From the NCBI GenBank assembly GCA_016873635.1, contig VGWJ01000006.1, forward strand, positions 3,102 through 67,101: a stretch of 64,000 nt of DNA, in the 5' to 3' direction. Positions 1-64,000 of this stretch are shown piece by piece. A program made the position numbers and the translations under genes. The number at the start of each line of letters is the position of its first letter. The stretch's first letter is position 1. The notes beneath the pieces were generated by a model that did not search any database, was not told the DNA's origin, and was given only the letters and a program-made list of their open reading frames with translations. This stretch comes from Lentisphaerota bacterium. GTDB lineage: Bacteria; Verrucomicrobiota; Kiritimatiellia; UBA8416; VGWJ01.

Positions 1-3000
1 CGCTCCTGCTCGTCCTCGTGCAGGATGCGCCGCTGATCGAGCTCCTGCGTGGCGCGCTCCTGCTCTTCGCTCAGGGACAGCTGTTCCTGGCGGAGTTGCT
101 CGACCTGCAGGGCGAGCTCGTCCTCGCGCTGGCGGTTGCGGGCGCGCTCCTCTTCGGCCATGGATCTCTGCTGCTCGAGCTCCTGGGTGGCTTCCTCCAG
201 GCTCAGGGCGACGCCGCGGTGCTCGTCCTGCAGCTGGCTGAGGCGCGCGGCGAAGTCGGCCCGCTCCTGTTCGCCGCGCTGGCGCGTTTCGGAGGCCATG
301 GCCCGCTCCTGATCGAATTCGCGCCTGAGTTGATCGTAGCGGTCCTGCGCGTCCCGCAGGGCCTTCTCGTACGCGGCGAGCTTTTCCTCCGCGGTCTGTC
401 GCCGCTGCGCTTCGTCCTCGACCTGCGTGCGCGCGGAGGTGACCGCGTCTTCCCGCTGGGCGATGCGCTCGCGCTCCTCTTCGATCTGGCGGCGGGCCTG
501 CGCCAGCTCCTGCTCGCGCTTCCGGCGCAGCTTCTGCTCTTCGTCGAACAGCTTTCTCTGCCGGCCCAGTTCGTCGGCCTGCTGCTGCGCGCGCGTGCGT
601 TCGGTCTGGAAAATCCTGCGGTCTTCGTCGACCTTGACGTTGAGCGCGCGGTACCGCTCCTGGGTCTGTTCCATGGCCTTCTGGAAATCATCCTCGCGCC
701 GGGTGAGCTCCTGCTGCGCCGTTTCGTAGAGCTTCCGCAGCTCGGCCAGCTCCTGGTCCTTCTGCCGGAGGAGGGCCTCGGACGCCTCGACGCGCTCGGC
801 GCGCTGCGCCAGGTTCTCCTGCAGCGCCCGGTAGTCGGCTTGCGCCTGCGCGATGCGGTTCTCGGCTTCCGCCTGGCGCTCGGCCAGTTGCGCGCGCAGC
901 GCCTCGGCGGCCTCGGTCTGGCGGGCGGCCTGCTGCCGTGCGCCGTCGATCTCGGCCTGCAGCGACTGGAGCTTCTGCTCCGCCTGCTCGAGCCGATGCC
1001 GCGCCAGTCGCTCCTGCTCCGTCGACGTCTTGTCGAGTTCGGCGCTGAGCGTCTTCTGCTCGTCCAGCTCCGCGCGCGCCCTCCCGAGCTGCGCCTGCAT
1101 GTCCTCGCGCTCGCGCTGCAGGCGCGCGACGTGTTCGTTGAGCGCCTTTTCCCTGGTCTGGACGTTTTCCTCGGCCGAGGCATACAGCTCGGTCAGACGG
1201 GTCAGCTCGCGGCGTTCCTGGTCGAGGGCGAGGTGCAGTTCCTGCACCGTCTTGCGGCCCTCTTCAAGCTGCTCTTCGAGATAGGTCTTCTCGTTGCGCA
1301 GGCCCTCGATCTCGTCGCTCAGCGAGCTTTCGCGCTGGCGGCTGTCCCACTCGATCTGGTCCAGCCTGGCCGTGGTCTCGGCGCAGCGGCGCTGCAGCTC
1401 GTCGATGCGCGACTCGGCGGCGGCGTCGCGCGCGCGTCCTTCCTGGGCGGCCTGTTCGGCGGCGGCGCGCTGCTCGGCGAGATCCTCCTCGCGGCGCCGC
1501 AGCTCTTCGCGCGCGTCGTCCCGCAGCTTGGTCATTTCCTCGAGCTCGAGCTCCCTGTCGCCCAGGCGGCGCGTAAGCTCGCGGCACTCGTCCTGGACCT
1601 GGTCGAGGCGCTGCGCCAGCTCGTTGTCGGTCTTCTGCGCCCGCTCCTTCAGTTCGGCGACCACCGCGCGCTCCTGCCCCAGCTCCCTTTCCAGGGCGGC
1701 GGCGCGCGCGGCGCGCTGGTCGCGATCGGCGGCGAGCGCGCGCAGGCGCGCGCCGAGCTCGCCCTCCTTCTCGCTGCCGATGGCCATGGCGTCGTCGCGT
1801 TCGCGGCGCGCCAGATCCAGCTCGGCCTCCAGTTCGCCGATCTTCTCCAGCGCGGCCTTGCGGCGCTCGTAGAGCTTGCGGTGTTCCTCGAAATCGGTGC
1901 CGACAAGGCCTTGCAGGTCGAGTATGCGGTCCTGGAACGCCTTTTCGCGTTCGGCGAACGTCCGGCGCAGGCCCTCGAAAGCCTCGCGCTCGCGATCGAG
2001 ATCGGCGCCCAGGCGTTCGACCTCCTCGGCAAGCACGTGCTTGATGTGCTCGGTATGCGTCAGGCGCTCGGCTTCCAGCTCGCTGCTGCGCTGGAGGATG
2101 ACGTCGTAGCGGGCGCGCTCATCGCGGAGGTCGGCGCGCAAACCGTCCAGGGCCTTTGCCGCGCGCTGGCCCTGCGCCTGCAGGCCGTCAAGACGTCCGG
2201 CCAGGTCGCCCCGGCGCTCCTCGTCGCGTTTCGCGTCTGCGTCGGAAGCGGCGCGCAGGGCGGCCGCATGCGCCCTCGCCCCCGCGACTTCCTCAAGGGC
2301 CCGGCCGGCCGCCTGGCGCATGTCGCGGATGACCTCGCGCAGTCCCTGCTCCCGGGCGTGGCTTTCGTTGCGTATGCGCGCGAACTCGGTGATGCGCCGC
2401 TGGAGATCCTCTTCGGCGGCGCGCAGGCGCGCCGCGGCTTCGGTGGCCTTGCGCTCAAGCTCGGACGCCTGCCGCTTCATGTCGCCGACGCGAGTCTCGG
2501 TCTCCCGCGCCTGCGACTCCGTCCGGGCTCTCTCGGCTTCAAGCTCCGCGCGCGCGCGGTTGAGCTCTTCGGTGGCGCCGGCCAGCGCGGCCTTGAGCTG
2601 TTCGATGCGGGCGCTGAGGTCGCGGGCCTGCGCTTCGGCGTCGGCTCTCTCGGCCTCGAGCCGGCCGCGCGTCGCGCTCAGGTCTTCTACCGTCCCGGCC
2701 AGCGCGCGGTCCAGCTCCTCGATTCGCGCGTTGAGGTCGCGGGCCTGCGCTTCGGCGCGGTTCTTTTCGGTTTCGAGCTGCGCGCGGGCGTCCTCGCGTT
2801 CCTTTGTGGCGTCGGCGAGCGCGGCGTTGAGCTGTTCGATGCGGGCGTTGAGGTCGCGGGCCTGCGCTTCGGCGCGGTTCTTTTCGTCCTCGATCTGCTT
2901 CCTGATGCCGCTCAGATCGTCCTTGCTGCCGGCGAGCGCGCGGTTGAGCTGTTCGATCTGCGCGGCCCGGGCCGTGCTCTGGCGCTCGGCTTCGGTCAGC

Positions 3001-4013
3001 TTGGACGCCGTTTCCTGCGCCGAGCGTTCGAGTTCCGCGATCCGGTCGCGCATGGAGGTGAAGCGCGACTCCGTCTCCACCGCCATTCGCTCGCGGCCGG
3101 AGCCCATCGTCTCGATCTCGCGGCGCGCGGCAAGGAGGGCCTGCGTGGCCTGGTCGGCGTTCCGCCGGAGGGTATCGATTTCGCGGCGCAGCTCGTTCTC
3201 GCGTGTCCGGCTGCGTTCCTGCGCCTGCAAGCCGCTGGCCCGCTCGTCGCGCAGGGCTTTGCGGGCGCGGTCCAGGCGCGCGGCCGCGTCGGCCGCGCGG
3301 GACGCGAGGTCGTCGGCGGCGCGGCTCAGTCCGGCGAGTCGCTCGCCGTCGCCGCGTTTCGCGGCCGCCTGCTGCGCGCGTTCGGCCGCCAGGCGCTCGC
3401 GCGTCTGATCCAGCTCCTTCTCCATGGCGGCGGCGCCGGAGGAGATATCCTGGATGCGGCGCTGCAGGTCATGCTCGCGCGTGCGGCTCTCGGTCTGCAG
3501 CGCGTCAAGCCGTCGCGCGCGTTCCTGGAGGTCCTTCTCCGTCTCGCGCAGGCGGCCGGCCGCCTCGGCGGCCTGTCTTTCCAGCTCCGTCATCCTTTCG
3601 AGATTCTTCTTCAGCGCGGCCATGTCCTCGCCGGCGGGCGCCACGCCGAGAATGACCGCCTTCCGGGCGCCGACGGTGGTTTGCTCGCCGGTTTCCGCGT
3701 TGCGCAGGGGCGCGTCTTCGGTGATGGTCCCTTCCACCACGAGGTCGGCCAGGGCGCGGATGTTAAGCGGGCCGTACGGGGTTCCGTCGGCCAGGGTGAC
3801 CGTCCAGACCATGCGGAGTTCCCTGAGGTTTTCGACGGGAACCCACTTGCGATTGTCGGCGGAAACCTCGTTTCCGGGCGCAATGCGGCCCTGCTCGGCC
3901 CAGGCGATGAGGTCTTTGAGAGGGGCGGGTCCGAACACGGAACCGTCGTCGATCTTGAGGTACCACTGGTCGGCCGGGCCGGCCTTGTCTGTCGGTTTCA
4001 CTGGTTCGGGCAT
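1..4013 (-). CDS. Large coiled-coil protein, C-terminus beyond window. N-terminus has two tandem GYF-like/DUF4339 domains (WYLKIDDGSVFGPAPLKDLIAWAEQGRI... and MVWTVTLADGTPYGPLNIRALADLV...), followed by >1200 aa of E/R/A/Q/L-rich heptad-like coiled coil.
   Basis: I translated the reverse complement myself. It is open from the ATG at 4013..4011 (MPEPVKPTDKAGPADQWYLK...) through position 1 with no stop, and the composition is a typical coiled coil. The same-register + ORF 18..4073 is >30% Leu with almost no E/K, so it is the antisense shadow. The gene is absent from the ORF track, presumably because it has no stop inside the window. Confidence 0.7.
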   Translation of the reverse strand, partial: MPEPVKPTDKAGPADQWYLKIDDGSVFGPAPLKDLIAWAEQGRIAPGNEVSADNRKWVPVENLRELRMVWTVTLADGTPYGPLNIRALADLVVEGTITEDAPLRNAETGEQTTVGARKAVILGVAPAGEDMAALKKNLERMTELERQAAEAAGRLRETEKDLQERARRLDALQTESRTREHDLQRRIQDISSGAAAMEKELDQTRERLAAERAQQAAAKRGDGERLAGLSRAADDLASRAADAAARLDRARKALRDERASGLQAQERSRTRENELRREIDTLRRNADQATQALLAARREIETMGSGRERMAVETESRFTSMRDRIAELERSAQETASKLTEAERQSTARAAQIEQLNRALAGSKDDLSGIRKQIEDEKNRAEAQARDLNARIEQLNAALADATKEREDARAQLETEKNRAEAQARDLNARIEELDRALAGTVEDLSATRGRLEAERADAEAQARDLSARIEQLKAALAGATEELNRARAELEAERARTESQARETETRVGDMKRQASELERKATEAAARLRAAEEDLQRRITEFARIRNESHAREQGLREVIRDMRQAAGRALEEVAGARAHAAALRAASDADAKRDEERRGDLAGRLDGLQAQGQRAAKALDGLRADLRDERARYDVILQRSSELEAERLTHTEHIKHVLAEEVERLGADLDREREAFEGLRRTFAEREKAFQDRILDLQGLVGTDFEEHRKLYERRKAALEKIGELEAELDLARRERDDAMAIGSEKEGELGARLRALAADRDQRAARAAALERELGQERAVVAELKERAQKTDNELAQRLDQVQDECRELTRRLGDRELELEEMTKLRDDAREELRRREEDLAEQRAAAEQAAQEGRARDAAAESRIDELQRRCAETTARLDQIEWDSRQRESSLSDEIEGLRNEKTYLEEQLEEGRKTVQELHLALDQERRELTRLTELYASAEENVQTREKALNEHVARLQREREDMQAQLGRARAELDEQKTLSAELDKTSTEQERLARHRLEQAEQKLQSLQAEIDGARQQAARQTEAAEALRAQLAERQAEAENRIAQAQADYRALQENLAQRAERVEASEALLRQKDQELAELRKLYETAQQELTRREDDFQKAMEQTQERYRALNVKVDEDRRIFQTERTRAQQQADELGRQRKLFDEEQKLRRKREQELAQARRQIEEERERIAQREDAVTSARTQVEDEAQRRQTAEEKLAAYEKALRDAQDRYDQLRREFDQERAMASETRQRGEQERADFAARLSQLQDEHRGVALSLEEATQELEQQRSMAEEERARNRQREDELALQVEQLRQEQLSLSEEQERATQELDQRRILHEDEQE
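2581..2970 (-). repeat. Intragenic direct tandem repeats, 3-4 copies with a ~117-120 bp period, inside the coiled-coil gene. They encode repeated ~39-aa units (...KNRAEAQARDLNARIEQLNAALA...).
   Basis: Near-identical DNA blocks containing gagctgttcgatgcgggcg(c/t)tgaggtcgcgggcctgcgcttcggcg at ~2581, ~2698, ~2812 and a partial one at ~2929. Confidence 0.6.
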
Positions 4014-4097
4014 GCCACACCTCGTTGTTGCGAGCGTCTGCGCCACGGCGCCGGGGGCGGAGGGCCGTCATGATTCCGCGCCACTCAAGTACACGGT

Positions 4098-4400
4098 TCA
4101 AGGAGTGTCAAGCTGTTTTGCCATGCGGAAGTCATCCATCACGAATCCCTTCCCGATGTCCCGGACCGGTTCGCCGGTCACGGCGAACCCCAGGCGGCGG
4201 TAGAAAGCGATGGAGCCGGCGTCATGGCGGTTGACTGTCAGCCACAATTCCCGGATGCCCAGGCCGGTGCGGAGCTCTTCAACGAAGGCGCTCACGGCCG
4301 CGGCGAGCCGTTGCCGTTGCGCCGTTCCCAGGACCGCCGCTCGCGCGGCGGGTTGCGGCAGGGCTGGCGGTTCGCGGCGACGTACACGCTTTCCTCGCCC
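4098..4400 (-). pseudogene. GNAT-family N-acetyltransferase-like C-terminal region (motif A/B-like ...LRTGLGIRELWLTVNRHDAGSIAFYRRLGFAVTGEP...). Probably a fragment or remnant: its ORF 4098..4745 would overlap the 3' end of dnaE by several hundred bp.
   Basis: The last ~70-95 aa of minus ORF 4098..4745 have a clear GNAT motif-B signature (N..A..Y..LGF). The N-terminal 120 aa are Arg/Pro-rich junk and overlap the well-conserved dnaE C-terminus. Confidence 0.3.
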
Positions 4401-7400
4401 AGCGCGTGCTGCAGGCGCGCGATCAGCTCTTCCGACGGCGTGACCCGCATGCTCTCGTCGGCATCGAGAAAAACCTTCTCCCCCGACGGAAACAGCAGGC
4501 AGATGCCCACCGGGACGTTGCCCGGGTGCACGCGGAGCATTTCCCGCACGGTTGCGAGCCTCTGCTCGTCGAGGCCGGCCGCGGGGATGTGCAGGCTGAT
4601 GCGTTTGGCGAACAGCCGCGGCGCTTCGGACAGGGGGTAGATCTCGGCCGCGACGAGGCGCGGGGTATCCTCGCGCCTGGAGATTTCGCCGCACACCATC
4701 ACGGCGCTCTCGGGGACCAGCGCGGCGCCGTACTGGCGGTAGCATTCGGGGAAGACCAGGACTTCCATCGAGCCCTCCATGTCCTCCAGCGTGACCACGG
4801 CCATGGGCTCCTTCTTCTTGGTCATGCGCCTGGCGAGCTGGGCGACGATGCCGCCCACGCGCGTGGAGGCGCGGTCGTCCAGGGCGGCCGCGCCGGGGAT
4901 GTCGGCCAGGCGGTAGCGCATGAGAAGCGGCGCGTGCTCGGCGAGGGGGTGGCCGCTGAGATACATGCCCAGGAGCTCTTTCTCCCCCGCGAGGAGCTGG
5001 CTCTGCGGCCAGGGCGGGCGGTCGGGCAGGCCGGCGTCGACGCCGCGGTCCGGGCTGTCGGCGGCGAGCAGGTCGAAAAGCCGGCCCTGGCCCGTTTCCC
5101 GGTCGCGGACCGTCGCGCTCGCCCGCGCCATCGCGAATTCGATGCCGTTGAAGACCTTGGCCCGGTGCGCATCCAGCGAATCCATGGCCCCGCAGCGGGC
5201 GAGGCTTTCGATGGCCTTGCGGTTGACGAGCTGGCTGTCCAGGCGCGTGCAGAAATCCACGAGGCCGGCGTAGGGGCCGCCGCGCTGCCGCTCGCGCGCG
5301 ACCGCCTCGGCGGCGCCCGCCCCCACGTTCTTGACGCCGGCCAGCCCGAAGCGCACGGCGCTTTCCGACGGCGTGAAGCGCACGCCGCTGGCGTTCACGT
5401 CCGGGGGCAGCACGGCCAGGCCCATGGCCTGGGCTTCGGCAATGAATACGGGGATCTTGTCGGAATTGCCGATTTCGCTGGAAAGCAGCGCGGCCATGAA
5501 CTCGGACGGGAAATTCGCCTTCAGGTAGGCCGTCTGATAGGCGATCACGGCGTAGCCGGTGCTGTGGGCCTTGTTGAAGCCGTAGCCGGCGAACGATTCC
5601 ATGTTGTCGAAGATGCGGCCCGCCAGGGCCTTGGGAATCCGGTTGGCCTTCTCGCAGCCGGCCACGAACTTGGCGCGCTGCTGCCGCATGACTTCCGCCT
5701 TCTTCTTGCCCATGGCGCGGCGCAGGATGTCGGCCTCGCCCAGGGAATAGCCGGCCAGGACGTTGGCGGCCCGCTGCACCTGCTCCTGGTAGACCATCAC
5801 GCCGTACGTTTCCTTGAGGATCGGCTCGAGCAGGGGGTGGTCGTAGGCGATCGCGGCTTTCCCGCTCTTGCGCTCGATGTAGGCGGGAAGCATCTCCATG
5901 GGCCCCGGCCGGTAGAGGGCGATCATGGCGATGAGGTCCTCGACGCAGTTGATCCCGATGCGCCGGATCAGGTCGCGCATGCCCGTGCTTTCAAGCTGGA
6001 ACACGCCGACGGTGTCGCCGCGGTTCAGCAGGTCGTAGGTGGGCCGGTCGTCGAGCGGCAGGTTGTCGATGTCGACGGTCAGGCCCCTGGTCTCGCGCGC
6101 CAGCGCCACGGATTCCTGGATGACGTCGAGCGTCTTGAGCCCGAGGAAGTCCATCTTGAGCAGCCCGATCTCGCCCAGCGGCTCCATGGAAAACTGCGTA
6201 ACCGGCTCGCCGTCCTTGTCGCGGGCCAGCGGGATGATCTCCACGAGGGGTTTCTCGCCGATGACCACGCCCGCGGCGTGCGTGCCCGCGTTGCGGTAGA
6301 GCCCCTCCAGGGAGAGGCCCAGGTCCAGGATGCGGCGGCAATCGTCATCCGTCTCGTAGGCCTTGCGCAGCTCGGGGTTCAGGTCCAGGGCGCGCGGCAG
6401 AGTCATCTTGGGGTCTTCGGGCACCATCTTGGAGAGCTGGTCGCACTTGCCGTAGGGGATCTCGAGCACACGGCCGACGTCGCGGATGACCATCTTGGCG
6501 CCGAGCGAGCCGAAGGTGATGATCTGGGCCACGTTCTCGCGGCCGTACTTGCCCTTGACGTAGTCGATGACTTCCCCGCGGCGGGCCTGGCAGAAGTCGA
6601 TATCGAAGTCCGGCGGTGAGACGCGTTCGGGGTTGAGGAAGCGCTCGAAGATGAGCCCGTAGCGCAGGGGGTCGATGGCCACGATGCCCAGCGCGTAGGC
6701 CAGCAGGCTGCCGGCGCCGGAGCCGCGGCCGGGCCCCACGGGGATGCCGGCGTTGCGCGCCCAGTGCACGAAGTCCCAGACCACCAGGTAGTAGTTGATG
6801 TAGCCGGTCTTCTCGATCACGGCCAGCTCGTGCCGGAAGCGCTCGACGATCTCGCGCTCGCGCGCGTCGCGCGGCCGGTCGCAGTTCTCCACGCCGTACC
6901 TGGCGCGGATGCCTTCGCGGCACAGCCGCGTGAGATATTCCTTCTGGGTGAGGCCGTCCGGAGCGTGGTAGGCCGGGAAGTGCGGCCGGCCGAATTCAAG
7001 CTCGACATTGCAGCGCTCGGCGATGTCCGCCGTGCGGTCCAGGGCCTCGGGAACGTCGCCGAAGAGCCGCTCCATCTCGGCGCGGCTCTTCATGTAGAAC
7101 TGGTCGGTCTGGTAGCGCATGCGCTTGGGATCGCTCATCACGGTCTGGGTCTGCAGGCAGAGCAGCACCTCGTGGGCGGCGGCGTGTTCCTTTTCGAGGT
7201 AGTGCACGTCGTTGGTGGCCACCAGCGGCAGCCCGGTCCGGCGCGACAGCTCCACGGACAGCTTGTTCACCTGCCGCTGCTCGCGGATGCCGTGATCCTG
7301 GATCTCGAGGTAGAAGTTGTCCTTGCCCAGGATGTCCGCGTATGCGCCGGCGGCCTGCGCGGCGCGGGGCATGTCGCTGTCGAGCAGCCGCGACGCGACT

Positions 7401-7861
7401 TCGCCGTGCAGGCAGGACGACAGCCCGATCAGGCCCCCGGCGTGATCGGCGAGGATCTGTTTGTCGATGCGCGGCTTGTAGTAGAAGCCTTCGAGGTGCG
7501 CGGCGCTGACGAGTTTGATCAGATTATGGTAGCCGCGGTCGTCGGCGGCCAGGAGCACAAGGTGATAGTTGGAAGGCTTGCGGTCCTCGGCCCGGCGTTC
7601 GTGGCGGCTGCCCTCGGCCACGTAGACCTCGCAGCCGATTATGGGGCGCAGGCCGTGGGCGCGGGCCTCGCCGTAGAAGTCCACCACGCCGTACATGACC
7701 CCGTGATCGGTGATCGCCACGGCGGACATGTCGCTGGCCCGCGCCTTTTCCATTACCTGGGCCGGACGGCACGCGCCGTCAAGAAGGCTGTAGCACGTGT
7801 GGAGATGCAGATGGACGAACGGCTTGCTCACGGTGGGGCAGTGTAGCCGAACGCCCGGCAT
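4292..7861 (-). CDS. dnaE: DNA polymerase III alpha subunit DnaE (PHP domain HLHLHTCYSLLDGA, polymerase core, OB fold).
   Basis: 1189-aa product with canonical DnaE motifs throughout. Start is the ATG at 7861 (MPGVRLHCPTVSKPFVHLHLHT) or the GTG at 7831. The longer ORF to 8038 is an upstream extension. Confidence 0.9.
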   Translation of the reverse strand: MPGVRLHCPTVSKPFVHLHLHTCYSLLDGACRPAQVMEKARASDMSAVAITDHGVMYGVVDFYGEARAHGLRPIIGCEVYVAEGSRHERRAEDRKPSNYHLVLLAADDRGYHNLIKLVSAAHLEGFYYKPRIDKQILADHAGGLIGLSSCLHGEVASRLLDSDMPRAAQAAGAYADILGKDNFYLEIQDHGIREQRQVNKLSVELSRRTGLPLVATNDVHYLEKEHAAAHEVLLCLQTQTVMSDPKRMRYQTDQFYMKSRAEMERLFGDVPEALDRTADIAERCNVELEFGRPHFPAYHAPDGLTQKEYLTRLCREGIRARYGVENCDRPRDAREREIVERFRHELAVIEKTGYINYYLVVWDFVHWARNAGIPVGPGRGSGAGSLLAYALGIVAIDPLRYGLIFERFLNPERVSPPDFDIDFCQARRGEVIDYVKGKYGRENVAQIITFGSLGAKMVIRDVGRVLEIPYGKCDQLSKMVPEDPKMTLPRALDLNPELRKAYETDDDCRRILDLGLSLEGLYRNAGTHAAGVVIGEKPLVEIIPLARDKDGEPVTQFSMEPLGEIGLLKMDFLGLKTLDVIQESVALARETRGLTVDIDNLPLDDRPTYDLLNRGDTVGVFQLESTGMRDLIRRIGINCVEDLIAMIALYRPGPMEMLPAYIERKSGKAAIAYDHPLLEPILKETYGVMVYQEQVQRAANVLAGYSLGEADILRRAMGKKKAEVMRQQRAKFVAGCEKANRIPKALAGRIFDNMESFAGYGFNKAHSTGYAVIAYQTAYLKANFPSEFMAALLSSEIGNSDKIPVFIAEAQAMGLAVLPPDVNASGVRFTPSESAVRFGLAGVKNVGAGAAEAVARERQRGGPYAGLVDFCTRLDSQLVNRKAIESLARCGAMDSLDAHRAKVFNGIEFAMARASATVRDRETGQGRLFDLLAADSPDRGVDAGLPDRPPWPQSQLLAGEKELLGMYLSGHPLAEHAPLLMRYRLADIPGAAALDDRASTRVGGIVAQLARRMTKKKEPMAVVTLEDMEGSMEVLVFPECYRQYGAALVPESAVMVCGEISRREDTPRLVAAEIYPLSEAPRLFAKRISLHIPAAGLDEQRLATVREMLRVHPGNVPVGICLLFPSGEKVFLDADESMRVTPSEELIARLQHALGEESVYVAANRQPCRNPPRERRSWERRNGNGSPRP

Positions 7862-8030
7862 CGAACAAGAAATCGATCCGCGCCCCTCGCGAGGAACGAA
7901 GGCCGGAATGAGAATTGCCGTCTCTGTGCTTGGCAGAAGCGCGCGCCGCGGCCTATATTCGCTGAAACGCCCGCGACGGGCAGAGGTGCGTTTGAGAACG
8001 GCACATACGCTGCGCAGACGGCCGCGACGG

Positions 8031-8861
8031 ATGGTCATCGTCCCGTTCGCGCTGGCCGCGTGCCTTTCGGCGGCCGCGGGGGAGGTGGACGTCGGGCTCG
8101 AGCTGGAATACGACGGCTATCTGCAGTGCGAGCCGGTGATGGTCTTCCTCAAGCTGCACAACGACACGGCCGCTCCGCTGGTGATCGCCCCTGACCCCGG
8201 CGCCGGCGCCGACACCGCCGCGGTCACCTTCGAGGTCAAACGCTACACGCGCAACAGGACCGTGGATATCAAGCCGTCCGGCGCGGCGCCGGTGGTGAAA
8301 CGCGTCACGGTGCATCCCAACGGCGACCAGGAAATCCTGGCGGACATTTCCATGTTTTACGGGCTGGCAACGCTCGGGCGCTACAGCGTAACGGCCCGCG
8401 TGGAGTGGTTCGGCCGCCGCTACCAGTCGCCGGTGCGGAGCTTCGAGGTGGTGCGCGGGATCGACGTCGCGCACGCCGCGCGCACGGTGCCGGAATACCC
8501 GGATCGCCTGCGCGAATATGACCTGCGCTACTGGACGCGCCGCGGCGCGGAATATCTGTTTCTGACGGTTTCCGAAGAAGACGGGAAGATCAACTGCGGC
8601 GTGTTCCCGCTGGGCCGCATCGTGCGCATGGGCAAGCCCGTTTTGCGCGTCGACCGCGACGGCAACGTGGTCGTCGTGCACCAGTCCGGCCGGAACTGCC
8701 TGACGCGCTCGGCGTTCACCTCCACGCGGGAGGGGGTGCGGTTCGTGGACCAGACTTATCACCTGCCGGACGGCGGGCCCTATCCGTTCGTGCGCGGCGC
8801 GGAAGGCGTTCCCGCCGGCGGCACCAACGGGGCGTCCGCCAAGCCCCCGGCCGGCGGGTGA
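8031..8861 (+). CDS. Hypothetical secreted protein with N-terminal signal peptide (MVIVPFALAACLSAAAG).
   Basis: Internal ATG at 8031 of ORF 7797..8861. Product has diverse, non-low-complexity composition and is divergent from dnaE. Confidence 0.55.
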   Translation: MVIVPFALAACLSAAAGEVDVGLELEYDGYLQCEPVMVFLKLHNDTAAPLVIAPDPGAGADTAAVTFEVKRYTRNRTVDIKPSGAAPVVKRVTVHPNGDQEILADISMFYGLATLGRYSVTARVEWFGRRYQSPVRSFEVVRGIDVAHAARTVPEYPDRLREYDLRYWTRRGAEYLFLTVSEEDGKINCGVFPLGRIVRMGKPVLRVDRDGNVVVVHQSGRNCLTRSAFTSTREGVRFVDQTYHLPDGGPYPFVRGAEGVPAGGTNGASAKPPAGG

Positions 8862-9032
8862 GAGGCGGCGCCTTCGGCCCGGTCAGGTTTTGCCTGCCGA
8901 TTCTCAGGCGCGTCCGCCCGCGCCCGGCTGCCGTCGCGCCGAAGCGGCGCCATGGCGCGGCGCGAAGGCGGAAGGTCGCGGGCCACCTCGCTTCTTCCCC
9001 TGCGAAACCGGCGGGCCGCCGGGTTCCGTAGT

Positions 9033-9202
9033 GGGTCAGTTACGCGGTGGAAACACGCCGGCAGGGCGCGGCGTGCCGCCTTCGCCCGGAGGCTCCGGCG
9101 CGCCAAGCCGGCCGCGCCGCGGCGGACCGGGCTTGCCCGCCATAGCCCGCAGGGCGACGGCGGGACGGTCCGCCCTACCTCGCCTCCCTGCATGACTGAC
9201 CG
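9033..9202. mobile_element. MITE-like GC-rich repeat, copy 1 (~170 bp), with imperfect terminal inverted repeats (GGTCAGTTACGCGGTG ... CTGCATGACTGACC). Carries a ~35-bp insertion relative to copy 2.
   Basis: Matches 17621..17757 at >90% identity over ~135 bp. Lies in the intergenic region just upstream of tRNA-Leu. The ends are inverted complements and there are internal near-palindromes (CCGGAGGCTCCGG). Confidence 0.5.
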
Positions 9203-9274
9203 GTTGCCGGGTTCCTTTCATTCCCGTTGACCGTCTGCCGGGCATGCACTATGCTTTCTTCGGATGGTGTAACC

Positions 9275-9359
9275 GTGCACCCGTGGTGAAACTGGTATAC
9301 ACGCAAGGTTCAGGTCCTTGTGGCCGCTAAGGCCGTGGGGGTTCGAATCCCTCCGGGTG
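9275..9359 (+). tRNA. tRNA-Leu, anticodon CAG. Class II tRNA with a long variable arm, 85 nt, CCA not encoded.
   Basis: Hand-folded: acceptor GCACCCG/CGGGTGC; 3-bp D-stem GTG/CAC with a GG-containing loop; anticodon stem CAAGG/CCTTG with loop TTCAGGT (U33, CAG, G37); variable arm GGCC-loop-GGCC; T-arm GGGGG-TTCGAAT-CCCTC. Confidence 0.8.
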
Positions 9360-9431
9360 CACCCGCCTCCGCCCCGGCGGCGGCTGTGGCGGACGGATCC
9401 GGCGCGTTGCCCGAAGCGGACGAGGTGTCTG

Positions 9432-10376
9432 ATGGCTTTCGGCGAAGGCAAGATCTGGTATGACGGCCGTTTCGTGGACTGGGCTGACGCCACGTGCCAC
9501 GTGATGAGCCACGCCCTGCATTACGGCTCGTCGGTCTTCGAGGGCATCCGCTGCTACGCCCGGCCGGCGGGGCCGGCCGTATTCCGGCTGGACGACCATC
9601 TCCGGCGCCTGTACGACTCGGCCAAGATCTACCGCATGGAAATCCCGTTCGGCCTGGCGCAGCTGCGCCAGGCCGTCCTGGACACCGTGCGCGTCAACGG
9701 CCTGTCTTCCTGCTACATCCGGCCGCTGGCGTTCCGCGGCATGAAGGCCATGGGGGTCAACCCCCTGACCTGTCCGGTGAAGTGCGTCATCGCGGCCTGG
9801 GACTGGGGGAAGTACCTGGGCGAGGATTCCATGGTCGACGGCGTGTCGGTGCGCGTTTCGTCCTGGCGGCGCGCGGCGCCCGACACGTTCCCGGCGCTGG
9901 CCAAGGCCGGCGGGAACTACCTCAATTCGCAGCTGATCAAGATCGAGGCCACTCAGGACGGGTTCGACGAGGGCATCGCCCTGGACCACTACGGCTTTGT
10001 CTCGGAGGGCTCGGGCGAAAACATCTTCATGGTCCGCAACGGCGTGATATACACCCCGCCGTCCAGTTCCTCGATCCTGCCGGGCGTGACGCGGCACTGC
10101 GTGTTCACGCTGGCCCGCGAGATGGGCGTGCGCATCCACCAGCAGGTGATCCCGCGCGAGGCGCTGTATATCGCCGATGAGGTTTTCTTCTCGGGCACGG
10201 CCGCGGAGATCACGCCGGTGACGCGCATCGACAACATCGCCATCGGCGACGGCAGGCGCGGCCCGGTCACGGAGCGGATCCAGGGCGCGTTCTTCGAGAT
10301 CGTCGAGGGCGGCGCGGAAGACCGCCACAACTGGTTTACGCCCGTGGGCGCCGCCGCCCCGGGCGGCAAGGACTGA
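9432..10376 (+). CDS. ilvE: Branched-chain amino acid aminotransferase.
   Basis: Product MAFGEGKIWYDGRFVDW...; class IV aminotransferase motifs (ALHYGSSVFEGIRCY, SGTAAEITPV). Start is the internal ATG at 9432 of ORF 9318..10376. Confidence 0.9.
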   Translation: MAFGEGKIWYDGRFVDWADATCHVMSHALHYGSSVFEGIRCYARPAGPAVFRLDDHLRRLYDSAKIYRMEIPFGLAQLRQAVLDTVRVNGLSSCYIRPLAFRGMKAMGVNPLTCPVKCVIAAWDWGKYLGEDSMVDGVSVRVSSWRRAAPDTFPALAKAGGNYLNSQLIKIEATQDGFDEGIALDHYGFVSEGSGENIFMVRNGVIYTPPSSSSILPGVTRHCVFTLAREMGVRIHQQVIPREALYIADEVFFSGTAAEITPVTRIDNIAIGDGRRGPVTERIQGAFFEIVEGGAEDRHNWFTPVGAAAPGGKD

Positions 10377-10381
10377 CGGCC

Positions 10382-10888
10382 ATGCTGTGCGACGTGTGCA
10401 AGAAAAAGCCGGCCACGGTGCATTTCAAGGAGGCCTGCAACGGCCAGATCCGCGAGATGCACGTGTGCGAGGAGTGCGCCGTGCAGAGCGGGCTGGACGC
10501 GGGCGCGCCCGTTTCGCTGGCCGACCTGCTGTTCGGCGCGGCCGCCAAGCCGCCGCCGGAAAGCCTGCCGGACAAGTCGTGCCCCAACTGCCACATGCGG
10601 CAGCGCGACTTCTCCAAGACGTCGCGCCTGGGCTGCGCGCGGTGCTACGACGCGTTCCGCGAGGAAATGCGGCCGATGCTGGACGGCATGCAGAAAGGCC
10701 GGCAGCACGTCGGCAAGGTGCCGGCGCGGGTGCGCTGTGCGCAAAGCGCCGCGGTGCTGCGCCGGCGCCTGGACACGGCGGTGGCGGCGGAGAAATTCGA
10801 GGAGGCCGCGCACCTGCGCGACCGGATTGCGGAAAGCGAAGCGCGCGCGCGGCCGGCGCGCGGGCGAAACACGGCAGGCGTGGACTGA
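10382..10888 (+). CDS. mcsA: McsA-like activator of protein arginine kinase (N-terminal zinc-finger Cys pairs plus C-terminal UVR-like motif).
   Basis: CDVCKKK...CEEC...CPNC...CARC cysteine pairs and a ...AAEKFEEAAHLRDRI UVR motif. Sits immediately upstream of mcsB. Confidence 0.8.
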   Translation: MLCDVCKKKPATVHFKEACNGQIREMHVCEECAVQSGLDAGAPVSLADLLFGAAAKPPPESLPDKSCPNCHMRQRDFSKTSRLGCARCYDAFREEMRPMLDGMQKGRQHVGKVPARVRCAQSAAVLRRRLDTAVAAEKFEEAAHLRDRIAESEARARPARGRNTAGVD

Positions 10889-10889
10889 G

Positions 10890-11951
10890 ATGCTGGTTGA
10901 CGATCTGGTGCGAAACCCCGGCTCCTGGCTGTCGCACGGCCGGGATACCGGCGTTGTGGTCAGCAGCCGCGCGCGGCTGGCGCGGAACATCCGGGACGTC
11001 GCGTTTCCCGACTGGGCCGGCGAGGAGGAGCGGCTGCGGGTCTGGAGCGAAATGCGCGGGGTGCTGGCCGGGATGCCCGGCCTGGCCGACGCGCTGATCC
11101 TGGACATGGGCGAACTGGCTCCCGTGGACCGGGCCGTGCTGCGCGAGCGGCACCTGGCCAGCCTGGACCTCACGGAAAAGGGCGCCGGCAGCGGACTCGT
11201 GGTCAGCCAGAGCGAGCGCATCGCCGTGATGGTCAACGAGGAGGACCACCTCCGGCTGCAGGCCATCACGCCGGGCATGGAGCTGCTGGAGATGTGGCGC
11301 GAGCTGGACGCCCTGGACACGGCGCTGGAGGAGCGCGTGGAATACGCCTACCATCCGGAGCTGGGCTACCTGACGGCCTGCCCCACGAACGTGGGCACGG
11401 GCCTGCGGGGCAGCGTCATGCTGCACCTGGCGGGGCTGGCCCTGATGAACGAAGTCGAAGCCGTGATCAAGGGCCTCAACCGCATGGGCTACGAGGTCCG
11501 CGGGCTGTTGGGCGAAGGCTCCGAAGCTTCGGGCAACATGTACCAGATATCCAACCGCGTCACGCTGGGACAGAACGAAGAGGACACCGTGCGCGGCATC
11601 ATCGCCATGGCGGAAGAAGTCGTGCGGCACGAGACCAACGCGCGCCTGCGCCTGATGGAGGGCCGGCGCGTGAACGTGCTGGATCACGTCGGGCGGGCCT
11701 ACGGCATTCTCTCGCACGCGCGCGTGCTGTCGTCGGGCGAGGCCGTGCACCTGCTCTCCGCCCTGCGCCTGGGCGTGGATTTCGGCCTCGTGGAGAACCT
11801 GACTCCCGCGTCGATCAACGACGCCATGCTGCTGACCCAGCCGGGCCACCTGCAGAAAACCAGCAAGCGCAACCTGAGCCCGGGCGAAAGGGACGAACTC
11901 CGGGCCGGCATGATCAAGAAACACCTGAAGGGCGTGTGCATCGCGCGCTGA
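10890..11951 (+). CDS. mcsB: Protein arginine kinase McsB (ATP:guanido phosphotransferase family).
   Basis: Conserved ...CPTNVGTGLRGSVMLHLAGL... phosphagen-kinase active-site region. ATG at 10890 lies one nt after the mcsA stop. Confidence 0.9.
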   Translation: MLVDDLVRNPGSWLSHGRDTGVVVSSRARLARNIRDVAFPDWAGEEERLRVWSEMRGVLAGMPGLADALILDMGELAPVDRAVLRERHLASLDLTEKGAGSGLVVSQSERIAVMVNEEDHLRLQAITPGMELLEMWRELDALDTALEERVEYAYHPELGYLTACPTNVGTGLRGSVMLHLAGLALMNEVEAVIKGLNRMGYEVRGLLGEGSEASGNMYQISNRVTLGQNEEDTVRGIIAMAEEVVRHETNARLRLMEGRRVNVLDHVGRAYGILSHARVLSSGEAVHLLSALRLGVDFGLVENLTPASINDAMLLTQPGHLQKTSKRNLSPGERDELRAGMIKKHLKGVCIAR

Positions 11952-11958
11952 GGAAAAC

Positions 11959-14478
<2,520 letters not shown>

Positions 14479-14489
14479 CCTGTGGGTGT

Positions 14490-15626
14490 ATGAGCGCCAT
14501 CGACGCCGTCTTCGTCCACTGCGCGGACCTGGACCGGCTTCACTACCCGGCGGATTGCCCGTTCAAGACCTCGCGCGCCGGACGCACCCGCGACGCGGTT
14601 GCCGCCATGGGGCTGCTGAACGGCCCGCGCCGCAAGGTCGTCGAGCCGCGGCCGCTGACCCGGGCGGAACTCGAGGCCTTTCACGAACCGCGCTATCTCG
14701 ACGCCCTCCGGGCCGCGGCCGGCGGAGAACTGGGGCCGGAGGGCTTCGCGATGGGCCTCGGCACTCCGGACTGCCCCGTCTTTCCCGACATGTACGACTA
14801 CCCGGCCCTGGCCTGCGGCGCCACGGTCGAGGGCGCGCGCCTGCTCCTGGAAGGGGCGGCGCGCGTCGCGTTCAACCCTTCGGGCGGGTATCACCACGCC
14901 ATGCCCGACCGCGCGGGCGGCTTCTGCTACCTGAACGATATCGTGTTCGGGTGCCGCGCGCTGGCCGCGGCGGGGCGGCGGGTAGCGTTCCTGGACATCG
15001 ACGTGCACCATTGCGACGGCGTGCAGGCGGCCTTCTACGACCGGGCCGACGTCATGACCATTTCCCTGCACGAGACCGGGCACAGCCTCTTTCCGGGCAC
15101 GGGCTTCGAGGACCACATCGGCGAAGGCGCCGGGCGCGGCTACAGCGTGAACGTGCCGCTGCCGCCGGGCACGGACGACAGGGCCTACCTGGCCGCTTTC
15201 CACGCCGTGGCCTCGCCGCTCATGGAGGCTTTCGCGCCGGACGCGGTTGTCGTGGAGGCGGGCATGGACGCCTTGAGCGGCGATCCGCTGGCGCACCTGC
15301 GCCTTACCAACAACGCCTACGCCGAGATTGCGGAATGGGCCGTGGCCTTCGGGCGGCCGCTGCTGGTCACGGGCGGCGGCGGCTACAACGCCGACAACAC
15401 CGTGCGCGGCTGGTCGCTGCTGTGGAGCATCCTCTGCGGGGCGGGCGCCGACAACGAGATGAGCCTCGGGCTGGGCGGCGTCATGCTGGAAGGCACGGAA
15501 TGGCACGGCGGCCTGCGGGACCGGCCCATGCTCTCGCGCCCGGGAAGGATTCCGGGAATTGACGACGCGATCGCGCGGACCGTGGAGCGCGTGAAACGCC
15601 TGGTGTTTCCGTTGCACGGGATTTGA
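14490..15626 (+). CDS. Histone deacetylase-family protein (AcuC/acetoin-utilization-like deacetylase).
   Basis: HDAC signature GFCYLNDIV, DIDVHHCDGVQ, SLHE..H.FPGTG. Confidence 0.85.
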   Translation: MSAIDAVFVHCADLDRLHYPADCPFKTSRAGRTRDAVAAMGLLNGPRRKVVEPRPLTRAELEAFHEPRYLDALRAAAGGELGPEGFAMGLGTPDCPVFPDMYDYPALACGATVEGARLLLEGAARVAFNPSGGYHHAMPDRAGGFCYLNDIVFGCRALAAAGRRVAFLDIDVHHCDGVQAAFYDRADVMTISLHETGHSLFPGTGFEDHIGEGAGRGYSVNVPLPPGTDDRAYLAAFHAVASPLMEAFAPDAVVVEAGMDALSGDPLAHLRLTNNAYAEIAEWAVAFGRPLLVTGGGGYNADNTVRGWSLLWSILCGAGADNEMSLGLGGVMLEGTEWHGGLRDRPMLSRPGRIPGIDDAIARTVERVKRLVFPLHGI

Positions 15627-15674
15627 CGCATCGGCCTTGGCGTGGCCGGGGCCGCGTGGTAGTCTGGCGCGCAT

Positions 15675-17024
15675 ATGGCCTCTCTGCTGATAGTGGACGA
15701 CGACCAGTCGATCCAGACGCAGATGAAATGGTCGCTGGGCGGCGACTATTCCGTCGAACTGGCCGGAGACCGCCCCGGCGCGGTCGCGGCCGCCGCGGGC
15801 AGCGGGGCCGCGGTGATCCTGCTTGACCTGGGCCTGCCGCCGCGTCCCGATGAGCCCGAAGAAGGCATCGCCGCGATGCGCGAACTGCTGGAGGCCAACC
15901 CCCACCGCAAGATCATCGTCATCACCGGCCAGGGGGAAAAGGGCAACGCGCTGCGGGCCGTGGCCGAAGGCGCCTACGATTTCCTCAACAAGCCCATCGA
16001 CATGGATGAGTTGAAAATCATTCTCAAGCGGGCCTTCCACCTGGTGCGGCTGGAAGCGGAATACCGCGAGCTGCAGGGCAAGCTTGCGGCCGACGGCTTT
16101 GAGGGCATGCTGGGCACGAGCCCGCAGATGCAGGCCGTTTTCACGGCCGTTCGCAAGGTTGCGCTGGCCGATGCCCCGGTATTGATCCTGGGCGAGAGCG
16201 GCACGGGCAAGGAGATGGTGGCGCAAGCCATTCACCGCCGCAGCCGGCGGCAGGCGGGCCCTTTCGCGGCCATCAACTGCAGCGCAATTCCCGAAAACCT
16301 CCTGGAGAGCGAGCTCTTCGGGCACGAAAAGGGGGCCTTCACCGGCGCCCACGCCCAGCGGCCGGGCCGCATGGAGGCCGCCGCGGGAGGGACCCTGTTT
16401 CTGGATGAGATCGGGGAAGTCCCGCTCGCCCTGCAGGTCAAGCTGCTGCGCTTCCTGCAGGAGAAGAGCATCCAGCGCGTCGGCGGCCGCCGCCCGATCG
16501 AGATCGACGCGCGCGTGCTCGCGGCCACCAACGTCGACCTGAAACAGGCCATGGCCGCGGAGCGTTTCAGGGAAGACCTCTACTACCGGCTGGCGGTCGT
16601 GACCGTCAGCCTGCCGCCCCTGCGCGAGCGAACGGGGGACATCCCCGTCCTGGCCAAGGTCATCCTGCGCCGCTTTGCGCTGGAGAACAACCGCAAGCTG
16701 TCCGGCTTCAACGCGGAAGCGCTGCGCGTGATGTCGGCCTACGCCTGGCCCGGCAACGTGCGCGAAATGGAGAACCGCATACGCCGGGCGGCCATCATGG
16801 CGGAAGGCCGGCACGTCACGCCCGAGGACCTGGAACTCGATCCGGCCGCGGTGGGCCTCAAGATTACCACCTTGAAAGAAGCCCGCGAAAAGGTCGAGCG
16901 CGAGGCGATCAGGAGAGCCATGGCCCGCCACCGCAACAACCTCAGCCGCGCCGCCGAGGAGCTCGACGTCAGCCGGCCCACCCTGTACGAGCTGATGGAC
17001 AAGCTCGGCATCAGGCGGGAGTGA
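15675..17024 (+). CDS. Sigma54-dependent response regulator of the PrsR/PEP-CTERM-box type (REC + AAA+ sigma54 activator + C-terminal HTH).
   Basis: The receiver has the PrsR hallmark LLDLGLPPRPDEPEEG. GAFTG loop and [15 protein letters not shown] present. C-terminal Fis-type HTH. Confidence 0.85.
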   Translation: MASLLIVDDDQSIQTQMKWSLGGDYSVELAGDRPGAVAAAAGSGAAVILLDLGLPPRPDEPEEGIAAMRELLEANPHRKIIVITGQGEKGNALRAVAEGAYDFLNKPIDMDELKIILKRAFHLVRLEAEYRELQGKLAADGFEGMLGTSPQMQAVFTAVRKVALADAPVLILGESGTGKEMVAQAIHRRSRRQAGPFAAINCSAIPENLLESELFGHEKGAFTGAHAQRPGRMEAAAGGTLFLDEIGEVPLALQVKLLRFLQEKSIQRVGGRRPIEIDARVLAATNVDLKQAMAAERFREDLYYRLAVVTVSLPPLRERTGDIPVLAKVILRRFALENNRKLSGFNAEALRVMSAYAWPGNVREMENRIRRAAIMAEGRHVTPEDLELDPAAVGLKITTLKEAREKVEREAIRRAMARHRNNLSRAAEELDVSRPTLYELMDKLGIRRE

Positions 17025-17102
17025 GCGCCGGCGCCCGGCTTCCGGCGCCAGGCACTTGATCTGACGCAACCCGCGCGCTCTCGCGACGAAGATTCATGGA
17101 CA

Positions 17103-17528
17103 CTAGCCGGCGGCGCCGGAAAAATGCGTCACGAGGTAGGCGCAGGCGTCCTCCAGCGTGGGCAGGATCTTGGTGCAGTACCGCACCATCCACGGGCTGC
17201 AGTCCTTGAACTCGAACGGCGCGAAGGCGACCACGAACTTGCCCAGGTCGTGCGCGGCGTAGAACACCTCCATGCTCGTGCCGATGCTGGGCTTGCAGTA
17301 GTTCACCAGCGCGATGTCGCAGTCGCGCACGTCCTGCAGGTCGAACTCGACGATTTCGTTGGCCGAGTCCACCTCGCGATCCTTGAAATTCCTGCGCATC
17401 GGGTCGAGGATCTCGAACGCGGACGCAAGCAGCGCCCGCGCCGCGGCGCGCCACTGCCGGGCATCTCCGTCGCGCGCATCCATGATCGGCCCGCTCAAGT
17501 ACACGGTCTTTCTCGCGTGTTTCCGCAT
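17103..17528 (-). CDS. Nucleoside 2-deoxyribosyltransferase / DNPH1(Rcl)-like protein.
   Basis: Internal ATG at 17528 gives MRKHARKTVYLSGPIM... with NDT-family motifs (VYLSGPI; DIALVNYCKPSIGTSMEVFYAAHDLGKFVV). The longer ORF 17103..17603 has an Arg-rich extension. Confidence 0.65.
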   Translation of the reverse strand: MRKHARKTVYLSGPIMDARDGDARQWRAAARALLASAFEILDPMRRNFKDREVDSANEIVEFDLQDVRDCDIALVNYCKPSIGTSMEVFYAAHDLGKFVVAFAPFEFKDCSPWMVRYCTKILPTLEDACAYLVTHFSGAAG

Positions 17529-17620
17529 GTGCTCTGCCTCCGCCCGGGGCGCGTGCCGCCGCCCCCCGGTATACGCGCCGGCGTGCGGCCGGCGCGGCCG
17601 CACACCGGGATGGATGTAAG

Positions 17621-17757
17621 GGGTCAGTTACGCGGTGGAGACACGCCGGTAGGGCGCGGCGTGCCGCCTTCGCCCGGAGGCTCCGGCGCGCCAAGCCCGC
17701 CGCGCCGCGGCGGACCGGGACGGCCCGCCCTACCTCGCCTCACCGCGTGACTGACGG
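17621..17757. mobile_element. MITE-like GC-rich repeat, copy 2 (~137 bp), with terminal inverted repeats GGTCAGTTACGCGGTG ... CACCGCGTGACTGACG.
   Basis: Near-identical to 9033..9202. Sits in the divergent promoter region between the NDT-like gene and the NT5C gene. Confidence 0.5.
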
Positions 17758-17849
17758 GTTTCGTATGGATGCATTCTAGTATGGACGCCGCCCGTCTCAA
17801 GTGCAGAATGGCGTCCAAGGCAAGGTGCCGTCCGAAAAGGAGCTGCGCG

Positions 17850-18467
17850 GTGACGGAAGGCGTGCGCGTATACGTTGACCTGGACGACGTGATCTGCGAA
17901 ACGGCGCTCCGCCTGGCGGAGCTGGCGGAAACGCAATTCGGGCGGCGCATACCGTTCGAGGAAATCAGGGAGTTCGATCTCGCCTCATCCTTCGGGCTTA
18001 GCGCGCGGGAACACGCGGCGCTCATGGAAGCGGCGCACGCGCCCGAAGTGCTGCTTTCGTTCCGGGAGGTCCCGGGCGCCGTGGAGACAATCCGCCGCTG
18101 GGCGGCAAAGGGACGCCGCATCTGCGTCGTGACGGGACGGCCACCGGACACCGCCGACATATCGCGCGCGTGGCTGGAGCGGCACGGCGTGCCGGTCGCG
18201 GAGCTGATCTTCGTGGACAAGTACGGCCGGCACGACGGCGCGGCGGCCGGCTGCCGGAGCCTGACGCTCGAGCAGCTCGCCGGCCAGCGGTTCGACGCGG
18301 CCGTCGAGGACGAGCCGCGCACGGCGGACTTCCTGGCGCGGCGCCTGGGAGCGCCCGTTGCGGTGCTGCGACGGCCATGGAACGCGTGCGCCCGTTTCTC
18401 CGCCGGCGCCCGGGAGGCCATCGTGCGCTGCCGCGACTGGGCCGATATTGCCGCCCGCTGGCCGTAA
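17850..18467 (+). CDS. 5'(3')-deoxyribonucleotidase of the NT5C/HAD type (VYVDLDDVICE DxD motif).
   Basis: GTG at 17850, preceded by SD AAAAGGAG 7 nt upstream, gives VTEGVRVYVDLDDV.... The ATG at 17808 is an alternative start. Confidence 0.7.
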   Translation: MTEGVRVYVDLDDVICETALRLAELAETQFGRRIPFEEIREFDLASSFGLSAREHAALMEAAHAPEVLLSFREVPGAVETIRRWAAKGRRICVVTGRPPDTADISRAWLERHGVPVAELIFVDKYGRHDGAAAGCRSLTLEQLAGQRFDAAVEDEPRTADFLARRLGAPVAVLRRPWNACARFSAGAREAIVRCRDWADIAARWP

Positions 18468-18564
18468 ATCGCGGAGGGTCAACCCTGAAAATAGAAGTTA
18501 CCTGGTTTTGGGCCATGCCATGAGGCTTGGCGTTCCCGCCTCTTGTCGGTAACCCTATAGAGAG

Positions 18565-18612
18565 CAGTTCAGCCGCTTCGCGGCCGAACTGTTCTTGTTT
18601 TGTGCCTTTTTT
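18565..18612 (+). terminator. Rho-independent terminator downstream of the NT5C gene.
   Basis: 12-bp stem CAGTTCAGCCGC / GCGGCCGAACTG with loop TTC, followed by a T-rich tract TTCTTGTTTTGTGCCTTTTTTC. Local GC content drops here. Confidence 0.6.
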
Positions 18613-18679
18613 CGGGTTAGGCTTGCGATAGAGGATGGGGAGCGGAAAACGAAGGAGGCATAGCGTGTCTGGAGCAATC

Positions 18680-18922
18680 ATGCGGGGAATGCGGCTCATG
18701 CTCATCGGGGCCCTGGTTGGCGCGGGGGTGCTGGCCGGAGGGTGCGGCAAGAAGGAGGCGGCGGCGACGGAAGTGCCTCCGGCGGCGACGGAGGCGGCGG
18801 CTGCCGCCGAGGCGTCGATGCTGGATCTGACGTCGGACATTGAAGCGCGCAAGCCGGCGGCGGGGGCTGTCACGGAAGAGACCAAAGAGAAGGCGGAAGG
18901 CGCGCCCCGTTCCGACGGCTGA
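18680..18922 (+). CDS. Small putative lipoprotein (MRGMRLMLIGALVGAGVLAGGCGKKE lipobox LAGGC, followed by an Ala/Glu-rich tail).
   Basis: Signal peptide plus lipobox. Preceded by AAGGAGG-like sequence (gaaggaggcatagcgtg). Confidence 0.45.
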   Translation: MRGMRLMLIGALVGAGVLAGGCGKKEAAATEVPPAATEAAAAAEASMLDLTSDIEARKPAAGAVTEETKEKAEGAPRSDG

Positions 18923-18954
18923 ACCGGCGCGTTGAGACGGCCGCCCAATGCGAC

Positions 18955-20493
18955 TCACGGGCCCGGGGACTTGACGTAGATCAGCTTGTGGTCGCCGGGT
19001 TCGTAGAAATCCTCGACGACGCCGGCTTTGCGGAAGCCGTTGCGCTCGTAGAAACGGCGCGGCGGCTCGTAGTCGCTTCGCGATGACGTCTCGACCACGA
19101 TCAGGCGTCCCTGGCGGGCGCGGATCGAGGATTCGGCGCGGGCCAGGAGGGCGCGCGCCACTCCGCGTCGGTGGCATGCCGGGCTGACGGCTATCCAGTA
19201 CAGGTCGAAAGCGCCTGCCGTGCACGGCGTCGGGCCGTAGCAGGTCCACCCCACGACGGCGCCGTCGAGCGTGGCCGTGAATGACTGGTAATGCCCGCCC
19301 TCGCCCTTTGCGAGCGCGTCGTCGAGCACTTCCCTGGCCACGTCCAGTTCGGACGGCCGGAAGACGCCCGTTTCCTTGAGCAGGTTCAGAATGGGCTGCC
19401 GGTCGTGGGGCGCGGACCACGCAATCTGCAGATCCGCCGGGGGCGCGGACGTGCGCGACGGGGGCGGCTCCGGGGCCACGGGCTGGCCCGCGTTGGCAAG
19501 CAGCGCGGCCACGAACTGGGCAAAGCTGATTCCCGCGGCGTGCAGGGCGGAGGCGAAACCGGCGTCGGGCGCGATATCGGGGTTGGGATTCACTTCGATC
19601 ACGAACGGCCGGCCTTCGGCGTCGAGGCGCATGTCCACGCGCGCGTAGTCGCGGCATCCCATGCGCTTCCAGGCGGCCAGGGCCGCGGCGCGGATTGCAT
19701 CGGCCGCCAACTGATCGACGTCGGCCGGCACGCGGCGGATGGTGTGGGCGTATTCGAACGAATCCTCGATCCACTTTGCGCGGTAGTCCACGATGCGCGG
19801 CAGATGGCGCGGGAAGGCGCTGAAGTCGATTTCGGCCAGCGGCAGGACCGACACCTCGCCGCCTCGCTCCAGCAGCGCGACATTGAATTCGCGTCCCTCG
19901 ATGTAGCGCTCGATCAATGCGGGCTGATGCAATTCCCTGTGGATACGGGCGGCGCGTTCGAGCACGGCGGCGCGGTCGGCCCCGGACAGGACGGAAGAGG
20001 CGTCAATGCCTTCGCCGGCGTCGGCGCGCAGGGGTTTGACGATGACGGTCGCGGAGGGAACAAAGGCCGGCAGGTCGGTGTCGCCGGCGTCCAGGACCGC
20101 GGCGACGGGCACGGGGATGCCGGCCGCGCGCATTGCGACTTTGCTTTGCCATTTGTCAAGCGCCAGCAACTGGCAGGCCGTGCCGCTGCCGGTCCAGGCC
20201 TTGCCGAGGGCCGCGCACACGGCGGGCACGAGGCAGGCATCGGTCGCGGACCCGTCCAGGCTCTCGACCAGGTTGATGACGCAAGGTTCGCGGCCGGAGG
20301 ATATCTCCCGGCCGGCCTCGCGCAGCGTGCGCACGGCGGCCAGGCGGTGCGGCACGCCGAGCTCGGTCAGGCCCGCGGCGACGGCGGCGGCTTCGACGAG
20401 CACGCCGGCGTCGGATTCGGCGTCGCGGCGGCTGCCGTCGGCGGCCGGGCCGCGCGGCTGATTGTGGAGGACGAGGACGGGGGGGCGTTCCAC
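18955..20493 (-). CDS. Fusion protein: N-terminal D-Ala-D-Ala-ligase-family ATP-grasp enzyme plus C-terminal GNAT acetyltransferase domain.
   Basis: The ATP-grasp core (...KPLRADAGEGIDASSV..., EIDFSAF, IEVNPNPD) is followed by a ~150-aa GNAT domain (...YWIAVSPACHRRGVARALLARAE...RFYERNGF). Start overlaps the upstream stop. Confidence 0.85.
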   Translation of the reverse strand: MERPPVLVLHNQPRGPAADGSRRDAESDAGVLVEAAAVAAGLTELGVPHRLAAVRTLREAGREISSGREPCVINLVESLDGSATDACLVPAVCAALGKAWTGSGTACQLLALDKWQSKVAMRAAGIPVPVAAVLDAGDTDLPAFVPSATVIVKPLRADAGEGIDASSVLSGADRAAVLERAARIHRELHQPALIERYIEGREFNVALLERGGEVSVLPLAEIDFSAFPRHLPRIVDYRAKWIEDSFEYAHTIRRVPADVDQLAADAIRAAALAAWKRMGCRDYARVDMRLDAEGRPFVIEVNPNPDIAPDAGFASALHAAGISFAQFVAALLANAGQPVAPEPPPSRTSAPPADLQIAWSAPHDRQPILNLLKETGVFRPSELDVAREVLDDALAKGEGGHYQSFTATLDGAVVGWTCYGPTPCTAGAFDLYWIAVSPACHRRGVARALLARAESSIRARQGRLIVVETSSRSDYEPPRRFYERNGFRKAGVVEDFYEPGDHKLIYVKSPGP

Positions 20494-20495
20494 GG

Positions 20496-21500
20496 TCAGG
20501 CTCCCGCGCGCGTCGCGGCGGCGGGCGTCAGGCGTTGCGCGGCGCTGTCGATGATTGCGCCGATGAGTTGCACGTAGGGCATGCCTTCCTGCGTGGCGAT
20601 CATGGGCAGATCGGAGTGGGTGGGGTGCAGTCCGGGCAGGGCGTTCATTTCCATGAACGCCGGCTTGCCGCGGCGGTCCAGGCGAATGTCGACGCGGCCG
20701 GCGTCACGGCATTCCAGGGCCCGATAGGCCTTGAGCGCGAGGTCTTCGACGTCCGCCCGCAGCGCGCCGCGCTCCAGGGCCGCGTAGCGCACAACCGTCT
20801 CGCATTTCTCTTTGACGTCGAAGGAGTAGTCCGCGGAGGAGGCGTTGGGAAGCATGCTGATTTCCATGGTGCCGAGCACGCGCGCGTCCGGACCCGTGCC
20901 GAGCACGCCGGTGGTGAACTCCCGCCCGGGCAGGTACTCCTCCACCAGAACGGGCTGGCGCAGCCGCCGCAGCAGGGGCAGGGCCGTGCGCCGCAGATCC
21001 TGCGGGCCGGCCACGCGCGATTGATGGTCGATGCCCTTGCCGGTGCCCTCGGCGACGGGCTTGACGAAAAGGGGGTAGTCCAGGCTTACGGCGTCGAGGT
21101 CTGCGGGCCGGGATACAAGGCAGAAGCGCGGCGTGGGCAGGCCGCAGGCGAGCACGATGCGTTTGGCCACGGCCTTGTCCAGGGTGACGGCGCAGACCAG
21201 CGCGTCGGACATGGCGCAGGGCACGCCGTAGAGGTCGAGCAGGGCCGGGACCTGGGCTTCGCGGCTGCGTCCTTCCATGCCTTCGGCAATGCTGAACACG
21301 AGGTCCCAGCGGTCGCCCCCGACCAGGCGCGCCGCGAGGGCGCGTCCGCGTCCGACGGGATCGACTTCGTGGCCGCAGGCCCGGATGGCATCGGCCAGGG
21401 CGGCGATCGTGCTCTCGGAGTCGAACTCGGCCACGTCCTCCGCCGAGTAGCCCTCCGTGAGGTATTCGCTGCGCAAATCGTAGACCAGGCCGATTTTCAT
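20496..21500 (-). CDS. D-alanine--D-alanine ligase-family ATP-grasp protein (334 aa).
   Basis: MKIGLVYDLRSEY... with Ddl-like motifs (FVKPVAEGTGKGI, EEYLPGREFT, MEMNALPGL). The rest of ORF 20496..22799 upstream of this start is Arg-rich antisense junk. Confidence 0.85.
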   Translation of the reverse strand: MKIGLVYDLRSEYLTEGYSAEDVAEFDSESTIAALADAIRACGHEVDPVGRGRALAARLVGGDRWDLVFSIAEGMEGRSREAQVPALLDLYGVPCAMSDALVCAVTLDKAVAKRIVLACGLPTPRFCLVSRPADLDAVSLDYPLFVKPVAEGTGKGIDHQSRVAGPQDLRRTALPLLRRLRQPVLVEEYLPGREFTTGVLGTGPDARVLGTMEISMLPNASSADYSFDVKEKCETVVRYAALERGALRADVEDLALKAYRALECRDAGRVDIRLDRRGKPAFMEMNALPGLHPTHSDLPMIATQEGMPYVQLIGAIIDSAAQRLTPAAATRAGA

Positions 21501-21544
21501 TGGTTGCGGCGGCTGATTCGCATCGCGGCGCCCGCAAGCCGCCT

Positions 21545-22951
21545 TCAGGCCGTGTGCGGCCACAGCAACTGCTGGCCGGACACGGAGTCGCAGGCGGCCC
21601 GTCGCTGGACGGAACGGCGCCGGTTGCGATTGCTCCGTTGCGACGACCGGCCGCAGGCCAGGGCCCAGACGCCGCTGTTGTCCGCCGGGCCGCCGCCCGC
21701 ATAGAGCGGAAGATCGTTGCAGGGCTCCGGATAGCTGATCATGTCGCCGGCATAGTTGCGCAGCACGGTGTGGGTCGGGCTGGCGGAAATCACGTAGTTC
21801 GGCAGGACCGGGATCTTGCCGCCGCCGTGCGGGGCGTCCACGACGAACGTCGGTATGGCCAGCCCGCTCAGCCGGCCGCGCAGGTATTCCATGATTTCGA
21901 TGCCTTTGGCCACCGGCGTGCGGAAGTGCTCCACGCCCCGCACCAGGTCGCACTGGAACAGGTAGTACGGCCGCACGCGCGCGCGTACCAGGCGCCGGAA
22001 CAGGTCGGCGAGCAGCGGAGCGGAATCGTTGACCCCGCGCAGCAGCACGGTCTGGTTGCCCACGGGAACGCCGGCGTCGGCCAGGCGCGCGCAGGCGGCC
22101 TCGGAAGCGGGCGTGAGTTCCGCGGGGTGATTGAAGTGCGTGTTGACGTACAGCGGATGGTATTTGCGCAGCATCCGGACAAGCTCGTCGGTGATGCGCA
22201 TGGGGAGGACGACGGGAGTGCGCGTTCCGATGCGGATGATGTCCACGGAGGGCGCCTCGCGCACGGCCCGGATGACGCGTTCCAGCGCGTCCGTCGACAT
22301 GGTGAAGGGGTCGCCGCCGGATATGATCACGTCGCGGACTTCCGGATGGACCGAGAGGTATTCCGTGGTCTGCGTCAGGCGCACGCCGGTTATGCACTCT
22401 TCCGTGTGCCCGGCGACGCGCTTGCGCGTGCAGTGCCGGCAGTACGCGGCGCAGGCCGTGGTTGCGATCAGCAGCGCGCGATCGCGGTAGCGGTGCACCA
22501 GCCCCGGGACGGGCATGTCGCCGTCTTCGCCGAGCGGATCGTCCCTCAGGAAAGGCGGATCGACCAGTTCCTTGCCGTCCGGCACGCACATGGCGAACAC
22601 GGGGTCGGTGGCGTCCAGGCGGCGGATAAGCGAGGCATAGTAGGGGGTGATGGCCAGGGGGAACCGGTTGGCCGCGGCCGCCGTGGCAGCCGTGGTCCTC
22701 AGCGAAGGAAAGCGGCGCTTGAGCGCGGCGACGGAACGCACGCGGTGGCGAAGCTGCCACTGCCAGTCGTCCCAAACCGTGACGTCTCCGTCGGCGCAAA
22801 CCGCGGCGTCAGTCCCCGGCAGGGGGGATTGCGCGTTCCGCGGTGTGGCGTCTGACGGCGGAGGTTCCTCATCGGAGTCCCTCCTTTCATCCCGCGCGTT
22901 TGCCAGGGCAACTCCAGCGTCACGGCTGTCTTGCCTCGCACTCTCCTTCAT
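21545..22951 (-). CDS. kamA: Lysine 2,3-aminomutase (KamA/AblA family radical-SAM enzyme).
   Basis: CAAYCRHCTRKR CxxxCxxC motif, the WDDWQWQLRHRV N-terminal signature, and a PLP-binding region. ATG at 22951 is preceded by GGAGAA; the GTG at 22993 is possible. Confidence 0.9.
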   Translation of the reverse strand: MKESARQDSRDAGVALANARDERRDSDEEPPPSDATPRNAQSPLPGTDAAVCADGDVTVWDDWQWQLRHRVRSVAALKRRFPSLRTTAATAAAANRFPLAITPYYASLIRRLDATDPVFAMCVPDGKELVDPPFLRDDPLGEDGDMPVPGLVHRYRDRALLIATTACAAYCRHCTRKRVAGHTEECITGVRLTQTTEYLSVHPEVRDVIISGGDPFTMSTDALERVIRAVREAPSVDIIRIGTRTPVVLPMRITDELVRMLRKYHPLYVNTHFNHPAELTPASEAACARLADAGVPVGNQTVLLRGVNDSAPLLADLFRRLVRARVRPYYLFQCDLVRGVEHFRTPVAKGIEIMEYLRGRLSGLAIPTFVVDAPHGGGKIPVLPNYVISASPTHTVLRNYAGDMISYPEPCNDLPLYAGGGPADNSGVWALACGRSSQRSNRNRRRSVQRRAACDSVSGQQLLWPHTA

Positions 22952-23105
22952 TCTCGATTCTCCCATTGCGGTTTTCAGAATCAGCGGCTGCACTCTATGT
23001 CGCTTCCGTCACTGCCGCAACATATTTCGGCGCGGCAGGATAACGCCGCGACGCCTCGGCGCGGCAGGACTCCTGCGCGCTTCTGCTACTCGCGCGTCAG
23101 AGATC

Positions 23106-23121
23106 TGCAGGGGGCGTGCCA
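23106..23121 (-). promoter_or_regulatory. Sigma54 (-24/-12) promoter TGGCACG-CCCC-CTGCA, oriented toward kamA.
   Basis: Reverse complement of 23106..23121 reads TGGCACGCCCCCTGCA, matching consensus TGGCACG-N4-TTGCW at all positions but one. Lies ~150 bp upstream of the kamA start and immediately downstream of the sigma54 activator gene. Confidence 0.6.
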
Positions 23122-23250
23122 ATCCGCGCGCGGCGGGGCCCATCCTCTGCAACAAACTTGCGCGTAAAAGCTTAGGCGAGAACGGCGCGCGGTCGCCGGA
23201 GGCAGCAGGTTTCTTCGCCGCCGGGAATCGGAAAGGAGATCCGCGCGCAA

Positions 23251-23274
23251 CCGGAAAACGATTTCCTATTCCGG
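23251..23274. promoter_or_regulatory. Candidate enhancer/UAS palindrome CCGGAAAACGATTTCCTATTCCGG (GGAA..TTCC core) ~130 bp upstream of the kamA sigma54 promoter.
   Basis: Inverted repeat seen directly. A similar GGAA-N-TTCC palindrome sits at the equivalent distance from the second sigma54 promoter. Confidence 0.35.
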
Positions 23275-23287
23275 CGTGTCCGGCGGA

Positions 23288-24715
23288 TCATCGCGGAGGG
23301 GCGCGGAAGTCCTCCTTGCGCAGCCCGTAGCGTCTCATCTTGTTGAAGAGCGAGCGCGGCTCCAGTCCCGCGCGCCGGGCGGTTTCGCCTACGCGTCCGC
23401 CGGTGGCGGCGAGCAGCCTGGCAAGGTATGCGCGCTCGAAGCGCTCGACGGCGGTCTCGCGGATCTCCTTCAGCGGCCGTTCGATCCAGTCGTCGGGGAA
23501 GTCCTCGCCGCCGGGCAAGCGCGGCGCGGGCGCGCCTTCACGGCCGCCGGCGATTTCCGCCGGCAGGTCCGCGAGGCCGATCTGGTCTTCCTCGCACAGG
23601 AGCACGGCGCGTTCCAGAACGTTGATCAATTCGCGCACGTTGCCCGGCCAGGCGTATTCGCAGAGGGCGTCCATGGCTTCGGGCGCGATGCGCCTGGCGC
23701 CGCGTCCGATCCGCGCGAAAAGCCCTTCCATGATGGACGACGCCAGCGCGGGAATATCCCCGCTGCGCTCGCGCAGGGGGGGGACCTCGATGGCGACGAC
23801 TCCCAGGCGGTAGTAAAGGTCGCCGCGAAAACGCTTGTGCTCGACTTCTTCGCGGATATCCCGGTGCGTGGCGGCGATGACGCGCACGTCGACGGGTATC
23901 TTTTTTTCGCTGCCCACGGGCGCGACTTCGTAGTCCTGCAGCACGTGCAGCAGCTTGACCTGCAGGTGAAAGGGCATCTCGCCGATCTCGTCCAGGAAGA
24001 GCGTGCCGCCGTGGGCCAGCTCGAAGCATCCGCGCTGGGCGCGCGTGGCTCCGGTAAAAGCCCCTTTCTCGTGTCCGAAGAGCTGGCTTTCCAGGAGGTT
24101 CTCGGGAATGGCGCCGCAGTTCACGGAGATGAAAGGGCCGTCGGAGCGGCGGCCGTCGTTGTGAATGGCGCGCGCCAGCCGCTCCTTGCCCACGCCCGTC
24201 TCGCCGCTGATCAACAGCGGGGTGTCGCTGTCGGCCACGCGCGTCACGGTGCGCATGAAGCGCTGCATGGCGGGGCTGTCCGAAACGAAGTCGCCGAGGC
24301 CGGGGCGCGGCGTGGTGCGCCGTACGGCGACGGTCTTGCTCAGCAGTTCGCGGCGCTTCCTGGTGATCAGGCGGATGGCTTCCCAGATCACGTCGTCGGG
24401 CACGCCCGTGTAGATCGCCGCCTCGGCGCCCGCGGCGCGCAGGATGGCGAGGTCCTCGGCGTCGTCGTCGCCGGAAAGCACGATCAGGTCCGGGGCGTTG
24501 GCGGAGGACGTGAGGCGGCGGACGTTCTCCTCGACGGGTTCGGGAATCACGCGGTCGCAGACAATGAGGACGTCGGACAAAACCTGCCCGACGGTATCCC
24601 ACGCGGCCTCCCTGGCGACCGGAGCGCGCACGAATGCGTCCACGTCGCGCAGCAGGGCCAGCACGCGGGAGCGGAGCTTGATCTGGTCAACCAGCAGCAG
24701 AATGCGAAGCTGCAT
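23288..24715 (-). CDS. Sigma54-dependent Fis-family transcriptional activator (divergent receiver-like N-domain + AAA+ + HTH).
   Basis: GETGVGKE Walker [22 protein letters not shown], and a C-terminal HTH. ATG at 24715 ([11 protein letters not shown]). Confidence 0.9.
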
Positions 24716-24828
24716 CTGACGGTCCCGGCGTCCTGCGGACGATTCCCTTCGCGGCCGTGGCCGCGAAACGGACAATCACGCGGGTGAATCTATCGGAAGG
24801 CATGCGGGGGTCAATGGGAAAAGCGCGA

Positions 24829-24848
24829 CTCGGAACGCCCTTTCCGAG
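24829..24848. promoter_or_regulatory. Candidate UAS palindrome CTCGGAACGCCCTTTCCGAG. A second perfect palindrome ATGTCGTGCGACAT lies at 24901..24914.
   Basis: Inverted repeats read directly, 55-140 bp upstream of the 24968 sigma54 promoter. Confidence 0.3.
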
Positions 24849-24967
24849 GAAGTCGGAAACGGCGGCTGCGAGGCAAGGCGCGCGCGCGGCGGCGCGGATC
24901 ATGTCGTGCGACATAACAGACGGACAGGCAATACGTTGCATCAAACAGGCGGACTTCGGGCGAAGCT

Positions 24968-24983
24968 TGGCACGGTGCCTGCA
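24968..24983 (+). promoter_or_regulatory. Sigma54 promoter TGGCACG-GTGC-CTGCA, divergent from the activator gene and driving two small ORFs.
   Basis: TTGGCACGGTGCCTGCA has the same architecture as the kamA promoter. First downstream ATG is at 25019, ~36 bp after the -12 element. Confidence 0.6.
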
Positions 24984-25018
24984 CGGATTTCCGGCAGTTC
25001 GTATGTAAGGATGCCGGC

Positions 25019-25186
25019 ATGCCGAGGAAGACGAGCAAGACCGATGAGCCGCTGAAGAAACCGAAGCGGAAGCGCAAGGCGCGCGCGGCGGCGGGAGCGG
25101 CGGACGCCGCCGGGAACCGCTTCAAAGCCGACCAGTTCGAGCAGATGGACGGCGCCGAGTGCACCTGGTTCAAGAAGGCTTGAGCC
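25019..25186 (+). CDS. Small Lys/Arg-rich protein of 55 aa (MPRKTSKTDEPLKKPKRKRKARAAAGAADAAGNRFKADQFEQMDGAECTWFKKA).
   Basis: Below the ORF-track length cutoff. AAGGA sits 8 nt upstream of the ATG, directly downstream of the sigma54 promoter. Confidence 0.35.
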
Positions 25187-25223
25187 CGGTTCGAACGCCC
25201 GGGGTCGTTGCGGGAGGAAGCAG

Positions 25224-25406
25224 ATGCCCAACGGAACAAAGCCGAAGAAGAGGGCCGCGGCGCGGCGGAATGCCGTGCGGAAGCTTGCGCCCGAAGAGCG
25301 CTATCGCAAGATCCAGGAAGAAGCGTACCTGCGCGCCGAACGGGACGGCTTTCAGAAGGATCCCGTCGAGTACTGGCTCGCGGCCGAGTCCGTGTTCAAA
25401 GCCTAG
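25224..25406 (+). CDS. DUF2934-family small protein (EERYRKIQEEAYLRAERDGFQKDPVEYWLAAE).
   Basis: Matches the DUF2934 consensus E.IRERAY.LWE..G.P.G...EDWL.AE. 60 aa. Confidence 0.6.
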   Translation: MPNGTKPKKRAAARRNAVRKLAPEERYRKIQEEAYLRAERDGFQKDPVEYWLAAESVFKA

Positions 25407-26827
25407 CGCGGCTCCAGCCGACGGTAGAGGCCTATCGGAAAGAGCAGGAAACGCATCGGCCACGTGCCCATCAGCAGGTTCATGAGCTGAAGGGAACGCG
25501 CGGCCTTGGGTTCCCTGATGCGGCGCACCAGGGCGATGCATGCGATGCGCATGGGGATATTCAGCAGGAACAGCAGGTGGTAGTTGACCCACCGGTGTCC
25601 CATCGCCTCCAGATCGAACCCCGCCGTAAGCTTCAGAAATCCGCCGCCCGCGACGGCCCCCAGGCCGCCGCAGATGCCGGCAAGGCCGGTGATGGACGCA
25701 ATGAACATGGAACGGTTCCGCTGAGGCGCGATTTTGAGCATGTAGCCGTTGCCGGCGACCAGCAGCCCGGCCTCCCACATGCTGTCGAAGAAAAGCATCG
25801 CGGGGAGGAACCACAGGGCCGTTTCCCGGGTTGTCAATAGAAACGCCGCGATTACGAGCGATTTGAGGCCCATGCAGACGGACAGCACCGGCCGATGGCC
25901 GTGCCGGTCGGCGATCTTTCCCCAGAACGAAGAGACCAGCGCTATGCCCAGGCCGATGACCGACCACACCAGGGTGGCCTGCCACACGCTGAGACCGATG
26001 ACCTTGAGCACGTAGACCTGCATGAAAGACGCCGCGAAGAGCGCCGTCGCCGCCCAGGCGCACGAATAGACGACGAAAGGCCGGTACTCGGCGTGGCGCA
26101 AAGGCGCCAGCATGGTTTCGATGATGGGCCTGCCACGCATGACGACGTTCGGCGGTTCGTCCACCCACACGAACAGGCAGATGTCAAGGATGCCCGCCGC
26201 GCTTGCCACCGTCGCCAGGATGGGAAAAGTGATCGTGATGGGCGCGCGCACGAAGGAAACGTAGGCGGCGACCGCGAGGTACGAAAGCGTCCAGGTCGCG
26301 AAAAGCCATTGCTGGCGGCGGCCCCAGTAGCGGTTGAGCACGCGCCGCGGAATCAGGTCCGCCATCCACGACAGGAACAGGGGCCCGGACATGTTGACAA
26401 GCGCGCCGGAAAGAGCGGCCAGGAGCAGCACGAAGGCCACGCCCCGACTGCCGCGCAGGGAGGCAAAGAGCGCCGGCACGACGGCCATCGGGATGTACAG
26501 GAAACGTCCCGCGATCACGAGCGCCATGAACAACGCCTTGCGGCGCGGGACCACGTTGGTGATCACCGCCCCGAGGAACTGCAGCGCGAGCATGATCATG
26601 GGAATCCCGCCCAGCAGCCCGAACTGCGCGTCGGTCGCGCCGAGCGCTCGCAGGAATGCCACGAACGCGGGGCTGCCCGTGCCGACGACGAAGACCATCG
26701 CCAGGCAGCCGGCCGCGGTGATCAGCCGCAACGAGCGCGCGAGCGGAGAGGTGTGGGGTTTATCTTTCACCGTTTCATGCGCATAATCCGCATTGCCGGC
26801 CTTGAGAAGGCCGGCGGGAAGCGTCAC
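25403..26827 (-). CDS. MFS transporter (12 predicted TM segments).
   Basis: Hydrophobic periodicity throughout. Start uncertain: GTG at 26827, GTG at 26770 or ATG at 26698. Confidence 0.8.
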   Translation of the reverse strand: MTLPAGLLKAGNADYAHETVKDKPHTSPLARSLRLITAAGCLAMVFVVGTGSPAFVAFLRALGATDAQFGLLGGIPMIMLALQFLGAVITNVVPRRKALFMALVIAGRFLYIPMAVVPALFASLRGSRGVAFVLLLAALSGALVNMSGPLFLSWMADLIPRRVLNRYWGRRQQWLFATWTLSYLAVAAYVSFVRAPITITFPILATVASAAGILDICLFVWVDEPPNVVMRGRPIIETMLAPLRHAEYRPFVVYSCAWAATALFAASFMQVYVLKVIGLSVWQATLVWSVIGLGIALVSSFWGKIADRHGHRPVLSVCMGLKSLVIAAFLLTTRETALWFLPAMLFFDSMWEAGLLVAGNGYMLKIAPQRNRSMFIASITGLAGICGGLGAVAGGGFLKLTAGFDLEAMGHRWVNYHLLFLLNIPMRIACIALVRRIREPKAARSLQLMNLLMGTWPMRFLLFPIGLYRRLEPR

Positions 26828-26982
26828 TGTTGCGCCAAGTGCCTCGCGAGGAAAGAATAAAGAGGGGGAACGTCAGAACCACGGAAACCGTTCTTTCCAG
26901 GCTGAATCGTTCGGGCTGAGAGCGCGGTCGCCCCGAATCCGCGCAGGCGGCATGGACGACCGGAAACGGCCCCCTTCATACC

Positions 26983-28200
26983 TTACGACGCGGGCAGCGT
27001 CACGATTCCGAACCAGAAGCTGTCGATGGCCTGCACCACCTTCTCGAACTGCTCGAAGTCCACGGGTTTGGTGACGTAGCAGTTGGCGTTGAGGTTGTAA
27101 GCCCGCAGGATGTCTTCGTCCTGCGTCGAAGTGGTCAGCACGACTACGGGAATACGCTTGAGGTCGGGGTCGGCCTTGATCTCGGCCAGGACCTCGCGTC
27201 CGTCCTTCCTGGGAAGGTTCAGGTCCAGAAGGACCATGTCCGGGCGCGGCGCCTTCGTATAGGGAGGCTCCTTCCGCAGAAAAGCCATGGCCGCGACGCC
27301 GTCCTCGACGACGTGCAGCGTGTTGCACAGCTTGTTCTCCTTGAGAGCGATCCGAACCAGGTCGGCGTCGCCGGCATTGTCCTCAACCAGAAGGATGTCC
27401 GCCACATGCGCGTTTTTCATGTCAGGCCTCCTCTTTCGCCCGGGGCAGGGTGAAGTGGAAGGTTGAACCCTTTCCCGGCTCCGATTCAAGCCATATCTTG
27501 CCGCCATGCCGCTGAGTTCCTCCACGGGCCGTGACAGGCCGGCGGCGACGAAGACGGCAAGCAAGACGCCCGCGGCCAGGACGGCCCCGGCGATCAGCAG
27601 GCTGTCGCGCAGATGCTGTCGCAGCAGTACGACGACGAAATCCACTCCCACGCTTGCGCCCAGGCAGTACTTCCGGCCCCGCGCGTCCGTGCGGGGCACG
27701 AGCACCATCCGTCCGTGGCCCCACTCGTTCCGGAAGGAGCTGTAGGAGATGCGATTCTGGCCGAAGACGGCGTCAAAAGCGGAGGGGTCGCGGTGCGTCT
27801 CCCAGAACCTGGCGTGGTCCTGCCTGGTCACGTCATGGCCGGGCGAGGTGGACGTGGTGAAAACGATCCTGTCGTCAACCCGCATGCAGCTCCACAGGTA
27901 CTGCAGGCCCAACTCCCGGCACCGCCGGTTGTTCTCGGCGACGATCAGGCGGTCGTAATCCTCCGGCGAAATGGAATCCGGCCCGTCGAGCCCGTCGAAG
28001 AACTTCTCGTTCCCGGGCGGCACGTTGCCGGCCAGGACTGCCGCCATGAACAGCCGCCGGTCGATGCCTGCCAGCAGCTCGCGACGCATGGTCCGGCAGC
28101 TGACCGTGACCAGAATCGCCGAGACGACCGTGATCATGAGCGCGGCAGCCGCCGCGTACTGGCTGCGCAGGCTCAGGCGATCCATCAGCTTCCGCAACAT
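26983..28200 (-). CDS. Membrane protein with TM1, a periplasmic Cache-like sensor domain and TM2, fused in-frame to a C-terminal CheY-like receiver domain. No kinase or output domain.
   Basis: ORF is continuous from ATG 28200 ([11 protein letters not shown]..., SD GGAG) to 26983. The receiver portion also has its own ATG at 27420 with a strong SD (AAGAGGAGG), so it may additionally be translated alone. Confidence 0.65.
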
Positions 28201-28232
28201 GGCTTCCGCTCCATGCCCTTTCGCGCTGGGGC

Positions 28233-29138
28233 TCAGTTCATGGCCGGCTGCGCGGGTATCGTGAAATAGAAGCAGGCGCCGCGGCCCGGCTCGGACTCGA
28301 CCCACAGGCGCCCGCCATGACGCTCCACAATCGCCCGGCACAGCGCGAGCCCTGCCCCCAAGCCCGGGTATTCGCGCGCGGTGTGCAGGCGCTGGAAAAC
28401 GGCGAAGATGCGGTCGCGCCGCGCGGGATCAATGCCGATGCCGTTGTCGCTGACGGCGAAAAGGTATTCGCCGTTCCGCTCCGCGGCGCTGACGCGGATG
28501 CGCGGCGGCCGGTCTTTGGCCCTGAACTTGACGGCGTTGTCGAGCAGGCAGGCGAGGAGATCGCCAAGCTGCGCCGGGTCGCCGCTCAAGACCGGCAGGG
28601 GCGACTGCTCGATTTCGCCCCCGGCCGCCTCCAGGACCGGCGCCATGCGGCGCCGCACGGACTCGAGCAGAGCGTTGCAGTCCACGGGAGCCGGCGGCCG
28701 GTCGCAGGCCCACACGCGCGCGATCCGCAGGAGCCCGTCGAGCATAGCCTGGGCTTCGGCGGAGGCGCGCTCAACGTGACCGGCCAGGCGGGACAGTTCG
28801 GAGTCGGAGCCGTTCGCAAGGTGGCGGGCAATCAGTTCCGCGAAGGACCGCGCCTGACGGATGGGCCGCTGCAGATCGTGCGAGACGGCGTACACGAATT
28901 CCTTGAGCCTCGTTCCGGACGGCTCGCTGTCCCTGCCGGGCGGTGGACCTGCGCCGCGCGGCGCGGGCGAAGACGCGCCCGCGCAGGCCGACTTGTCGCT
29001 GGACGTCAACGTTCCTCCTTGGCTTGGCGCCTGCCGCGAGCCCCGGGGCGCACGGGGCCGGAAGTCCGCGTCATTTGTCCTCCAGGACTTCCGCCAGCAC
29101 CCGCTCCAGCTCGGCCATCCGGTACGGCTTGGGCACAA
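28233..29138 (-). CDS. Histidine kinase core (HisKA H-box [14 protein letters not shown] + HATPase_c), no TM or sensor domain. N-terminal boundary uncertain.
   Basis: H, N, G1 and G2 boxes are present. The first ~85 codons are Ser/Pro/Gly/Arg-rich and overlap the 3' end of the upstream hybrid kinase. Confidence 0.7.
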
Positions 29139-30615
29139 CGCCGCAGAACCCGTGCTCGCGCGGATTGCTCATGACGGGGTCGTCGCAGTAGCCGCTGGAC
29201 ACGATCGCCCGCGCCTGCGGGTCAATGGCCCGGAGACGCTGCATGAACTCGCGTCCGCCCATCCCGCCGGCGACGGTGAGGTCCGCGATCACGGCGCCGA
29301 AGGGCCGCCGCTCGGCCATGGCAACGCGGTAGGCCTCCAGCGCCGCGGCGCCATCGGCTGCGACAGTGACCTCGAAATGCAGGCGCTCGAGGTAGCGTTT
29401 GGCCAGGCGGCGCACGGCTTCTTCGTCATCCATGACCAGCAGCCTGCCGCCGCGCGCCGGTCGCGGCGTTCCCGCGGGCGGTTCGGCGACGGCCGCGGCG
29501 GAGGAGGCCGGCAGATAGACCGAAAAGGTGGCGCCGCATCCGAGAGTCGAGACCGCCGTGATCGTGCCGCCGTGCCTATGCACGATGGAAAACGCCGTGG
29601 CCAGCCCCAGTCCGCTGCCTTTCTGCTTCGTCGTGAAATACGGATCGAAAATCCGCGTGAGGTGCTCTTCGGGGATCCCGGGTCCCTGGTCCGCAAAAGT
29701 AATCCTCACGTACGCGCCGGGGCTCAGCGGCAGGCCGTCTCTTGCCGTGACGGCGGCGTTCTCCGCGCAAACACGGATCGTTCCGCCCTGGGGCATGGCC
29801 TGGTCGGCGTTCAGGACGATATTCCCGACGACCTGGGCGATCTGCCCGACGTCTACTTCGACGGCGCGGAGGTCCTGCGCAAGCTCGATCTGGGCGCGCA
29901 CGTCCGATCCGCGCAGCGCAAAGCTCACGGCGTCTTCGAGCACGCCGGAAAGCGCCGTGACCCTCTTTATCGGCACGCCGCCGCGCGCGAAGGTCAGGAG
30001 CTGACGCGTCAGGGACGTCGCGCGCGCCGCGGCGTTCTCCGCCTCGTTGAGCAGTTCGGCGCGCTGGTGGTCGGGCGCCGAGCGCGCCAGCGAGATGTTG
30101 CCGAGAATGCCCATCAGCAGGTTGTTGAAGTCGTGCGCGATGCCGCCGGCCAGGACGCCGAGGCTTTCCAGCTTCTCGATGCGCATGTTCTGCTCGCGTT
30201 CGCGCGCTTCCAGGATCTGCTGCTGCATGCGGTGGCGTTCGATCGCGTGCAGCAGGGCGCGTCGCACATCGTCGCGGTCGGCCTTGCCCTTGACGAGATA
30301 GTCCTGGGCGCCGTGGTGCACCGCTTCCAGGGCGACGCCCTCGTCGTCCATGCCGGTGATCACGACCACGGGCGCGGGGATGCCGGCTTCGTGAATTGTC
30401 TTGAGCGCGTCCAGGCCGCGCGCATCGGGCAGGGACAGGTCCAGCAGCACGGCGTCCGGCGTGGCCGCGCGCAGCGCTTCCAGCGCCGCGGCCAGCGAGG
30501 CGGCGGTCTTCACGGAAATGTGCGGCAGGGCGGAATCGGCCAGCATGGCCCGCACAAGGCTGGCGTCCCGGGGATCGTCCTCCACCAGCAGCACATGGAG
30601 CGTCTCGGCCTGCAT
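29071..30615 (-). CDS. Hybrid sensor histidine kinase/response regulator (REC - HisKA - HATPase_c - REC).
   Basis: MQAETLHVLLVEDD receiver, H-box GIAHDFNNLL, HATPase G-boxes, and a second receiver (LLVMDDEEAV...). ATG at 30615. Confidence 0.85.
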   Translation of the reverse strand: MQAETLHVLLVEDDPRDASLVRAMLADSALPHISVKTAASLAAALEALRAATPDAVLLDLSLPDARGLDALKTIHEAGIPAPVVVITGMDDEGVALEAVHHGAQDYLVKGKADRDDVRRALLHAIERHRMQQQILEAREREQNMRIEKLESLGVLAGGIAHDFNNLLMGILGNISLARSAPDHQRAELLNEAENAAARATSLTRQLLTFARGGVPIKRVTALSGVLEDAVSFALRGSDVRAQIELAQDLRAVEVDVGQIAQVVGNIVLNADQAMPQGGTIRVCAENAAVTARDGLPLSPGAYVRITFADQGPGIPEEHLTRIFDPYFTTKQKGSGLGLATAFSIVHRHGGTITAVSTLGCGATFSVYLPASSAAAVAEPPAGTPRPARGGRLLVMDDEEAVRRLAKRYLERLHFEVTVAADGAAALEAYRVAMAERRPFGAVIADLTVAGGMGGREFMQRLRAIDPQARAIVSSGYCDDPVMSNPREHGFCGVVPKPYRMAELERVLAEVLEDK

Positions 30616-30906
30616 GCCCTGTCTCGCGCAGCGGTTTCCCTGAACCTCTCCCGCCGGCGGAGCGCTCGACGCCGCGTCCCGCAAACAGGGTTTCGGACCG
30701 CTCGGGAAAGAATATAGCGGCTAAAACGTTGTGCTACAAGCGCTATCGACGGCCGCGCAGCCGTGGGCGACGGGCCGGTCGGCCATGCGGCGGGCGCCCT
30801 TGCTTCCCGGCTGTTTCTCCGCGGGCCAAAAGGGTGGCGGCGGCGCGCGCGCGCTGCTATGCTCGGGAGGCGAATCGGGTCCGGGCGGCGGCAAGGAGTA
30901 GCGGAC

Positions 30907-32025
30907 ATGACGGGGCATCGTAAGGCGGAGGTTCACCTCGTGCGGCTTCCCGCGCGGGCCGACGCGGAGCAACTGGCCGGCGCGGCGCGGGGCCTGTGGC
31001 GCGCCATGCGGCTTGAGCGGATTGTCGGCCGCGGCGCGCTGGTGGCGGTCAAGCAGCATTTCGGGGAGGAGGGCAGTCCGAACTACCTGCCGGCGGCGGT
31101 GGCGCGGACGATCGGCGCATGCGTGCGCGAGGCGGGGGGCAAGCCGTTCGCGACCGATTCGAACACGCTCTACAACGGGCGCCGGGCCAATGCCGTCGAC
31201 CACCTGGAGCTGGCCCGGCGGCACGGCTTTTCGCACGAGACCCTTGGTTTCCCGGTAATCATTGCCGACGGCCTGAAGGGCGAGGGGCAGCTGGCGCTGG
31301 ACGGCGAGGGTCCGGTGCTGGAAAAGGTTTTTCTCGCCGGCGCCGGATCGCTGGCCGACGCGGCGATCGTGCTGACGCACGTCACCGGCCACATGGCGGC
31401 CGGCATGGGCGGCAGCATCAAGAACGTGGCCATGGGCTTCGCGGGAAGGGCCGGCAAGCTGCAGCAACATCACGACGCGGAGCCCATATTCTCCAGCGGC
31501 CGGTGCAAGGCCTGCGGCCGTTGCGCAAGGCATTGCCCCACCGCGGCCGTCACCGTGAAGGAATACGCCGTGCTCGATGCCGCGCGCTGCATCGGCTGCG
31601 GCGAGTGTTACGCCTTCTGCCCGCACGGCGCGGTGTCGTTCGACTGGAGCGCCACCAGCGAGGGCCTGCAGCGGAAGATGGCCGAGTACTGCCGCGCGTT
31701 CCACGCGGAGAAGGACGGCCGGGCGGCGTACATGAACTTCGTGACCTGCGTCACGCGAAACTGCGACTGCATGGGCGAGTCGGAGGAGGGCTTGCCGGAC
31801 CTGGGCGTCCTCGGCGCGCTGGATCCGGTCGCCGCCGACGCCGCGGCGCTGGACCTGCTCAACCGGCGCGAAGGGCGGGACGTATTCGGCGACTTCTGGC
31901 CGCAGTGCGATGCGCGCGTGCAGCTCGCGCACGGCGAACGGATCGGCCTTGGCACGACCCGCTACGAGCTCATCGAGACGCCGGCGGCGGCTACTATGCG
32001 GTGTCCGCAAAAGGGAGGCGCATGA
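30907..32025 (+). CDS. DUF362-domain protein with a C-terminal 2x[4Fe-4S] ferredoxin-like segment (CKACGRCARHC ... CIGCGECYAFC).
   Basis: DUF362 core (VAVKQHFGEEGSPNYLP..., ATDSNTLY) plus two CxxCxxCxxxC motifs. ATG at 30907. Confidence 0.8.
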   Translation: MTGHRKAEVHLVRLPARADAEQLAGAARGLWRAMRLERIVGRGALVAVKQHFGEEGSPNYLPAAVARTIGACVREAGGKPFATDSNTLYNGRRANAVDHLELARRHGFSHETLGFPVIIADGLKGEGQLALDGEGPVLEKVFLAGAGSLADAAIVLTHVTGHMAAGMGGSIKNVAMGFAGRAGKLQQHHDAEPIFSSGRCKACGRCARHCPTAAVTVKEYAVLDAARCIGCGECYAFCPHGAVSFDWSATSEGLQRKMAEYCRAFHAEKDGRAAYMNFVTCVTRNCDCMGESEEGLPDLGVLGALDPVAADAAALDLLNRREGRDVFGDFWPQCDARVQLAHGERIGLGTTRYELIETPAAATMRCPQKGGA

Positions 32026-33539
32026 AAAAGGTCGGCTTCGACAACGAGAAGTACCTCGGGGAACAGTCACGGGCCATCATCGAGCGGGCGCAGAGCTTCG
32101 GCAACCGCCTCTACCTTGAATTCGGCGGCAAGCTGCTGTTCGACATGCACGCGTCACGCGTGCTGTCCGGCTTCGATCCCAACGTGAAGATGCGCCTGCT
32201 GCAGAAGCTCAGGGACTGCGCCGACATCCTGCTGTGCATTCACGCCGGCGACATCGAGCGCAAGAAGCTGCGGGCGGACTTCGGCATCACCTACGACGCG
32301 GACGCCCTCAAGCTGATCGACGATATCCGGGACTGGCAGCTCGACGTCGCGGGCGTGGTTGTCACGCGCTTTGACGACCAGCCTTCCGTGCGGCAGTTCA
32401 TGCGGCGGCTGGAGCGGCACGGCATACGCACCTACACGCACCGTCCGATCAAGGGGTATCCCGCCAACCTGGACCTCATCGTCAGCGACGAGGGCTACGG
32501 CGCGAACAGCTACATCGAGACGTCCAAGCCCATCCTGGTGGTGACCGGTCCGGGCCCCGGCAGCGGCAAGATGGCCACCTGCCTTTCGCAGCTCTACCAC
32601 GCGCACAGGCGCGGAATGCACTGCGGCTACGCGAAGTTCGAAACGTTCCCCATCTGGAACCTGCCGCTGAAACACCCCGTCAACGTGGCGTACGAAGCCG
32701 CGACCTGCGATATCGCGGACTTCAACCTGATCGACCCCTTCCACCTGGAGGCCTACGGCCAGACGGCCGTGAACTACAACCGCGACGTGGAGGCTTTTCC
32801 GCTGCTCAAGCGCATCCTGGGGCGGATCATGGGCGACAACGTCTGCTACCGTTCGCCCACGGACATGGGCGTCAACCGCGCCGGCTTCGCGATCAGCGAC
32901 GACGCGGCCGTGCGCCATTCCGCCAACCAGGAGATCATCCGGCGGTATTTTCGCTACCACTGCGAGTACGCCATGGGCTTCGCCGTGCGGGAGACGGTCG
33001 ACCGCATAGAGACGATCATGGAAGCCTGCGACCTGCAGCCGGAGATGCGCGATGTCGTGGGCGCGGCGCGCGAGGCCGCGGATGGGGCGCGGCGGGCCTC
33101 GGGCAAGGGGCACGACGGCGTATTCTGCGGCGCGGCGCTCGGTCTGGGGGAGGGGGCCATCGTGGCGGGCCGCAATTCGCCGCTGATGCACGCCTCTTCC
33201 AGCGTCGTGCTCAACGCCGTCAAGCGCCTGGCCGGCGTACCGCGCGAGATACCGCTGCTGTCGGAGCACGTGATCGAGTCCATCGCGCGCATGAAGCAGG
33301 AAGTGCTGGAATCCCGGAACGCGAGCCTGAGCCTGGACGAGACGCTCATCGCCCTGGCCATCAGCGCCACGCAGAATCCGACCGCGCGCGTGGCCATTGA
33401 AAAGCTGCGCGAGCTGCGCGACTGCGAGGTGCACCTCACGCACATGCCGGCGCCGGGCGACGAGGCCGGCCTGCGGCGCCTGGGCGTGAACCTGACCAGC
33501 GATCCGAACTACGCCAGCAGGGAGTTGTTCGTGACGTGA
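32022..33539 (+). CDS. UPF0371/DUF1846-family protein.
   Basis: MKKVGFDNEKYLGEQSRAIIERAQSFGNRLYLEFGGKLLFD... matches the family N-terminus. SD GGGAGG. The ATG overlaps the DUF362 stop (ATGA). Confidence 0.85.
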   Translation: MKKVGFDNEKYLGEQSRAIIERAQSFGNRLYLEFGGKLLFDMHASRVLSGFDPNVKMRLLQKLRDCADILLCIHAGDIERKKLRADFGITYDADALKLIDDIRDWQLDVAGVVVTRFDDQPSVRQFMRRLERHGIRTYTHRPIKGYPANLDLIVSDEGYGANSYIETSKPILVVTGPGPGSGKMATCLSQLYHAHRRGMHCGYAKFETFPIWNLPLKHPVNVAYEAATCDIADFNLIDPFHLEAYGQTAVNYNRDVEAFPLLKRILGRIMGDNVCYRSPTDMGVNRAGFAISDDAAVRHSANQEIIRRYFRYHCEYAMGFAVRETVDRIETIMEACDLQPEMRDVVGAAREAADGARRASGKGHDGVFCGAALGLGEGAIVAGRNSPLMHASSSVVLNAVKRLAGVPREIPLLSEHVIESIARMKQEVLESRNASLSLDETLIALAISATQNPTARVAIEKLRELRDCEVHLTHMPAPGDEAGLRRLGVNLTSDPNYASRELFVT

Positions 33540-33621
33540 CCGTGCCGCGGGGGATGCGCCGGCGGCGGTCCCGCGCGGGGAAACGTCAGAGGAGCATGGC
33601 GCCACGAAAGCGCGACCGAAC

Positions 33622-34578
33622 ATGCGGACCGGGCTTCACCGCGCGATCGTGGTGGCCAACCCGCACGGGTTCTGCGCGGGGGTGAGGCGCGCCGTCGCTT
33701 TGCTCGAGGCGGCGCTGCGCGATTCCGACGGTCCCGTCTACTGCCTGAACGAGATCGTCCACAACCGGCAGGTCGTGGAGCGACTGGGCGGGCGCGGCGT
33801 GCGCTTCGTGCGCGATCCGCGGGAAGTCCCGCGCGGAGCGCGCGTGGTGTTCAGCGCGCACGGGGTGGCTCCGGCCGTGAGGGAGGCGGCCCGCCGCCGC
33901 GGGCTGCGCGTGGTGGACGCCACCTGCCCCTTCGTGAGCAAGCTGCACGCCGAGGTGCGCGCGTATGCCTCCGCCGGCTATACCGTGCTGCTCATCGGCC
34001 ACCACGGCCATGACGAGATCGTCGGCATCCAGGGCGAGGCCCCCGCCAACGTGGTGGTGATCGCAAACGCCGCGGAAGCCCGTTCGGTCCGCGTGCCGGA
34101 TCGGGCAAGGTTGGCGGTGGTCACGCAAACCACGTTGAATATCGACGAAGCGGAGCGCGTCATGCGGGTTCTGCGCGGGCGTTTTCCGCGGCTTGAGACG
34201 CCGCCGACCAAGGGCATCTGCCGCGCGACGATCAACCGCCAGGAGGCCGCAAAGCTCCTGGCCGGCAGGGCGGGGCTGATCCTGGTGCTCGGCTCGCGCA
34301 ACAGCTCCAATACGCGCCGGCTGGTGGAGGTCGCGGAAGCCGCCGGCGCGAGAGCCTGTCTGGTCGACGCGCCGGAGGCGCTGCCGGACGCCGAACTGCG
34401 CGCGGCCGGGACAATCGGGATCACCGCCGGCGCGTCCACGCCGGAGGAATTCGTCGCCGCCGTGGTCGCGGAGCTCAGGCAACGCGGCTTCGATCGCGTT
34501 GAGCGCGTCGCGGGACCGGAAGAACGCATGCGTTTTCCCGTTCCGGACGCACTGCGCCGCGCCGCGAAACGCCGCTAG
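33622..34578 (+). CDS. ispH: 4-hydroxy-3-methylbut-2-enyl diphosphate reductase IspH/LytB.
   Basis: GFCAGV, the three Cys ligands (CAGV / ATCPFV / KGICRAT), SSNTRRL. Confidence 0.9.
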   Translation: MRTGLHRAIVVANPHGFCAGVRRAVALLEAALRDSDGPVYCLNEIVHNRQVVERLGGRGVRFVRDPREVPRGARVVFSAHGVAPAVREAARRRGLRVVDATCPFVSKLHAEVRAYASAGYTVLLIGHHGHDEIVGIQGEAPANVVVIANAAEARSVRVPDRARLAVVTQTTLNIDEAERVMRVLRGRFPRLETPPTKGICRATINRQEAAKLLAGRAGLILVLGSRNSSNTRRLVEVAEAAGARACLVDAPEALPDAELRAAGTIGITAGASTPEEFVAAVVAELRQRGFDRVERVAGPEERMRFPVPDALRRAAKRR

Positions 34579-35210
34579 GCCGCGATCAGCTGCTTGGCCA
34601 GGTCCGCCGCGGAGGCGGCGTCCGGCGCGTAGCCGTCGGCGCCGATCTCGTCGCAGAATGCCTGGGTCACGGGCGCGCCGCCGATCATGACCTTGGCCCG
34701 GGCGGCGATGTCCGACGCCTTCACCTGCTCGACCACGGCCTTCATGTTGGTCATGGTGGTGGTCAGCAGCGCCGAGACGCCGATAACCCCGGCCTTGTTG
34801 TCGCGGGCGCCGGACACGAACTTCTCGGGGGGAACGTCGATCCCGAGGTCGACGACCTTGAAGCCGGCGCCCTCCAGCATCATGGCCACGAGGTTCTTGC
34901 CGATATCGTGCAGGTCGCCCTTGACGGTTCCGATGACGGCCGTGGCCAACGGCTCGACGCCGGCGGCGGCCAGGCGCGGCTGCAGAACAGCCATGCCGGC
35001 TTTCATGGCGCGCGCGGCGATCAGCACTTCGGGCACGTAGACCTCGTTCTTCTTGAAGCGCTCGCCCACCACGCTCATGCCGGCCAGGAGCCCCTCGTTC
35101 AGGATCTTGCCGGGCGGCAGGTTCTCCGCCAGCGCCTTCTCCACCAGCGCCTTGACGTCGTTGGCCTTGCCCTTCATCAGGTTTTCCGCGATCTGCTCGA
35201 CTAGCGTCAT
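34575..35210 (-). CDS. Corrinoid (cobalamin)-binding protein, MtaC/MtbC-like: N-terminal helical cap plus B12-binding Rossmann domain with the DxHxxG motif (GDLHDIGKN).
   Basis: Motifs GTVKGDLHDIGKNLV, GVSALLTTT, MIGGAP. ATG at 35210. Confidence 0.8.
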   Translation of the reverse strand: MTLVEQIAENLMKGKANDVKALVEKALAENLPPGKILNEGLLAGMSVVGERFKKNEVYVPEVLIAARAMKAGMAVLQPRLAAAGVEPLATAVIGTVKGDLHDIGKNLVAMMLEGAGFKVVDLGIDVPPEKFVSGARDNKAGVIGVSALLTTTMTNMKAVVEQVKASDIAARAKVMIGGAPVTQAFCDEIGADGYAPDAASAADLAKQLIAA

Positions 35211-35365
35211 GGCTGCCTCCTCCTTCCGCGTTTGCGCGGGGTCATGGAAGCGGAATCGCGCCCGCGCGGATAGGCCGTCTTTTTCGTGAAGTATAACGAA
35301 TTTGTTGCTTTTGGATTGAAATACGCGCAAAGGTGTGAATATTTGAGCGGTCCGAAGGACTGAAT

Positions 35366-36562
35366 ATGGCGATTTTGTCGAAACGCATCCTGGCCGACGT
35401 GCGCCACGAGTATCACCGGCGTTTCGGGCTGCGTCCGCGGCTGATGGATTTCGCCGGGCGGACCGGCGGCGCCGCCGACCCGCTTGACGCTCTGGCCGGA
35501 GTGCGCCGGCGGCGCGACTACGCCCTGCAGCAGAGCATCGGCGAGGGGCGCGCCTTCGTTTACGAGGCGGCGCCCGGCGTGGCCGCCTGGGTTCTGGGGC
35601 TTGAGGACCGGCGCATGGTGCACGGCGGCCTGCTCGCCGGCGAGGTGCGGGCGGGTGCGGACGGGGAAGCCCCGGCGTGCCTGGCGCGGATGGGCATGGG
35701 CCGTCGCGAGGCCGAGCGTTTTGTGGCGCGGCTGCCCAGGTGGCCGGCGCAGCGCGTGACCGAGGCGGCGGACGCGCTCTACGAGGTCTTCTACGCCGTG
35801 AGCGGCTGGACGCCGGCGCTGTTGCGGGAGAACCGTTTGCGCGTCATGCAGGAGCGCCAGATCCAGGAGGCCGCGGAAGACCAGCGGCGGCGCGGGGGCC
35901 AGGCGTTGTATGCCTTCGAAAAGGAGCGCATGCTGCTGGCGAACATCAGGGCCGGCGACCGCAACGGCGCGCGACGGATCCTGAACGACATGCTGGCCGC
36001 GATCTACCTGTCGTCGCCGAAACTGGTGGTGCTGCGGGCGCGCGCCGTGGAACTGATGAGCTGTCTTACGCGCGCGGCGATAGAGGACAACCAGTTGCTG
36101 GAGCCGCTCATCGACCGCAACCACGCCTGGACCGAGCGGCTGGTGCACGCCGGGAGCTTCGAGGATCTGTCGGTGCAGTTGATGGACGCGCTCGATGAGT
36201 TCATCGACGGCATCTACCTGCACGGCATGAACCGCTCCAACGAAAAGGTGCGGGCGGCGCTGGACCTGATCGGGCGGGGATACGCCGGGCGCATCAGCCT
36301 GCGCACGGTGGCCGCGGGCGTGGGGTTGAGCCCGGTGCGCCTGTCACACCTCGTGAAGGCCTTGACGGGTCGCACCGTCGGCCAGGTGATCCGGGAAGTG
36401 CGCGTCAGGCATGCCCAGCAGATGCTGGAGCGCACGTCCAGAAGCTGCGCCGAGATTGGCTACGAAGCGGGCTTCGGCGATCAAAGCTACTTCATCAAAC
36501 ACTTCAAGCGGCTGACCGGCGTGACGCCGGCCCGCTACCGGCGCCGCCTGCAGGCCCCTTGA
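35366..36562 (+). CDS. AraC-family transcriptional regulator with an N-terminal ligand/sensing domain and C-terminal double HTH.
   Basis: C-terminal ...ISLRTVAAGVGLSPVRLSHLVKALTG...GFGDQSYFIKHFKRLTGVTPARYRR. Confidence 0.85.
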   Translation: MAILSKRILADVRHEYHRRFGLRPRLMDFAGRTGGAADPLDALAGVRRRRDYALQQSIGEGRAFVYEAAPGVAAWVLGLEDRRMVHGGLLAGEVRAGADGEAPACLARMGMGRREAERFVARLPRWPAQRVTEAADALYEVFYAVSGWTPALLRENRLRVMQERQIQEAAEDQRRRGGQALYAFEKERMLLANIRAGDRNGARRILNDMLAAIYLSSPKLVVLRARAVELMSCLTRAAIEDNQLLEPLIDRNHAWTERLVHAGSFEDLSVQLMDALDEFIDGIYLHGMNRSNEKVRAALDLIGRGYAGRISLRTVAAGVGLSPVRLSHLVKALTGRTVGQVIREVRVRHAQQMLERTSRSCAEIGYEAGFGDQSYFIKHFKRLTGVTPARYRRRLQAP

Positions 36563-36750
36563 CCGCCGCTCACTTTTCCGCCCGAATCGCATTGCGCAAC
36601 GGACGGGATGGTGGAAATATGATTCCGCAGCAGGGCGCGGTCGGCCCTCGCCGGGCCGCAACCGTTCGACGGGCGCAATCAGCGCGCCTTGCGGGATTTT
36701 CGGGGCGCGGGCGGCGGAGACGCCGGGGCGGCGGAAAGGAACAAGGCAAC

Positions 36751-37185
36751 ATGAAGATCGAATGCCGGGTCGGTTTGTTCGCGGTTCTGCTGGGGCTGGC
36801 GAGCATGCATTGCCGGGGAGAGGGGGCGGGGGGCGGCGGCGTCGGCTGGGAGGAGATTGACAAGATCTACGGCTTCGGCAGCGAGAGAACCGAAGAGCAG
36901 AAGGCGGAGCTGTGGGGGCAGTACAAGGGGAAGAAGGTGCAATGGAAAGGCACCGTCACAAGCGTGTCCGAGACGTGGGGCAACCTTGCCGTGCAGGTCA
37001 GAATGAATCCGGCGACGCTTACCTCCGACGTGCTGATAATCCTGAAGGAGTCGGAAAGAGACAAGGCTTCGCGGCTGAAGGTGGGCACCTCGGCGACCTT
37101 CGAGGGCTTGCTTGACGCATGGGGCGCGGTGATTCCGATCAGCCTCGTTCAGGGCGAAATCCTGCAGTGGGATCTGCTGCTTTAG
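36751..37185 (+). CDS. Hypothetical secreted/lipoprotein (MKIECRVGLFAVLLGLASMHC).
   Basis: ATG at 36751 with GGAAAGGAACAAGG upstream. Signal peptide present. Confidence 0.5.
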   Translation: MKIECRVGLFAVLLGLASMHCRGEGAGGGGVGWEEIDKIYGFGSERTEEQKAELWGQYKGKKVQWKGTVTSVSETWGNLAVQVRMNPATLTSDVLIILKESERDKASRLKVGTSATFEGLLDAWGAVIPISLVQGEILQWDLLL

Positions 37186-38852
37186 AACTCCCGCCGGGCG
37201 AGGGAGCGCGCGGCCAGCCGCAGGGGGAGGGCCGTGGCGAGAGCGGTGAGCGCCAGCAGCCAGGCCGACGCGGCGGCGAGCCCGAGGCGGAAGTGGAAGG
37301 GCGTCAGGGATCCGACGGCCCGCCAGTGAAACAGCGCCCCGAACGGGACGATAGCCGCCAGCATGAAGGCCAGGCTGAGCACAAGGTTCAGCGTTCCCCC
37401 GAAGCCGGAGACGATGGCGGCGGGATTGGACTGGCGCAGATCCAGGAAGACCGCGCCCAGTCCGGTCGACAGCCCGCACACGGCCAGGGTTACGGCCGAA
37501 GCCAGGGCCACGGCCGTCACGCGGGCGACCCACGCGACGTGCAGCATGGCGCCCGACAGCATGGTCAGGCTCACGGTAACGGCGGTCAGGCCGAGCGCGG
37601 AGCTGAGGAATTTCGTCAGCAGGATGCGGCCCAGGCGCGCCGGGGAAAGGCCCACGACCCAGAAGGCCTGGCCTTCCAGGCTGAGCTGGGGATAGACGAA
37701 CCGCGAGCCGAGCGAGCACATGACGGCCGACACGCTGAACACGTTGAGCAGCGAGATGGCGCTGCGCCAGACGTCAGGCAGCACGTGGTAGCGGAATGTC
37801 CGCAGGTTGGCGAAATACAGCGCCAGCAGGCCGAAGAAGATCAGCGCCTGCGACCACTGCAGGGGGTCGCGCAGGAATGACCGCAGATCCTTCGCCAGGA
37901 CGCCCCGGACGTCGCCGGGCAGGAAAGCCAGCCGGCGGCTGATGCCGTTCAGCAGGAAGGGGGCGTGCCGGGCGGAGGCGCCGCCGGCGGACCGTTCCCA
38001 CGCGGGATAGAAGAGCCGCCCGCCCAGCCATTCCACGAGCACCACGCCCAGGCAGGCCCAGGAAACCAGGGTGGCCAGCAGCAGCGCTCCGCGCGCGAGG
38101 CCACCCCGGGCCATGGTCAGGATGCCCTCCGCGATCCACCAGTTCGGCAGCAGGGGGTTGGAGGCCGCGGTGAAACCGGGCACGAGGCGCGTCAGGGCGA
38201 AGGTGGTATGCCCGGCGCCCAGCAGAACCGGGATGCTCGAGCGCCAGCGCCACAGGATAAAGGCCGCGGCGGCGATCACGGCCGCGGCGCACCACTGCAG
38301 CAGGCGGGCGCGCGGGAACCAGCGCACCAGCAGGAACGTGAACAGCGCGCCGACGGCGGAGCACAGCACCAGGAAAGGCGCCGAAAACACGAAAGCCCAC
38401 AGCGCGAAGAGCAAACTCATGCGCTGGTGCACCGCGTAGGCGCCGGCGAAGGGAATGACAATGATGAAGAAGGCCCAGGAAGAAAAAGCGGTCGACTCCA
38501 GGAACTTGTAGACGGTGATGGCGGACATGCGGAAGGGATGCACCAGCAGAAAGGGAATCTCCTCGGAGCGGAAGATCGTGGAATAGGCCGACACGACGCC
38601 CGACACGGCAAGCATGGCGCCCATGCCCAGGAAGAACACGCCGAACAGGCGGTCGATCAGGATGCCGCCGGCCCCGCCGATCTTGGCGAAGAACCGGAAA
38701 CCGTCCAGGAAAAGGAAAAACAGGCCGGATTCCATCAGCAGGGCGAACAGCAGGATGAACCAGAACTTGAGCGACGACTGCTCGCGCAGGATACGGCCGA
38801 GGTTGACGGCCGAGCGGCGGCACTTGAAGACGAGGGCGCTTCGGGCGCTCAT
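37182..38852 (-). CDS. Large ABC-2-type transporter permease (556 aa, >10 TM).
   Basis: Hydrophobic multi-TM composition. Start overlaps the upstream ATPase gene's stop. Confidence 0.8.
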   Translation of the reverse strand: MSARSALVFKCRRSAVNLGRILREQSSLKFWFILLFALLMESGLFFLFLDGFRFFAKIGGAGGILIDRLFGVFFLGMGAMLAVSGVVSAYSTIFRSEEIPFLLVHPFRMSAITVYKFLESTAFSSWAFFIIVIPFAGAYAVHQRMSLLFALWAFVFSAPFLVLCSAVGALFTFLLVRWFPRARLLQWCAAAVIAAAAFILWRWRSSIPVLLGAGHTTFALTRLVPGFTAASNPLLPNWWIAEGILTMARGGLARGALLLATLVSWACLGVVLVEWLGGRLFYPAWERSAGGASARHAPFLLNGISRRLAFLPGDVRGVLAKDLRSFLRDPLQWSQALIFFGLLALYFANLRTFRYHVLPDVWRSAISLLNVFSVSAVMCSLGSRFVYPQLSLEGQAFWVVGLSPARLGRILLTKFLSSALGLTAVTVSLTMLSGAMLHVAWVARVTAVALASAVTLAVCGLSTGLGAVFLDLRQSNPAAIVSGFGGTLNLVLSLAFMLAAIVPFGALFHWRAVGSLTPFHFRLGLAAASAWLLALTALATALPLRLAARSLARREF

Positions 38853-39604
38853 GCCCGCGGCTCCCCCCCGGCGGCCGACTTCTCGTCCTCGGCCGTCAGG
38901 TGCAGGAACGATTCCTCGAGGTTGCGCTTGCCGCCGGCCCGCACGGAGAGCTCGGAGAGCGTGCCGAGGGCGATCAGCCTGCCCCGCGAGACGATGCCGA
39001 TGCGGTCGGCCACGTCCTCCGCGAGCGACAGGATGTGCGTCGTGAGCATGATCGTGACGCCGTCGCGCGCCTTGCGCAGGAGCATGTCCTTGATGAGGCG
39101 GATCGTGTGCGGGTCGAGCCCCACGAGCGGCTCGTCGATGAAGAGCACCCGGGGATCGTGCAGGAAGGTGCAGGCGTAGATGAGGCGTTGCTTCATGCCG
39201 TGCGAGAGCTCCTTGATCAGCGCGGAACGGTAGTCCAGCAGGCCGAAGAGGGCGAAGGTTTCGCGCATGGCGCGGCGCACTTCGTCGCGCGGAAGATCGT
39301 ACAGGTCGCCGATGAACTCGAAAAACTCGCCCGGGGTGAGGCGGTCGTACAGGTAGGGCATGTCGGGGATATAGCCGATCAGGCGCTTGACCGCCTCCGG
39401 TTCGCGCTGGATGTCATGGCCGCCGATGAGCGCGCAGCCGGAAGTGGGGCGCAGGAGCCCGACGAGAATCTTCATGGTCGTGGTCTTGCCGGCGCCGTTG
39501 GGTCCGAGCAGGCAGAAGAGCTCGCCGCGGGGCACGCTGAGATCGAGGTCGCGCACGGCGTGCGTGCGCCCGAAGCGCTTGTTCAGTCCGCGGATTTCTA
39601 TCAT
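38849..39604 (-). CDS. ABC transporter ATP-binding protein (ABC-2 subfamily).
   Basis: Walker A GPNGAGKTT, signature LSHGMKQRL, Walker B LFIDEP. Confidence 0.9.
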   Translation of the reverse strand: MIEIRGLNKRFGRTHAVRDLDLSVPRGELFCLLGPNGAGKTTTMKILVGLLRPTSGCALIGGHDIQREPEAVKRLIGYIPDMPYLYDRLTPGEFFEFIGDLYDLPRDEVRRAMRETFALFGLLDYRSALIKELSHGMKQRLIYACTFLHDPRVLFIDEPLVGLDPHTIRLIKDMLLRKARDGVTIMLTTHILSLAEDVADRIGIVSRGRLIALGTLSELSVRAGGKRNLEESFLHLTAEDEKSAAGGEPRA

Positions 39605-39605
39605 C

Positions 39606-40454
39606 TCATGACTCCGGCGCCAGCAGGCGCCCGGTTATGATTTCGAGGAGTTCCACGCCCTTGCCCGTGCCCGCCGCCGCCGCCAGGGCTTCCTCCCGCG
39701 TGCACTTTTCCGCCACCCAGCCCAGCGGCGATTCCTGCCGGAGGATGTTGCCCTTCGCGTCGATCCAGGTGCGGAACTGCATGCCCTGGTAGGCGGCGGA
39801 GAGGACGGTGGCCTCGACCGGACCTTCGGGCCCGGCGACGCGTTCCACGCCGACCGCCTTGACGCGCACGGCGGTCTTCTTCAGCGTGAGGGGGTCGAGG
39901 GCCGCGAGCGACATCTCCTGCCCCGGACGCAGCCGCCTCAGCGCCAGGAAGGCGGTCGGAGAGTGGATGACGACGTCGTCGGGGATCTCGACGCGCATGT
40001 TCCGGATCTCGCCGCCCGTGTCGAGGGTGACGTCGAAGATGGCGCCCTCGGCGCGGCGGCCGCTGACGGCGACCCGCAGCGCCCCGGCGGTGAGGTTGAA
40101 CGCGAATTTCCGAAGGCGGTAGGCGGCGTCAAGGGCGGCCGTGCCCGCGGCGTAGAAGCTCTGCGGCTGTCCCATGAGCGTGACGTTCAGATCGGTGCGA
40201 TTGCTGAGCAGGTAGGAGTCCTCTCCGCCGTCGTCCGCGGTGTCGATGCCGGTGTGCGTATAGCCGACGTCCCTTCCGCCGTACTTGACTTTCATCCAGG
40301 AGTCCGACACGAGGACGTCCCGCCGCAGCAGCCGGGAGTAGCCGCGGATGGAACTGGTGAACAGCTCGGGAAAAGCCTCGTAGCGGACGAGCCACGAGGT
40401 CGTGGCGGCGCAGAACAGAACGGCGGCCGCCCTGATGAGACCCAGTTTCACCGC
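39606..40454 (-). CDS. Hypothetical membrane-anchored protein (single N-terminal TM, ~260-aa extracytoplasmic domain).
   Basis: GTG at 40454 overlaps the upstream gene's TGA (GTGA coupling). Product has diverse composition. Confidence 0.55.
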   Translation of the reverse strand, partial: AVKLGLIRAAAVLFCAATTSWLVRYEAFPELFTSSIRGYSRLLRRDVLVSDSWMKVKYGGRDVGYTHTGIDTADDGGEDSYLLSNRTDLNVTLMGQPQSFYAAGTAALDAAYRLRKFAFNLTAGALRVAVSGRRAEGAIFDVTLDTGGEIRNMRVEIPDDVVIHSPTAFLALRRLRPGQEMSLAALDPLTLKKTAVRVKAVGVERVAGPEGPVEATVLSAAYQGMQFRTWIDAKGNILRQESPLGWVAEKCTREEALAAAAGTGKGVELLEIITGRLLAPES

Positions 40455-41662
40455 CGCGGTTCCATTTCGCGCAGCCTGGCGTCCAGCGCGGCAATCTGCG
40501 TCTGCAGATCGGCCGGGACGGCGTTGGCGGGAGGCGCGGCGTGCTGCCTGTTCCATTCCTCGAAGCTCTCCCGGGCGGCCCGGAGCCGGGCGGAGAGATC
40601 CGTCTCGCGGTGCTTCAGGAGGCGCAGCCGGTCGCCGTAGGTCATGCGCTCGGCGCCTTCCGCGGCATCGTACCTGGCGCGCAGGTCCTTGACCTCCGCG
40701 TTGAAGGCGCGCGCTTCCGCCCGCAGGCGCTCGAATTCCGCGCGGTGCGGGTTGCCGCGCAGGGCGGCGTCGCGCGCGGCGGTCTGCGCGTCGGCGATGC
40801 GGGCCTCGACCTCGGCCTTGCGGCGCACGAGGGCCTTTTCCTCTTCGCCGGCTTCGTCAAAAGATCCGCGCCGCACCACGAGATCGGCGGTCTTGAGCAC
40901 GAAGGGCGAGGGCAGGTCGGGCGTTCCGGAAAGGCCGGTGCACACCGCCACGTCGCCGGACGCGGAGGCCACGAGCCTGGCAATGGCCACCGTCGTACCG
41001 GCCGCGAGTTTGCCCCTGGGCTGGCCGCCGGTGTCGTAGGCCGTTGCCTGGGCGGACTTGACGATCCCCCAGCGCGTTTCGTCGGACCGGTACGAACCGT
41101 CCGGTGTTTTGCGGGCCGGGGCGGGCCGCGCGGCGCGGGCATGCGCCAGGGCGACCGGATTGCCGGGATGGCGCGCGCGCAGGCGGCCGGCCACCGGCGC
41201 GAGGCGCGCGCCGTCGCCCCGCAACTCGGCAAGGAGGGCCTCGTATCCCGACCAGCGGGTGAAGCGGAGCGTGCCGCGCGTGTCCACGCAGGTATTGATG
41301 AAGGCGCGGGCCGGCGTCTGGATCGTTTCGAGAAGTCCGGCGCCGCCGGTGAAAGGCGTGACCGCGCTCCGCGCCATTTCCTCGGCCATTTGCTCGGCCC
41401 CCCCGATGTCGCCGGCGCGCGCGAAGCAACGGATCAACTCGCATTCGAGATCCTGGCGCAGCCGGGGATGCGGCTCGGCCCAGGGACGGGCCTGTTCGAG
41501 GCGCGAGGCGGCTGCCTGCCAGCGGCCGGAAGCAAGCAACTCCCGGGCGCGGCGCAGGTCCTCCCGGGCGGCGGCGAACCTGGCGTACGGAACCGCAAAA
41601 AGGGTAAAGGCGCAGCCGAGCAGGGCGAGCAGGTAGTAGTGCACGGCGGCTTTGAACAGCAT
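40448..41662 (-). CDS. Hypothetical protein: N-terminal TM, TPR-like helical region, C-terminal coiled coil.
   Basis: ATG at 41662, 8 bp after the upstream gene's stop. C-terminal heptad-rich Ala/Arg/Glu region. Confidence 0.6.
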   Translation of the reverse strand: MLFKAAVHYYLLALLGCAFTLFAVPYARFAAAREDLRRARELLASGRWQAAASRLEQARPWAEPHPRLRQDLECELIRCFARAGDIGGAEQMAEEMARSAVTPFTGGAGLLETIQTPARAFINTCVDTRGTLRFTRWSGYEALLAELRGDGARLAPVAGRLRARHPGNPVALAHARAARPAPARKTPDGSYRSDETRWGIVKSAQATAYDTGGQPRGKLAAGTTVAIARLVASASGDVAVCTGLSGTPDLPSPFVLKTADLVVRRGSFDEAGEEEKALVRRKAEVEARIADAQTAARDAALRGNPHRAEFERLRAEARAFNAEVKDLRARYDAAEGAERMTYGDRLRLLKHRETDLSARLRAARESFEEWNRQHAAPPANAVPADLQTQIAALDARLREMEPRR

Positions 41663-41670
41663 GGATTACC

Positions 41671-43164
41671 TCAACGGCTGTCGCCGGGGGCGGGCTCGCG
41701 CCGATAGCTTCGCGCGGAGACCCTGTATTGCCGCTCCAGACGCGTGTTGGCCGCCTCCATCTGCTCCGCGTCCAGCACCAGGTCCACGGCTACCGTGCGC
41801 AGCGTGAGGGCCTTCAGCATCCCGTCTTCGCCGGCTATCTTGAACACGTCCCTCATGTTGCTCACCGGACGGCCGTTGACGCGCGTGACCACCATGTTGC
41901 CGAAATGCTGGTACCCGACATTGATGGGGTCGGGAAGAACCGCGGCCAGGATAACGATCCGGTCGCCGGGGCGCTCGGGGGCCAGGCGGCTCGTGAGATA
42001 GAGGCTGGTGAGCCGCGAATCCACGCGGTTCATCCACTCGGGCCCGTGGGACTGAAGGTAACGGCCGGTGAGCTCGCGCAGGAGCAGGCCGCCCTCGAGC
42101 AGGTACTCGGGCCGTTCGCGGGCCGTGTTCTCGGGGATCAGCGCGTCGTCGTCGGACCAGCGGGCCAGTCGGACATCGGCTTCCCGCTCGCGGCCGTCGC
42201 GCAGCAGGCGCACGGGGACCTTGTCGCCGGGCCGCCGGCGCCCCATGATCAGATAGGCCAGGTTGAGGCGTCCGTAGTCGGGGTCGTCGTAGAAGCCGAG
42301 GTTGTCGATGTCGCGGCCGTCCCAGCTCAGCACCACGTCGCCCGGACGCAGCGCTTCGGCGGCGCCGGTGCCGGGCAGGCAGGTCATGATCTGCACCCCG
42401 CGTCCGTCGTCGGGAGCGCGCAGGTAGGCGCGCTTGGCGGGGTCGACCAGCTCCTTCCAGACGAACCCGGCCCACGCCACGCCTTCGTACGGCTCGGTCT
42501 GCGCGTCGGCCACGAAACGCGCCAGCGTGTTGTGCGGCAGCATCGCGCCGATGCGATCCTGGCGGCTGTAGGCGATGAGCACGCCCGCCAGTTTGCCGCC
42601 GTGGAACACGGGCGCGCCGGCGCGGCCGACGTTCAGCTCGGTCAGCACGCTGAAGGTCAGCGCGCCGTGCGGCGCGTGGGGGAGATCCTTGACCGCGATC
42701 TGCACGACGCGGCCGTCGCCGCGCTGCGGGCGGCGCGTCTCGTCGAGCTGCACGATGGCGACCTGCGCGTCCGGGGGGATGGTCTCCGCCACCGGCACCG
42801 CCGTGAGTCCTCCGGCCGCGGGCGCGGCGGTGTCGAAGCGCAACAGGGCGCAATCCAGCCGGCAGTCCGCCATGACGAGGCGCGCGGCGATCTTCTCGCC
42901 GCGGCCCGCGCGGCGCAGCTCGACCAGCGTCTGGTTGCGCACGAGACTCTCCGTCGTGAAGACGAGGCCGTCGCCCACGACCACGCCGTAGCCTTCGCGC
43001 TGGTCGGGCTGGCGTTTCTGCCACGGCAGGAAAGGGTCGTATTCCTGGAAGGTGACGAGCACTTCCACAAGGCTGTCTTCAACCGCGGCCCGCGCGGGCA
43101 GGGCGCGGCCGGCGGCCGCGAGCGCCGCGGCGGCGACAAACAGGCTGAACGCGAAGCTTTTCAT
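41671..43164 (-). CDS. Catalytically inactive paralog of the upstream S1C protease (trypsin-like fold plus PDZ-like region; His to Ser and Ser to Ala substitutions).
   Basis: Aligns with its neighbour. TNAHIV is replaced by FTTESLV and GNSGGPV by GRAGAPV. Signal peptide MKSFAFSLFVAAAALAAAG. The ATG at 43164 overlaps the upstream stop (ATGA). Confidence 0.75.
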   Translation of the reverse strand: MKSFAFSLFVAAAALAAAGRALPARAAVEDSLVEVLVTFQEYDPFLPWQKRQPDQREGYGVVVGDGLVFTTESLVRNQTLVELRRAGRGEKIAARLVMADCRLDCALLRFDTAAPAAGGLTAVPVAETIPPDAQVAIVQLDETRRPQRGDGRVVQIAVKDLPHAPHGALTFSVLTELNVGRAGAPVFHGGKLAGVLIAYSRQDRIGAMLPHNTLARFVADAQTEPYEGVAWAGFVWKELVDPAKRAYLRAPDDGRGVQIMTCLPGTGAAEALRPGDVVLSWDGRDIDNLGFYDDPDYGRLNLAYLIMGRRRPGDKVPVRLLRDGREREADVRLARWSDDDALIPENTARERPEYLLEGGLLLRELTGRYLQSHGPEWMNRVDSRLTSLYLTSRLAPERPGDRIVILAAVLPDPINVGYQHFGNMVVTRVNGRPVSNMRDVFKIAGEDGMLKALTLRTVAVDLVLDAEQMEAANTRLERQYRVSARSYRREPAPGDSR

Positions 43165-44669
43165 TCGCCGAGATACGCGGGCGCGGGGACCGCGTAGGCC
43201 TCCATGATCCGCGGGGCGGCGGCGGCGGCCGCTTCCGCGCCGATGATCAGCTCGTCTTCCATGCCCTCGAAACGGATCACGTGGAATCCGCCCGCCGGCG
43301 ACGCCAGGGCGCCGTTGAACTCGCGCAGATTGCGCACGCGCGTCCCGTTGACCGTCCCGACCACGCCGTACAGGAAACTTTCGCTGTAGGTGTTGACCGG
43401 ATGCGGCAGCCGGCGTGTAAGGACCACGAACTCGTCGCGGCCTTCGCACAGGCCGTCGATCTTGGCGTAGGTGAGGAAATACAGCAGGCGCCGCGCATTG
43501 GTCTCGGACGTGGAAGACTTGATCGTTTCGAGATAGTTGCGCGAGAGGGGCGCGAACACCAGTCCGGCCAAAATCGCGTAGGGCGGACGCTCGTCGTAGA
43601 TGCGGCGGTAGCCAAAGGGGTCCGCGGGACCGGTGAGCGGCACGCTCACGCTCTGCGCGCTTCCCTTGCGCCAGACCTTCAGATCGATCGCTTCGCCCCA
43701 CTGCTTGCGCTCGAGCAGTTCCGCGAAAAGCACGCCGTTGCCGTCGAGCCGGATGGTGCCGTCGTCCGCGATATCGTGGCCGTCGATCGCGAGCAGCACG
43801 TCGCCCTCTTCCAGGCGTCCCGCGCCGCAGCCGAACGGGTCCAGGTAGTGCACCGCCACGCCCGACCGGGAATCCGGCAGGCCGAGGGCGCGGCGGAGGG
43901 CGGCGTTGCGCAGTTCGAGCGTCGCGGCGCCGAGCTCCTGGTAGCCGTGGTACGCGCCGTCGGCGATGTCGTCGAGGAAGCGCCGGATCACGGGCACGGG
44001 GATGGCGTAGCCGATGTTCTCCGCCCACGCCAGTCCCTGGAAGGCCAGGCCGACGACGCGTCCTCTGAAAAGCACCGGCCCGCCGCTGTTGCCGGGATTG
44101 ATCGCGGCGTCGACCTGCAGCACGAGGTGATGATCGACGCCGCTGTGGGAGTAGACGCTGTAGTCGATGCGCGAGACCACGCCCCGGGTCAGCGAAAGCC
44201 GGTCGCCCCCCATGGGGTAGCCCAGCACGGTGACCGTGTCGCTCAGGCGCGGCAGGGCGCCGGCGAGTTCCAGCGAGGTCGTGCCTTCGAAGAAGGAGGG
44301 GTCGGCGACTTCCAGCGTGGCGAGGTCGCAGTCGTGGCCGGCGAAACGGACGGCGGCGTCATAGCGCCGCGGATCGCCGTCCTTCTGGATCTGGATGAAG
44401 CGGGCATTGGAGACGATGTGGGCGTTGGTCAGGATGCGGCGCCTGCCGATGATGAAGCCGGTGCCGGTGCCGTTCATCATGCGGCCGCCCTGCCAGGGCA
44501 GGCTGTAGTCGTCCTCCTGCTTCGTGACGTGGATCTTCACGACCGAGCGGCGCGCGGTCTGAAAGGGCACCGCCAGCCCCGCGGTGGCCGTGTCGGCGGC
44601 CGCGAGCGCGAGGGCGAGGGCGAGGGCGAAGGCCGGGTTGACCGTTGACTTCATCATGCGAAGAGGCAT
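43161..44669 (-). CDS. S1C-family (DegP/HtrA-like) serine protease with PDZ domain and signal peptide.
   Basis: Catalytic-triad motifs TNAHIV, D, GNSGGPV. N-terminal MMKSTVNPAFALALALALAAA. Confidence 0.85.
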   Translation of the reverse strand: MPLRMMKSTVNPAFALALALALAAADTATAGLAVPFQTARRSVVKIHVTKQEDDYSLPWQGGRMMNGTGTGFIIGRRRILTNAHIVSNARFIQIQKDGDPRRYDAAVRFAGHDCDLATLEVADPSFFEGTTSLELAGALPRLSDTVTVLGYPMGGDRLSLTRGVVSRIDYSVYSHSGVDHHLVLQVDAAINPGNSGGPVLFRGRVVGLAFQGLAWAENIGYAIPVPVIRRFLDDIADGAYHGYQELGAATLELRNAALRRALGLPDSRSGVAVHYLDPFGCGAGRLEEGDVLLAIDGHDIADDGTIRLDGNGVLFAELLERKQWGEAIDLKVWRKGSAQSVSVPLTGPADPFGYRRIYDERPPYAILAGLVFAPLSRNYLETIKSSTSETNARRLLYFLTYAKIDGLCEGRDEFVVLTRRLPHPVNTYSESFLYGVVGTVNGTRVRNLREFNGALASPAGGFHVIRFEGMEDELIIGAEAAAAAAPRIMEAYAVPAPAYLGE

Positions 44670-44746
44670 AGTAGAACAGGCGAGGGGCCGGAAGCAATGC
44701 CGGAGTCGTTCGTTGTTGGCGGAGTCATTTGTGTGTCGGCCTTGAT

Positions 44747-44878
44747 ATGGGCCTGAGCGATCGAGACTACATGCGCCCGGAATCGCGCGCGGCGCGGCGC
44801 GGACGGCGGCCGTCCGTCATGGACCGGCTGAAGTTCATGCTGTGGCGATGGGTCCGGCGCCTGCGCGAGGGGCGGTAG
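44747..44878 (+). CDS. Possible small basic protein of 43 aa (MGLSDRDYMRPESRAARRGRRPSVMDRLKFMLWRWVRRLREGR).
   Basis: Intergenic ORF below the track cutoff. No clear RBS. Composition is plausible but unsupported. Confidence 0.2.
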   Translation: MGLSDRDYMRPESRAARRGRRPSVMDRLKFMLWRWVRRLREGR

Positions 44879-44971
44879 CCGGATTTGCTCCCACGCGGAG
44901 GCGCACAGGCGGACCGGAAGGGGGCGGCGGGCGGGGATGCGCGCGCCTTGAGTCGTGCCGTAAGGCGCTTC

Positions 44972-45496
44972 TCAGAGGCTCAGGTTGAGCCAGATGCCGA
45001 ACTCAAGGTCCTTGAGATCGAATTCGCGGAGCGCCCGGCCGTTCTCGAAGACGTAGAACACCATCAGGTCGAAGTCTACGTGCTTGACCGGCAGGTTGAT
45101 GCCCGCGATGAACTGCCAGTAGAAACCGGTCCAGGGGTCGGCGTTGTCGCCGCGGTCAATGTAGGAATTCAGCACGCCCGCTCCGCCGCGCCAGATTCCG
45201 TCGTTGAAGATCAGGTTGAGCTGCGGCGTGTACACGGCCTCGACGGCATTGCTTCCCGTGAACGCCGGCACGTAGTCGAGGGCCACCTGCCAGTAGCCGG
45301 CTTCCTCGTGCCACTGGTAGGCCGCGGCGGCCGAAAAATTGCCGGTAAAGGGAAGGGCCTCGAAAGCCGAGTGGTCCACGTGGTAGCGGGACCCGACCGC
45401 AACGGAGCTGGAGGACGCAGACGAGGCGACAGACGGCCGGGACGGCAGTGACGTCGCCACAAGCGCGGCGGCGGCGATGGTAGTGATGGTCTTCAT
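44972..45496 (-). CDS. Hypothetical secreted protein, possibly a small outer-membrane beta-barrel (alternating aromatic/hydrophobic pattern).
   Basis: Signal peptide MKTITTIAAAALVATSL. Tyr/Trp/Phe-rich beta-strand-like periodicity. Confidence 0.55.
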   Translation of the reverse strand: MKTITTIAAAALVATSLPSRPSVASSASSSSVAVGSRYHVDHSAFEALPFTGNFSAAAAYQWHEEAGYWQVALDYVPAFTGSNAVEAVYTPQLNLIFNDGIWRGGAGVLNSYIDRGDNADPWTGFYWQFIAGINLPVKHVDFDLMVFYVFENGRALREFDLKDLEFGIWLNLSL

Positions 45497-45589
45497 GGCG
45501 CCGATTGTAGGAGGCGGCGACATCAGTGCAAGGTTTAAAGCAATGGGTTCATAGCAATGGGTCAGAAGCTGTAAGTTCCTCCGGGCGCG

Positions 45590-46021
45590 CTACGGGTACT
45601 CGGCCTGGACGGAGATGGCGATGCCCCCGCGCGGGTTGAAGATGCCGCTGACGTGCGCCCGCCTCGGTTTGACGGCGCGGACAAGGTCGTCCAGCACGCG
45701 GTTCACGACTTCCTCGTGGAAAGCGCCGTGGCTGCGGAAGGAGAAGAGATAGAGCTTCAGGGATTTGCTTTCGAGGCAGAGCTTGTCCGGGATGTAGCGG
45801 ATGGTCAGGCGTCCGAAGTCGGGCTGTCCGGTAACCGGGCAGAGCGCGGTGAATTCCGGGCATTCGAAGGTTATCCAGTAGTCCCGGCCGGGATGCGTGT
45901 TGCGGAAGGCCTCCAGGCGCGCCCTGCCCGGCGAAGCCGGATACGGCTGCCGGCTTCGCCCCAGGAGCGTGAGCCCGGCGGTGCCGGCCCGCGCCGCGGA
46001 TTTCTTGCTTGCCTGCGACAT
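45590..46021 (-). CDS. queF: NADPH-dependent 7-cyano-7-deazaguanine reductase QueF (unimodular type).
   Basis: Motifs FECPEFTALCPVTGQPDFG and E..SLKLYL. ATG at 46021. Confidence 0.85.
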   Translation of the reverse strand: MSQASKKSAARAGTAGLTLLGRSRQPYPASPGRARLEAFRNTHPGRDYWITFECPEFTALCPVTGQPDFGRLTIRYIPDKLCLESKSLKLYLFSFRSHGAFHEEVVNRVLDDLVRAVKPRRAHVSGIFNPRGGIAISVQAEYP

Positions 46022-46073
46022 GCGCCCTTCCGTTATCGTTCCCGGACAGCTACTATACGGGCGGCGGCCGTTT

Positions 46074-46574
46074 ATGAGAATGACAAAAGAAGGGAGTCCG
46101 ACGCCCGGTTGCGCGCGGAAGGCGCGGCGCGGCGGCCCGCCGTGGCGCTGGCTGCTGCTGCTGGCGCTGTGCGCGCCCATGGCCGGCTGCGCGCGCATCC
46201 GTCCGCCGCGGGGCGCCGACCCGATTGAGCGCGCGCTGATCGTGACGGGCTACTGCCGCTGCGGGAAATGCTGCGGATGGCGGCGCACGTGGTACGGGCG
46301 GCCGGTTTACTCGAGCGGGCCCAGCAAGGGGAAGACCAAGCTGGTGGGCCAGACCGCCAGCGGCACGATGGCCGTGCGGGGCACGATCGCGGCCGACACT
46401 TCCCGCTATCCCTTCGGCACGATCATGCATGTTCCCGGCTACGGCTACGGGCGGGTGGAGGACCGGGGCGGGGATGTCAAGGGCGACCACATTGACCTGT
46501 ATTTCCGCACGCACGCGGCCGCCCTGCGCTGGGGACGGCGCCAGCTGACCGTCAGGATCTGGCTCGCGCGCTGA
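46074..46574 (+). CDS. 3D-domain lipoprotein (MltA-like 3D domain ...TIAADTSRYPFGTIMHVPGYGYGRVEDRGGDVKGDHIDLYF).
   Basis: Signal/lipobox WRWLLLLALCAPMAGC. 3D-domain Asp triad. Confidence 0.7.
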   Translation: MRMTKEGSPTPGCARKARRGGPPWRWLLLLALCAPMAGCARIRPPRGADPIERALIVTGYCRCGKCCGWRRTWYGRPVYSSGPSKGKTKLVGQTASGTMAVRGTIAADTSRYPFGTIMHVPGYGYGRVEDRGGDVKGDHIDLYFRTHAAALRWGRRQLTVRIWLAR

Positions 46575-46719
46575 AGACCATCGACCAGGAGCCCGTCCAG
46601 CAATTGCCCCCTGGCGGCCGGGACGGAGCCCGACCATTCATTTCCTCGCAAAGAACGCCGGCTTCCCCCGGTTGGAGGGACCGCCTCCGTGCCGTCCGGG
46701 GCGATTCCCGGACCGAATC

Positions 46720-47280
46720 CTAGCGCGCGGCGGGCCGCATGCCGCGCGGCGGGCCGAGAATCTCGCGCAGGAGGACCGCGCGGCGCAGCGCGCCGGCCTC
46801 CGCCACGTCCGCCAGAATCTCCGGCCTGAGCTTCGCGGCGGCGGCGGAAGGACGGCCGCCTTGCTGGGCGTAGGCGTCGGCGGCCAGCGGAGCGGCGGCG
46901 GGCAGGGGAACGACGACGCCGGGCAGCGCGGGCGGAGCCGGGGGGCGCGGTTTGCGCGCGCGCGCCGCGGGGGCCGCGGGGCGTCCGGCTGCGCCTTGGC
47001 GCCGCTCCGCTCCGCCCCCGGCCGGGGCCGCAAATTCGCGCCCGGAAGACAGGGCGGAGGGCCCGGCTATCGCCGGCGCCGGGCGCGGTTGCGGCGGCGC
47101 GGGCGGCCGGGAGCGCGGTTGCGCCACGCCGGTTATTTCCTCCAGGAGACGACGCAGGGTCTCGTCCGGGTCCCGTTCCTCACGCGGCGCCGCGGGCGCC
47201 GGACCGCGGCGCCGCGACAGCTTGACGATCTGCGCCACGATGGTGGCCAGAACGATCAGCACCCAGAACAGGTTCTCCAC
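46720..47280 (-). CDS. Hypothetical membrane protein (N-terminal TM, Pro/Ala-rich tail), last gene of the flotillin operon.
   Basis: Starts 9 bp after the floA stop. Low-complexity composition keeps confidence low. Confidence 0.4.
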   Translation of the reverse strand: MENLFWVLIVLATIVAQIVKLSRRRGPAPAAPREERDPDETLRRLLEEITGVAQPRSRPPAPPQPRPAPAIAGPSALSSGREFAAPAGGGAERRQGAAGRPAAPAARARKPRPPAPPALPGVVVPLPAAAPLAADAYAQQGGRPSAAAAKLRPEILADVAEAGALRRAVLLREILGPPRGMRPAAR

Positions 47281-47288
47281 GTCCGACC

Positions 47289-48332
47289 TCAGCCCGCCGC
47301 CGGGCTTTCATGCCTGCCTTCGCCCGAGATGGACTTGCGCATGCCCGTGTCGGCTTCGATGTTCTGCAGACGGTAGAAATCCATCACGCCGAGATTGCCC
47401 TCGCGGAAAGCCTGGGCCATGGCGCGCGGCACTTCGGCCTGGGCCTCGACGACCTTGGCCTGCATCTCCTGCACGCGCGCGCGCATCTCCTGCTCCTGGG
47501 CCACGGCCATGGCGCGGCGGCCTTCGGCCTCGGCCTGGCGCATCTTCTTGTCGGCCTCGGCCCGTTCGGTCTCGAGCAGCGCGCCCACGTTGGCCACTTC
47601 GCGGGCGCCGCTGACGCCCGCGACGCTGACGTCGGCGATGTCGATGGAGACGATCTCGAACGCGGTCTGCGCGTCGAGGCCGCTGTCGAGAACGCGGCGG
47701 CTGATGTGGTCCGGGTTCTCCAGCACGGCCTTGTAGGTGCTGGCCGAGCCGATGGCGCTGACGATGCCCTGGCCCACGCGGGCGATGATCGTGTCTTCAG
47801 TCGCGCCGCCCACGAGGCGCTCGATATTGGCCCGGACCGTCACGCGGGCCTTCACCAGCAGGCGGATGCCGTCCTTGGCCACGGCGTCAAGCATGCCGAT
47901 GGACGTCTTGCTCGGATCGGGGCAGTCAATGACCTTGGGGTTGACGCTGGTCTTCACGGCATCCAGCACGTTGCGCCCGGCCAGGTCAATCGCGGCGGCG
48001 CGCTGGAACGACAGGTCAATATTGGCCTTGTCCGCCGCGATGAGGGCGTTGACCACGTTGATGACGTCGCCGCCCGCGAGGAAGTGGGCCTCGATCTGGT
48101 CCGTGGCCAGGTCCAGGCCCGCCTTGACCAGCCGGATGCGCGCGTCGACGATCAGCGACGGCGGAACGCGCCGCAGCTTCATGCCGATCAGCGACGCCAG
48201 CGAGACCGGAGCGCGCGACATGTACGCCCGGATCCAGACGTTGAGGAACTGCAGAAAGATCAGCACGAAGACGAATGCGCCGATGGCGAGAATGACCATC
48301 AGAACGGCAAGAAACTTTGATACTAGCGGCAT
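47289..48332 (-). CDS. floA: Flotillin-like protein FloA (UPF0365/SPFH family).
   Basis: [26 protein letters not shown]... plus the conserved SPFH body. Confidence 0.85.
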
Positions 48333-48394
48333 GGCTGTACTCCCCCTTGCTGGCTATTGGTTGTTGGCTGCATTTTCGCCGGCTGCTGAGATCC

Positions 48395-48880
48395 TCACGC
48401 GACCTTTCGCACCACGACGCGGTTGCTTTCCACGCGCACGACGCGCACGCGCGCGCCGCGGGCGAGCATCGCTCCTTCCGTTATCACGTCCACCCGCTTG
48501 CCGTCAATACGGGCGTAGCCGCCGGGGCGCAGATCGGAAAGCGCCTCGCCCTCCCGGCCCAGCAGCGCGGCCATGTCGGGATTGACGGCCTTGGCGTCGC
48601 CCAGGTCGCGGGAAGCGGCCATCTTGCGTCCGATGCCGGTGCGCGGAAAGAAGCGTATCCAGAGCACGATCGAAACGCCCGCGAGCATGACGATGGCCAG
48701 CGCGATGTACATGCCGGCCGCGGATCCGAAGGCGGCAAAGGCGACGCCCGCGGCGGCGACGAGCGCCAGGGCGCCCACGGTGCCCAGGATGCCTCCCGGA
48801 ACGAAGACCTCCGCGCCGACCAGCAGCAGCCCCGCGATCAGGGCCACGGCGAAAAGCTGAACGAGCGTTGCCTGGCTCAT
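48395..48880 (-). CDS. NfeD-family membrane protein, short form (TM bundle plus C-terminal OB fold).
   Basis: Start overlaps the upstream stop. C-terminal beta-rich ...RVRVVRVESNRVVV. Confidence 0.75.
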   Translation of the reverse strand: MSQATLVQLFAVALIAGLLLVGAEVFVPGGILGTVGALALVAAAGVAFAAFGSAAGMYIALAIVMLAGVSIVLWIRFFPRTGIGRKMAASRDLGDAKAVNPDMAALLGREGEALSDLRPGGYARIDGKRVDVITEGAMLARGARVRVVRVESNRVVVRKVA

Positions 48881-50325
48881 GACAAAGCCCGCGGCTCCTC
48901 CTTCTCCACGACCACGCGGTTGCCGCGCGTCTCGACGACCACCACGGGGGCGCCGGCGTCAATGAAGTCGCCGCGGGACACGACGTTCAGACGGCGCTCG
49001 CCGAAAACGGCGATGCCGGCGGGGCGCAGGGGGGTGTCGGCCCTGCCGCGCGCTCCGAGCAGGTCGGCCGGCGCGGCGGACGCGCTGAAGCCGGCCGCGG
49101 CGGTCTCGCTCGTCTCCAGGACCAGTCGCCGGAACAGCGTGGTCCGCGGAAGGAAACGCGACAGGACCAGCGCCGCGGCGATCAGGCCCGCCAGCGACCA
49201 GCCGACCGTCCGCATGGCGCGGTCGATCTGGATGTCCGGAAGGCGATAGACGGGCAGCCCGGGCGAGTGCTGCACCATCGCCATCAGCACCGCCAAGGCC
49301 ATCATCGCGATGCCCGCGCTGCCCACGAGACCGAAACCCGGTATGAAGAAGACCTCGACCAGCAGCAGGATCAGCCCCAGCGCGAAAAGAACCAGCTCGC
49401 CCATGCCGGCCAGGCCGGCCACGTGGTGGCCCCAGAACCAGATCGCAAGCAGGAGAATCCCCGCGATGCCCGGCAGCCCGAAGCCGGGCGTCTTGAACTC
49501 GACGTACAGGCCCAGCAGGCCGCCGATCAGCAGAAGGGCCGACAGCATCTCGATATAGCGGGCGATCTTCTCCGCGGGCGTGATGGTGATCGCGCGCAGT
49601 TCCGCTTCGCCGTGCCCGATGGCCTTCAGCAGGGCCGGCAGATCCTCCGCCGTTCCCTTCGAAAGCAGGGGCTCATCCCGGCCGTCGCGCGACACGACGC
49701 GCTCCGCCTCGACATTGGTCAGCGTGAGGAGCTGGCCGGCGGGGCTGATCACCTCGTCGCCGATCTTGTACTCCATCTCGCGCCGCACCATGGCTTCGGC
49801 GAGCAAGGGGTCGTGATGCTTGCGCTGCGCCGTGGAGCGGATCAGGCCCGCGACGTAGGAAACGGCCTTCTCCTGCATGGCCTCCGGCATCTCCTGGGCG
49901 CCGCCGAAAGGCGACACCATGATGGGCATGGCGTCGCCGATGCGGCTGCCCGGCGCCATGTAGATGCTGTCGGTGCCCATGGCGATGATCGCGCCGGCGG
50001 AGATGGCGTTGCGGTTGACGAAGGTGAAGGTGGGCACGCTTATGTTGGCGATGATGTCGATGATCTCTTCGGCGGCGTCCAGCCTTCCGCCGGGCGTATG
50101 CATGTCGAAGACGATGGCGCCGGCGCCTTGCGCCACCGCCTCGTTGACGCCGCGACGGATGACGTAGGTCAGCCCGCGCTCGATCATGTCGTGGACGGGC
50201 ACCACGTAGACCAGCCCGCGCGCGGACGCGGGCTCCGCCGCCGTCTCCTGCGCGGCGCCGTGCCGCGCGCAGAAAAGGAGGCCGAGCACGGCGCCGGCGA
50301 CGGAAATGACCAATCCCCTTTTCAT
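48877..50325 (-). CDS. NfeD-family membrane-bound ClpP-class serine protease, long form.
   Basis: ATG at 50325 (MKRGLVISVAGAVLGLL). ClpP-like N-domain, TM region, C-terminal OB fold. Confidence 0.8.
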   Translation of the reverse strand: MKRGLVISVAGAVLGLLFCARHGAAQETAAEPASARGLVYVVPVHDMIERGLTYVIRRGVNEAVAQGAGAIVFDMHTPGGRLDAAEEIIDIIANISVPTFTFVNRNAISAGAIIAMGTDSIYMAPGSRIGDAMPIMVSPFGGAQEMPEAMQEKAVSYVAGLIRSTAQRKHHDPLLAEAMVRREMEYKIGDEVISPAGQLLTLTNVEAERVVSRDGRDEPLLSKGTAEDLPALLKAIGHGEAELRAITITPAEKIARYIEMLSALLLIGGLLGLYVEFKTPGFGLPGIAGILLLAIWFWGHHVAGLAGMGELVLFALGLILLLVEVFFIPGFGLVGSAGIAMMALAVLMAMVQHSPGLPVYRLPDIQIDRAMRTVGWSLAGLIAAALVLSRFLPRTTLFRRLVLETSETAAAGFSASAAPADLLGARGRADTPLRPAGIAVFGERRLNVVSRGDFIDAGAPVVVVETRGNRVVVEKEEPRALS

Positions 50326-50346
50326 GACGGGGTCATTTAACCACCA

Positions 50347-50362
50347 GTGCCGCCGGCGGCAC
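50347..50362. promoter_or_regulatory. Perfect 16-bp palindrome GTGCCGCCGGCGGCAC, 22 bp upstream of the nfeD start codon.
   Basis: Read directly. Flanked by an A7 run on the + strand. Confidence 0.35.
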
Positions 50363-50392
50363 AGCAAAAAAAGGAGCTGCGGCGCCTGACGG

Positions 50393-50965
50393 TCACCAGT
50401 TTTCGGCCAGAATCTCGAAATGGGCGCGCGGATGCGCGCACGCCAGACACATTTCCGGAGCCTCGACGCCTTCGTGCAGGTAGCCGCAGTTGATGCAACG
50501 CCAGACCACCGGTTTCGCCTTCTTGAAGACCGTGCCCTGCTCGACGCCGCGGGCAAGGGCCAGAAAGCGTTTCTCGTGCTGCCGCTCCGCGACCGTTATG
50601 GCCTCGAACACGCGGGCCGCGGTCTCGAAGCCCTCTTCGCGGGCCGCGGCGGCGAACGACGGATACATCTCCGTCCACTCGTAGTGCTCGCCCGCGGCGC
50701 CGGCCTTGAGATTGTCGGCGGTGCCGCCGATGACGCCGAAAGGAAAGCTCGCGGCCACGTCAACTTCGCCGCCGTCCATGAGCTTGAAGAGGCGCTTGGC
50801 GTGTTCGCGTTCCTGGTTCGCGGTCTCCTCGAAGATATCGGCGATCTGGCGGTAGCCCTCCTTGCGGGCCTTGCCCGCGAAGAAGCTGTAGCGGTTGCGC
50901 GCCTGCGACTCGCCGGCAAAAGCGGTCATCAGGTTTCGCGCGGTCTTGCTGCCCTTGAGTTGCAT
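50393..50965 (-). CDS. rbr: Rubrerythrin (ferritin-like diiron domain plus C-terminal rubredoxin-like CxxC...CxxC).
   Basis: Motifs E..A..RY, EH.KRF, CINCGY...CLAC. Confidence 0.9.
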   Translation of the reverse strand: MQLKGSKTARNLMTAFAGESQARNRYSFFAGKARKEGYRQIADIFEETANQEREHAKRLFKLMDGGEVDVAASFPFGVIGGTADNLKAGAAGEHYEWTEMYPSFAAAAREEGFETAARVFEAITVAERQHEKRFLALARGVEQGTVFKKAKPVVWRCINCGYLHEGVEAPEMCLACAHPRAHFEILAENW

Positions 50966-51129
50966 GTGCGGCTCTCCTTATCCTTGATTTGTTTCACGGC
51001 GGAAATATGTAATCACGCTAAACCAACCGCCGGACAGGCGTCAAGCGCGCGCTTTCACGGCTTCTGACGGGTTGCCGCCGCGGGGCTGACCGGAAGTGAG
51101 CCAGAAAGAGCAGTTCCGCGGCAGAGGGG

Positions 51130-54100
51130 TCAGACGGCGTCGAAGAGCGAAAGCTGCTCCTGCGGGCGGCGGGCGGCGCGGCGGCGCGTTTGCGAGCGTT
51201 CCAGGAGCTGTTCCTCGATAGCTTCAAGGAAGCGCGACGGATGCATCGACTGCGCCGCGCCGCGCCAGCGCCGGCGCCCGGCGTGGCAGAGATACAGGCG
51301 GTCGCGCGCGCGCGTCATGCCGACAAAGAACAGGCGCCGCTCCTCCTCCGCGGCCGTCGCGTCGTCGCCGTCGCCGGCGTGCTGCAGCGGCAGAACGCCG
51401 TCCTCGCAGCCGACGATGAACACGACCGCGAACTCAAGGCCCTTGGCGGAGTGCAGCGTGAGCAGCGAGACCGCGTCTGCCCGCGGATCCCAGAGGTCGC
51501 CGTCCACGCCGAGCGCCAGCTCGCGCCGGAACTGATCCAGGCTTCCGCAGCGCGCGGCGAGCGGCCGCAGGATTGCGGCCGCCGCGGCCGCCGCGGCGCG
51601 CCGGTCGTCGGGCATCGCCGCGGCGACGGCGTCGAGCCGCGCCGCCACGGAAAGCGGCTCCGGCGGCGCGGGCGCCGCGCTCTCCGCCGCGGCCATGGCC
51701 TCGACGATCGCGCGCACCAGCGGCGTCTCCAGCAGGGGCGCGTGGGTGCGGTGCTGGAACGGCATGCCGGAGCGCGCGAAAGCCTTCTGCAGCAGGGGCG
51801 CCTGCGCCTCGGTGCGGTAGAACACGGCAAAGTCGGCGAAGGAGAAGGCCGTCCGGCCGTCCGCGGCATCGGCGCGGCCGCTGTCCAGGGAAAAGAACGT
51901 CGCGCCGCCGATGAGGCGTTCCACGGTGTGAACCACGAACTCGGCCTCGGCTTCGTCCGTGGCGGCGCGGTGAAGGACGATTTTCGGCGGTCCCTCGAGC
52001 ACGGCGCGCAAGTCGCGGTTGCTGACGAGCGTGGCCGGGGCGATCGCCTGCAGGGCGGCGGCGACGATGGCGCGGCTGGAGCGGTAGTTGCGGGCCAGCG
52101 TCACGACGCGCGCCGCCGGGAAATCCCGCGTGAACCGCTGGAAGAAGCGCACGTCGCCGCCGCGGAAGCCGTAGATCGCCTGGTCGGGGTCGCCGATGGC
52201 GCACAGGTTGCCGTGCGGCGGCACGAGGCGCTTGATCAGGCGGTACTGGAGCGCGTCGATGTCCTGGTATTCGTCCACGCAGACCCACCGGTAGCGATCC
52301 CGGTAGGTGTCGGTCAGCGCGCGGCTCGCTTCGAGCAGGCGCAAGGGCATGAGGATCAGGTCGTCGAAGTCGACGCTGCCGGATTCGCGCAGGGCCCGCT
52401 CGTAGGCTTCGCGCGCCGCGGCGATCTCGGGGTCGGGAGGGGGGCGCGCCGCTTCGGGCGCATTGCCCGGGACCGCGCGGCGGGAGGCCGCGATCGCCCG
52501 CAGGAGGCGCGCGGCCTTGCGGCCGGAGGCGCCGGTGGCGGCCGCGACGAGCGCCAGTTGCTCGTGCGGCGCCAGGACGCGGGGCGGACGGGGCCAGCCC
52601 AGCGCCGCGGCGTTTTCGGCCAGGATGGCGCAGCCGAGCGCGTGGAACGTCATGACGGGCACCCGCGGGGCCTGCTGCGGTATGAGCCGGTCGAGGCGCG
52701 CGCGCATCTCGGCCGCGGCGCGGCGGGTGAACGTGACGGCCAGGCATCGCTCCGGCGGCACGTTCTGGTCCTGCACGAGGTAGGCGATGCGGTGCGTGAG
52801 GGTGCGGGTCTTGCCCGTGCCGGGGCCGGCCACGACCAACAGCGGACCCTTCACGACGCTGGCGGCGAGCCGCTGCTCGGGATCGAGACGGAAGAGGACG
52901 CCGAAAAGCTCGGGCCCGCTGGGCGGGGCAGGGGATTCGCGGACCGCCGCGTGGCGGGGGGGGAAAGCGGCGGGCGGGGGGCGGGAGGCGGCGGGCGGCG
53001 CGGGGCGGGGGGACGGCCTTGACGCCGGGGGCTCCGGGAGGCTGAAGAGCAGGGCGTGCCGCTGTTCGGGCTTGAGTTCGGACGGGTCGAAGACGCGAAT
53101 CGCGCCGTAGGCGCCGTCATACCCGGCGCGCCGGATGACGCGCCCGCTCCGCATGCGCTCGACGGCCTCGGCCAGGAGCGGCGACCCGATGCGGCGCAGG
53201 TCGTCGAGCGGGGCGCGTTCCAGCACGAACAGCTCGGGGCCAACGGCCGCGGCGAGGGCCTCGCGGGCGAGGCGCACCTGCTTCGACGCCGCGCCGACCC
53301 CGAAGATCTCGCCAAGGATTTCGTCCAGCGGTATCAGGCTGCGGAACGGCGCCGCGCCCGGGCGCCGCTCGCCCGCCGGCCGGTCGGCCAGTTCTTCGAC
53401 CCGGTGCATGACGCCGACCGTGACCGGCTTGCCGCACACCGGGCAGAGGCCGTTGCCGGCGCGGGTCTCGGCGGGGGTGAGGCGGACGTCGCACTTGCGG
53501 TGACCGTCGAGGTGGTATTTGCCTTCCTCGGGGAAGAACTCGACGGTGCCGCCGTAGCCTCTGCCCGTGGCGAGGGCGCGGCGCATGGCGTGGTAGTCCA
53601 CGCCGGTCTCGAACACGCAGGCTTCGCGCGCCAGCTTCTCCGGGGAATGCGCGTCGGAGTTCGAGACGAGACGGTAGCGGTCAAGCGCGGACAGGCGCCA
53701 GTTCATGGGCGGGTCGGAGGAGAGCCCGGTTTCCACGGCGAAGACCTGGCCGGCCATGTCCGCGTAGCAGTCGGCGATGCTGTCGAATCCGGACTTGGAT
53801 CCGAGCGCGGAGAACCACGGCGTCCAGACGTGGGCCGGGACCAGGAACGCGCCTTCGCCGGCCTGCAGAACGATTTCCAGGAGGTTGCGCGAATCCAGGC
53901 CGAGGATGGGCCTTCCGTCGGCGGCGATGTTGCCGATCCGCGCCAGCGGCGCGACGATGCGTTCGGCGATCTCCAGCGTGGGGGCGTAGACCAGGTGGTG
54001 GACCTTGCGGGTGCGGTCGTCCCTTTTGTAAATGGTGGAGATCTCCGCCTGGAGCATGAAGCGCACGGCGCGGCGGCAGGTCGGCGGCACCTGTTCCTGG

Positions 54101-54324
54101 ACGCGGCGGTCGAAAAGGTTGTTGAGGCGGAAGAGCCCCGGCTCGGCCGGCACGAGGTCGCGCCGGATTTCGCTCAGCCATCCCGGGTGCGTGAAGTCGC
54201 CGGTGCCCATGACGGCCAGGCCCTTGCGCAGTCCCCAGCGGGCGAGGTTGGGGAGGTCGCAGTCGCGGCTCGTGGCGCGCGAGAACCTGGAATGCACGTG
54301 CAGGTCGGCGTAGAAGGAGCTCAT
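51130..54324 (-). CDS. Fusion of an N-terminal PHP-domain (polymerase/histidinol-phosphatase) nuclease-like module with a zinc-ribbon (CPVCGKP) and a C-terminal UvrD/PcrA-type superfamily-1 helicase.
   Basis: ATG at 54324 (MSSFYADLHVHSRFS..., ...NSDAHSPEKL). Helicase motifs GPGTGKTRTL, VCVDEYQDID, NYRSSRAIV, HSAKGLEFAVVFI, VGMTRARDRLYL. Confidence 0.85.
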   Translation of the reverse strand: MSSFYADLHVHSRFSRATSRDCDLPNLARWGLRKGLAVMGTGDFTHPGWLSEIRRDLVPAEPGLFRLNNLFDRRVQEQVPPTCRRAVRFMLQAEISTIYKRDDRTRKVHHLVYAPTLEIAERIVAPLARIGNIAADGRPILGLDSRNLLEIVLQAGEGAFLVPAHVWTPWFSALGSKSGFDSIADCYADMAGQVFAVETGLSSDPPMNWRLSALDRYRLVSNSDAHSPEKLAREACVFETGVDYHAMRRALATGRGYGGTVEFFPEEGKYHLDGHRKCDVRLTPAETRAGNGLCPVCGKPVTVGVMHRVEELADRPAGERRPGAAPFRSLIPLDEILGEIFGVGAASKQVRLAREALAAAVGPELFVLERAPLDDLRRIGSPLLAEAVERMRSGRVIRRAGYDGAYGAIRVFDPSELKPEQRHALLFSLPEPPASRPSPRPAPPAASRPPPAAFPPRHAAVRESPAPPSGPELFGVLFRLDPEQRLAASVVKGPLLVVAGPGTGKTRTLTHRIAYLVQDQNVPPERCLAVTFTRRAAAEMRARLDRLIPQQAPRVPVMTFHALGCAILAENAAALGWPRPPRVLAPHEQLALVAAATGASGRKAARLLRAIAASRRAVPGNAPEAARPPPDPEIAAAREAYERALRESGSVDFDDLILMPLRLLEASRALTDTYRDRYRWVCVDEYQDIDALQYRLIKRLVPPHGNLCAIGDPDQAIYGFRGGDVRFFQRFTRDFPAARVVTLARNYRSSRAIVAAALQAIAPATLVSNRDLRAVLEGPPKIVLHRAATDEAEAEFVVHTVERLIGGATFFSLDSGRADAADGRTAFSFADFAVFYRTEAQAPLLQKAFARSGMPFQHRTHAPLLETPLVRAIVEAMAAAESAAPAPPEPLSVAARLDAVAAAMPDDRRAAAAAAAAILRPLAARCGSLDQFRRELALGVDGDLWDPRADAVSLLTLHSAKGLEFAVVFIVGCEDGVLPLQHAGDGDDATAAEEERRLFFVGMTRARDRLYLCHAGRRRWRGAAQSMHPSRFLEAIEEQLLERSQTRRRAARRPQEQLSLFDAV

Positions 54325-54669
54325 GGCGCCGGTTTCTCCGCGTCCGGTTCCGCGCCCGCCAGCAGGGCCTTGAGGAAAAAGAAGATCTCGGCGGCGCCCA
54401 GCTCCTTGGCCAGTTTCCCCCTCACGCGGCTCCCTCCCTGACGGCCATGCGCCCGTGCCCGTGCCCATGCCGCCCGTGCGCCGGGCCGGCAGGAGAAGTG
54501 TCCAAGGTTCGACGCGTTTCGTCAAGCGGCGCGACCCGACAACTCCGGGGGGGTGTTCGCGCCGGACCTGAAGCGGACAGACCCCTCCGCTTGCGGGAGG
54601 GGAGGATTCCGCGCAGGGCTTGGCCGCCGCGTGGCGGCTGCAGGCGTGCGCGCGGTCCGGCCGCGGCGC

Positions 54670-54981
54670 CTACCAGCGGCGATCGTTGTCGCCGCCGCCG
54701 CCGCCGCGACGGCCGCCGAAGTCGTTTCCTTCGCGACGCGGCTTCGGCTGGGACTCGTTCACGCGCAGCCGGCGCCCCATGAAATCGGCGCCGTTGGTCT
54801 TTTCGATCGCGCTGAGGGCCTCGTTGCGCTCGGGCATTTCAACGAACCCGAATCCCCTCGACTGACCGGAGAAGCGGTCCATGACTACGCGGGCCGAGGC
54901 GACTTGGCCGTAGCTCTCAAAGAGCGTCCGCAGGTCCGCGTCGCTCGCGCTGTAGGGGAGGTTGCCAACATAGATGTCCAT
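54670..54981 (-). CDS. RRM-domain glycine-rich RNA-binding protein.
   Basis: RNP2 IYVGNL and RNP1 RGFGFVEM motifs, plus a Gly/Arg-rich tail. Confidence 0.85.
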   Translation of the reverse strand: MDIYVGNLPYSASDADLRTLFESYGQVASARVVMDRFSGQSRGFGFVEMPERNEALSAIEKTNGADFMGRRLRVNESQPKPRREGNDFGGRRGGGGGDNDRRW

Positions 54982-55299
54982 CCGTCTTCCTCTCTCGTGT
55001 CATGCTGCCTTCCGACCGATACCTCAACCATGACACAAGATGAAGCCCGGCCATCACCTGCACGACCGGTCGAGGCGGGCTGCAAGACCGCGCTCCGCCC
55101 GGCGTGCCGGCCCCAGCGCCGCGCTCCAAGCGGAGCGGCGTGCGCATGAAGACCGGCGGAATAATATCTCGACGGCCAAAAGCTGAAAACAGAAAAAGAA
55201 GCTTTTTTGACGGCGGGTATTCGGGTATGGGAGCCGCTGCCGCGGGCGGAAGGACCCGGCGGCGGGCGGAATAGACGGGAGCGAGTTTCGGCCGTGCCA

Positions 55300-56502
55300 A
55301 TGCGTGATCCCAGCGACGGCGTGCCGCGCATCGACCTGATGGGCGCGGGCGGGGACGGTCTTGCGCGCGCGCCGGCCGCGGCCCCGGACGCGCACATGAC
55401 GGCGGAGGCTCTTTTCCGCAACTACACGTCCATCGTGGAGTCGCGCGCCATATACTATCCGCTCGCCTACCGCTTCCTGCGCAGCCTCGGGCGCGGGCGT
55501 CAGGGCGAGGTCTTTCTCGGCCTGCGCCAGGGCGCGCGGGGTTGCGCAACGGAGCACGCGATCAAGGTCTTCGATCCTTCGCTCTACCGCAACCCGGCCG
55601 AGTACTGGACCGATATGGGGCGCATCGCGTCGCAGGTTTCGCGCCTGCAGCGCGTCCAGAGCCCCCACCTCGTGACGGGCAACAGCTACGAGGAGACCTA
55701 CGGCGTCGGCTACGTGGAGATGGAGCCGGTGGACGGCGTGGACCTGCGGTATCTGCTCTCGTCGCGCCACTTCTACTACGCCATGAAGCGCGCCCGGACT
55801 TCGGAATGGAGCCGGCTTTCGGGCGCGCTGTTTCAGGAGGACAAGGGCCGCCTGCGGTTCCAGCCGGGACTGGTGGTGTACATCCTGCACGGAATCCTGC
55901 GCGGGCTGGAGCGGCTGCACGCCATGAGCTTTCTGCATTCGGACGTCAAGCCCGGCAACGTGATGATCGACCGGCTGGGGTTCGTGAAGCTCGTCGATTT
56001 CGGCCGCGCGGTGGCGGTGGGCGAGCGGCTGACGCTGCTGCTGGGATCGCCGCCGTACATGGCGCCCGAGATCCACCGGCGCGAAGCCGGCGCGCCGTCG
56101 TCCGACATCTACAGCGCGGGCATCATGGCGCTCGAAATGCTGCGCGGCGTGCCGGTCGACGCGGGGCCGCAGCCGGACGAAGCCGCGCTTCTGGAAGCGA
56201 AGCTCGGGCTGTCCGGGCGCCTGGCGGGCCTGCTGCCGGCGCGCGTGGCCGAGAACCGCTGGCTGGTGGACATCCTGCGGCGCATGATCGAGCCGGAAGC
56301 GCAACGGCGCTTCCGCAGCGCCAAGGAGGCGGATTCCGCGGACTACGGCCTGCGGATCATCGACAAGCAGCTGGTGCGGGCCGACCTGGACAGCGAGCAC
56401 GCGCGCGACCTGGCGGACTACCTGGCGCTGTTCGTGGACGCGGATACGGACCGCGTGGACATGAAACGCCACCTCGACGGCGACGGCGGGCAGCGGGGCT
56501 GA
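55300..56502 (+). CDS. Eukaryotic-like Ser/Thr protein kinase.
   Basis: Motifs HSDVKPGNVMI, DFG, and APE-like PYMAPE. Start is the ATG at 55300, or possibly 55207. Confidence 0.8.
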   Translation: MRDPSDGVPRIDLMGAGGDGLARAPAAAPDAHMTAEALFRNYTSIVESRAIYYPLAYRFLRSLGRGRQGEVFLGLRQGARGCATEHAIKVFDPSLYRNPAEYWTDMGRIASQVSRLQRVQSPHLVTGNSYEETYGVGYVEMEPVDGVDLRYLLSSRHFYYAMKRARTSEWSRLSGALFQEDKGRLRFQPGLVVYILHGILRGLERLHAMSFLHSDVKPGNVMIDRLGFVKLVDFGRAVAVGERLTLLLGSPPYMAPEIHRREAGAPSSDIYSAGIMALEMLRGVPVDAGPQPDEAALLEAKLGLSGRLAGLLPARVAENRWLVDILRRMIEPEAQRRFRSAKEADSADYGLRIIDKQLVRADLDSEHARDLADYLALFVDADTDRVDMKRHLDGDGGQRG

Positions 56503-56532
56503 CCGCCCGCGGCCGGAAGGCAATCCGGCGGG

Positions 56533-57756
56533 CTATGCCCCCGTCCGGCGGCCGAACAGCAAATTCATCAGGTCGCCGTTGCGCATGGCGCCGAGACTGC
56601 CTTGCCGGCAGGCGACCTCGTCGAAGGTCCGGACCCCGTCCGGCGCGCGGCCGGACAGGCGCACGGCCACCGGCACGGGGGTGCGCGTGTGTTTGCCGAG
56701 CGCCACGGGCACGGGATGGTCCGGCAGCACGCACGCGTTCAGGTCCGCGCCGAACGCGTTCAGAACGGGGGCGACCACGCGGGAATCGAAGTCCTCGATG
56801 GCGGCGAGTTTCCTGCCCAGGTTGCGCTCGTGCGAGACTTCGTCGATCGCTTCCACGTGGAGGTAGACCAGGTCGTGCGCGCGCAGGGCCTCGATCGCGG
56901 CGCGCGCCTTGCCTTCGTAGTTGGTGTCGATGTAGCCGGTCGCCCCGGGCACGCGGATCACGTCCATGCCGAGGCAGCGGCCCAGGCCCATGATCACGTC
57001 GACCGCCGAGATGACCGCGCCGGTGATGCCGTACTTTTCCGCCAGGGTGCGCAGCGCCCCGGCGCGTCCGCCGCTCCAGGGCCAGACGCCGTTGGCCGGG
57101 CTCTTTCCGCTCGCGGCCAGCCGGCGGTTCGCGGGCGCCGCCTCCAGCACGGCGGGCGCCTCGGCGATCAGGCGGCGCAGGAACGCGGCGGTTCCGGCGG
57201 CCTCGTCCGCGACGGCCGCGGGCAGGTGCTCCGCGACGCGCTCGCCGTGGTTGTCGTCGGGTTTGTCGGTGCGCACGCGCTCCGAGAAGCGCGGCCCGGA
57301 GAGCACCAGTATGTTGCGGTAGCCGACGCCGGCGTGGAAGCGGACGTCGGGCGCGCCGAAGGCGGCGTTGAGCGCCGCGACGAGCTCCTCCGCCGCGGCC
57401 TGCGGCAGGTGCCCGGCGGAATAGTCTTTGAGGATTCCGTCTTCCACGCTCACCAGGTTGAGCCGGAAGGCCACGTCCCCCGGCCCGAGCGCCACGCCGC
57501 GTCCCGCCGCTTCGAGGGGGCCGCGGCCGCAGAACTCCGTGGGCAGGTCGCAGCCCAGCACCGACATGTTGGCGACCTCGCTGCTGGTGGGAAAGCCCTC
57601 GGGCAAAGTCAAAAGGGTGCCGCTGCAGCCTTCGCGCGCGATGCTGTCCATGGCCGGCGTGCGCGCGGCCTGGAGGGGGGTGCGGCCGCCAAGCGCGGCG
57701 ACCGGCTCGTCGGCCATGCCGTCGGGCAGAAAGATGACGGTGTGCGGTCGGGACAT
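56533..57756 (-). CDS. apgM: 2,3-bisphosphoglycerate-independent phosphoglycerate mutase, archaeal-type ApgM.
   Basis: MSRPHTVIFLPDGMADEP... with family motifs throughout. Confidence 0.85.
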   Translation of the reverse strand: MSRPHTVIFLPDGMADEPVAALGGRTPLQAARTPAMDSIAREGCSGTLLTLPEGFPTSSEVANMSVLGCDLPTEFCGRGPLEAAGRGVALGPGDVAFRLNLVSVEDGILKDYSAGHLPQAAAEELVAALNAAFGAPDVRFHAGVGYRNILVLSGPRFSERVRTDKPDDNHGERVAEHLPAAVADEAAGTAAFLRRLIAEAPAVLEAAPANRRLAASGKSPANGVWPWSGGRAGALRTLAEKYGITGAVISAVDVIMGLGRCLGMDVIRVPGATGYIDTNYEGKARAAIEALRAHDLVYLHVEAIDEVSHERNLGRKLAAIEDFDSRVVAPVLNAFGADLNACVLPDHPVPVALGKHTRTPVPVAVRLSGRAPDGVRTFDEVACRQGSLGAMRNGDLMNLLFGRRTGA

Positions 57757-58025
57757 AGCGCGGGAAGTGTGTCACACGACGCGGAGGCTGTCGAGGATTT
57801 CGGCTATTCCCGCGCGAGGCCGAGGGCGATGATGGCGTCGAGCAGGCGGTCGTAGGACATGCCGTCCCTGGCCGCCGAATCCCAGTGCTTTTCGCCGGCG
57901 GGTTTGCGCGGCGGAAGGGGCCCGATCTCGCGCATGAGCAGGTCCACGTATTCGAGCTTCTTCAGCGCGCCCCATCCGCAAGCCTATACTGGGGCCGGGG
58001 GCCGGCGCTTCACGAACGGGCCGGG

Positions 58026-58964
58026 CTACGGCGGGCATTCGGCGCAGACGGAGCGGAACAGGTTGGTGGAAAGGTAGCGGTCGCCGCGGTCGCAGAGGAT
58101 CGTGACCACCGTGTCGGAAGGCGCGAGCTCGCTCGCCACGCGCACCGCCGCCCACACCGCCGCGCCGCTGCTCATGCCCGCGAACAGCCCCTCCTCGAGC
58201 GCCAGGCGCTCGGTCATGGCGAACGCGGGCCGGTCCTCGACGGTCATGACGCGATCCAGGCGCGCGCGCTCGAAGATGCCGGGCACAATGGACTCCGACA
58301 TGTTCTTCAGGCCCTGGATGGCGTGTCCCGGCGTGGGTTCGACGCCGACGATCAGGACGCCGGGATTGCGCTCCTTCAGGCGCCGGCCCACGCCCATGAG
58401 CGTGCCGGTGGTGCCCATGCCGGCCACGAAGGCGGTGACCTCGCCGCCGGTCTGCGCGAGGATCTCGGCCCCGGTGGTCGCGTAGTGACTTCGCCAGTTG
58501 GCCTCGTTGTCGAACTGGTTGGGCATGTAGTAGCGGTCGGGCGCCTCGGCCAGGATGCGGCGGGCCTCGCGGATCGCGCCGTCGGTGCGCTCGTGCGCGG
58601 GCGTGAGCACCAGCTCGGCGCCGAAGGCCTGCAGGACCAGGCGGCGCTCCGTGCTGACGCATTCCGGCATGGTCAGCTTGACCCGGTAGCCCTTGCACGC
58701 GCCCACCATGGCCAGCCCGATGCCGGTGTTTCCCGAGGTCGGCTCCAGGATGACCTTGCCCGGCGTGAGCAGGCCGGACGCCTCCGCGGCGTTGACCATC
58801 CAGAGCGCGGGGCGGTCCTTGAGCGATCCCCCGGGGTTGTTGCCCTCCAGCTTGGCGAGGATGCGGGCGCCGTGTTCGGGCCGCACGCGGCGCAACTCGA
58901 CCAGCGGCGTGTTGCCGATCGAGTCCAGCAGGCCGCGGGCGGCGGAATCGGATTGCGAAACCAT
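58026..58964 (-). CDS. cysK: Cysteine synthase (O-acetylserine sulfhydrylase, PLP-dependent).
   Basis: LLDSIGNTPLVEL, PTSGNTGIGLAM, GMGTTGT. ATG at 58964. Confidence 0.9.
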   Translation of the reverse strand: MVSQSDSAARGLLDSIGNTPLVELRRVRPEHGARILAKLEGNNPGGSLKDRPALWMVNAAEASGLLTPGKVILEPTSGNTGIGLAMVGACKGYRVKLTMPECVSTERRLVLQAFGAELVLTPAHERTDGAIREARRILAEAPDRYYMPNQFDNEANWRSHYATTGAEILAQTGGEVTAFVAGMGTTGTLMGVGRRLKERNPGVLIVGVEPTPGHAIQGLKNMSESIVPGIFERARLDRVMTVEDRPAFAMTERLALEEGLFAGMSSGAAVWAAVRVASELAPSDTVVTILCDRGDRYLSTNLFRSVCAECPP

Positions 58965-59100
58965 GCGGCAACGATACGCCCCGCACGGGGTACCGTCGAC
59001 GCTAAAACTGACCCACAACGCGGCCGTCCCCTCCGGCGCTTGACGCGCTTCGCCGCGCTGTGTGAATATGCGCCGACACGCGAGGGAAAGGAGGAGCGCG

Positions 59101-60096
59101 ATGAACAGAAAGGCATGTGTTCTGACCTTGGCACTCGCCGCGGGCGCCGTGACGGGCTGCGGGAAGCGGCCGGCGGAGGAAGCGGCGCGCCCGCGGGTGA
59201 TCGCCGTGATTCCCAAGGGCACCACGCACGAGTTCTGGAAGTCCATTCACGCCGGCGCGGCGCGCGCGGCGCGGGAATGCGGCGTGGAGATCATCTGGAA
59301 AGGGCCGCTGAAGGAGGACGACCGCGACGCGCAGATCGAGGTCGTCGAGAACATGATCGGGCGCGGCGTGGACGGGATCGTGCTGGCGCCGCTGGACGAC
59401 ACGGCGCTGCGGCAGCCGGTGGCCTCGGCCAGGGCGGCCGGCATCCCGGTGGTAATCATCGATTCGGACCTGAAGAGCGAAGACTACGTCAGCTTCGTGG
59501 CCACGGACAACCGCGTGGGCGGCGAAAAGGGCGGGCGGCGCCTGGCCGAGATGCTGGGAGGCAGGGGCAAGGTGGTCATGCTGCGCTACCAGGAGGGGTC
59601 GGCCAGCACCATGAACCGCGAGCAGGGCTTCATGGACGCCATGCGGGCGTTCCCGGAGATCGAAGTCGTCAGCGCCAACCAGTACGGCGGCGCCACGACG
59701 GAGAGCGCCTACCGGGCCAGCGAGAACCTTCTGGCGCCGTACAAGCAGGACGGCGGTCTGACGGTGGACGGCATCTTCTGCCCGAATGAGTCAACCACGT
59801 TCGGGATGCTGCGGGCCCTGCAGGACGGCGGAGTGGCGGGCAAGGTCAAGTACGTGGGCTTCGACAGTTCGGACAAGCTCGTGCAGGCCCTCGCGGGCGG
59901 CGAGATCCACGGCCTGGTGCTGCAGGATCCGATGAACATGGGCTACCTGGGCGTGAAGACCATGGTGGCGCACCTCGACGGGAAGCCGGTGGAGAAGCGC
60001 ATCGACACGGGGTCCTCGGTGGCCACGCCGGAGAACATGAACGAGGCCCGGACCCGGGAGCTGCTCAAGCCCGACTTCGCGCAATGGTTGAAGTGA
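59101..60096 (+). CDS. Sugar ABC transporter periplasmic substrate-binding lipoprotein (ribose/RbsB-like).
   Basis: Lipobox LALAAGAVTGC. Periplasmic binding protein fold motifs. Confidence 0.85.
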   Translation: MNRKACVLTLALAAGAVTGCGKRPAEEAARPRVIAVIPKGTTHEFWKSIHAGAARAARECGVEIIWKGPLKEDDRDAQIEVVENMIGRGVDGIVLAPLDDTALRQPVASARAAGIPVVIIDSDLKSEDYVSFVATDNRVGGEKGGRRLAEMLGGRGKVVMLRYQEGSASTMNREQGFMDAMRAFPEIEVVSANQYGGATTESAYRASENLLAPYKQDGGLTVDGIFCPNESTTFGMLRALQDGGVAGKVKYVGFDSSDKLVQALAGGEIHGLVLQDPMNMGYLGVKTMVAHLDGKPVEKRIDTGSSVATPENMNEARTRELLKPDFAQWLK

Positions 60097-61604
60097 CCAT
60101 GCCGCCCTGTTTCGAAATGCGGGGCCTGAGCAAGCGGTTCGGGGCCACGGCGGCCCTGGACGGCGTCGACTTATGCGTGGCCCCCGGCGAAGCGCACGCG
60201 CTGGTGGGCGAGAACGGCGCGGGCAAGAGCACGCTGATGAAGATCCTCGCCGGCGCGGAGCGCGCCGACGCCGGCGAGATGCGCCTGGCCGGGCGCGCCT
60301 ACCGCCCGTCCGATCCCCTGGACGCGCGGCGCCGCGGCATCGCCATGATCTACCAGGAGCTGTCGCTCGCCGATCACCTCACCGTGGAAGAGAACATCTC
60401 CCTCGGCCTGGAGCCGTCGCGCGGCGGCGTGGTGCGCTTCCGCTTCGCGCGGGAGCGCGCCCGCGCGGCGCTGGCGCAGCTCGGGCACGGCGATCTTCCC
60501 GCCGGCGCGCGCACGGGCGGCCTGTCCGTGGCGGAGCGGCAGGTCGTGGAGATCGCGCGCGCGGTGGCCACGGGGTGCCGGGTGCTGGTGCTGGACGAGC
60601 CGACCAGCAGCCTGGGGCAGGCCGACGTGGTCCGCCTTTTCGCCCTGATCGGCCGGCTGAAGAAGCAGGACGTGGGCGTGGTCTATATTTCGCATTTCAT
60701 CGAGGAGGTCAAGCGGGTGGGCGACCGCTACACGGTGCTGCGCGACGGCGCCGTGGCCGGCGGGGGGCGGACGGAAGAGGCGACCGTTGACGGCATCGTG
60801 AGCCTCATGATCGGGCGGCGGCTCGAGCGCCTGTACCCGCGCACGCGCCGCGCGCCGGGCGAGGAAGTCCTGCGGCTGGAGAATCTGTCGGGCGTTGAAC
60901 GGCCGACGGGCGCGTGCCTCGCGCTGCGGCGCGGCGAAGTGCTGGGCATCGCGGGCCTGATCGGCGCCGGGCGCACGGAGCTTCTGCGGGCGGTCTTCGG
61001 GCTGGACGCGGTGAAGTCGGGCCGCGTGGCGGTGGGCGCGGCGGCGTTCCGCCCTTCGCCGCCGGACATGTTGAAGGCCGGCGCGGGGTTCTTGAGCGAG
61101 GACCGCAAGGGCGAGGGACTGGCCGTCGGCATGAGCGTGGCCGAGAACATGGTGCTCTCGCGGCCGGGCGGGGTGGGGCGCTTCGGTTTCGTTGCCCCGC
61201 GGCGCGTCCGCGCCGCGGCCGGGGCATGGTCGGCGCGCCTGGGCATCCGCTGCCGCGACACGTCCGACGCCTGCGCGGCGCTCTCCGGCGGCAACCAGCA
61301 GAAGGTGGCCATGGCGCGGCTGCTCTATCAGGACGCGGACGTGCTCCTCCTGGACGAGCCCACGCGCGGCATCGACGTGGCCAGCAAGGCGCAGATATAC
61401 GGCTTGATCGACCGCCTGGCCTGCGGCGCGGACCGCGCCCGCGCCTGCGCCGTGCTGATGGTGAGCAGCTACCTGCCCGAGCTGCTCGGCATGTGCGACC
61501 GCATCGCGGTCATGTGCCGCGGCCGGCTGGGCGAAGCCAGGCCGGCCGCGGAGTGGGACGAGCAATCCCTGCTGCGGGCGGCCGCGGCCGGGGAGGCGGC
61601 ATGA
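60084..61604 (+). CDS. Sugar ABC transporter ATP-binding protein with duplicated ABC domains (RbsA-like).
   Basis: Walker A GENGAGKST and a second ABC cassette. Start is 60084 (GTG) or the ATG at 60099. Confidence 0.9.
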   Translation: MVEVTMPPCFEMRGLSKRFGATAALDGVDLCVAPGEAHALVGENGAGKSTLMKILAGAERADAGEMRLAGRAYRPSDPLDARRRGIAMIYQELSLADHLTVEENISLGLEPSRGGVVRFRFARERARAALAQLGHGDLPAGARTGGLSVAERQVVEIARAVATGCRVLVLDEPTSSLGQADVVRLFALIGRLKKQDVGVVYISHFIEEVKRVGDRYTVLRDGAVAGGGRTEEATVDGIVSLMIGRRLERLYPRTRRAPGEEVLRLENLSGVERPTGACLALRRGEVLGIAGLIGAGRTELLRAVFGLDAVKSGRVAVGAAAFRPSPPDMLKAGAGFLSEDRKGEGLAVGMSVAENMVLSRPGGVGRFGFVAPRRVRAAAGAWSARLGIRCRDTSDACAALSGGNQQKVAMARLLYQDADVLLLDEPTRGIDVASKAQIYGLIDRLACGADRARACAVLMVSSYLPELLGMCDRIAVMCRGRLGEARPAAEWDEQSLLRAAAAGEAA

Positions 61605-62563
61605 GCGGCGGGGCGCGCAGAGGCGGATTCAGGCTGCCGGGCGCGCTGGGCCCGATGCTGGGTCTGGGGGCGGTGCTGCTCTTCTTCGGTTTCCTGGCGC
61701 CGCCGAGCTTCGCCACGCTGGCGAACATGCAGACCGTCGCGCGGCAGTCCGCCATCGTGGGCACGGCCGCGCTGGGCATGACGCTGGTCATCATCTCCGG
61801 CGGGATCGACCTGTCCGTCGGATCGGTCATCGCCCTGACCACGGTGGTGATCGCCTACCTGCTGAAAACCGCGGGCATGCATCCGCTGGCCGCGGCGCTG
61901 CTGGGCGTGGGCGCGGGCGCGTGGTGCGGACTGGTCACCGGACTGCTGGTGACGCAGTTGCGCATGGTGCCCTTCATCGTGACGCTGGGCATGATGCTGG
62001 TCATCCGCGGCGTGGCCAAGAACATCGCCGACGAGAAGAAGATCGACGCGCCGCTGACCGGCCTGAACAGGCTGCTGGCCGCCGGCGGGGCGTGGGACTG
62101 GCCCCCGGGCGTATGGCTGGTGATCGGCATGGCCGTGATCGTGGCCGGCCTGCTGCGCTACACGGTCTTCGGGCGCCACGTTTTCGCCGTGGGATCCAAC
62201 GCGCAGACGGCGCGGCTGTGCGGCGTGCGGGTTGACGAGGTCAGGGCGCTGGTGTACACGCTTGGCGGAACGTTCGCGGGTCTGGCGGGCGTGATGCAGT
62301 TCTCGCGGCTGACGGTGGGCGATCCGACCGTGGCGATCGGCAAGGAGCTGGACGTGATCGCGGCGGTGGTGATCGGCGGGGGCAGCCTGGCCGGCGGCGA
62401 AGGGTCCGTGCCCGGGAGCCTGATCGGCGCGCTGATCATGACCGTGATCCGCAACGGATGCTCGCAGATGGGCCTTCCGACGTGGGTGCAGGAGGTCGTG
62501 ACGGGCGGGATCATCGTGCTGGCCGTGGCCGTGGACAGCCTGCGGCACAGGCTGCGGAGGTAG
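61601..62563 (+). CDS. Sugar ABC transporter permease (RbsC-like).
   Basis: The ATG overlaps the upstream stop (ATGA). Multi-TM product. Confidence 0.85.
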   Translation: MSGGARRGGFRLPGALGPMLGLGAVLLFFGFLAPPSFATLANMQTVARQSAIVGTAALGMTLVIISGGIDLSVGSVIALTTVVIAYLLKTAGMHPLAAALLGVGAGAWCGLVTGLLVTQLRMVPFIVTLGMMLVIRGVAKNIADEKKIDAPLTGLNRLLAAGGAWDWPPGVWLVIGMAVIVAGLLRYTVFGRHVFAVGSNAQTARLCGVRVDEVRALVYTLGGTFAGLAGVMQFSRLTVGDPTVAIGKELDVIAAVVIGGGSLAGGEGSVPGSLIGALIMTVIRNGCSQMGLPTWVQEVVTGGIIVLAVAVDSLRHRLRR

Positions 62564-62580
62564 GGGAGGAGGAAAGGAAT

Positions 62581-64000
62581 ATGCCGAAACGCACGGACAT
62601 CAAGAAGGTCATGATCATCGGGTCGGGCCCCATCGTCATCGGGCAGGCCTGCGAATTCGACTACTCGGGGACCCAGGCCTGCAAGGCGCTGCGAAGCCTC
62701 GGCTACGAAATCGTGCTGGTTAATTCCAATCCGGCCACGATCATGACCGACCCGGGCATGGCGGACTTCACGTACATCGAGCCCCTCACGCTGGAGACGG
62801 TGTCGGAGATCGTGGCCAGGGAGAAGCCCGACGCGCTTCTGCCCAACCTGGGCGGGCAGTCCGGCCTCAACCTTTCGTCGGAACTGGCGCGCGCGGGCGT
62901 GCTGGAGAAGCACGGGGTGCGCGTGATCGGCGTGCAGGTGGACGCCATCAAGCGCGGCGAAGACCGCCAGGCGTTCAAGGATACGATGGCCAGTCTCGGC
63001 ATCGACGTGCCGCGCAGCGCCATTGCCAATTCGCCGGAAGAGGCGGAGAAAGCGCTGGCCGAGGTCGGTCTGCCGTGCGTCATACGCCCGGCCTACACCA
63101 TGGGCGGAACGGGCGGGGGCTTCGCGTACAACGTCCAGGAGTTCAACGCGCTGGTCGAGCGCGGGCTGCGGGCGAGCCTGGTGGGCCAGATCCTGGTCGA
63201 GGAATCCGTCCTGGGATGGGAGGAACTCGAGCTGGAGGTGGTGCGCGACGGCGGGAACCGGATGATCACGGTCTGCTTCATCGAGAACGTCGACGCCATG
63301 GGCGTGCACACCGGGGACAGCTACTGCACGGCCCCCATGCTGACCATCGCCCCCGAGCTGCAGGAGCGTCTGCGGAAGTATTCCTACGCCATCGTCGAGG
63401 CCATCGGGGTCATCGGCGGCACGAACATTCAGTTCGCCCACGACCCGAAAAGCGGGCGCGTCGTGGCGATCGAAATCAATCCGCGCACCTCGCGCTCCTC
63501 CGCCCTGGCTTCGAAAGCCACGGGCTTTCCCATCGCCTACGTATCCGCGCTGCTGGCCGGCGGACTCACCCTGGACGAGATCCCGTACTGGCGCGACGGA
63601 ACGCTGGACAAGTATACGCCGTCGGGCGACTACGTGGTCGTCAAGTTCGCGCGCTGGGCCTTCGAGAAGTTCCCCGCGCTGCCGGACCGGCTGGGCACGC
63701 AGATGCGCGCCGTGGGCGAGGTGATGAGCATCGGCAAAACCTACAAGGAGGCCCTGCAGAAGGCCGTGCGCTCCCGGGAAGACGGCCGCTACGGGCTGGG
63801 TTTCGCCCGGGACTACAACCGCAAGACGCTGGACGAGCTCATGCTGATGCTGGCCGAGCCGTCGAGCGAACGGCAGTTCATCATGTACGAGGCCCTCCGC
63901 AAGGGCGCCGACGTGCGGAAGCTGTACGCGAAGACCTACATCAAGCCCTGGTTCATCACGCAGATGAAGGAGCTGGTCGAGCTCGAGGAACGGATCCTCG
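62581..64000 (+). CDS. carB: Carbamoyl-phosphate synthase large subunit CarB, N-terminal part; continues beyond the window.
   Basis: MPKRTDIKKVMIIGSGPIVIGQACEFDYSGTQACKAL..., canonical CarB. SD GGAGGAGGAAAGGAA. Not in the ORF track because it has no stop in the window. Confidence 0.9.
   Translation, partial: MPKRTDIKKVMIIGSGPIVIGQACEFDYSGTQACKALRSLGYEIVLVNSNPATIMTDPGMADFTYIEPLTLETVSEIVAREKPDALLPNLGGQSGLNLSSELARAGVLEKHGVRVIGVQVDAIKRGEDRQAFKDTMASLGIDVPRSAIANSPEEAEKALAEVGLPCVIRPAYTMGGTGGGFAYNVQEFNALVERGLRASLVGQILVEESVLGWEELELEVVRDGGNRMITVCFIENVDAMGVHTGDSYCTAPMLTIAPELQERLRKYSYAIVEAIGVIGGTNIQFAHDPKSGRVVAIEINPRTSRSSALASKATGFPIAYVSALLAGGLTLDEIPYWRDGTLDKYTPSGDYVVVKFARWAFEKFPALPDRLGTQMRAVGEVMSIGKTYKEALQKAVRSREDGRYGLGFARDYNRKTLDELMLMLAEPSSERQFIMYEALRKGADVRKLYAKTYIKPWFITQMKELVELEERIL

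Follow-up and report, generated by a model that had tools for sequence, protein, structure and literature searches.

A gene on the minus strand of the analysed window (the whole stretch of DNA studied, 64 kb in length) probably encodes a long-form bacterial Endonuclease Q (EndoQ), a lesion nickase joined to a UvrD/PcrA-type helicase and followed by a C-terminal sliding-clamp-binding peptide. This assignment draws on sequence comparison and on a structural model; the gene is likely to be an ordinary chromosomal repair gene and not a new defence system, since the long-form EndoQ family is widespread and already catalogued. Shiraishi et al. (2016) tabulated long bacterial EndoQ homologues of about 940–1244 aa, including those of Opitutaceae TAV5, Sorangium cellulosum, Saccharopolyspora spinosa, Desulfovibrio and Geobacter metallireducens (Sci Rep, PMC4858679 Suppl. 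Fig. S1). The window protein is a further member of this family and does not differ from it in kind; it is of like length class and host groups and has the same QL[S/D]LF at the extreme C-terminus. The clamp motif is only tabulated in that paper (PMC4858679). Neither a description of the EndoQ–helicase fusion nor an assay of any long-form member was found in the literature reached. In a 2017 paper, EndoQs are reportedly divided 'by domain organisation' into three groups termed families.

The nuclease–helicase fusion proposed in the original prediction is real: a single minus-strand ORF of 1064 aa matches both the UvrD-helicase family (PF00580, E = 7.4e-67, 226 bits) and EndoQ (E = 1.7e-45). 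By sequence, the quoted nuclease and helicase motifs and the domain scores far exceed chance. The upstream limit of the stop-to-stop ORF is a TTG at 54525 (minus strand), but the ATG at 54324 is taken as the start because homologues all begin with M-x-FYADLH and the public gene call is of equal length. The DNA of the window copy is 99.9% identical to the public contig, with two base differences within the fusion gene. One is synonymous; the other results in F835, a position at which 50 aligned relatives (the gene's public copy among them) have Leu. For the family statistics, the public copy (P0001) was used in place of the window copy. The best-named relatives are proteins of Kiritimatiellae and Verrucomicrobiota MAGs (57–59% identity). 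The features of the gene are listed in Table 1.

Table 1. Features of the EndoQ–helicase fusion gene and its adjacent genes in the window.
Feature	Residues (aa)	Position in window	Strand	Remarks
Whole CDS, long-form bacterial EndoQ/UvrD-like helicase fusion (probable)	1–1064	51130..54324	minus	1064 aa + stop, ATG start
EndoQ PHP-type catalytic domain	1–264	53533..54324	minus	aligns to PfuEndoQ residues 5–238
EndoQ zinc-binding domain	265–331	53332..53532	minus	predicted ligands H275, C278, C294, C297; CPVCGKP at aa 294–300
EndoQ C-terminal helical domain	332–413	53086..53331	minus	Pfam PF27218 MJ0043_C recorded for the protein
Linker, Pro-rich, disordered, unconserved	414–478	52891..53085	minus	pLDDT <50 for aa 420–471
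LLF[D/E]xP motif, near-invariant, within linker	425–430	53035-53052	minus	motif counts in relatives
SF1A UvrD/PcrA-type helicase	479–1045	51190..52890	minus	Pfam, PDB matches, motif conservation
Walker A, AGPGTGKT	499–506	52807-52830	minus	
DEYQD	684–688	52261-52275	minus	
Shortened 2B substitute	858–939	51508..51753	minus	~82 aa, partly Ala-rich; replaces PcrA residues 380–546
QLSLF, canonical β-clamp-binding pentapeptide (predicted)	1057–1061	51142..51156	minus	basic tail, aa 1046–1056, precedes
Rubrerythrin, neighbour		50393..50965	minus	
RRM protein, neighbour		54670..54981	minus	

The N-terminal module (aa 1–413) is, as judged from alignment and model, one complete EndoQ unit consisting of PHP-type catalytic, zinc and C-terminal helical domains, the three-domain architecture of Pyrococcus furiosus EndoQ (PfuEndoQ; 5ZB8, DNA complexes 7K30–7K33). 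In the phmmer search that gave the above E-value, aa 6–413 align to residues 5–384 of PfuEndoQ (5zb8), with 7k30 also matched; identity to characterised EndoQs is about 30%. The AF2 model (pLDDT 84) has a TMt of 0.86–0.87 against 5zb8 and of 0.84 against the EndoQ–dU DNA complex 7k30 (Foldseek). All three N-terminal motifs quoted in the original prediction are present: LHVHSRFS within DLHVHSRFS (aa 7–15), SDAHS within SNSDAHS (aa 221–227) and CPVCGKP. The metal ligands H9, H11, E94, H109, H165 and D224, together with R138 and H226, are each found in 120 of 120 fused relatives. Their PfuEndoQ counterparts are H8, H10, E76, H84, H139 and D193, and the essential pair R114 and H195; mutagenesis has shown the catalytic residues of PfuEndoQ to be required (PMC5961232). 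The lesion pocket (T168, W170, E198, G200, L201, S202 and N222) is invariant (n = 120 relatives) and corresponds to the deaminated-base pocket of PfuEndoQ (T142, W144, E167, G169, L170, S171 and N191). DNA-contact residues K269 and Y270 at the start of the zinc domain, equivalent to K243 and Y244 of PfuEndoQ, are also conserved.

The window protein differs from PfuEndoQ in a 17-residue insertion after the first β-strands, in other loops and in its predicted zinc site, H275–C278–C294–C297, where the first ligand is His in all 120 relatives, not Cys as in the C4 site of PfuEndoQ (C249, C252, C268, C271). Brevibacillus EndoQ retains the C4 site. The protein had originally been read as a PHP module followed by a zinc ribbon; there is indeed a nuclease and a zinc-binding element, but they are parts of one EndoQ unit, not separate modules. 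Scoring against Pfam PHP (PF02811), set beforehand as the test of the PHP reading, went against it: no match was obtained for the whole protein at E ≤ 1 or for aa 1–470 at E ≤ 10; DnaE in the same window, serving as the positive control, scored 188 bits. What upholds the PHP fold assignment is solely the homology with the crystal structure of EndoQ. The TIGR00375 score is 153.8 bits (E = 8e-45), under the NCBI curated cut-off of 326.6, and within the EndoQ superfamily the protein falls in a divergent clade, not in the one used to train this model. Given the identity of about 30%, the substrate range could differ from that of characterised EndoQs.

The EndoQs of Bacillus pumilus and B. subtilis (YqxK type; 'endonuclease Q family protein') are likewise bacterial and chromosomal, with the same catalytic motifs, and Bacillus EndoQ has been demonstrated to nick DNA containing dU, dI or AP sites (PMC5961232, PMC6202378). 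Unlike the window protein, to which they are only 29% identical, they are stand-alone proteins, about 390 aa long, that have a C4 zinc site and lack a helicase.

The UvrD/PcrA-type SF1 helicase is complete, as originally described. PF00580 and UvrD_C (PF13361; E = 2.8e-30, 106 bits) both score above their cut-offs, and motifs Q, I, Ia, II, III, IV, V and VI are present and conserved among relatives. Besides the Walker A and DEYQD motifs, the protein contains GDPDQAIYGFRG (aa 711–722), YRS (aa 747–749), LHSAKGLEF (aa 957–965) and VGMTRAR (aa 1001–1007). Judging by sequence and structure homology, the SF1A motor is intact, UvrD/PcrA-like and of 3′→5′ polarity. The top PDB matches are PcrA, UvrD and Rep; with these enzymes the window helicase shares all motifs as well as the 1A, 1B and 2A cores (2IS1, 1PJR and 1UAA for UvrD, PcrA and Rep; 27–31% identity, TMt 0.67–0.76). 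In contrast to them, its domain 2B has about 82 aa in place of about 167, modelled by AF2 as a small helical bundle, and the GIG motif is not visible in the translation. The Tudor-like RNAP-binding C-terminal domain is missing, since the alignment to PcrA ends at residue 660 of 724, and there is a conserved extra loop, IGG[AS]TFFSxDSGR.

The linker between the two modules is 46–135 aa long across relatives, and its LLF[D/E]xP motif is possibly a vestigial or second clamp-binding site. The AF2 model of the whole protein (pTM 0.58) has a disordered linker and gives no confident inter-module geometry. At the C-terminus, QLSLF is a predicted β-sliding-clamp-binding peptide; the pattern Q[LMR]xL[FL] occurs within the last 14 aa of 179 of 240 full-length relatives, compared with 0.14% of other 14-aa windows. 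A QL[D/S]LF consensus accompanies the table of bacterial EndoQ homologues, and archaeal EndoQ is bound and stimulated by PCNA via a C-terminal PIP box (PMC4858679 and its Suppl. Fig. S1). Where PfuEndoQ has this PIP box, the window protein instead has the linker, the helicase and the β-clamp motif. The original remark that the gene has no obvious partner is correct as regards a conserved partner gene, but it overlooked QLSLF, which points to a putative partner, the clamp.

Participation in DNA repair, one of the functions suggested at the outset, is the best reading. The EndoQ module would receive in its pocket a flipped-out deaminated base (uracil, hypoxanthine or xanthine) or AP site and incise the strand at the phosphodiester bond directly 5′ to this lesion. 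It may then remain on the nicked product, as PfuEndoQ does, while the tethered helicase would load at the nick and move 3′→5′ along the intact strand, stripping away the 5′ end that carries the lesion and leaving the patch to be resynthesised by a polymerase, a flap nuclease and a ligase. The outcome would be a one-polypeptide 'incise-and-unwind' version of alternative excision, or nucleotide incision, repair. The QLSLF tail may tether the enzyme to the β clamp at or behind replication forks, paralleling the PCNA stimulation of archaeal EndoQ. Three elements of this scheme are inferred: that nicking precedes helicase loading, along which strand the helicase translocates, and that the clamp is bound. 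'Removal by helicase activity' after incision was proposed in a 2015 EndoQ paper (PMC4357722 Fig. 10).

A more far-reaching reading takes the protein as a self-sufficient, clamp-tethered 'incise-and-unwind' machine, whose truncated-2B helicase is licensed only by the nick of its own EndoQ, and the fused glycosylase-independent route, not the stand-alone enzyme, as the main form of EndoQ in Bacteria; it is put forward tentatively, as having somewhat less than an even chance of being right. EndoQ is portrayed in the literature as restricted to 'a few bacteria'. If the reading is true, high-GC lineages (for example actinomycetes, myxobacteria and the PVC group) could have in fused EndoQ a major protection from C→T and A→G transitions. 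The coupling of incision to unwinding proposed above would, if right, place lesion recognition, incision and strand removal in one polypeptide, would answer what acts downstream of the EndoQ nick and would provide a tractable system for the licensing of SF1A helicases at nicks.

The same enzyme might be coupled in another way, with the helicase acting before incision, by ATP-driven scanning or protein clearing or by exposing ssDNA lesions at forks. EndoQ cuts both ssDNA and dsDNA substrates (PMC6202378). The clamp motif would place the enzyme at forks, the long flexible linker permits either order of events and the truncated 2B domain may change the handling of duplexes. This order is nevertheless rather unlikely: UvrD-family helicases classically begin at nicks in MMR and NER, where nick-initiated strand removal by UvrD, PcrA and Rep is a functional analogy for the window helicase, and an EndoQ kept on its nicked product, like PfuEndoQ, would offer a loading site.

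The original prediction had allowed for the ordinary housekeeping helicase of the lineage with conserved synteny, that is, a UvrD/PcrA serving NER, MMR and replication restart and carrying an accessory domain. The best-scoring helicase models are those of PcrA, Rep and UvrD, but the scores lie far under all equivalog cut-offs (390 against 911 bits for PcrA, 297 against 1144 for UvrD, 332 against 951 for Rep); moreover, 2B is halved and the RNAP-binding domain is absent. Synteny is conserved within families, and a search of the 64-kb window and of the 8-kb flanks of 84 loci (80 from a genome scan and four others, including the gene's own contig) revealed no second UvrD-like gene. However, separate UvrD/PcrA genes are known in the hosts Streptomyces, Micromonospora and Sorangium, and some close relatives have no helicase, making the housekeeping identity improbable.

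According to the distribution analysis called for at the outset, at least 600 species genomes of many phyla carry the EndoQ–helicase fusion, in variable housekeeping neighbourhoods. Searching the 50%-identity cluster representatives at E ≤ 1e-30 gives more than 1000 relatives of the EndoQ module; nearly all of the 150 closest are helicase-fused. The fusion lies in a single ORF at 66 of the 84 loci examined. Among the hosts are genera that are well studied and genetically tractable, such as Streptomyces, Micromonospora, Salinispora, Saccharopolyspora and Sorangium. In a few close relatives (L038, L048, L050, L073 and L080) EndoQ stands alone, with a length of about 440–525 aa, so the function of the EndoQ module does not require the helicase.

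The gene is adjacent to those of rubrerythrin and an RRM protein, as had been noted, and its neighbourhood also contains genes for a kinase, NfeD/FloA, DnaE and ClpC. At 83 loci, every ORF of 150 aa or longer lying no more than 6 kb from the gene was clustered, which yielded no partner gene conserved across phyla; synteny was held within families only (moaA, clpC, fdhD and an AAA_16 protein). The fusion was not found among IMG/VR viral contigs or phage records, and the plasmid search gave a single match, a Brevibacillus replicon that resembles a chromosome and whose EndoQ stands alone. These neighbourhoods and the lack of viral matches speak against the stand-alone defence nuclease suggested earlier. 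An anti-phage nuclease–helicase restricting dU-containing or deaminase-edited phage DNA, or a Gabija-/Nhi-like system, is very improbable, even though PADLOC GajB models match the helicase with up to 280 bits and a review relays the suggestion of an antiviral role for Bacillus EndoQ (PMC8307549). The PADLOC search gave only generic GajB and DRT-helicase similarity and left the nuclease module unmatched; the GajB matches score lower than that to PcrA and reflect a UvrD similarity of generic kind. There is no GajA/OLD or other defence gene nearby, and replication and repair proteins typically show such vertical synteny at the family level and a clamp-binding tail. Gabija itself was ruled out by the absence of a GajA neighbour and of any conserved partner at the 84 loci.

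AddAB, RecBCD, AdnAB, Cas3 and Gabija share the theme of helicase–nuclease pairing with the window protein, and the SF1 core is common to GajB, AddA and RecB. Their nucleases, however, are of the PD-(D/E)XK, HD or TOPRIM type, not PHP-type EndoQ, their substrates are ends or R-loops instead of single damaged bases, and their partner genes are absent here. A double-strand-break end-processor like AddAB, RecBCD or AdnAB, or a Cas3-like degradative nuclease–helicase, is scarcely credible despite the nuclease plus SF1 helicase architecture, the weak partial matches to AddA and RecB models and the Foldseek matches to AddAB and RecBCD helicase cores, as the latter are limited to the shared SF1 core (TMt 0.3–0.5, 15–22% identity) and the nuclease is homologous over its full length to a lesion-specific nickase, with the base pocket intact. 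The early analogy with AddAB and Cas3 fails, EndoQ being neither end-processing nor processive. AddAB, RecBCD and AdnAB were excluded because there is no PD-(D/E)XK domain and the AddA and RecB models reach the helicase core only, far under their cut-offs; Cas3 was excluded because the helicase is SF1A, not SF2, and there is neither an HD domain nor any cas neighbour.

Genes of this kind are currently annotated merely as 'UvrD-helicase domain-containing protein'; a more precise naming of EndoQ–helicase fusions in genome annotation is possible.

The gene under study is a single long ORF of 1064 codons read from an ATG. An in-frame TTG upstream is not the start codon, since the homologues all begin with M-x-FYADLH and the public gene call on the near-identical contig is also 1064 aa. 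The original prediction described a PHP-domain nuclease-like module and a zinc ribbon joined to a UvrD-type helicase; all the motifs it quoted are found in the translated ORF, and the rubrerythrin and RRM protein genes it named as neighbours lie on either side, both on the minus strand. Pfam recognises only the helicase domains of the protein, UvrD-helicase at aa 480–736 (E 7e-67) and UvrD_C (E 3e-30), both above the cut-offs. The PHP family PF02811 gave no score even at E ≤ 10 when the N-terminal 470 aa were searched alone, so the assignment of this part to PHP formally fails on the Pfam model; as a positive control, PF02811 scored 188 bits on the canonical PHP domain of DnaE in the same window. 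The N-terminus is matched by NCBIfam TIGR00375 (E 8e-45), and aa 6–413 align end to end with Pyrococcus furiosus Endonuclease Q (PfuEndoQ; 5ZB8, 7K30) in a PDB sequence search (E 1.7e-45). The PHP motifs and the zinc ribbon are thus both present, but not as a generic PHP module with a separate ribbon: by this homology, both belong to a single, complete EndoQ unit. In an AlphaFold2 model built from 50 homologues (mean pLDDT 84), the N-terminal part resembles 5ZB8 with a TMt of 0.86–0.87 and the EndoQ–dU DNA complex 7K30 with a TMt of 0.84; the C-terminal part resembles UvrD, PcrA and Rep (TMt 0.67–0.76). No entry found in the PDB structure comparison spans both the EndoQ and the helicase parts.

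In PfuEndoQ, the two catalytic zinc ions are bound by H8, H10, E76, H84, H139 and D193, R114 and H195 are further essential residues, the base pocket is formed by T142, W144, E167, G169, L170, S171 and N191, and K243 and Y244 contact DNA (PMC5961232). The window equivalents are the metal ligands H9, H11, E94, H109, H165 and D224, the essential pair R138 and H226, the pocket residues T168, W170, E198, G200, L201, S202 and N222 and the DNA contacts K269 and Y270. All are kept in the window protein; among 120 full-length relatives, Y270 is present in 119 and every other residue in 120 (family statistics were computed with P0001, the public copy of the protein, not with the window copy). The only systematic difference from PfuEndoQ among the mapped residues is the zinc site, H275–C278–C294–C297: its first ligand is Cys in the archaeal C4 site but His in 120/120 relatives. 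Unlike the fused relatives with H-C-C-C, a stand-alone EndoQ of the Bacillus type keeps the C4 site. Given the conservation of the mapped residues, the module has all the sequence features of an active lesion-specific EndoQ, and the nuclease is likely to be active.

The helicase assignment held, with Pfam UvrD matches and motifs Q, I, Ia, II, III, IV, V and VI kept across the family; the nearest solved helicases are PcrA, UvrD, UvrD1 and Rep. Orthology to PcrA, UvrD or Rep was rejected, since all three scores are below the NCBI equivalog cut-offs (390, 297 and 332 bits against 911, 1144 and 951, respectively). The alignment with PcrA spans only PcrA residues 9–379 and 547–660, which indicates that the 2B sub-domain, presumably within residues 380–546, is replaced and that the C-terminal domain is missing. 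The stand-in for residues 380–546 is aa 858–939 (about 82 residues), partly of low complexity and modelled by AlphaFold2 as a small helical bundle. PcrA and UvrD possess an RNAP-binding Tudor-like C-terminal domain, whereas the fusion protein lacks one. The 2B domain of Rep is auto-inhibitory, and by analogy the shortened 2B suggests a differently regulated motor. Domain 2A carries a conserved loop, IGG[AS]TFFSxDSGR, which PcrA lacks; G806, G807, D814 and S815 are invariant, and the loop is modelled with pLDDT < 50.

The linker between the EndoQ module and the helicase is proline-rich and unconserved, 46–135 aa long among relatives, with pLDDT < 50. After a basic tail, the protein ends in QLSLF, which the original prediction did not mention and which fits the bacterial beta-clamp-binding consensus QL[S/D]LF exactly (PMC4858679 Suppl. 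Fig. S1). The motif Q[LMR]xL[FL] occurs within the last 14 residues of 179 of the 240 full-length relatives, and the looser Qxx[LMIV][FLM] in 209; the strict form is found in only 0.14% of other 14-residue windows. In 121 of the 240, the clamp motif is the very C-terminus. A Q-less motif, LLF[D/E]xP, is near-invariant in the otherwise unconserved linker directly after the EndoQ module (L426 in 115/120 and F427 in 114/120 relatives). Short bacterial EndoQs have their C-terminal clamp motif at the matching position (PMC4858679); speculatively, LLF[D/E]xP may be a remnant or may provide an additional contact with the clamp.

Coordinates of the features discussed; loci named L are public contigs carrying EndoQ relatives
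Feature	Sequence	Position	Strand	Remarks
Coiled-coil protein gene	window	3-4067	minus	runs past window start
Spurious Leu-rich ORF	window	18..4073	plus	1351 aa
DnaE (Pol III alpha)	window	4292-8038	minus	canonical PHP domain
NfeD membrane-domain gene segment	window	49402-49529		one copy of the 126-nt unit
Rubrerythrin	window	50393..50965	minus	flanking gene
EndoQ-helicase fusion gene	window	51130..54324	minus	1064 aa
QLSLF	window	51142-51156	minus	aa 1057-1061
Codon 835	window	51822	minus	TTC (Phe)
Loop in domain 2A	window	51856-51915	minus	aa 804-823
LLF[D/E]xP	window	53035-53052	minus	aa 425-430
In-frame TTG	window	54525	minus	not the start codon
RRM protein	window	54670..54981	minus	flanking gene
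Deaminase-fold gene	L003	11297-11749	minus	150 aa
Tandem duplication	L001	14796-15049		126 nt, 2.0 copies
Stand-alone EndoQ match	L038	150-1391
Stand-alone EndoQ match	L048, L050, L073, L080	8001-9370		same position in each
Plasmid match	L085 (NZ_CP011075.1)	491551-498708		stand-alone EndoQ

The fusion is widespread. At least 120 database clusters are 54–61% identical over 98–100% of the full length; when the EndoQ module was the only query, an exhaustive search returned 3642 representatives with E ≤ 1e-3, of which 1070 reached E ≤ 1e-30, and nearly all of the 150 top-ranked matches were 1000–1200 aa long. The two most conserved EndoQ peptides match at least 600 species (GTDB contigs, one genome per species). 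The best 80 species include Actinomycetota (Micromonospora, Salinispora, Saccharopolyspora, Streptomyces and Kutzneria), Myxococcota (Sorangium), Planctomycetota, Verrucomicrobiota, Acidobacteriota, Binatia, Gemmatimonadota, Chloroflexota, Alphaproteobacteria, KSB1, Melainabacteria and Endomicrobia. The loci compared numbered 84: 80 taken from the species scan and four others, one of them the contig of the gene itself. EndoQ and helicase share one ORF in 66 of these; the other 18 are cut by a contig end, frameshifted or, in five cases, genuine stand-alone EndoQs. In L016, L043, L049, L053, L063, L075 and L083, the helicase part resumes in a different frame after the EndoQ part; as several of these loci are long-read MAGs, the frame changes are possibly assembly frameshifts or pseudogenes. 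The stand-alone EndoQs (L038, L048, L050, L073 and L080) are about 440–525 aa long and 55–66% identical to the fused module, with no helicase anywhere in the locus; their hosts are Gemmatimonadota, Rhodospirillaceae, Luteolibacter, Limisphaerales and Endomicrobia. Either the helicase was lost from them secondarily or they preserve the ancestral form.

Long EndoQs as such were known before: beside short ones, Shiraishi et al. 2016 listed about 35 long bacterial homologues of 941–1244 aa from Opitutaceae, Sorangium, Saccharopolyspora, Desulfovibrio, Geobacter, Rhodothermus and others and tabulated the C-terminal clamp motif of bacterial homologues (PMC4858679). From this list and the shared C-terminal motif, the window gene is a further member of the catalogued long-form family. 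The EndoQ structure paper distinguishes three families 'based on the domain organization', two of them bacterial (PMC5961232), and reviews up to 2021 still describe the bacterial distribution of EndoQ as 'limited'. RefSeq calls the short form 'endonuclease Q family protein' and the long forms only 'UvrD-helicase domain-containing protein'. The literature that the search reached contains no assay of a long-form EndoQ and no discussion of its helicase. Additions to that literature are the residue-level case for an active nuclease, the H-C-C-C zinc variant, the truncated 2B and missing helicase C-terminal domain, the internal LLF motif and the scale of the distribution. A DNA-repair specialist would find nothing surprising in the architecture, yet as a candidate for the step still missing once EndoQ has cut, the fusion is both widespread and open to test.

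UvrD in NER and MMR displaces the incised strand by 3′→5′ movement on the intact strand. Archaeal and Bacillus EndoQs flip uracil, hypoxanthine, xanthine or an AP site into a pocket and cut the bond immediately 5′ of the lesion, leaving 3′-OH and 5′-P ends (PMC6202378, PMC8307549); EndoQ remains on the nicked product (PMC5961232). In Thermococcales, PCNA binds EndoQ via a C-terminal PIP box and stimulates it 6–7-fold (PMC4858679). The discoverers of EndoQ proposed strand displacement with Fen1 or 'removal by helicase activity' after incision (PMC4357722), and the fusion puts such a helicase on EndoQ's own chain. The best-supported reading is incision followed by unwinding: the EndoQ module would nick 5′ of the lesion, and the tethered SF1A motor would load at the nick and travel 3′→5′ on the intact strand. 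The lesion-bearing 5′ end would be peeled away for removal by a flap nuclease or exonuclease, gap filling and ligation, and, through its QLSLF tail, the enzyme would stay attached to beta clamps at the fork or in its wake. What was observed is which domains are present, how far their residues are conserved, how enriched the motifs are, and where and beside which genes the fusion occurs; which substrates are cut, in what order the steps run, which strand the motor follows and whether the clamp is bound are inferred. In the chief competing version of this scheme, less likely but compatible with the results, the motor would come before incision and scan the DNA, clear proteins from it or expose lesions in ssDNA.

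Both orders of events agree with the role in DNA repair first suggested for the nuclease–helicase fusion, which the EndoQ and UvrD-type domain identities bear out. The likenesses to AddAB and Cas3 did not stand, the nuclease being of the lesion-specific EndoQ type, and the suggested stand-alone defence nuclease fits neither the housekeeping context nor the absence of phage and viral matches and of GajA. The window is core chromosome, with DnaE, ClpC, Ddl, an NfeD/FloA operon, a Ser/Thr kinase, apgM and cysteine synthase. Flanking genes vary between phyla, and clustering of flanking ORFs gave synteny at the family level only, beside moaA, clpC, fdhD and similar genes. The IMG/VR viral contigs and phage genomes searched contained no match. 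The single match in the plasmid search, on a 733-kb Brevibacillus replicon (L085), is a stand-alone EndoQ in a locus of chromosomal appearance, nudix–endoQ–spoIIM–fur–xerD–deoB. The GajB assignment by PADLOC was rejected as generic UvrD similarity, weaker than the PcrA match; no GajA-like partner occurs among the neighbouring genes. Such a distribution and context are what one expects of a repair gene passed on vertically and not of a gene from a defence island.

On L003, a planctomycete-like contig, a gene of the cytidine/deoxycytidylate-deaminase fold, TadA-like and matching dCMP_cyt_deam_1 and MafB19-deam, lies convergently directly after the fusion gene. It was not seen in the other loci, and the adjacency is probably coincidence.

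A 115-kb JGI metagenome contig (sample 3300020222) matches the window DNA at 99.9% identity, and two bases differ between the window gene and the public copy. Codon 835, in the DFAVLYRT motif-IV region, is TTC in the window and CTC (Leu) in near-identical public contigs; the window protein has F835, and 50/50 aligned relatives including the public copy have Leu. The change is conservative and without demonstrated consequence; it may reflect either strain variation or an error in the sequence. The public contig with the near-identical locus (L001) has a perfect tandem duplication in the NfeD membrane-domain gene, present in the window as one copy. At the window start lies a gene for a Glu/Gln/Arg-rich coiled-coil protein of >1355 aa with an N-terminal GYF_2 domain; its antisense strand holds a spurious Leu-rich ORF, and the gene also accounts for the strong AT skew, about −0.4 over the first 4 kb.
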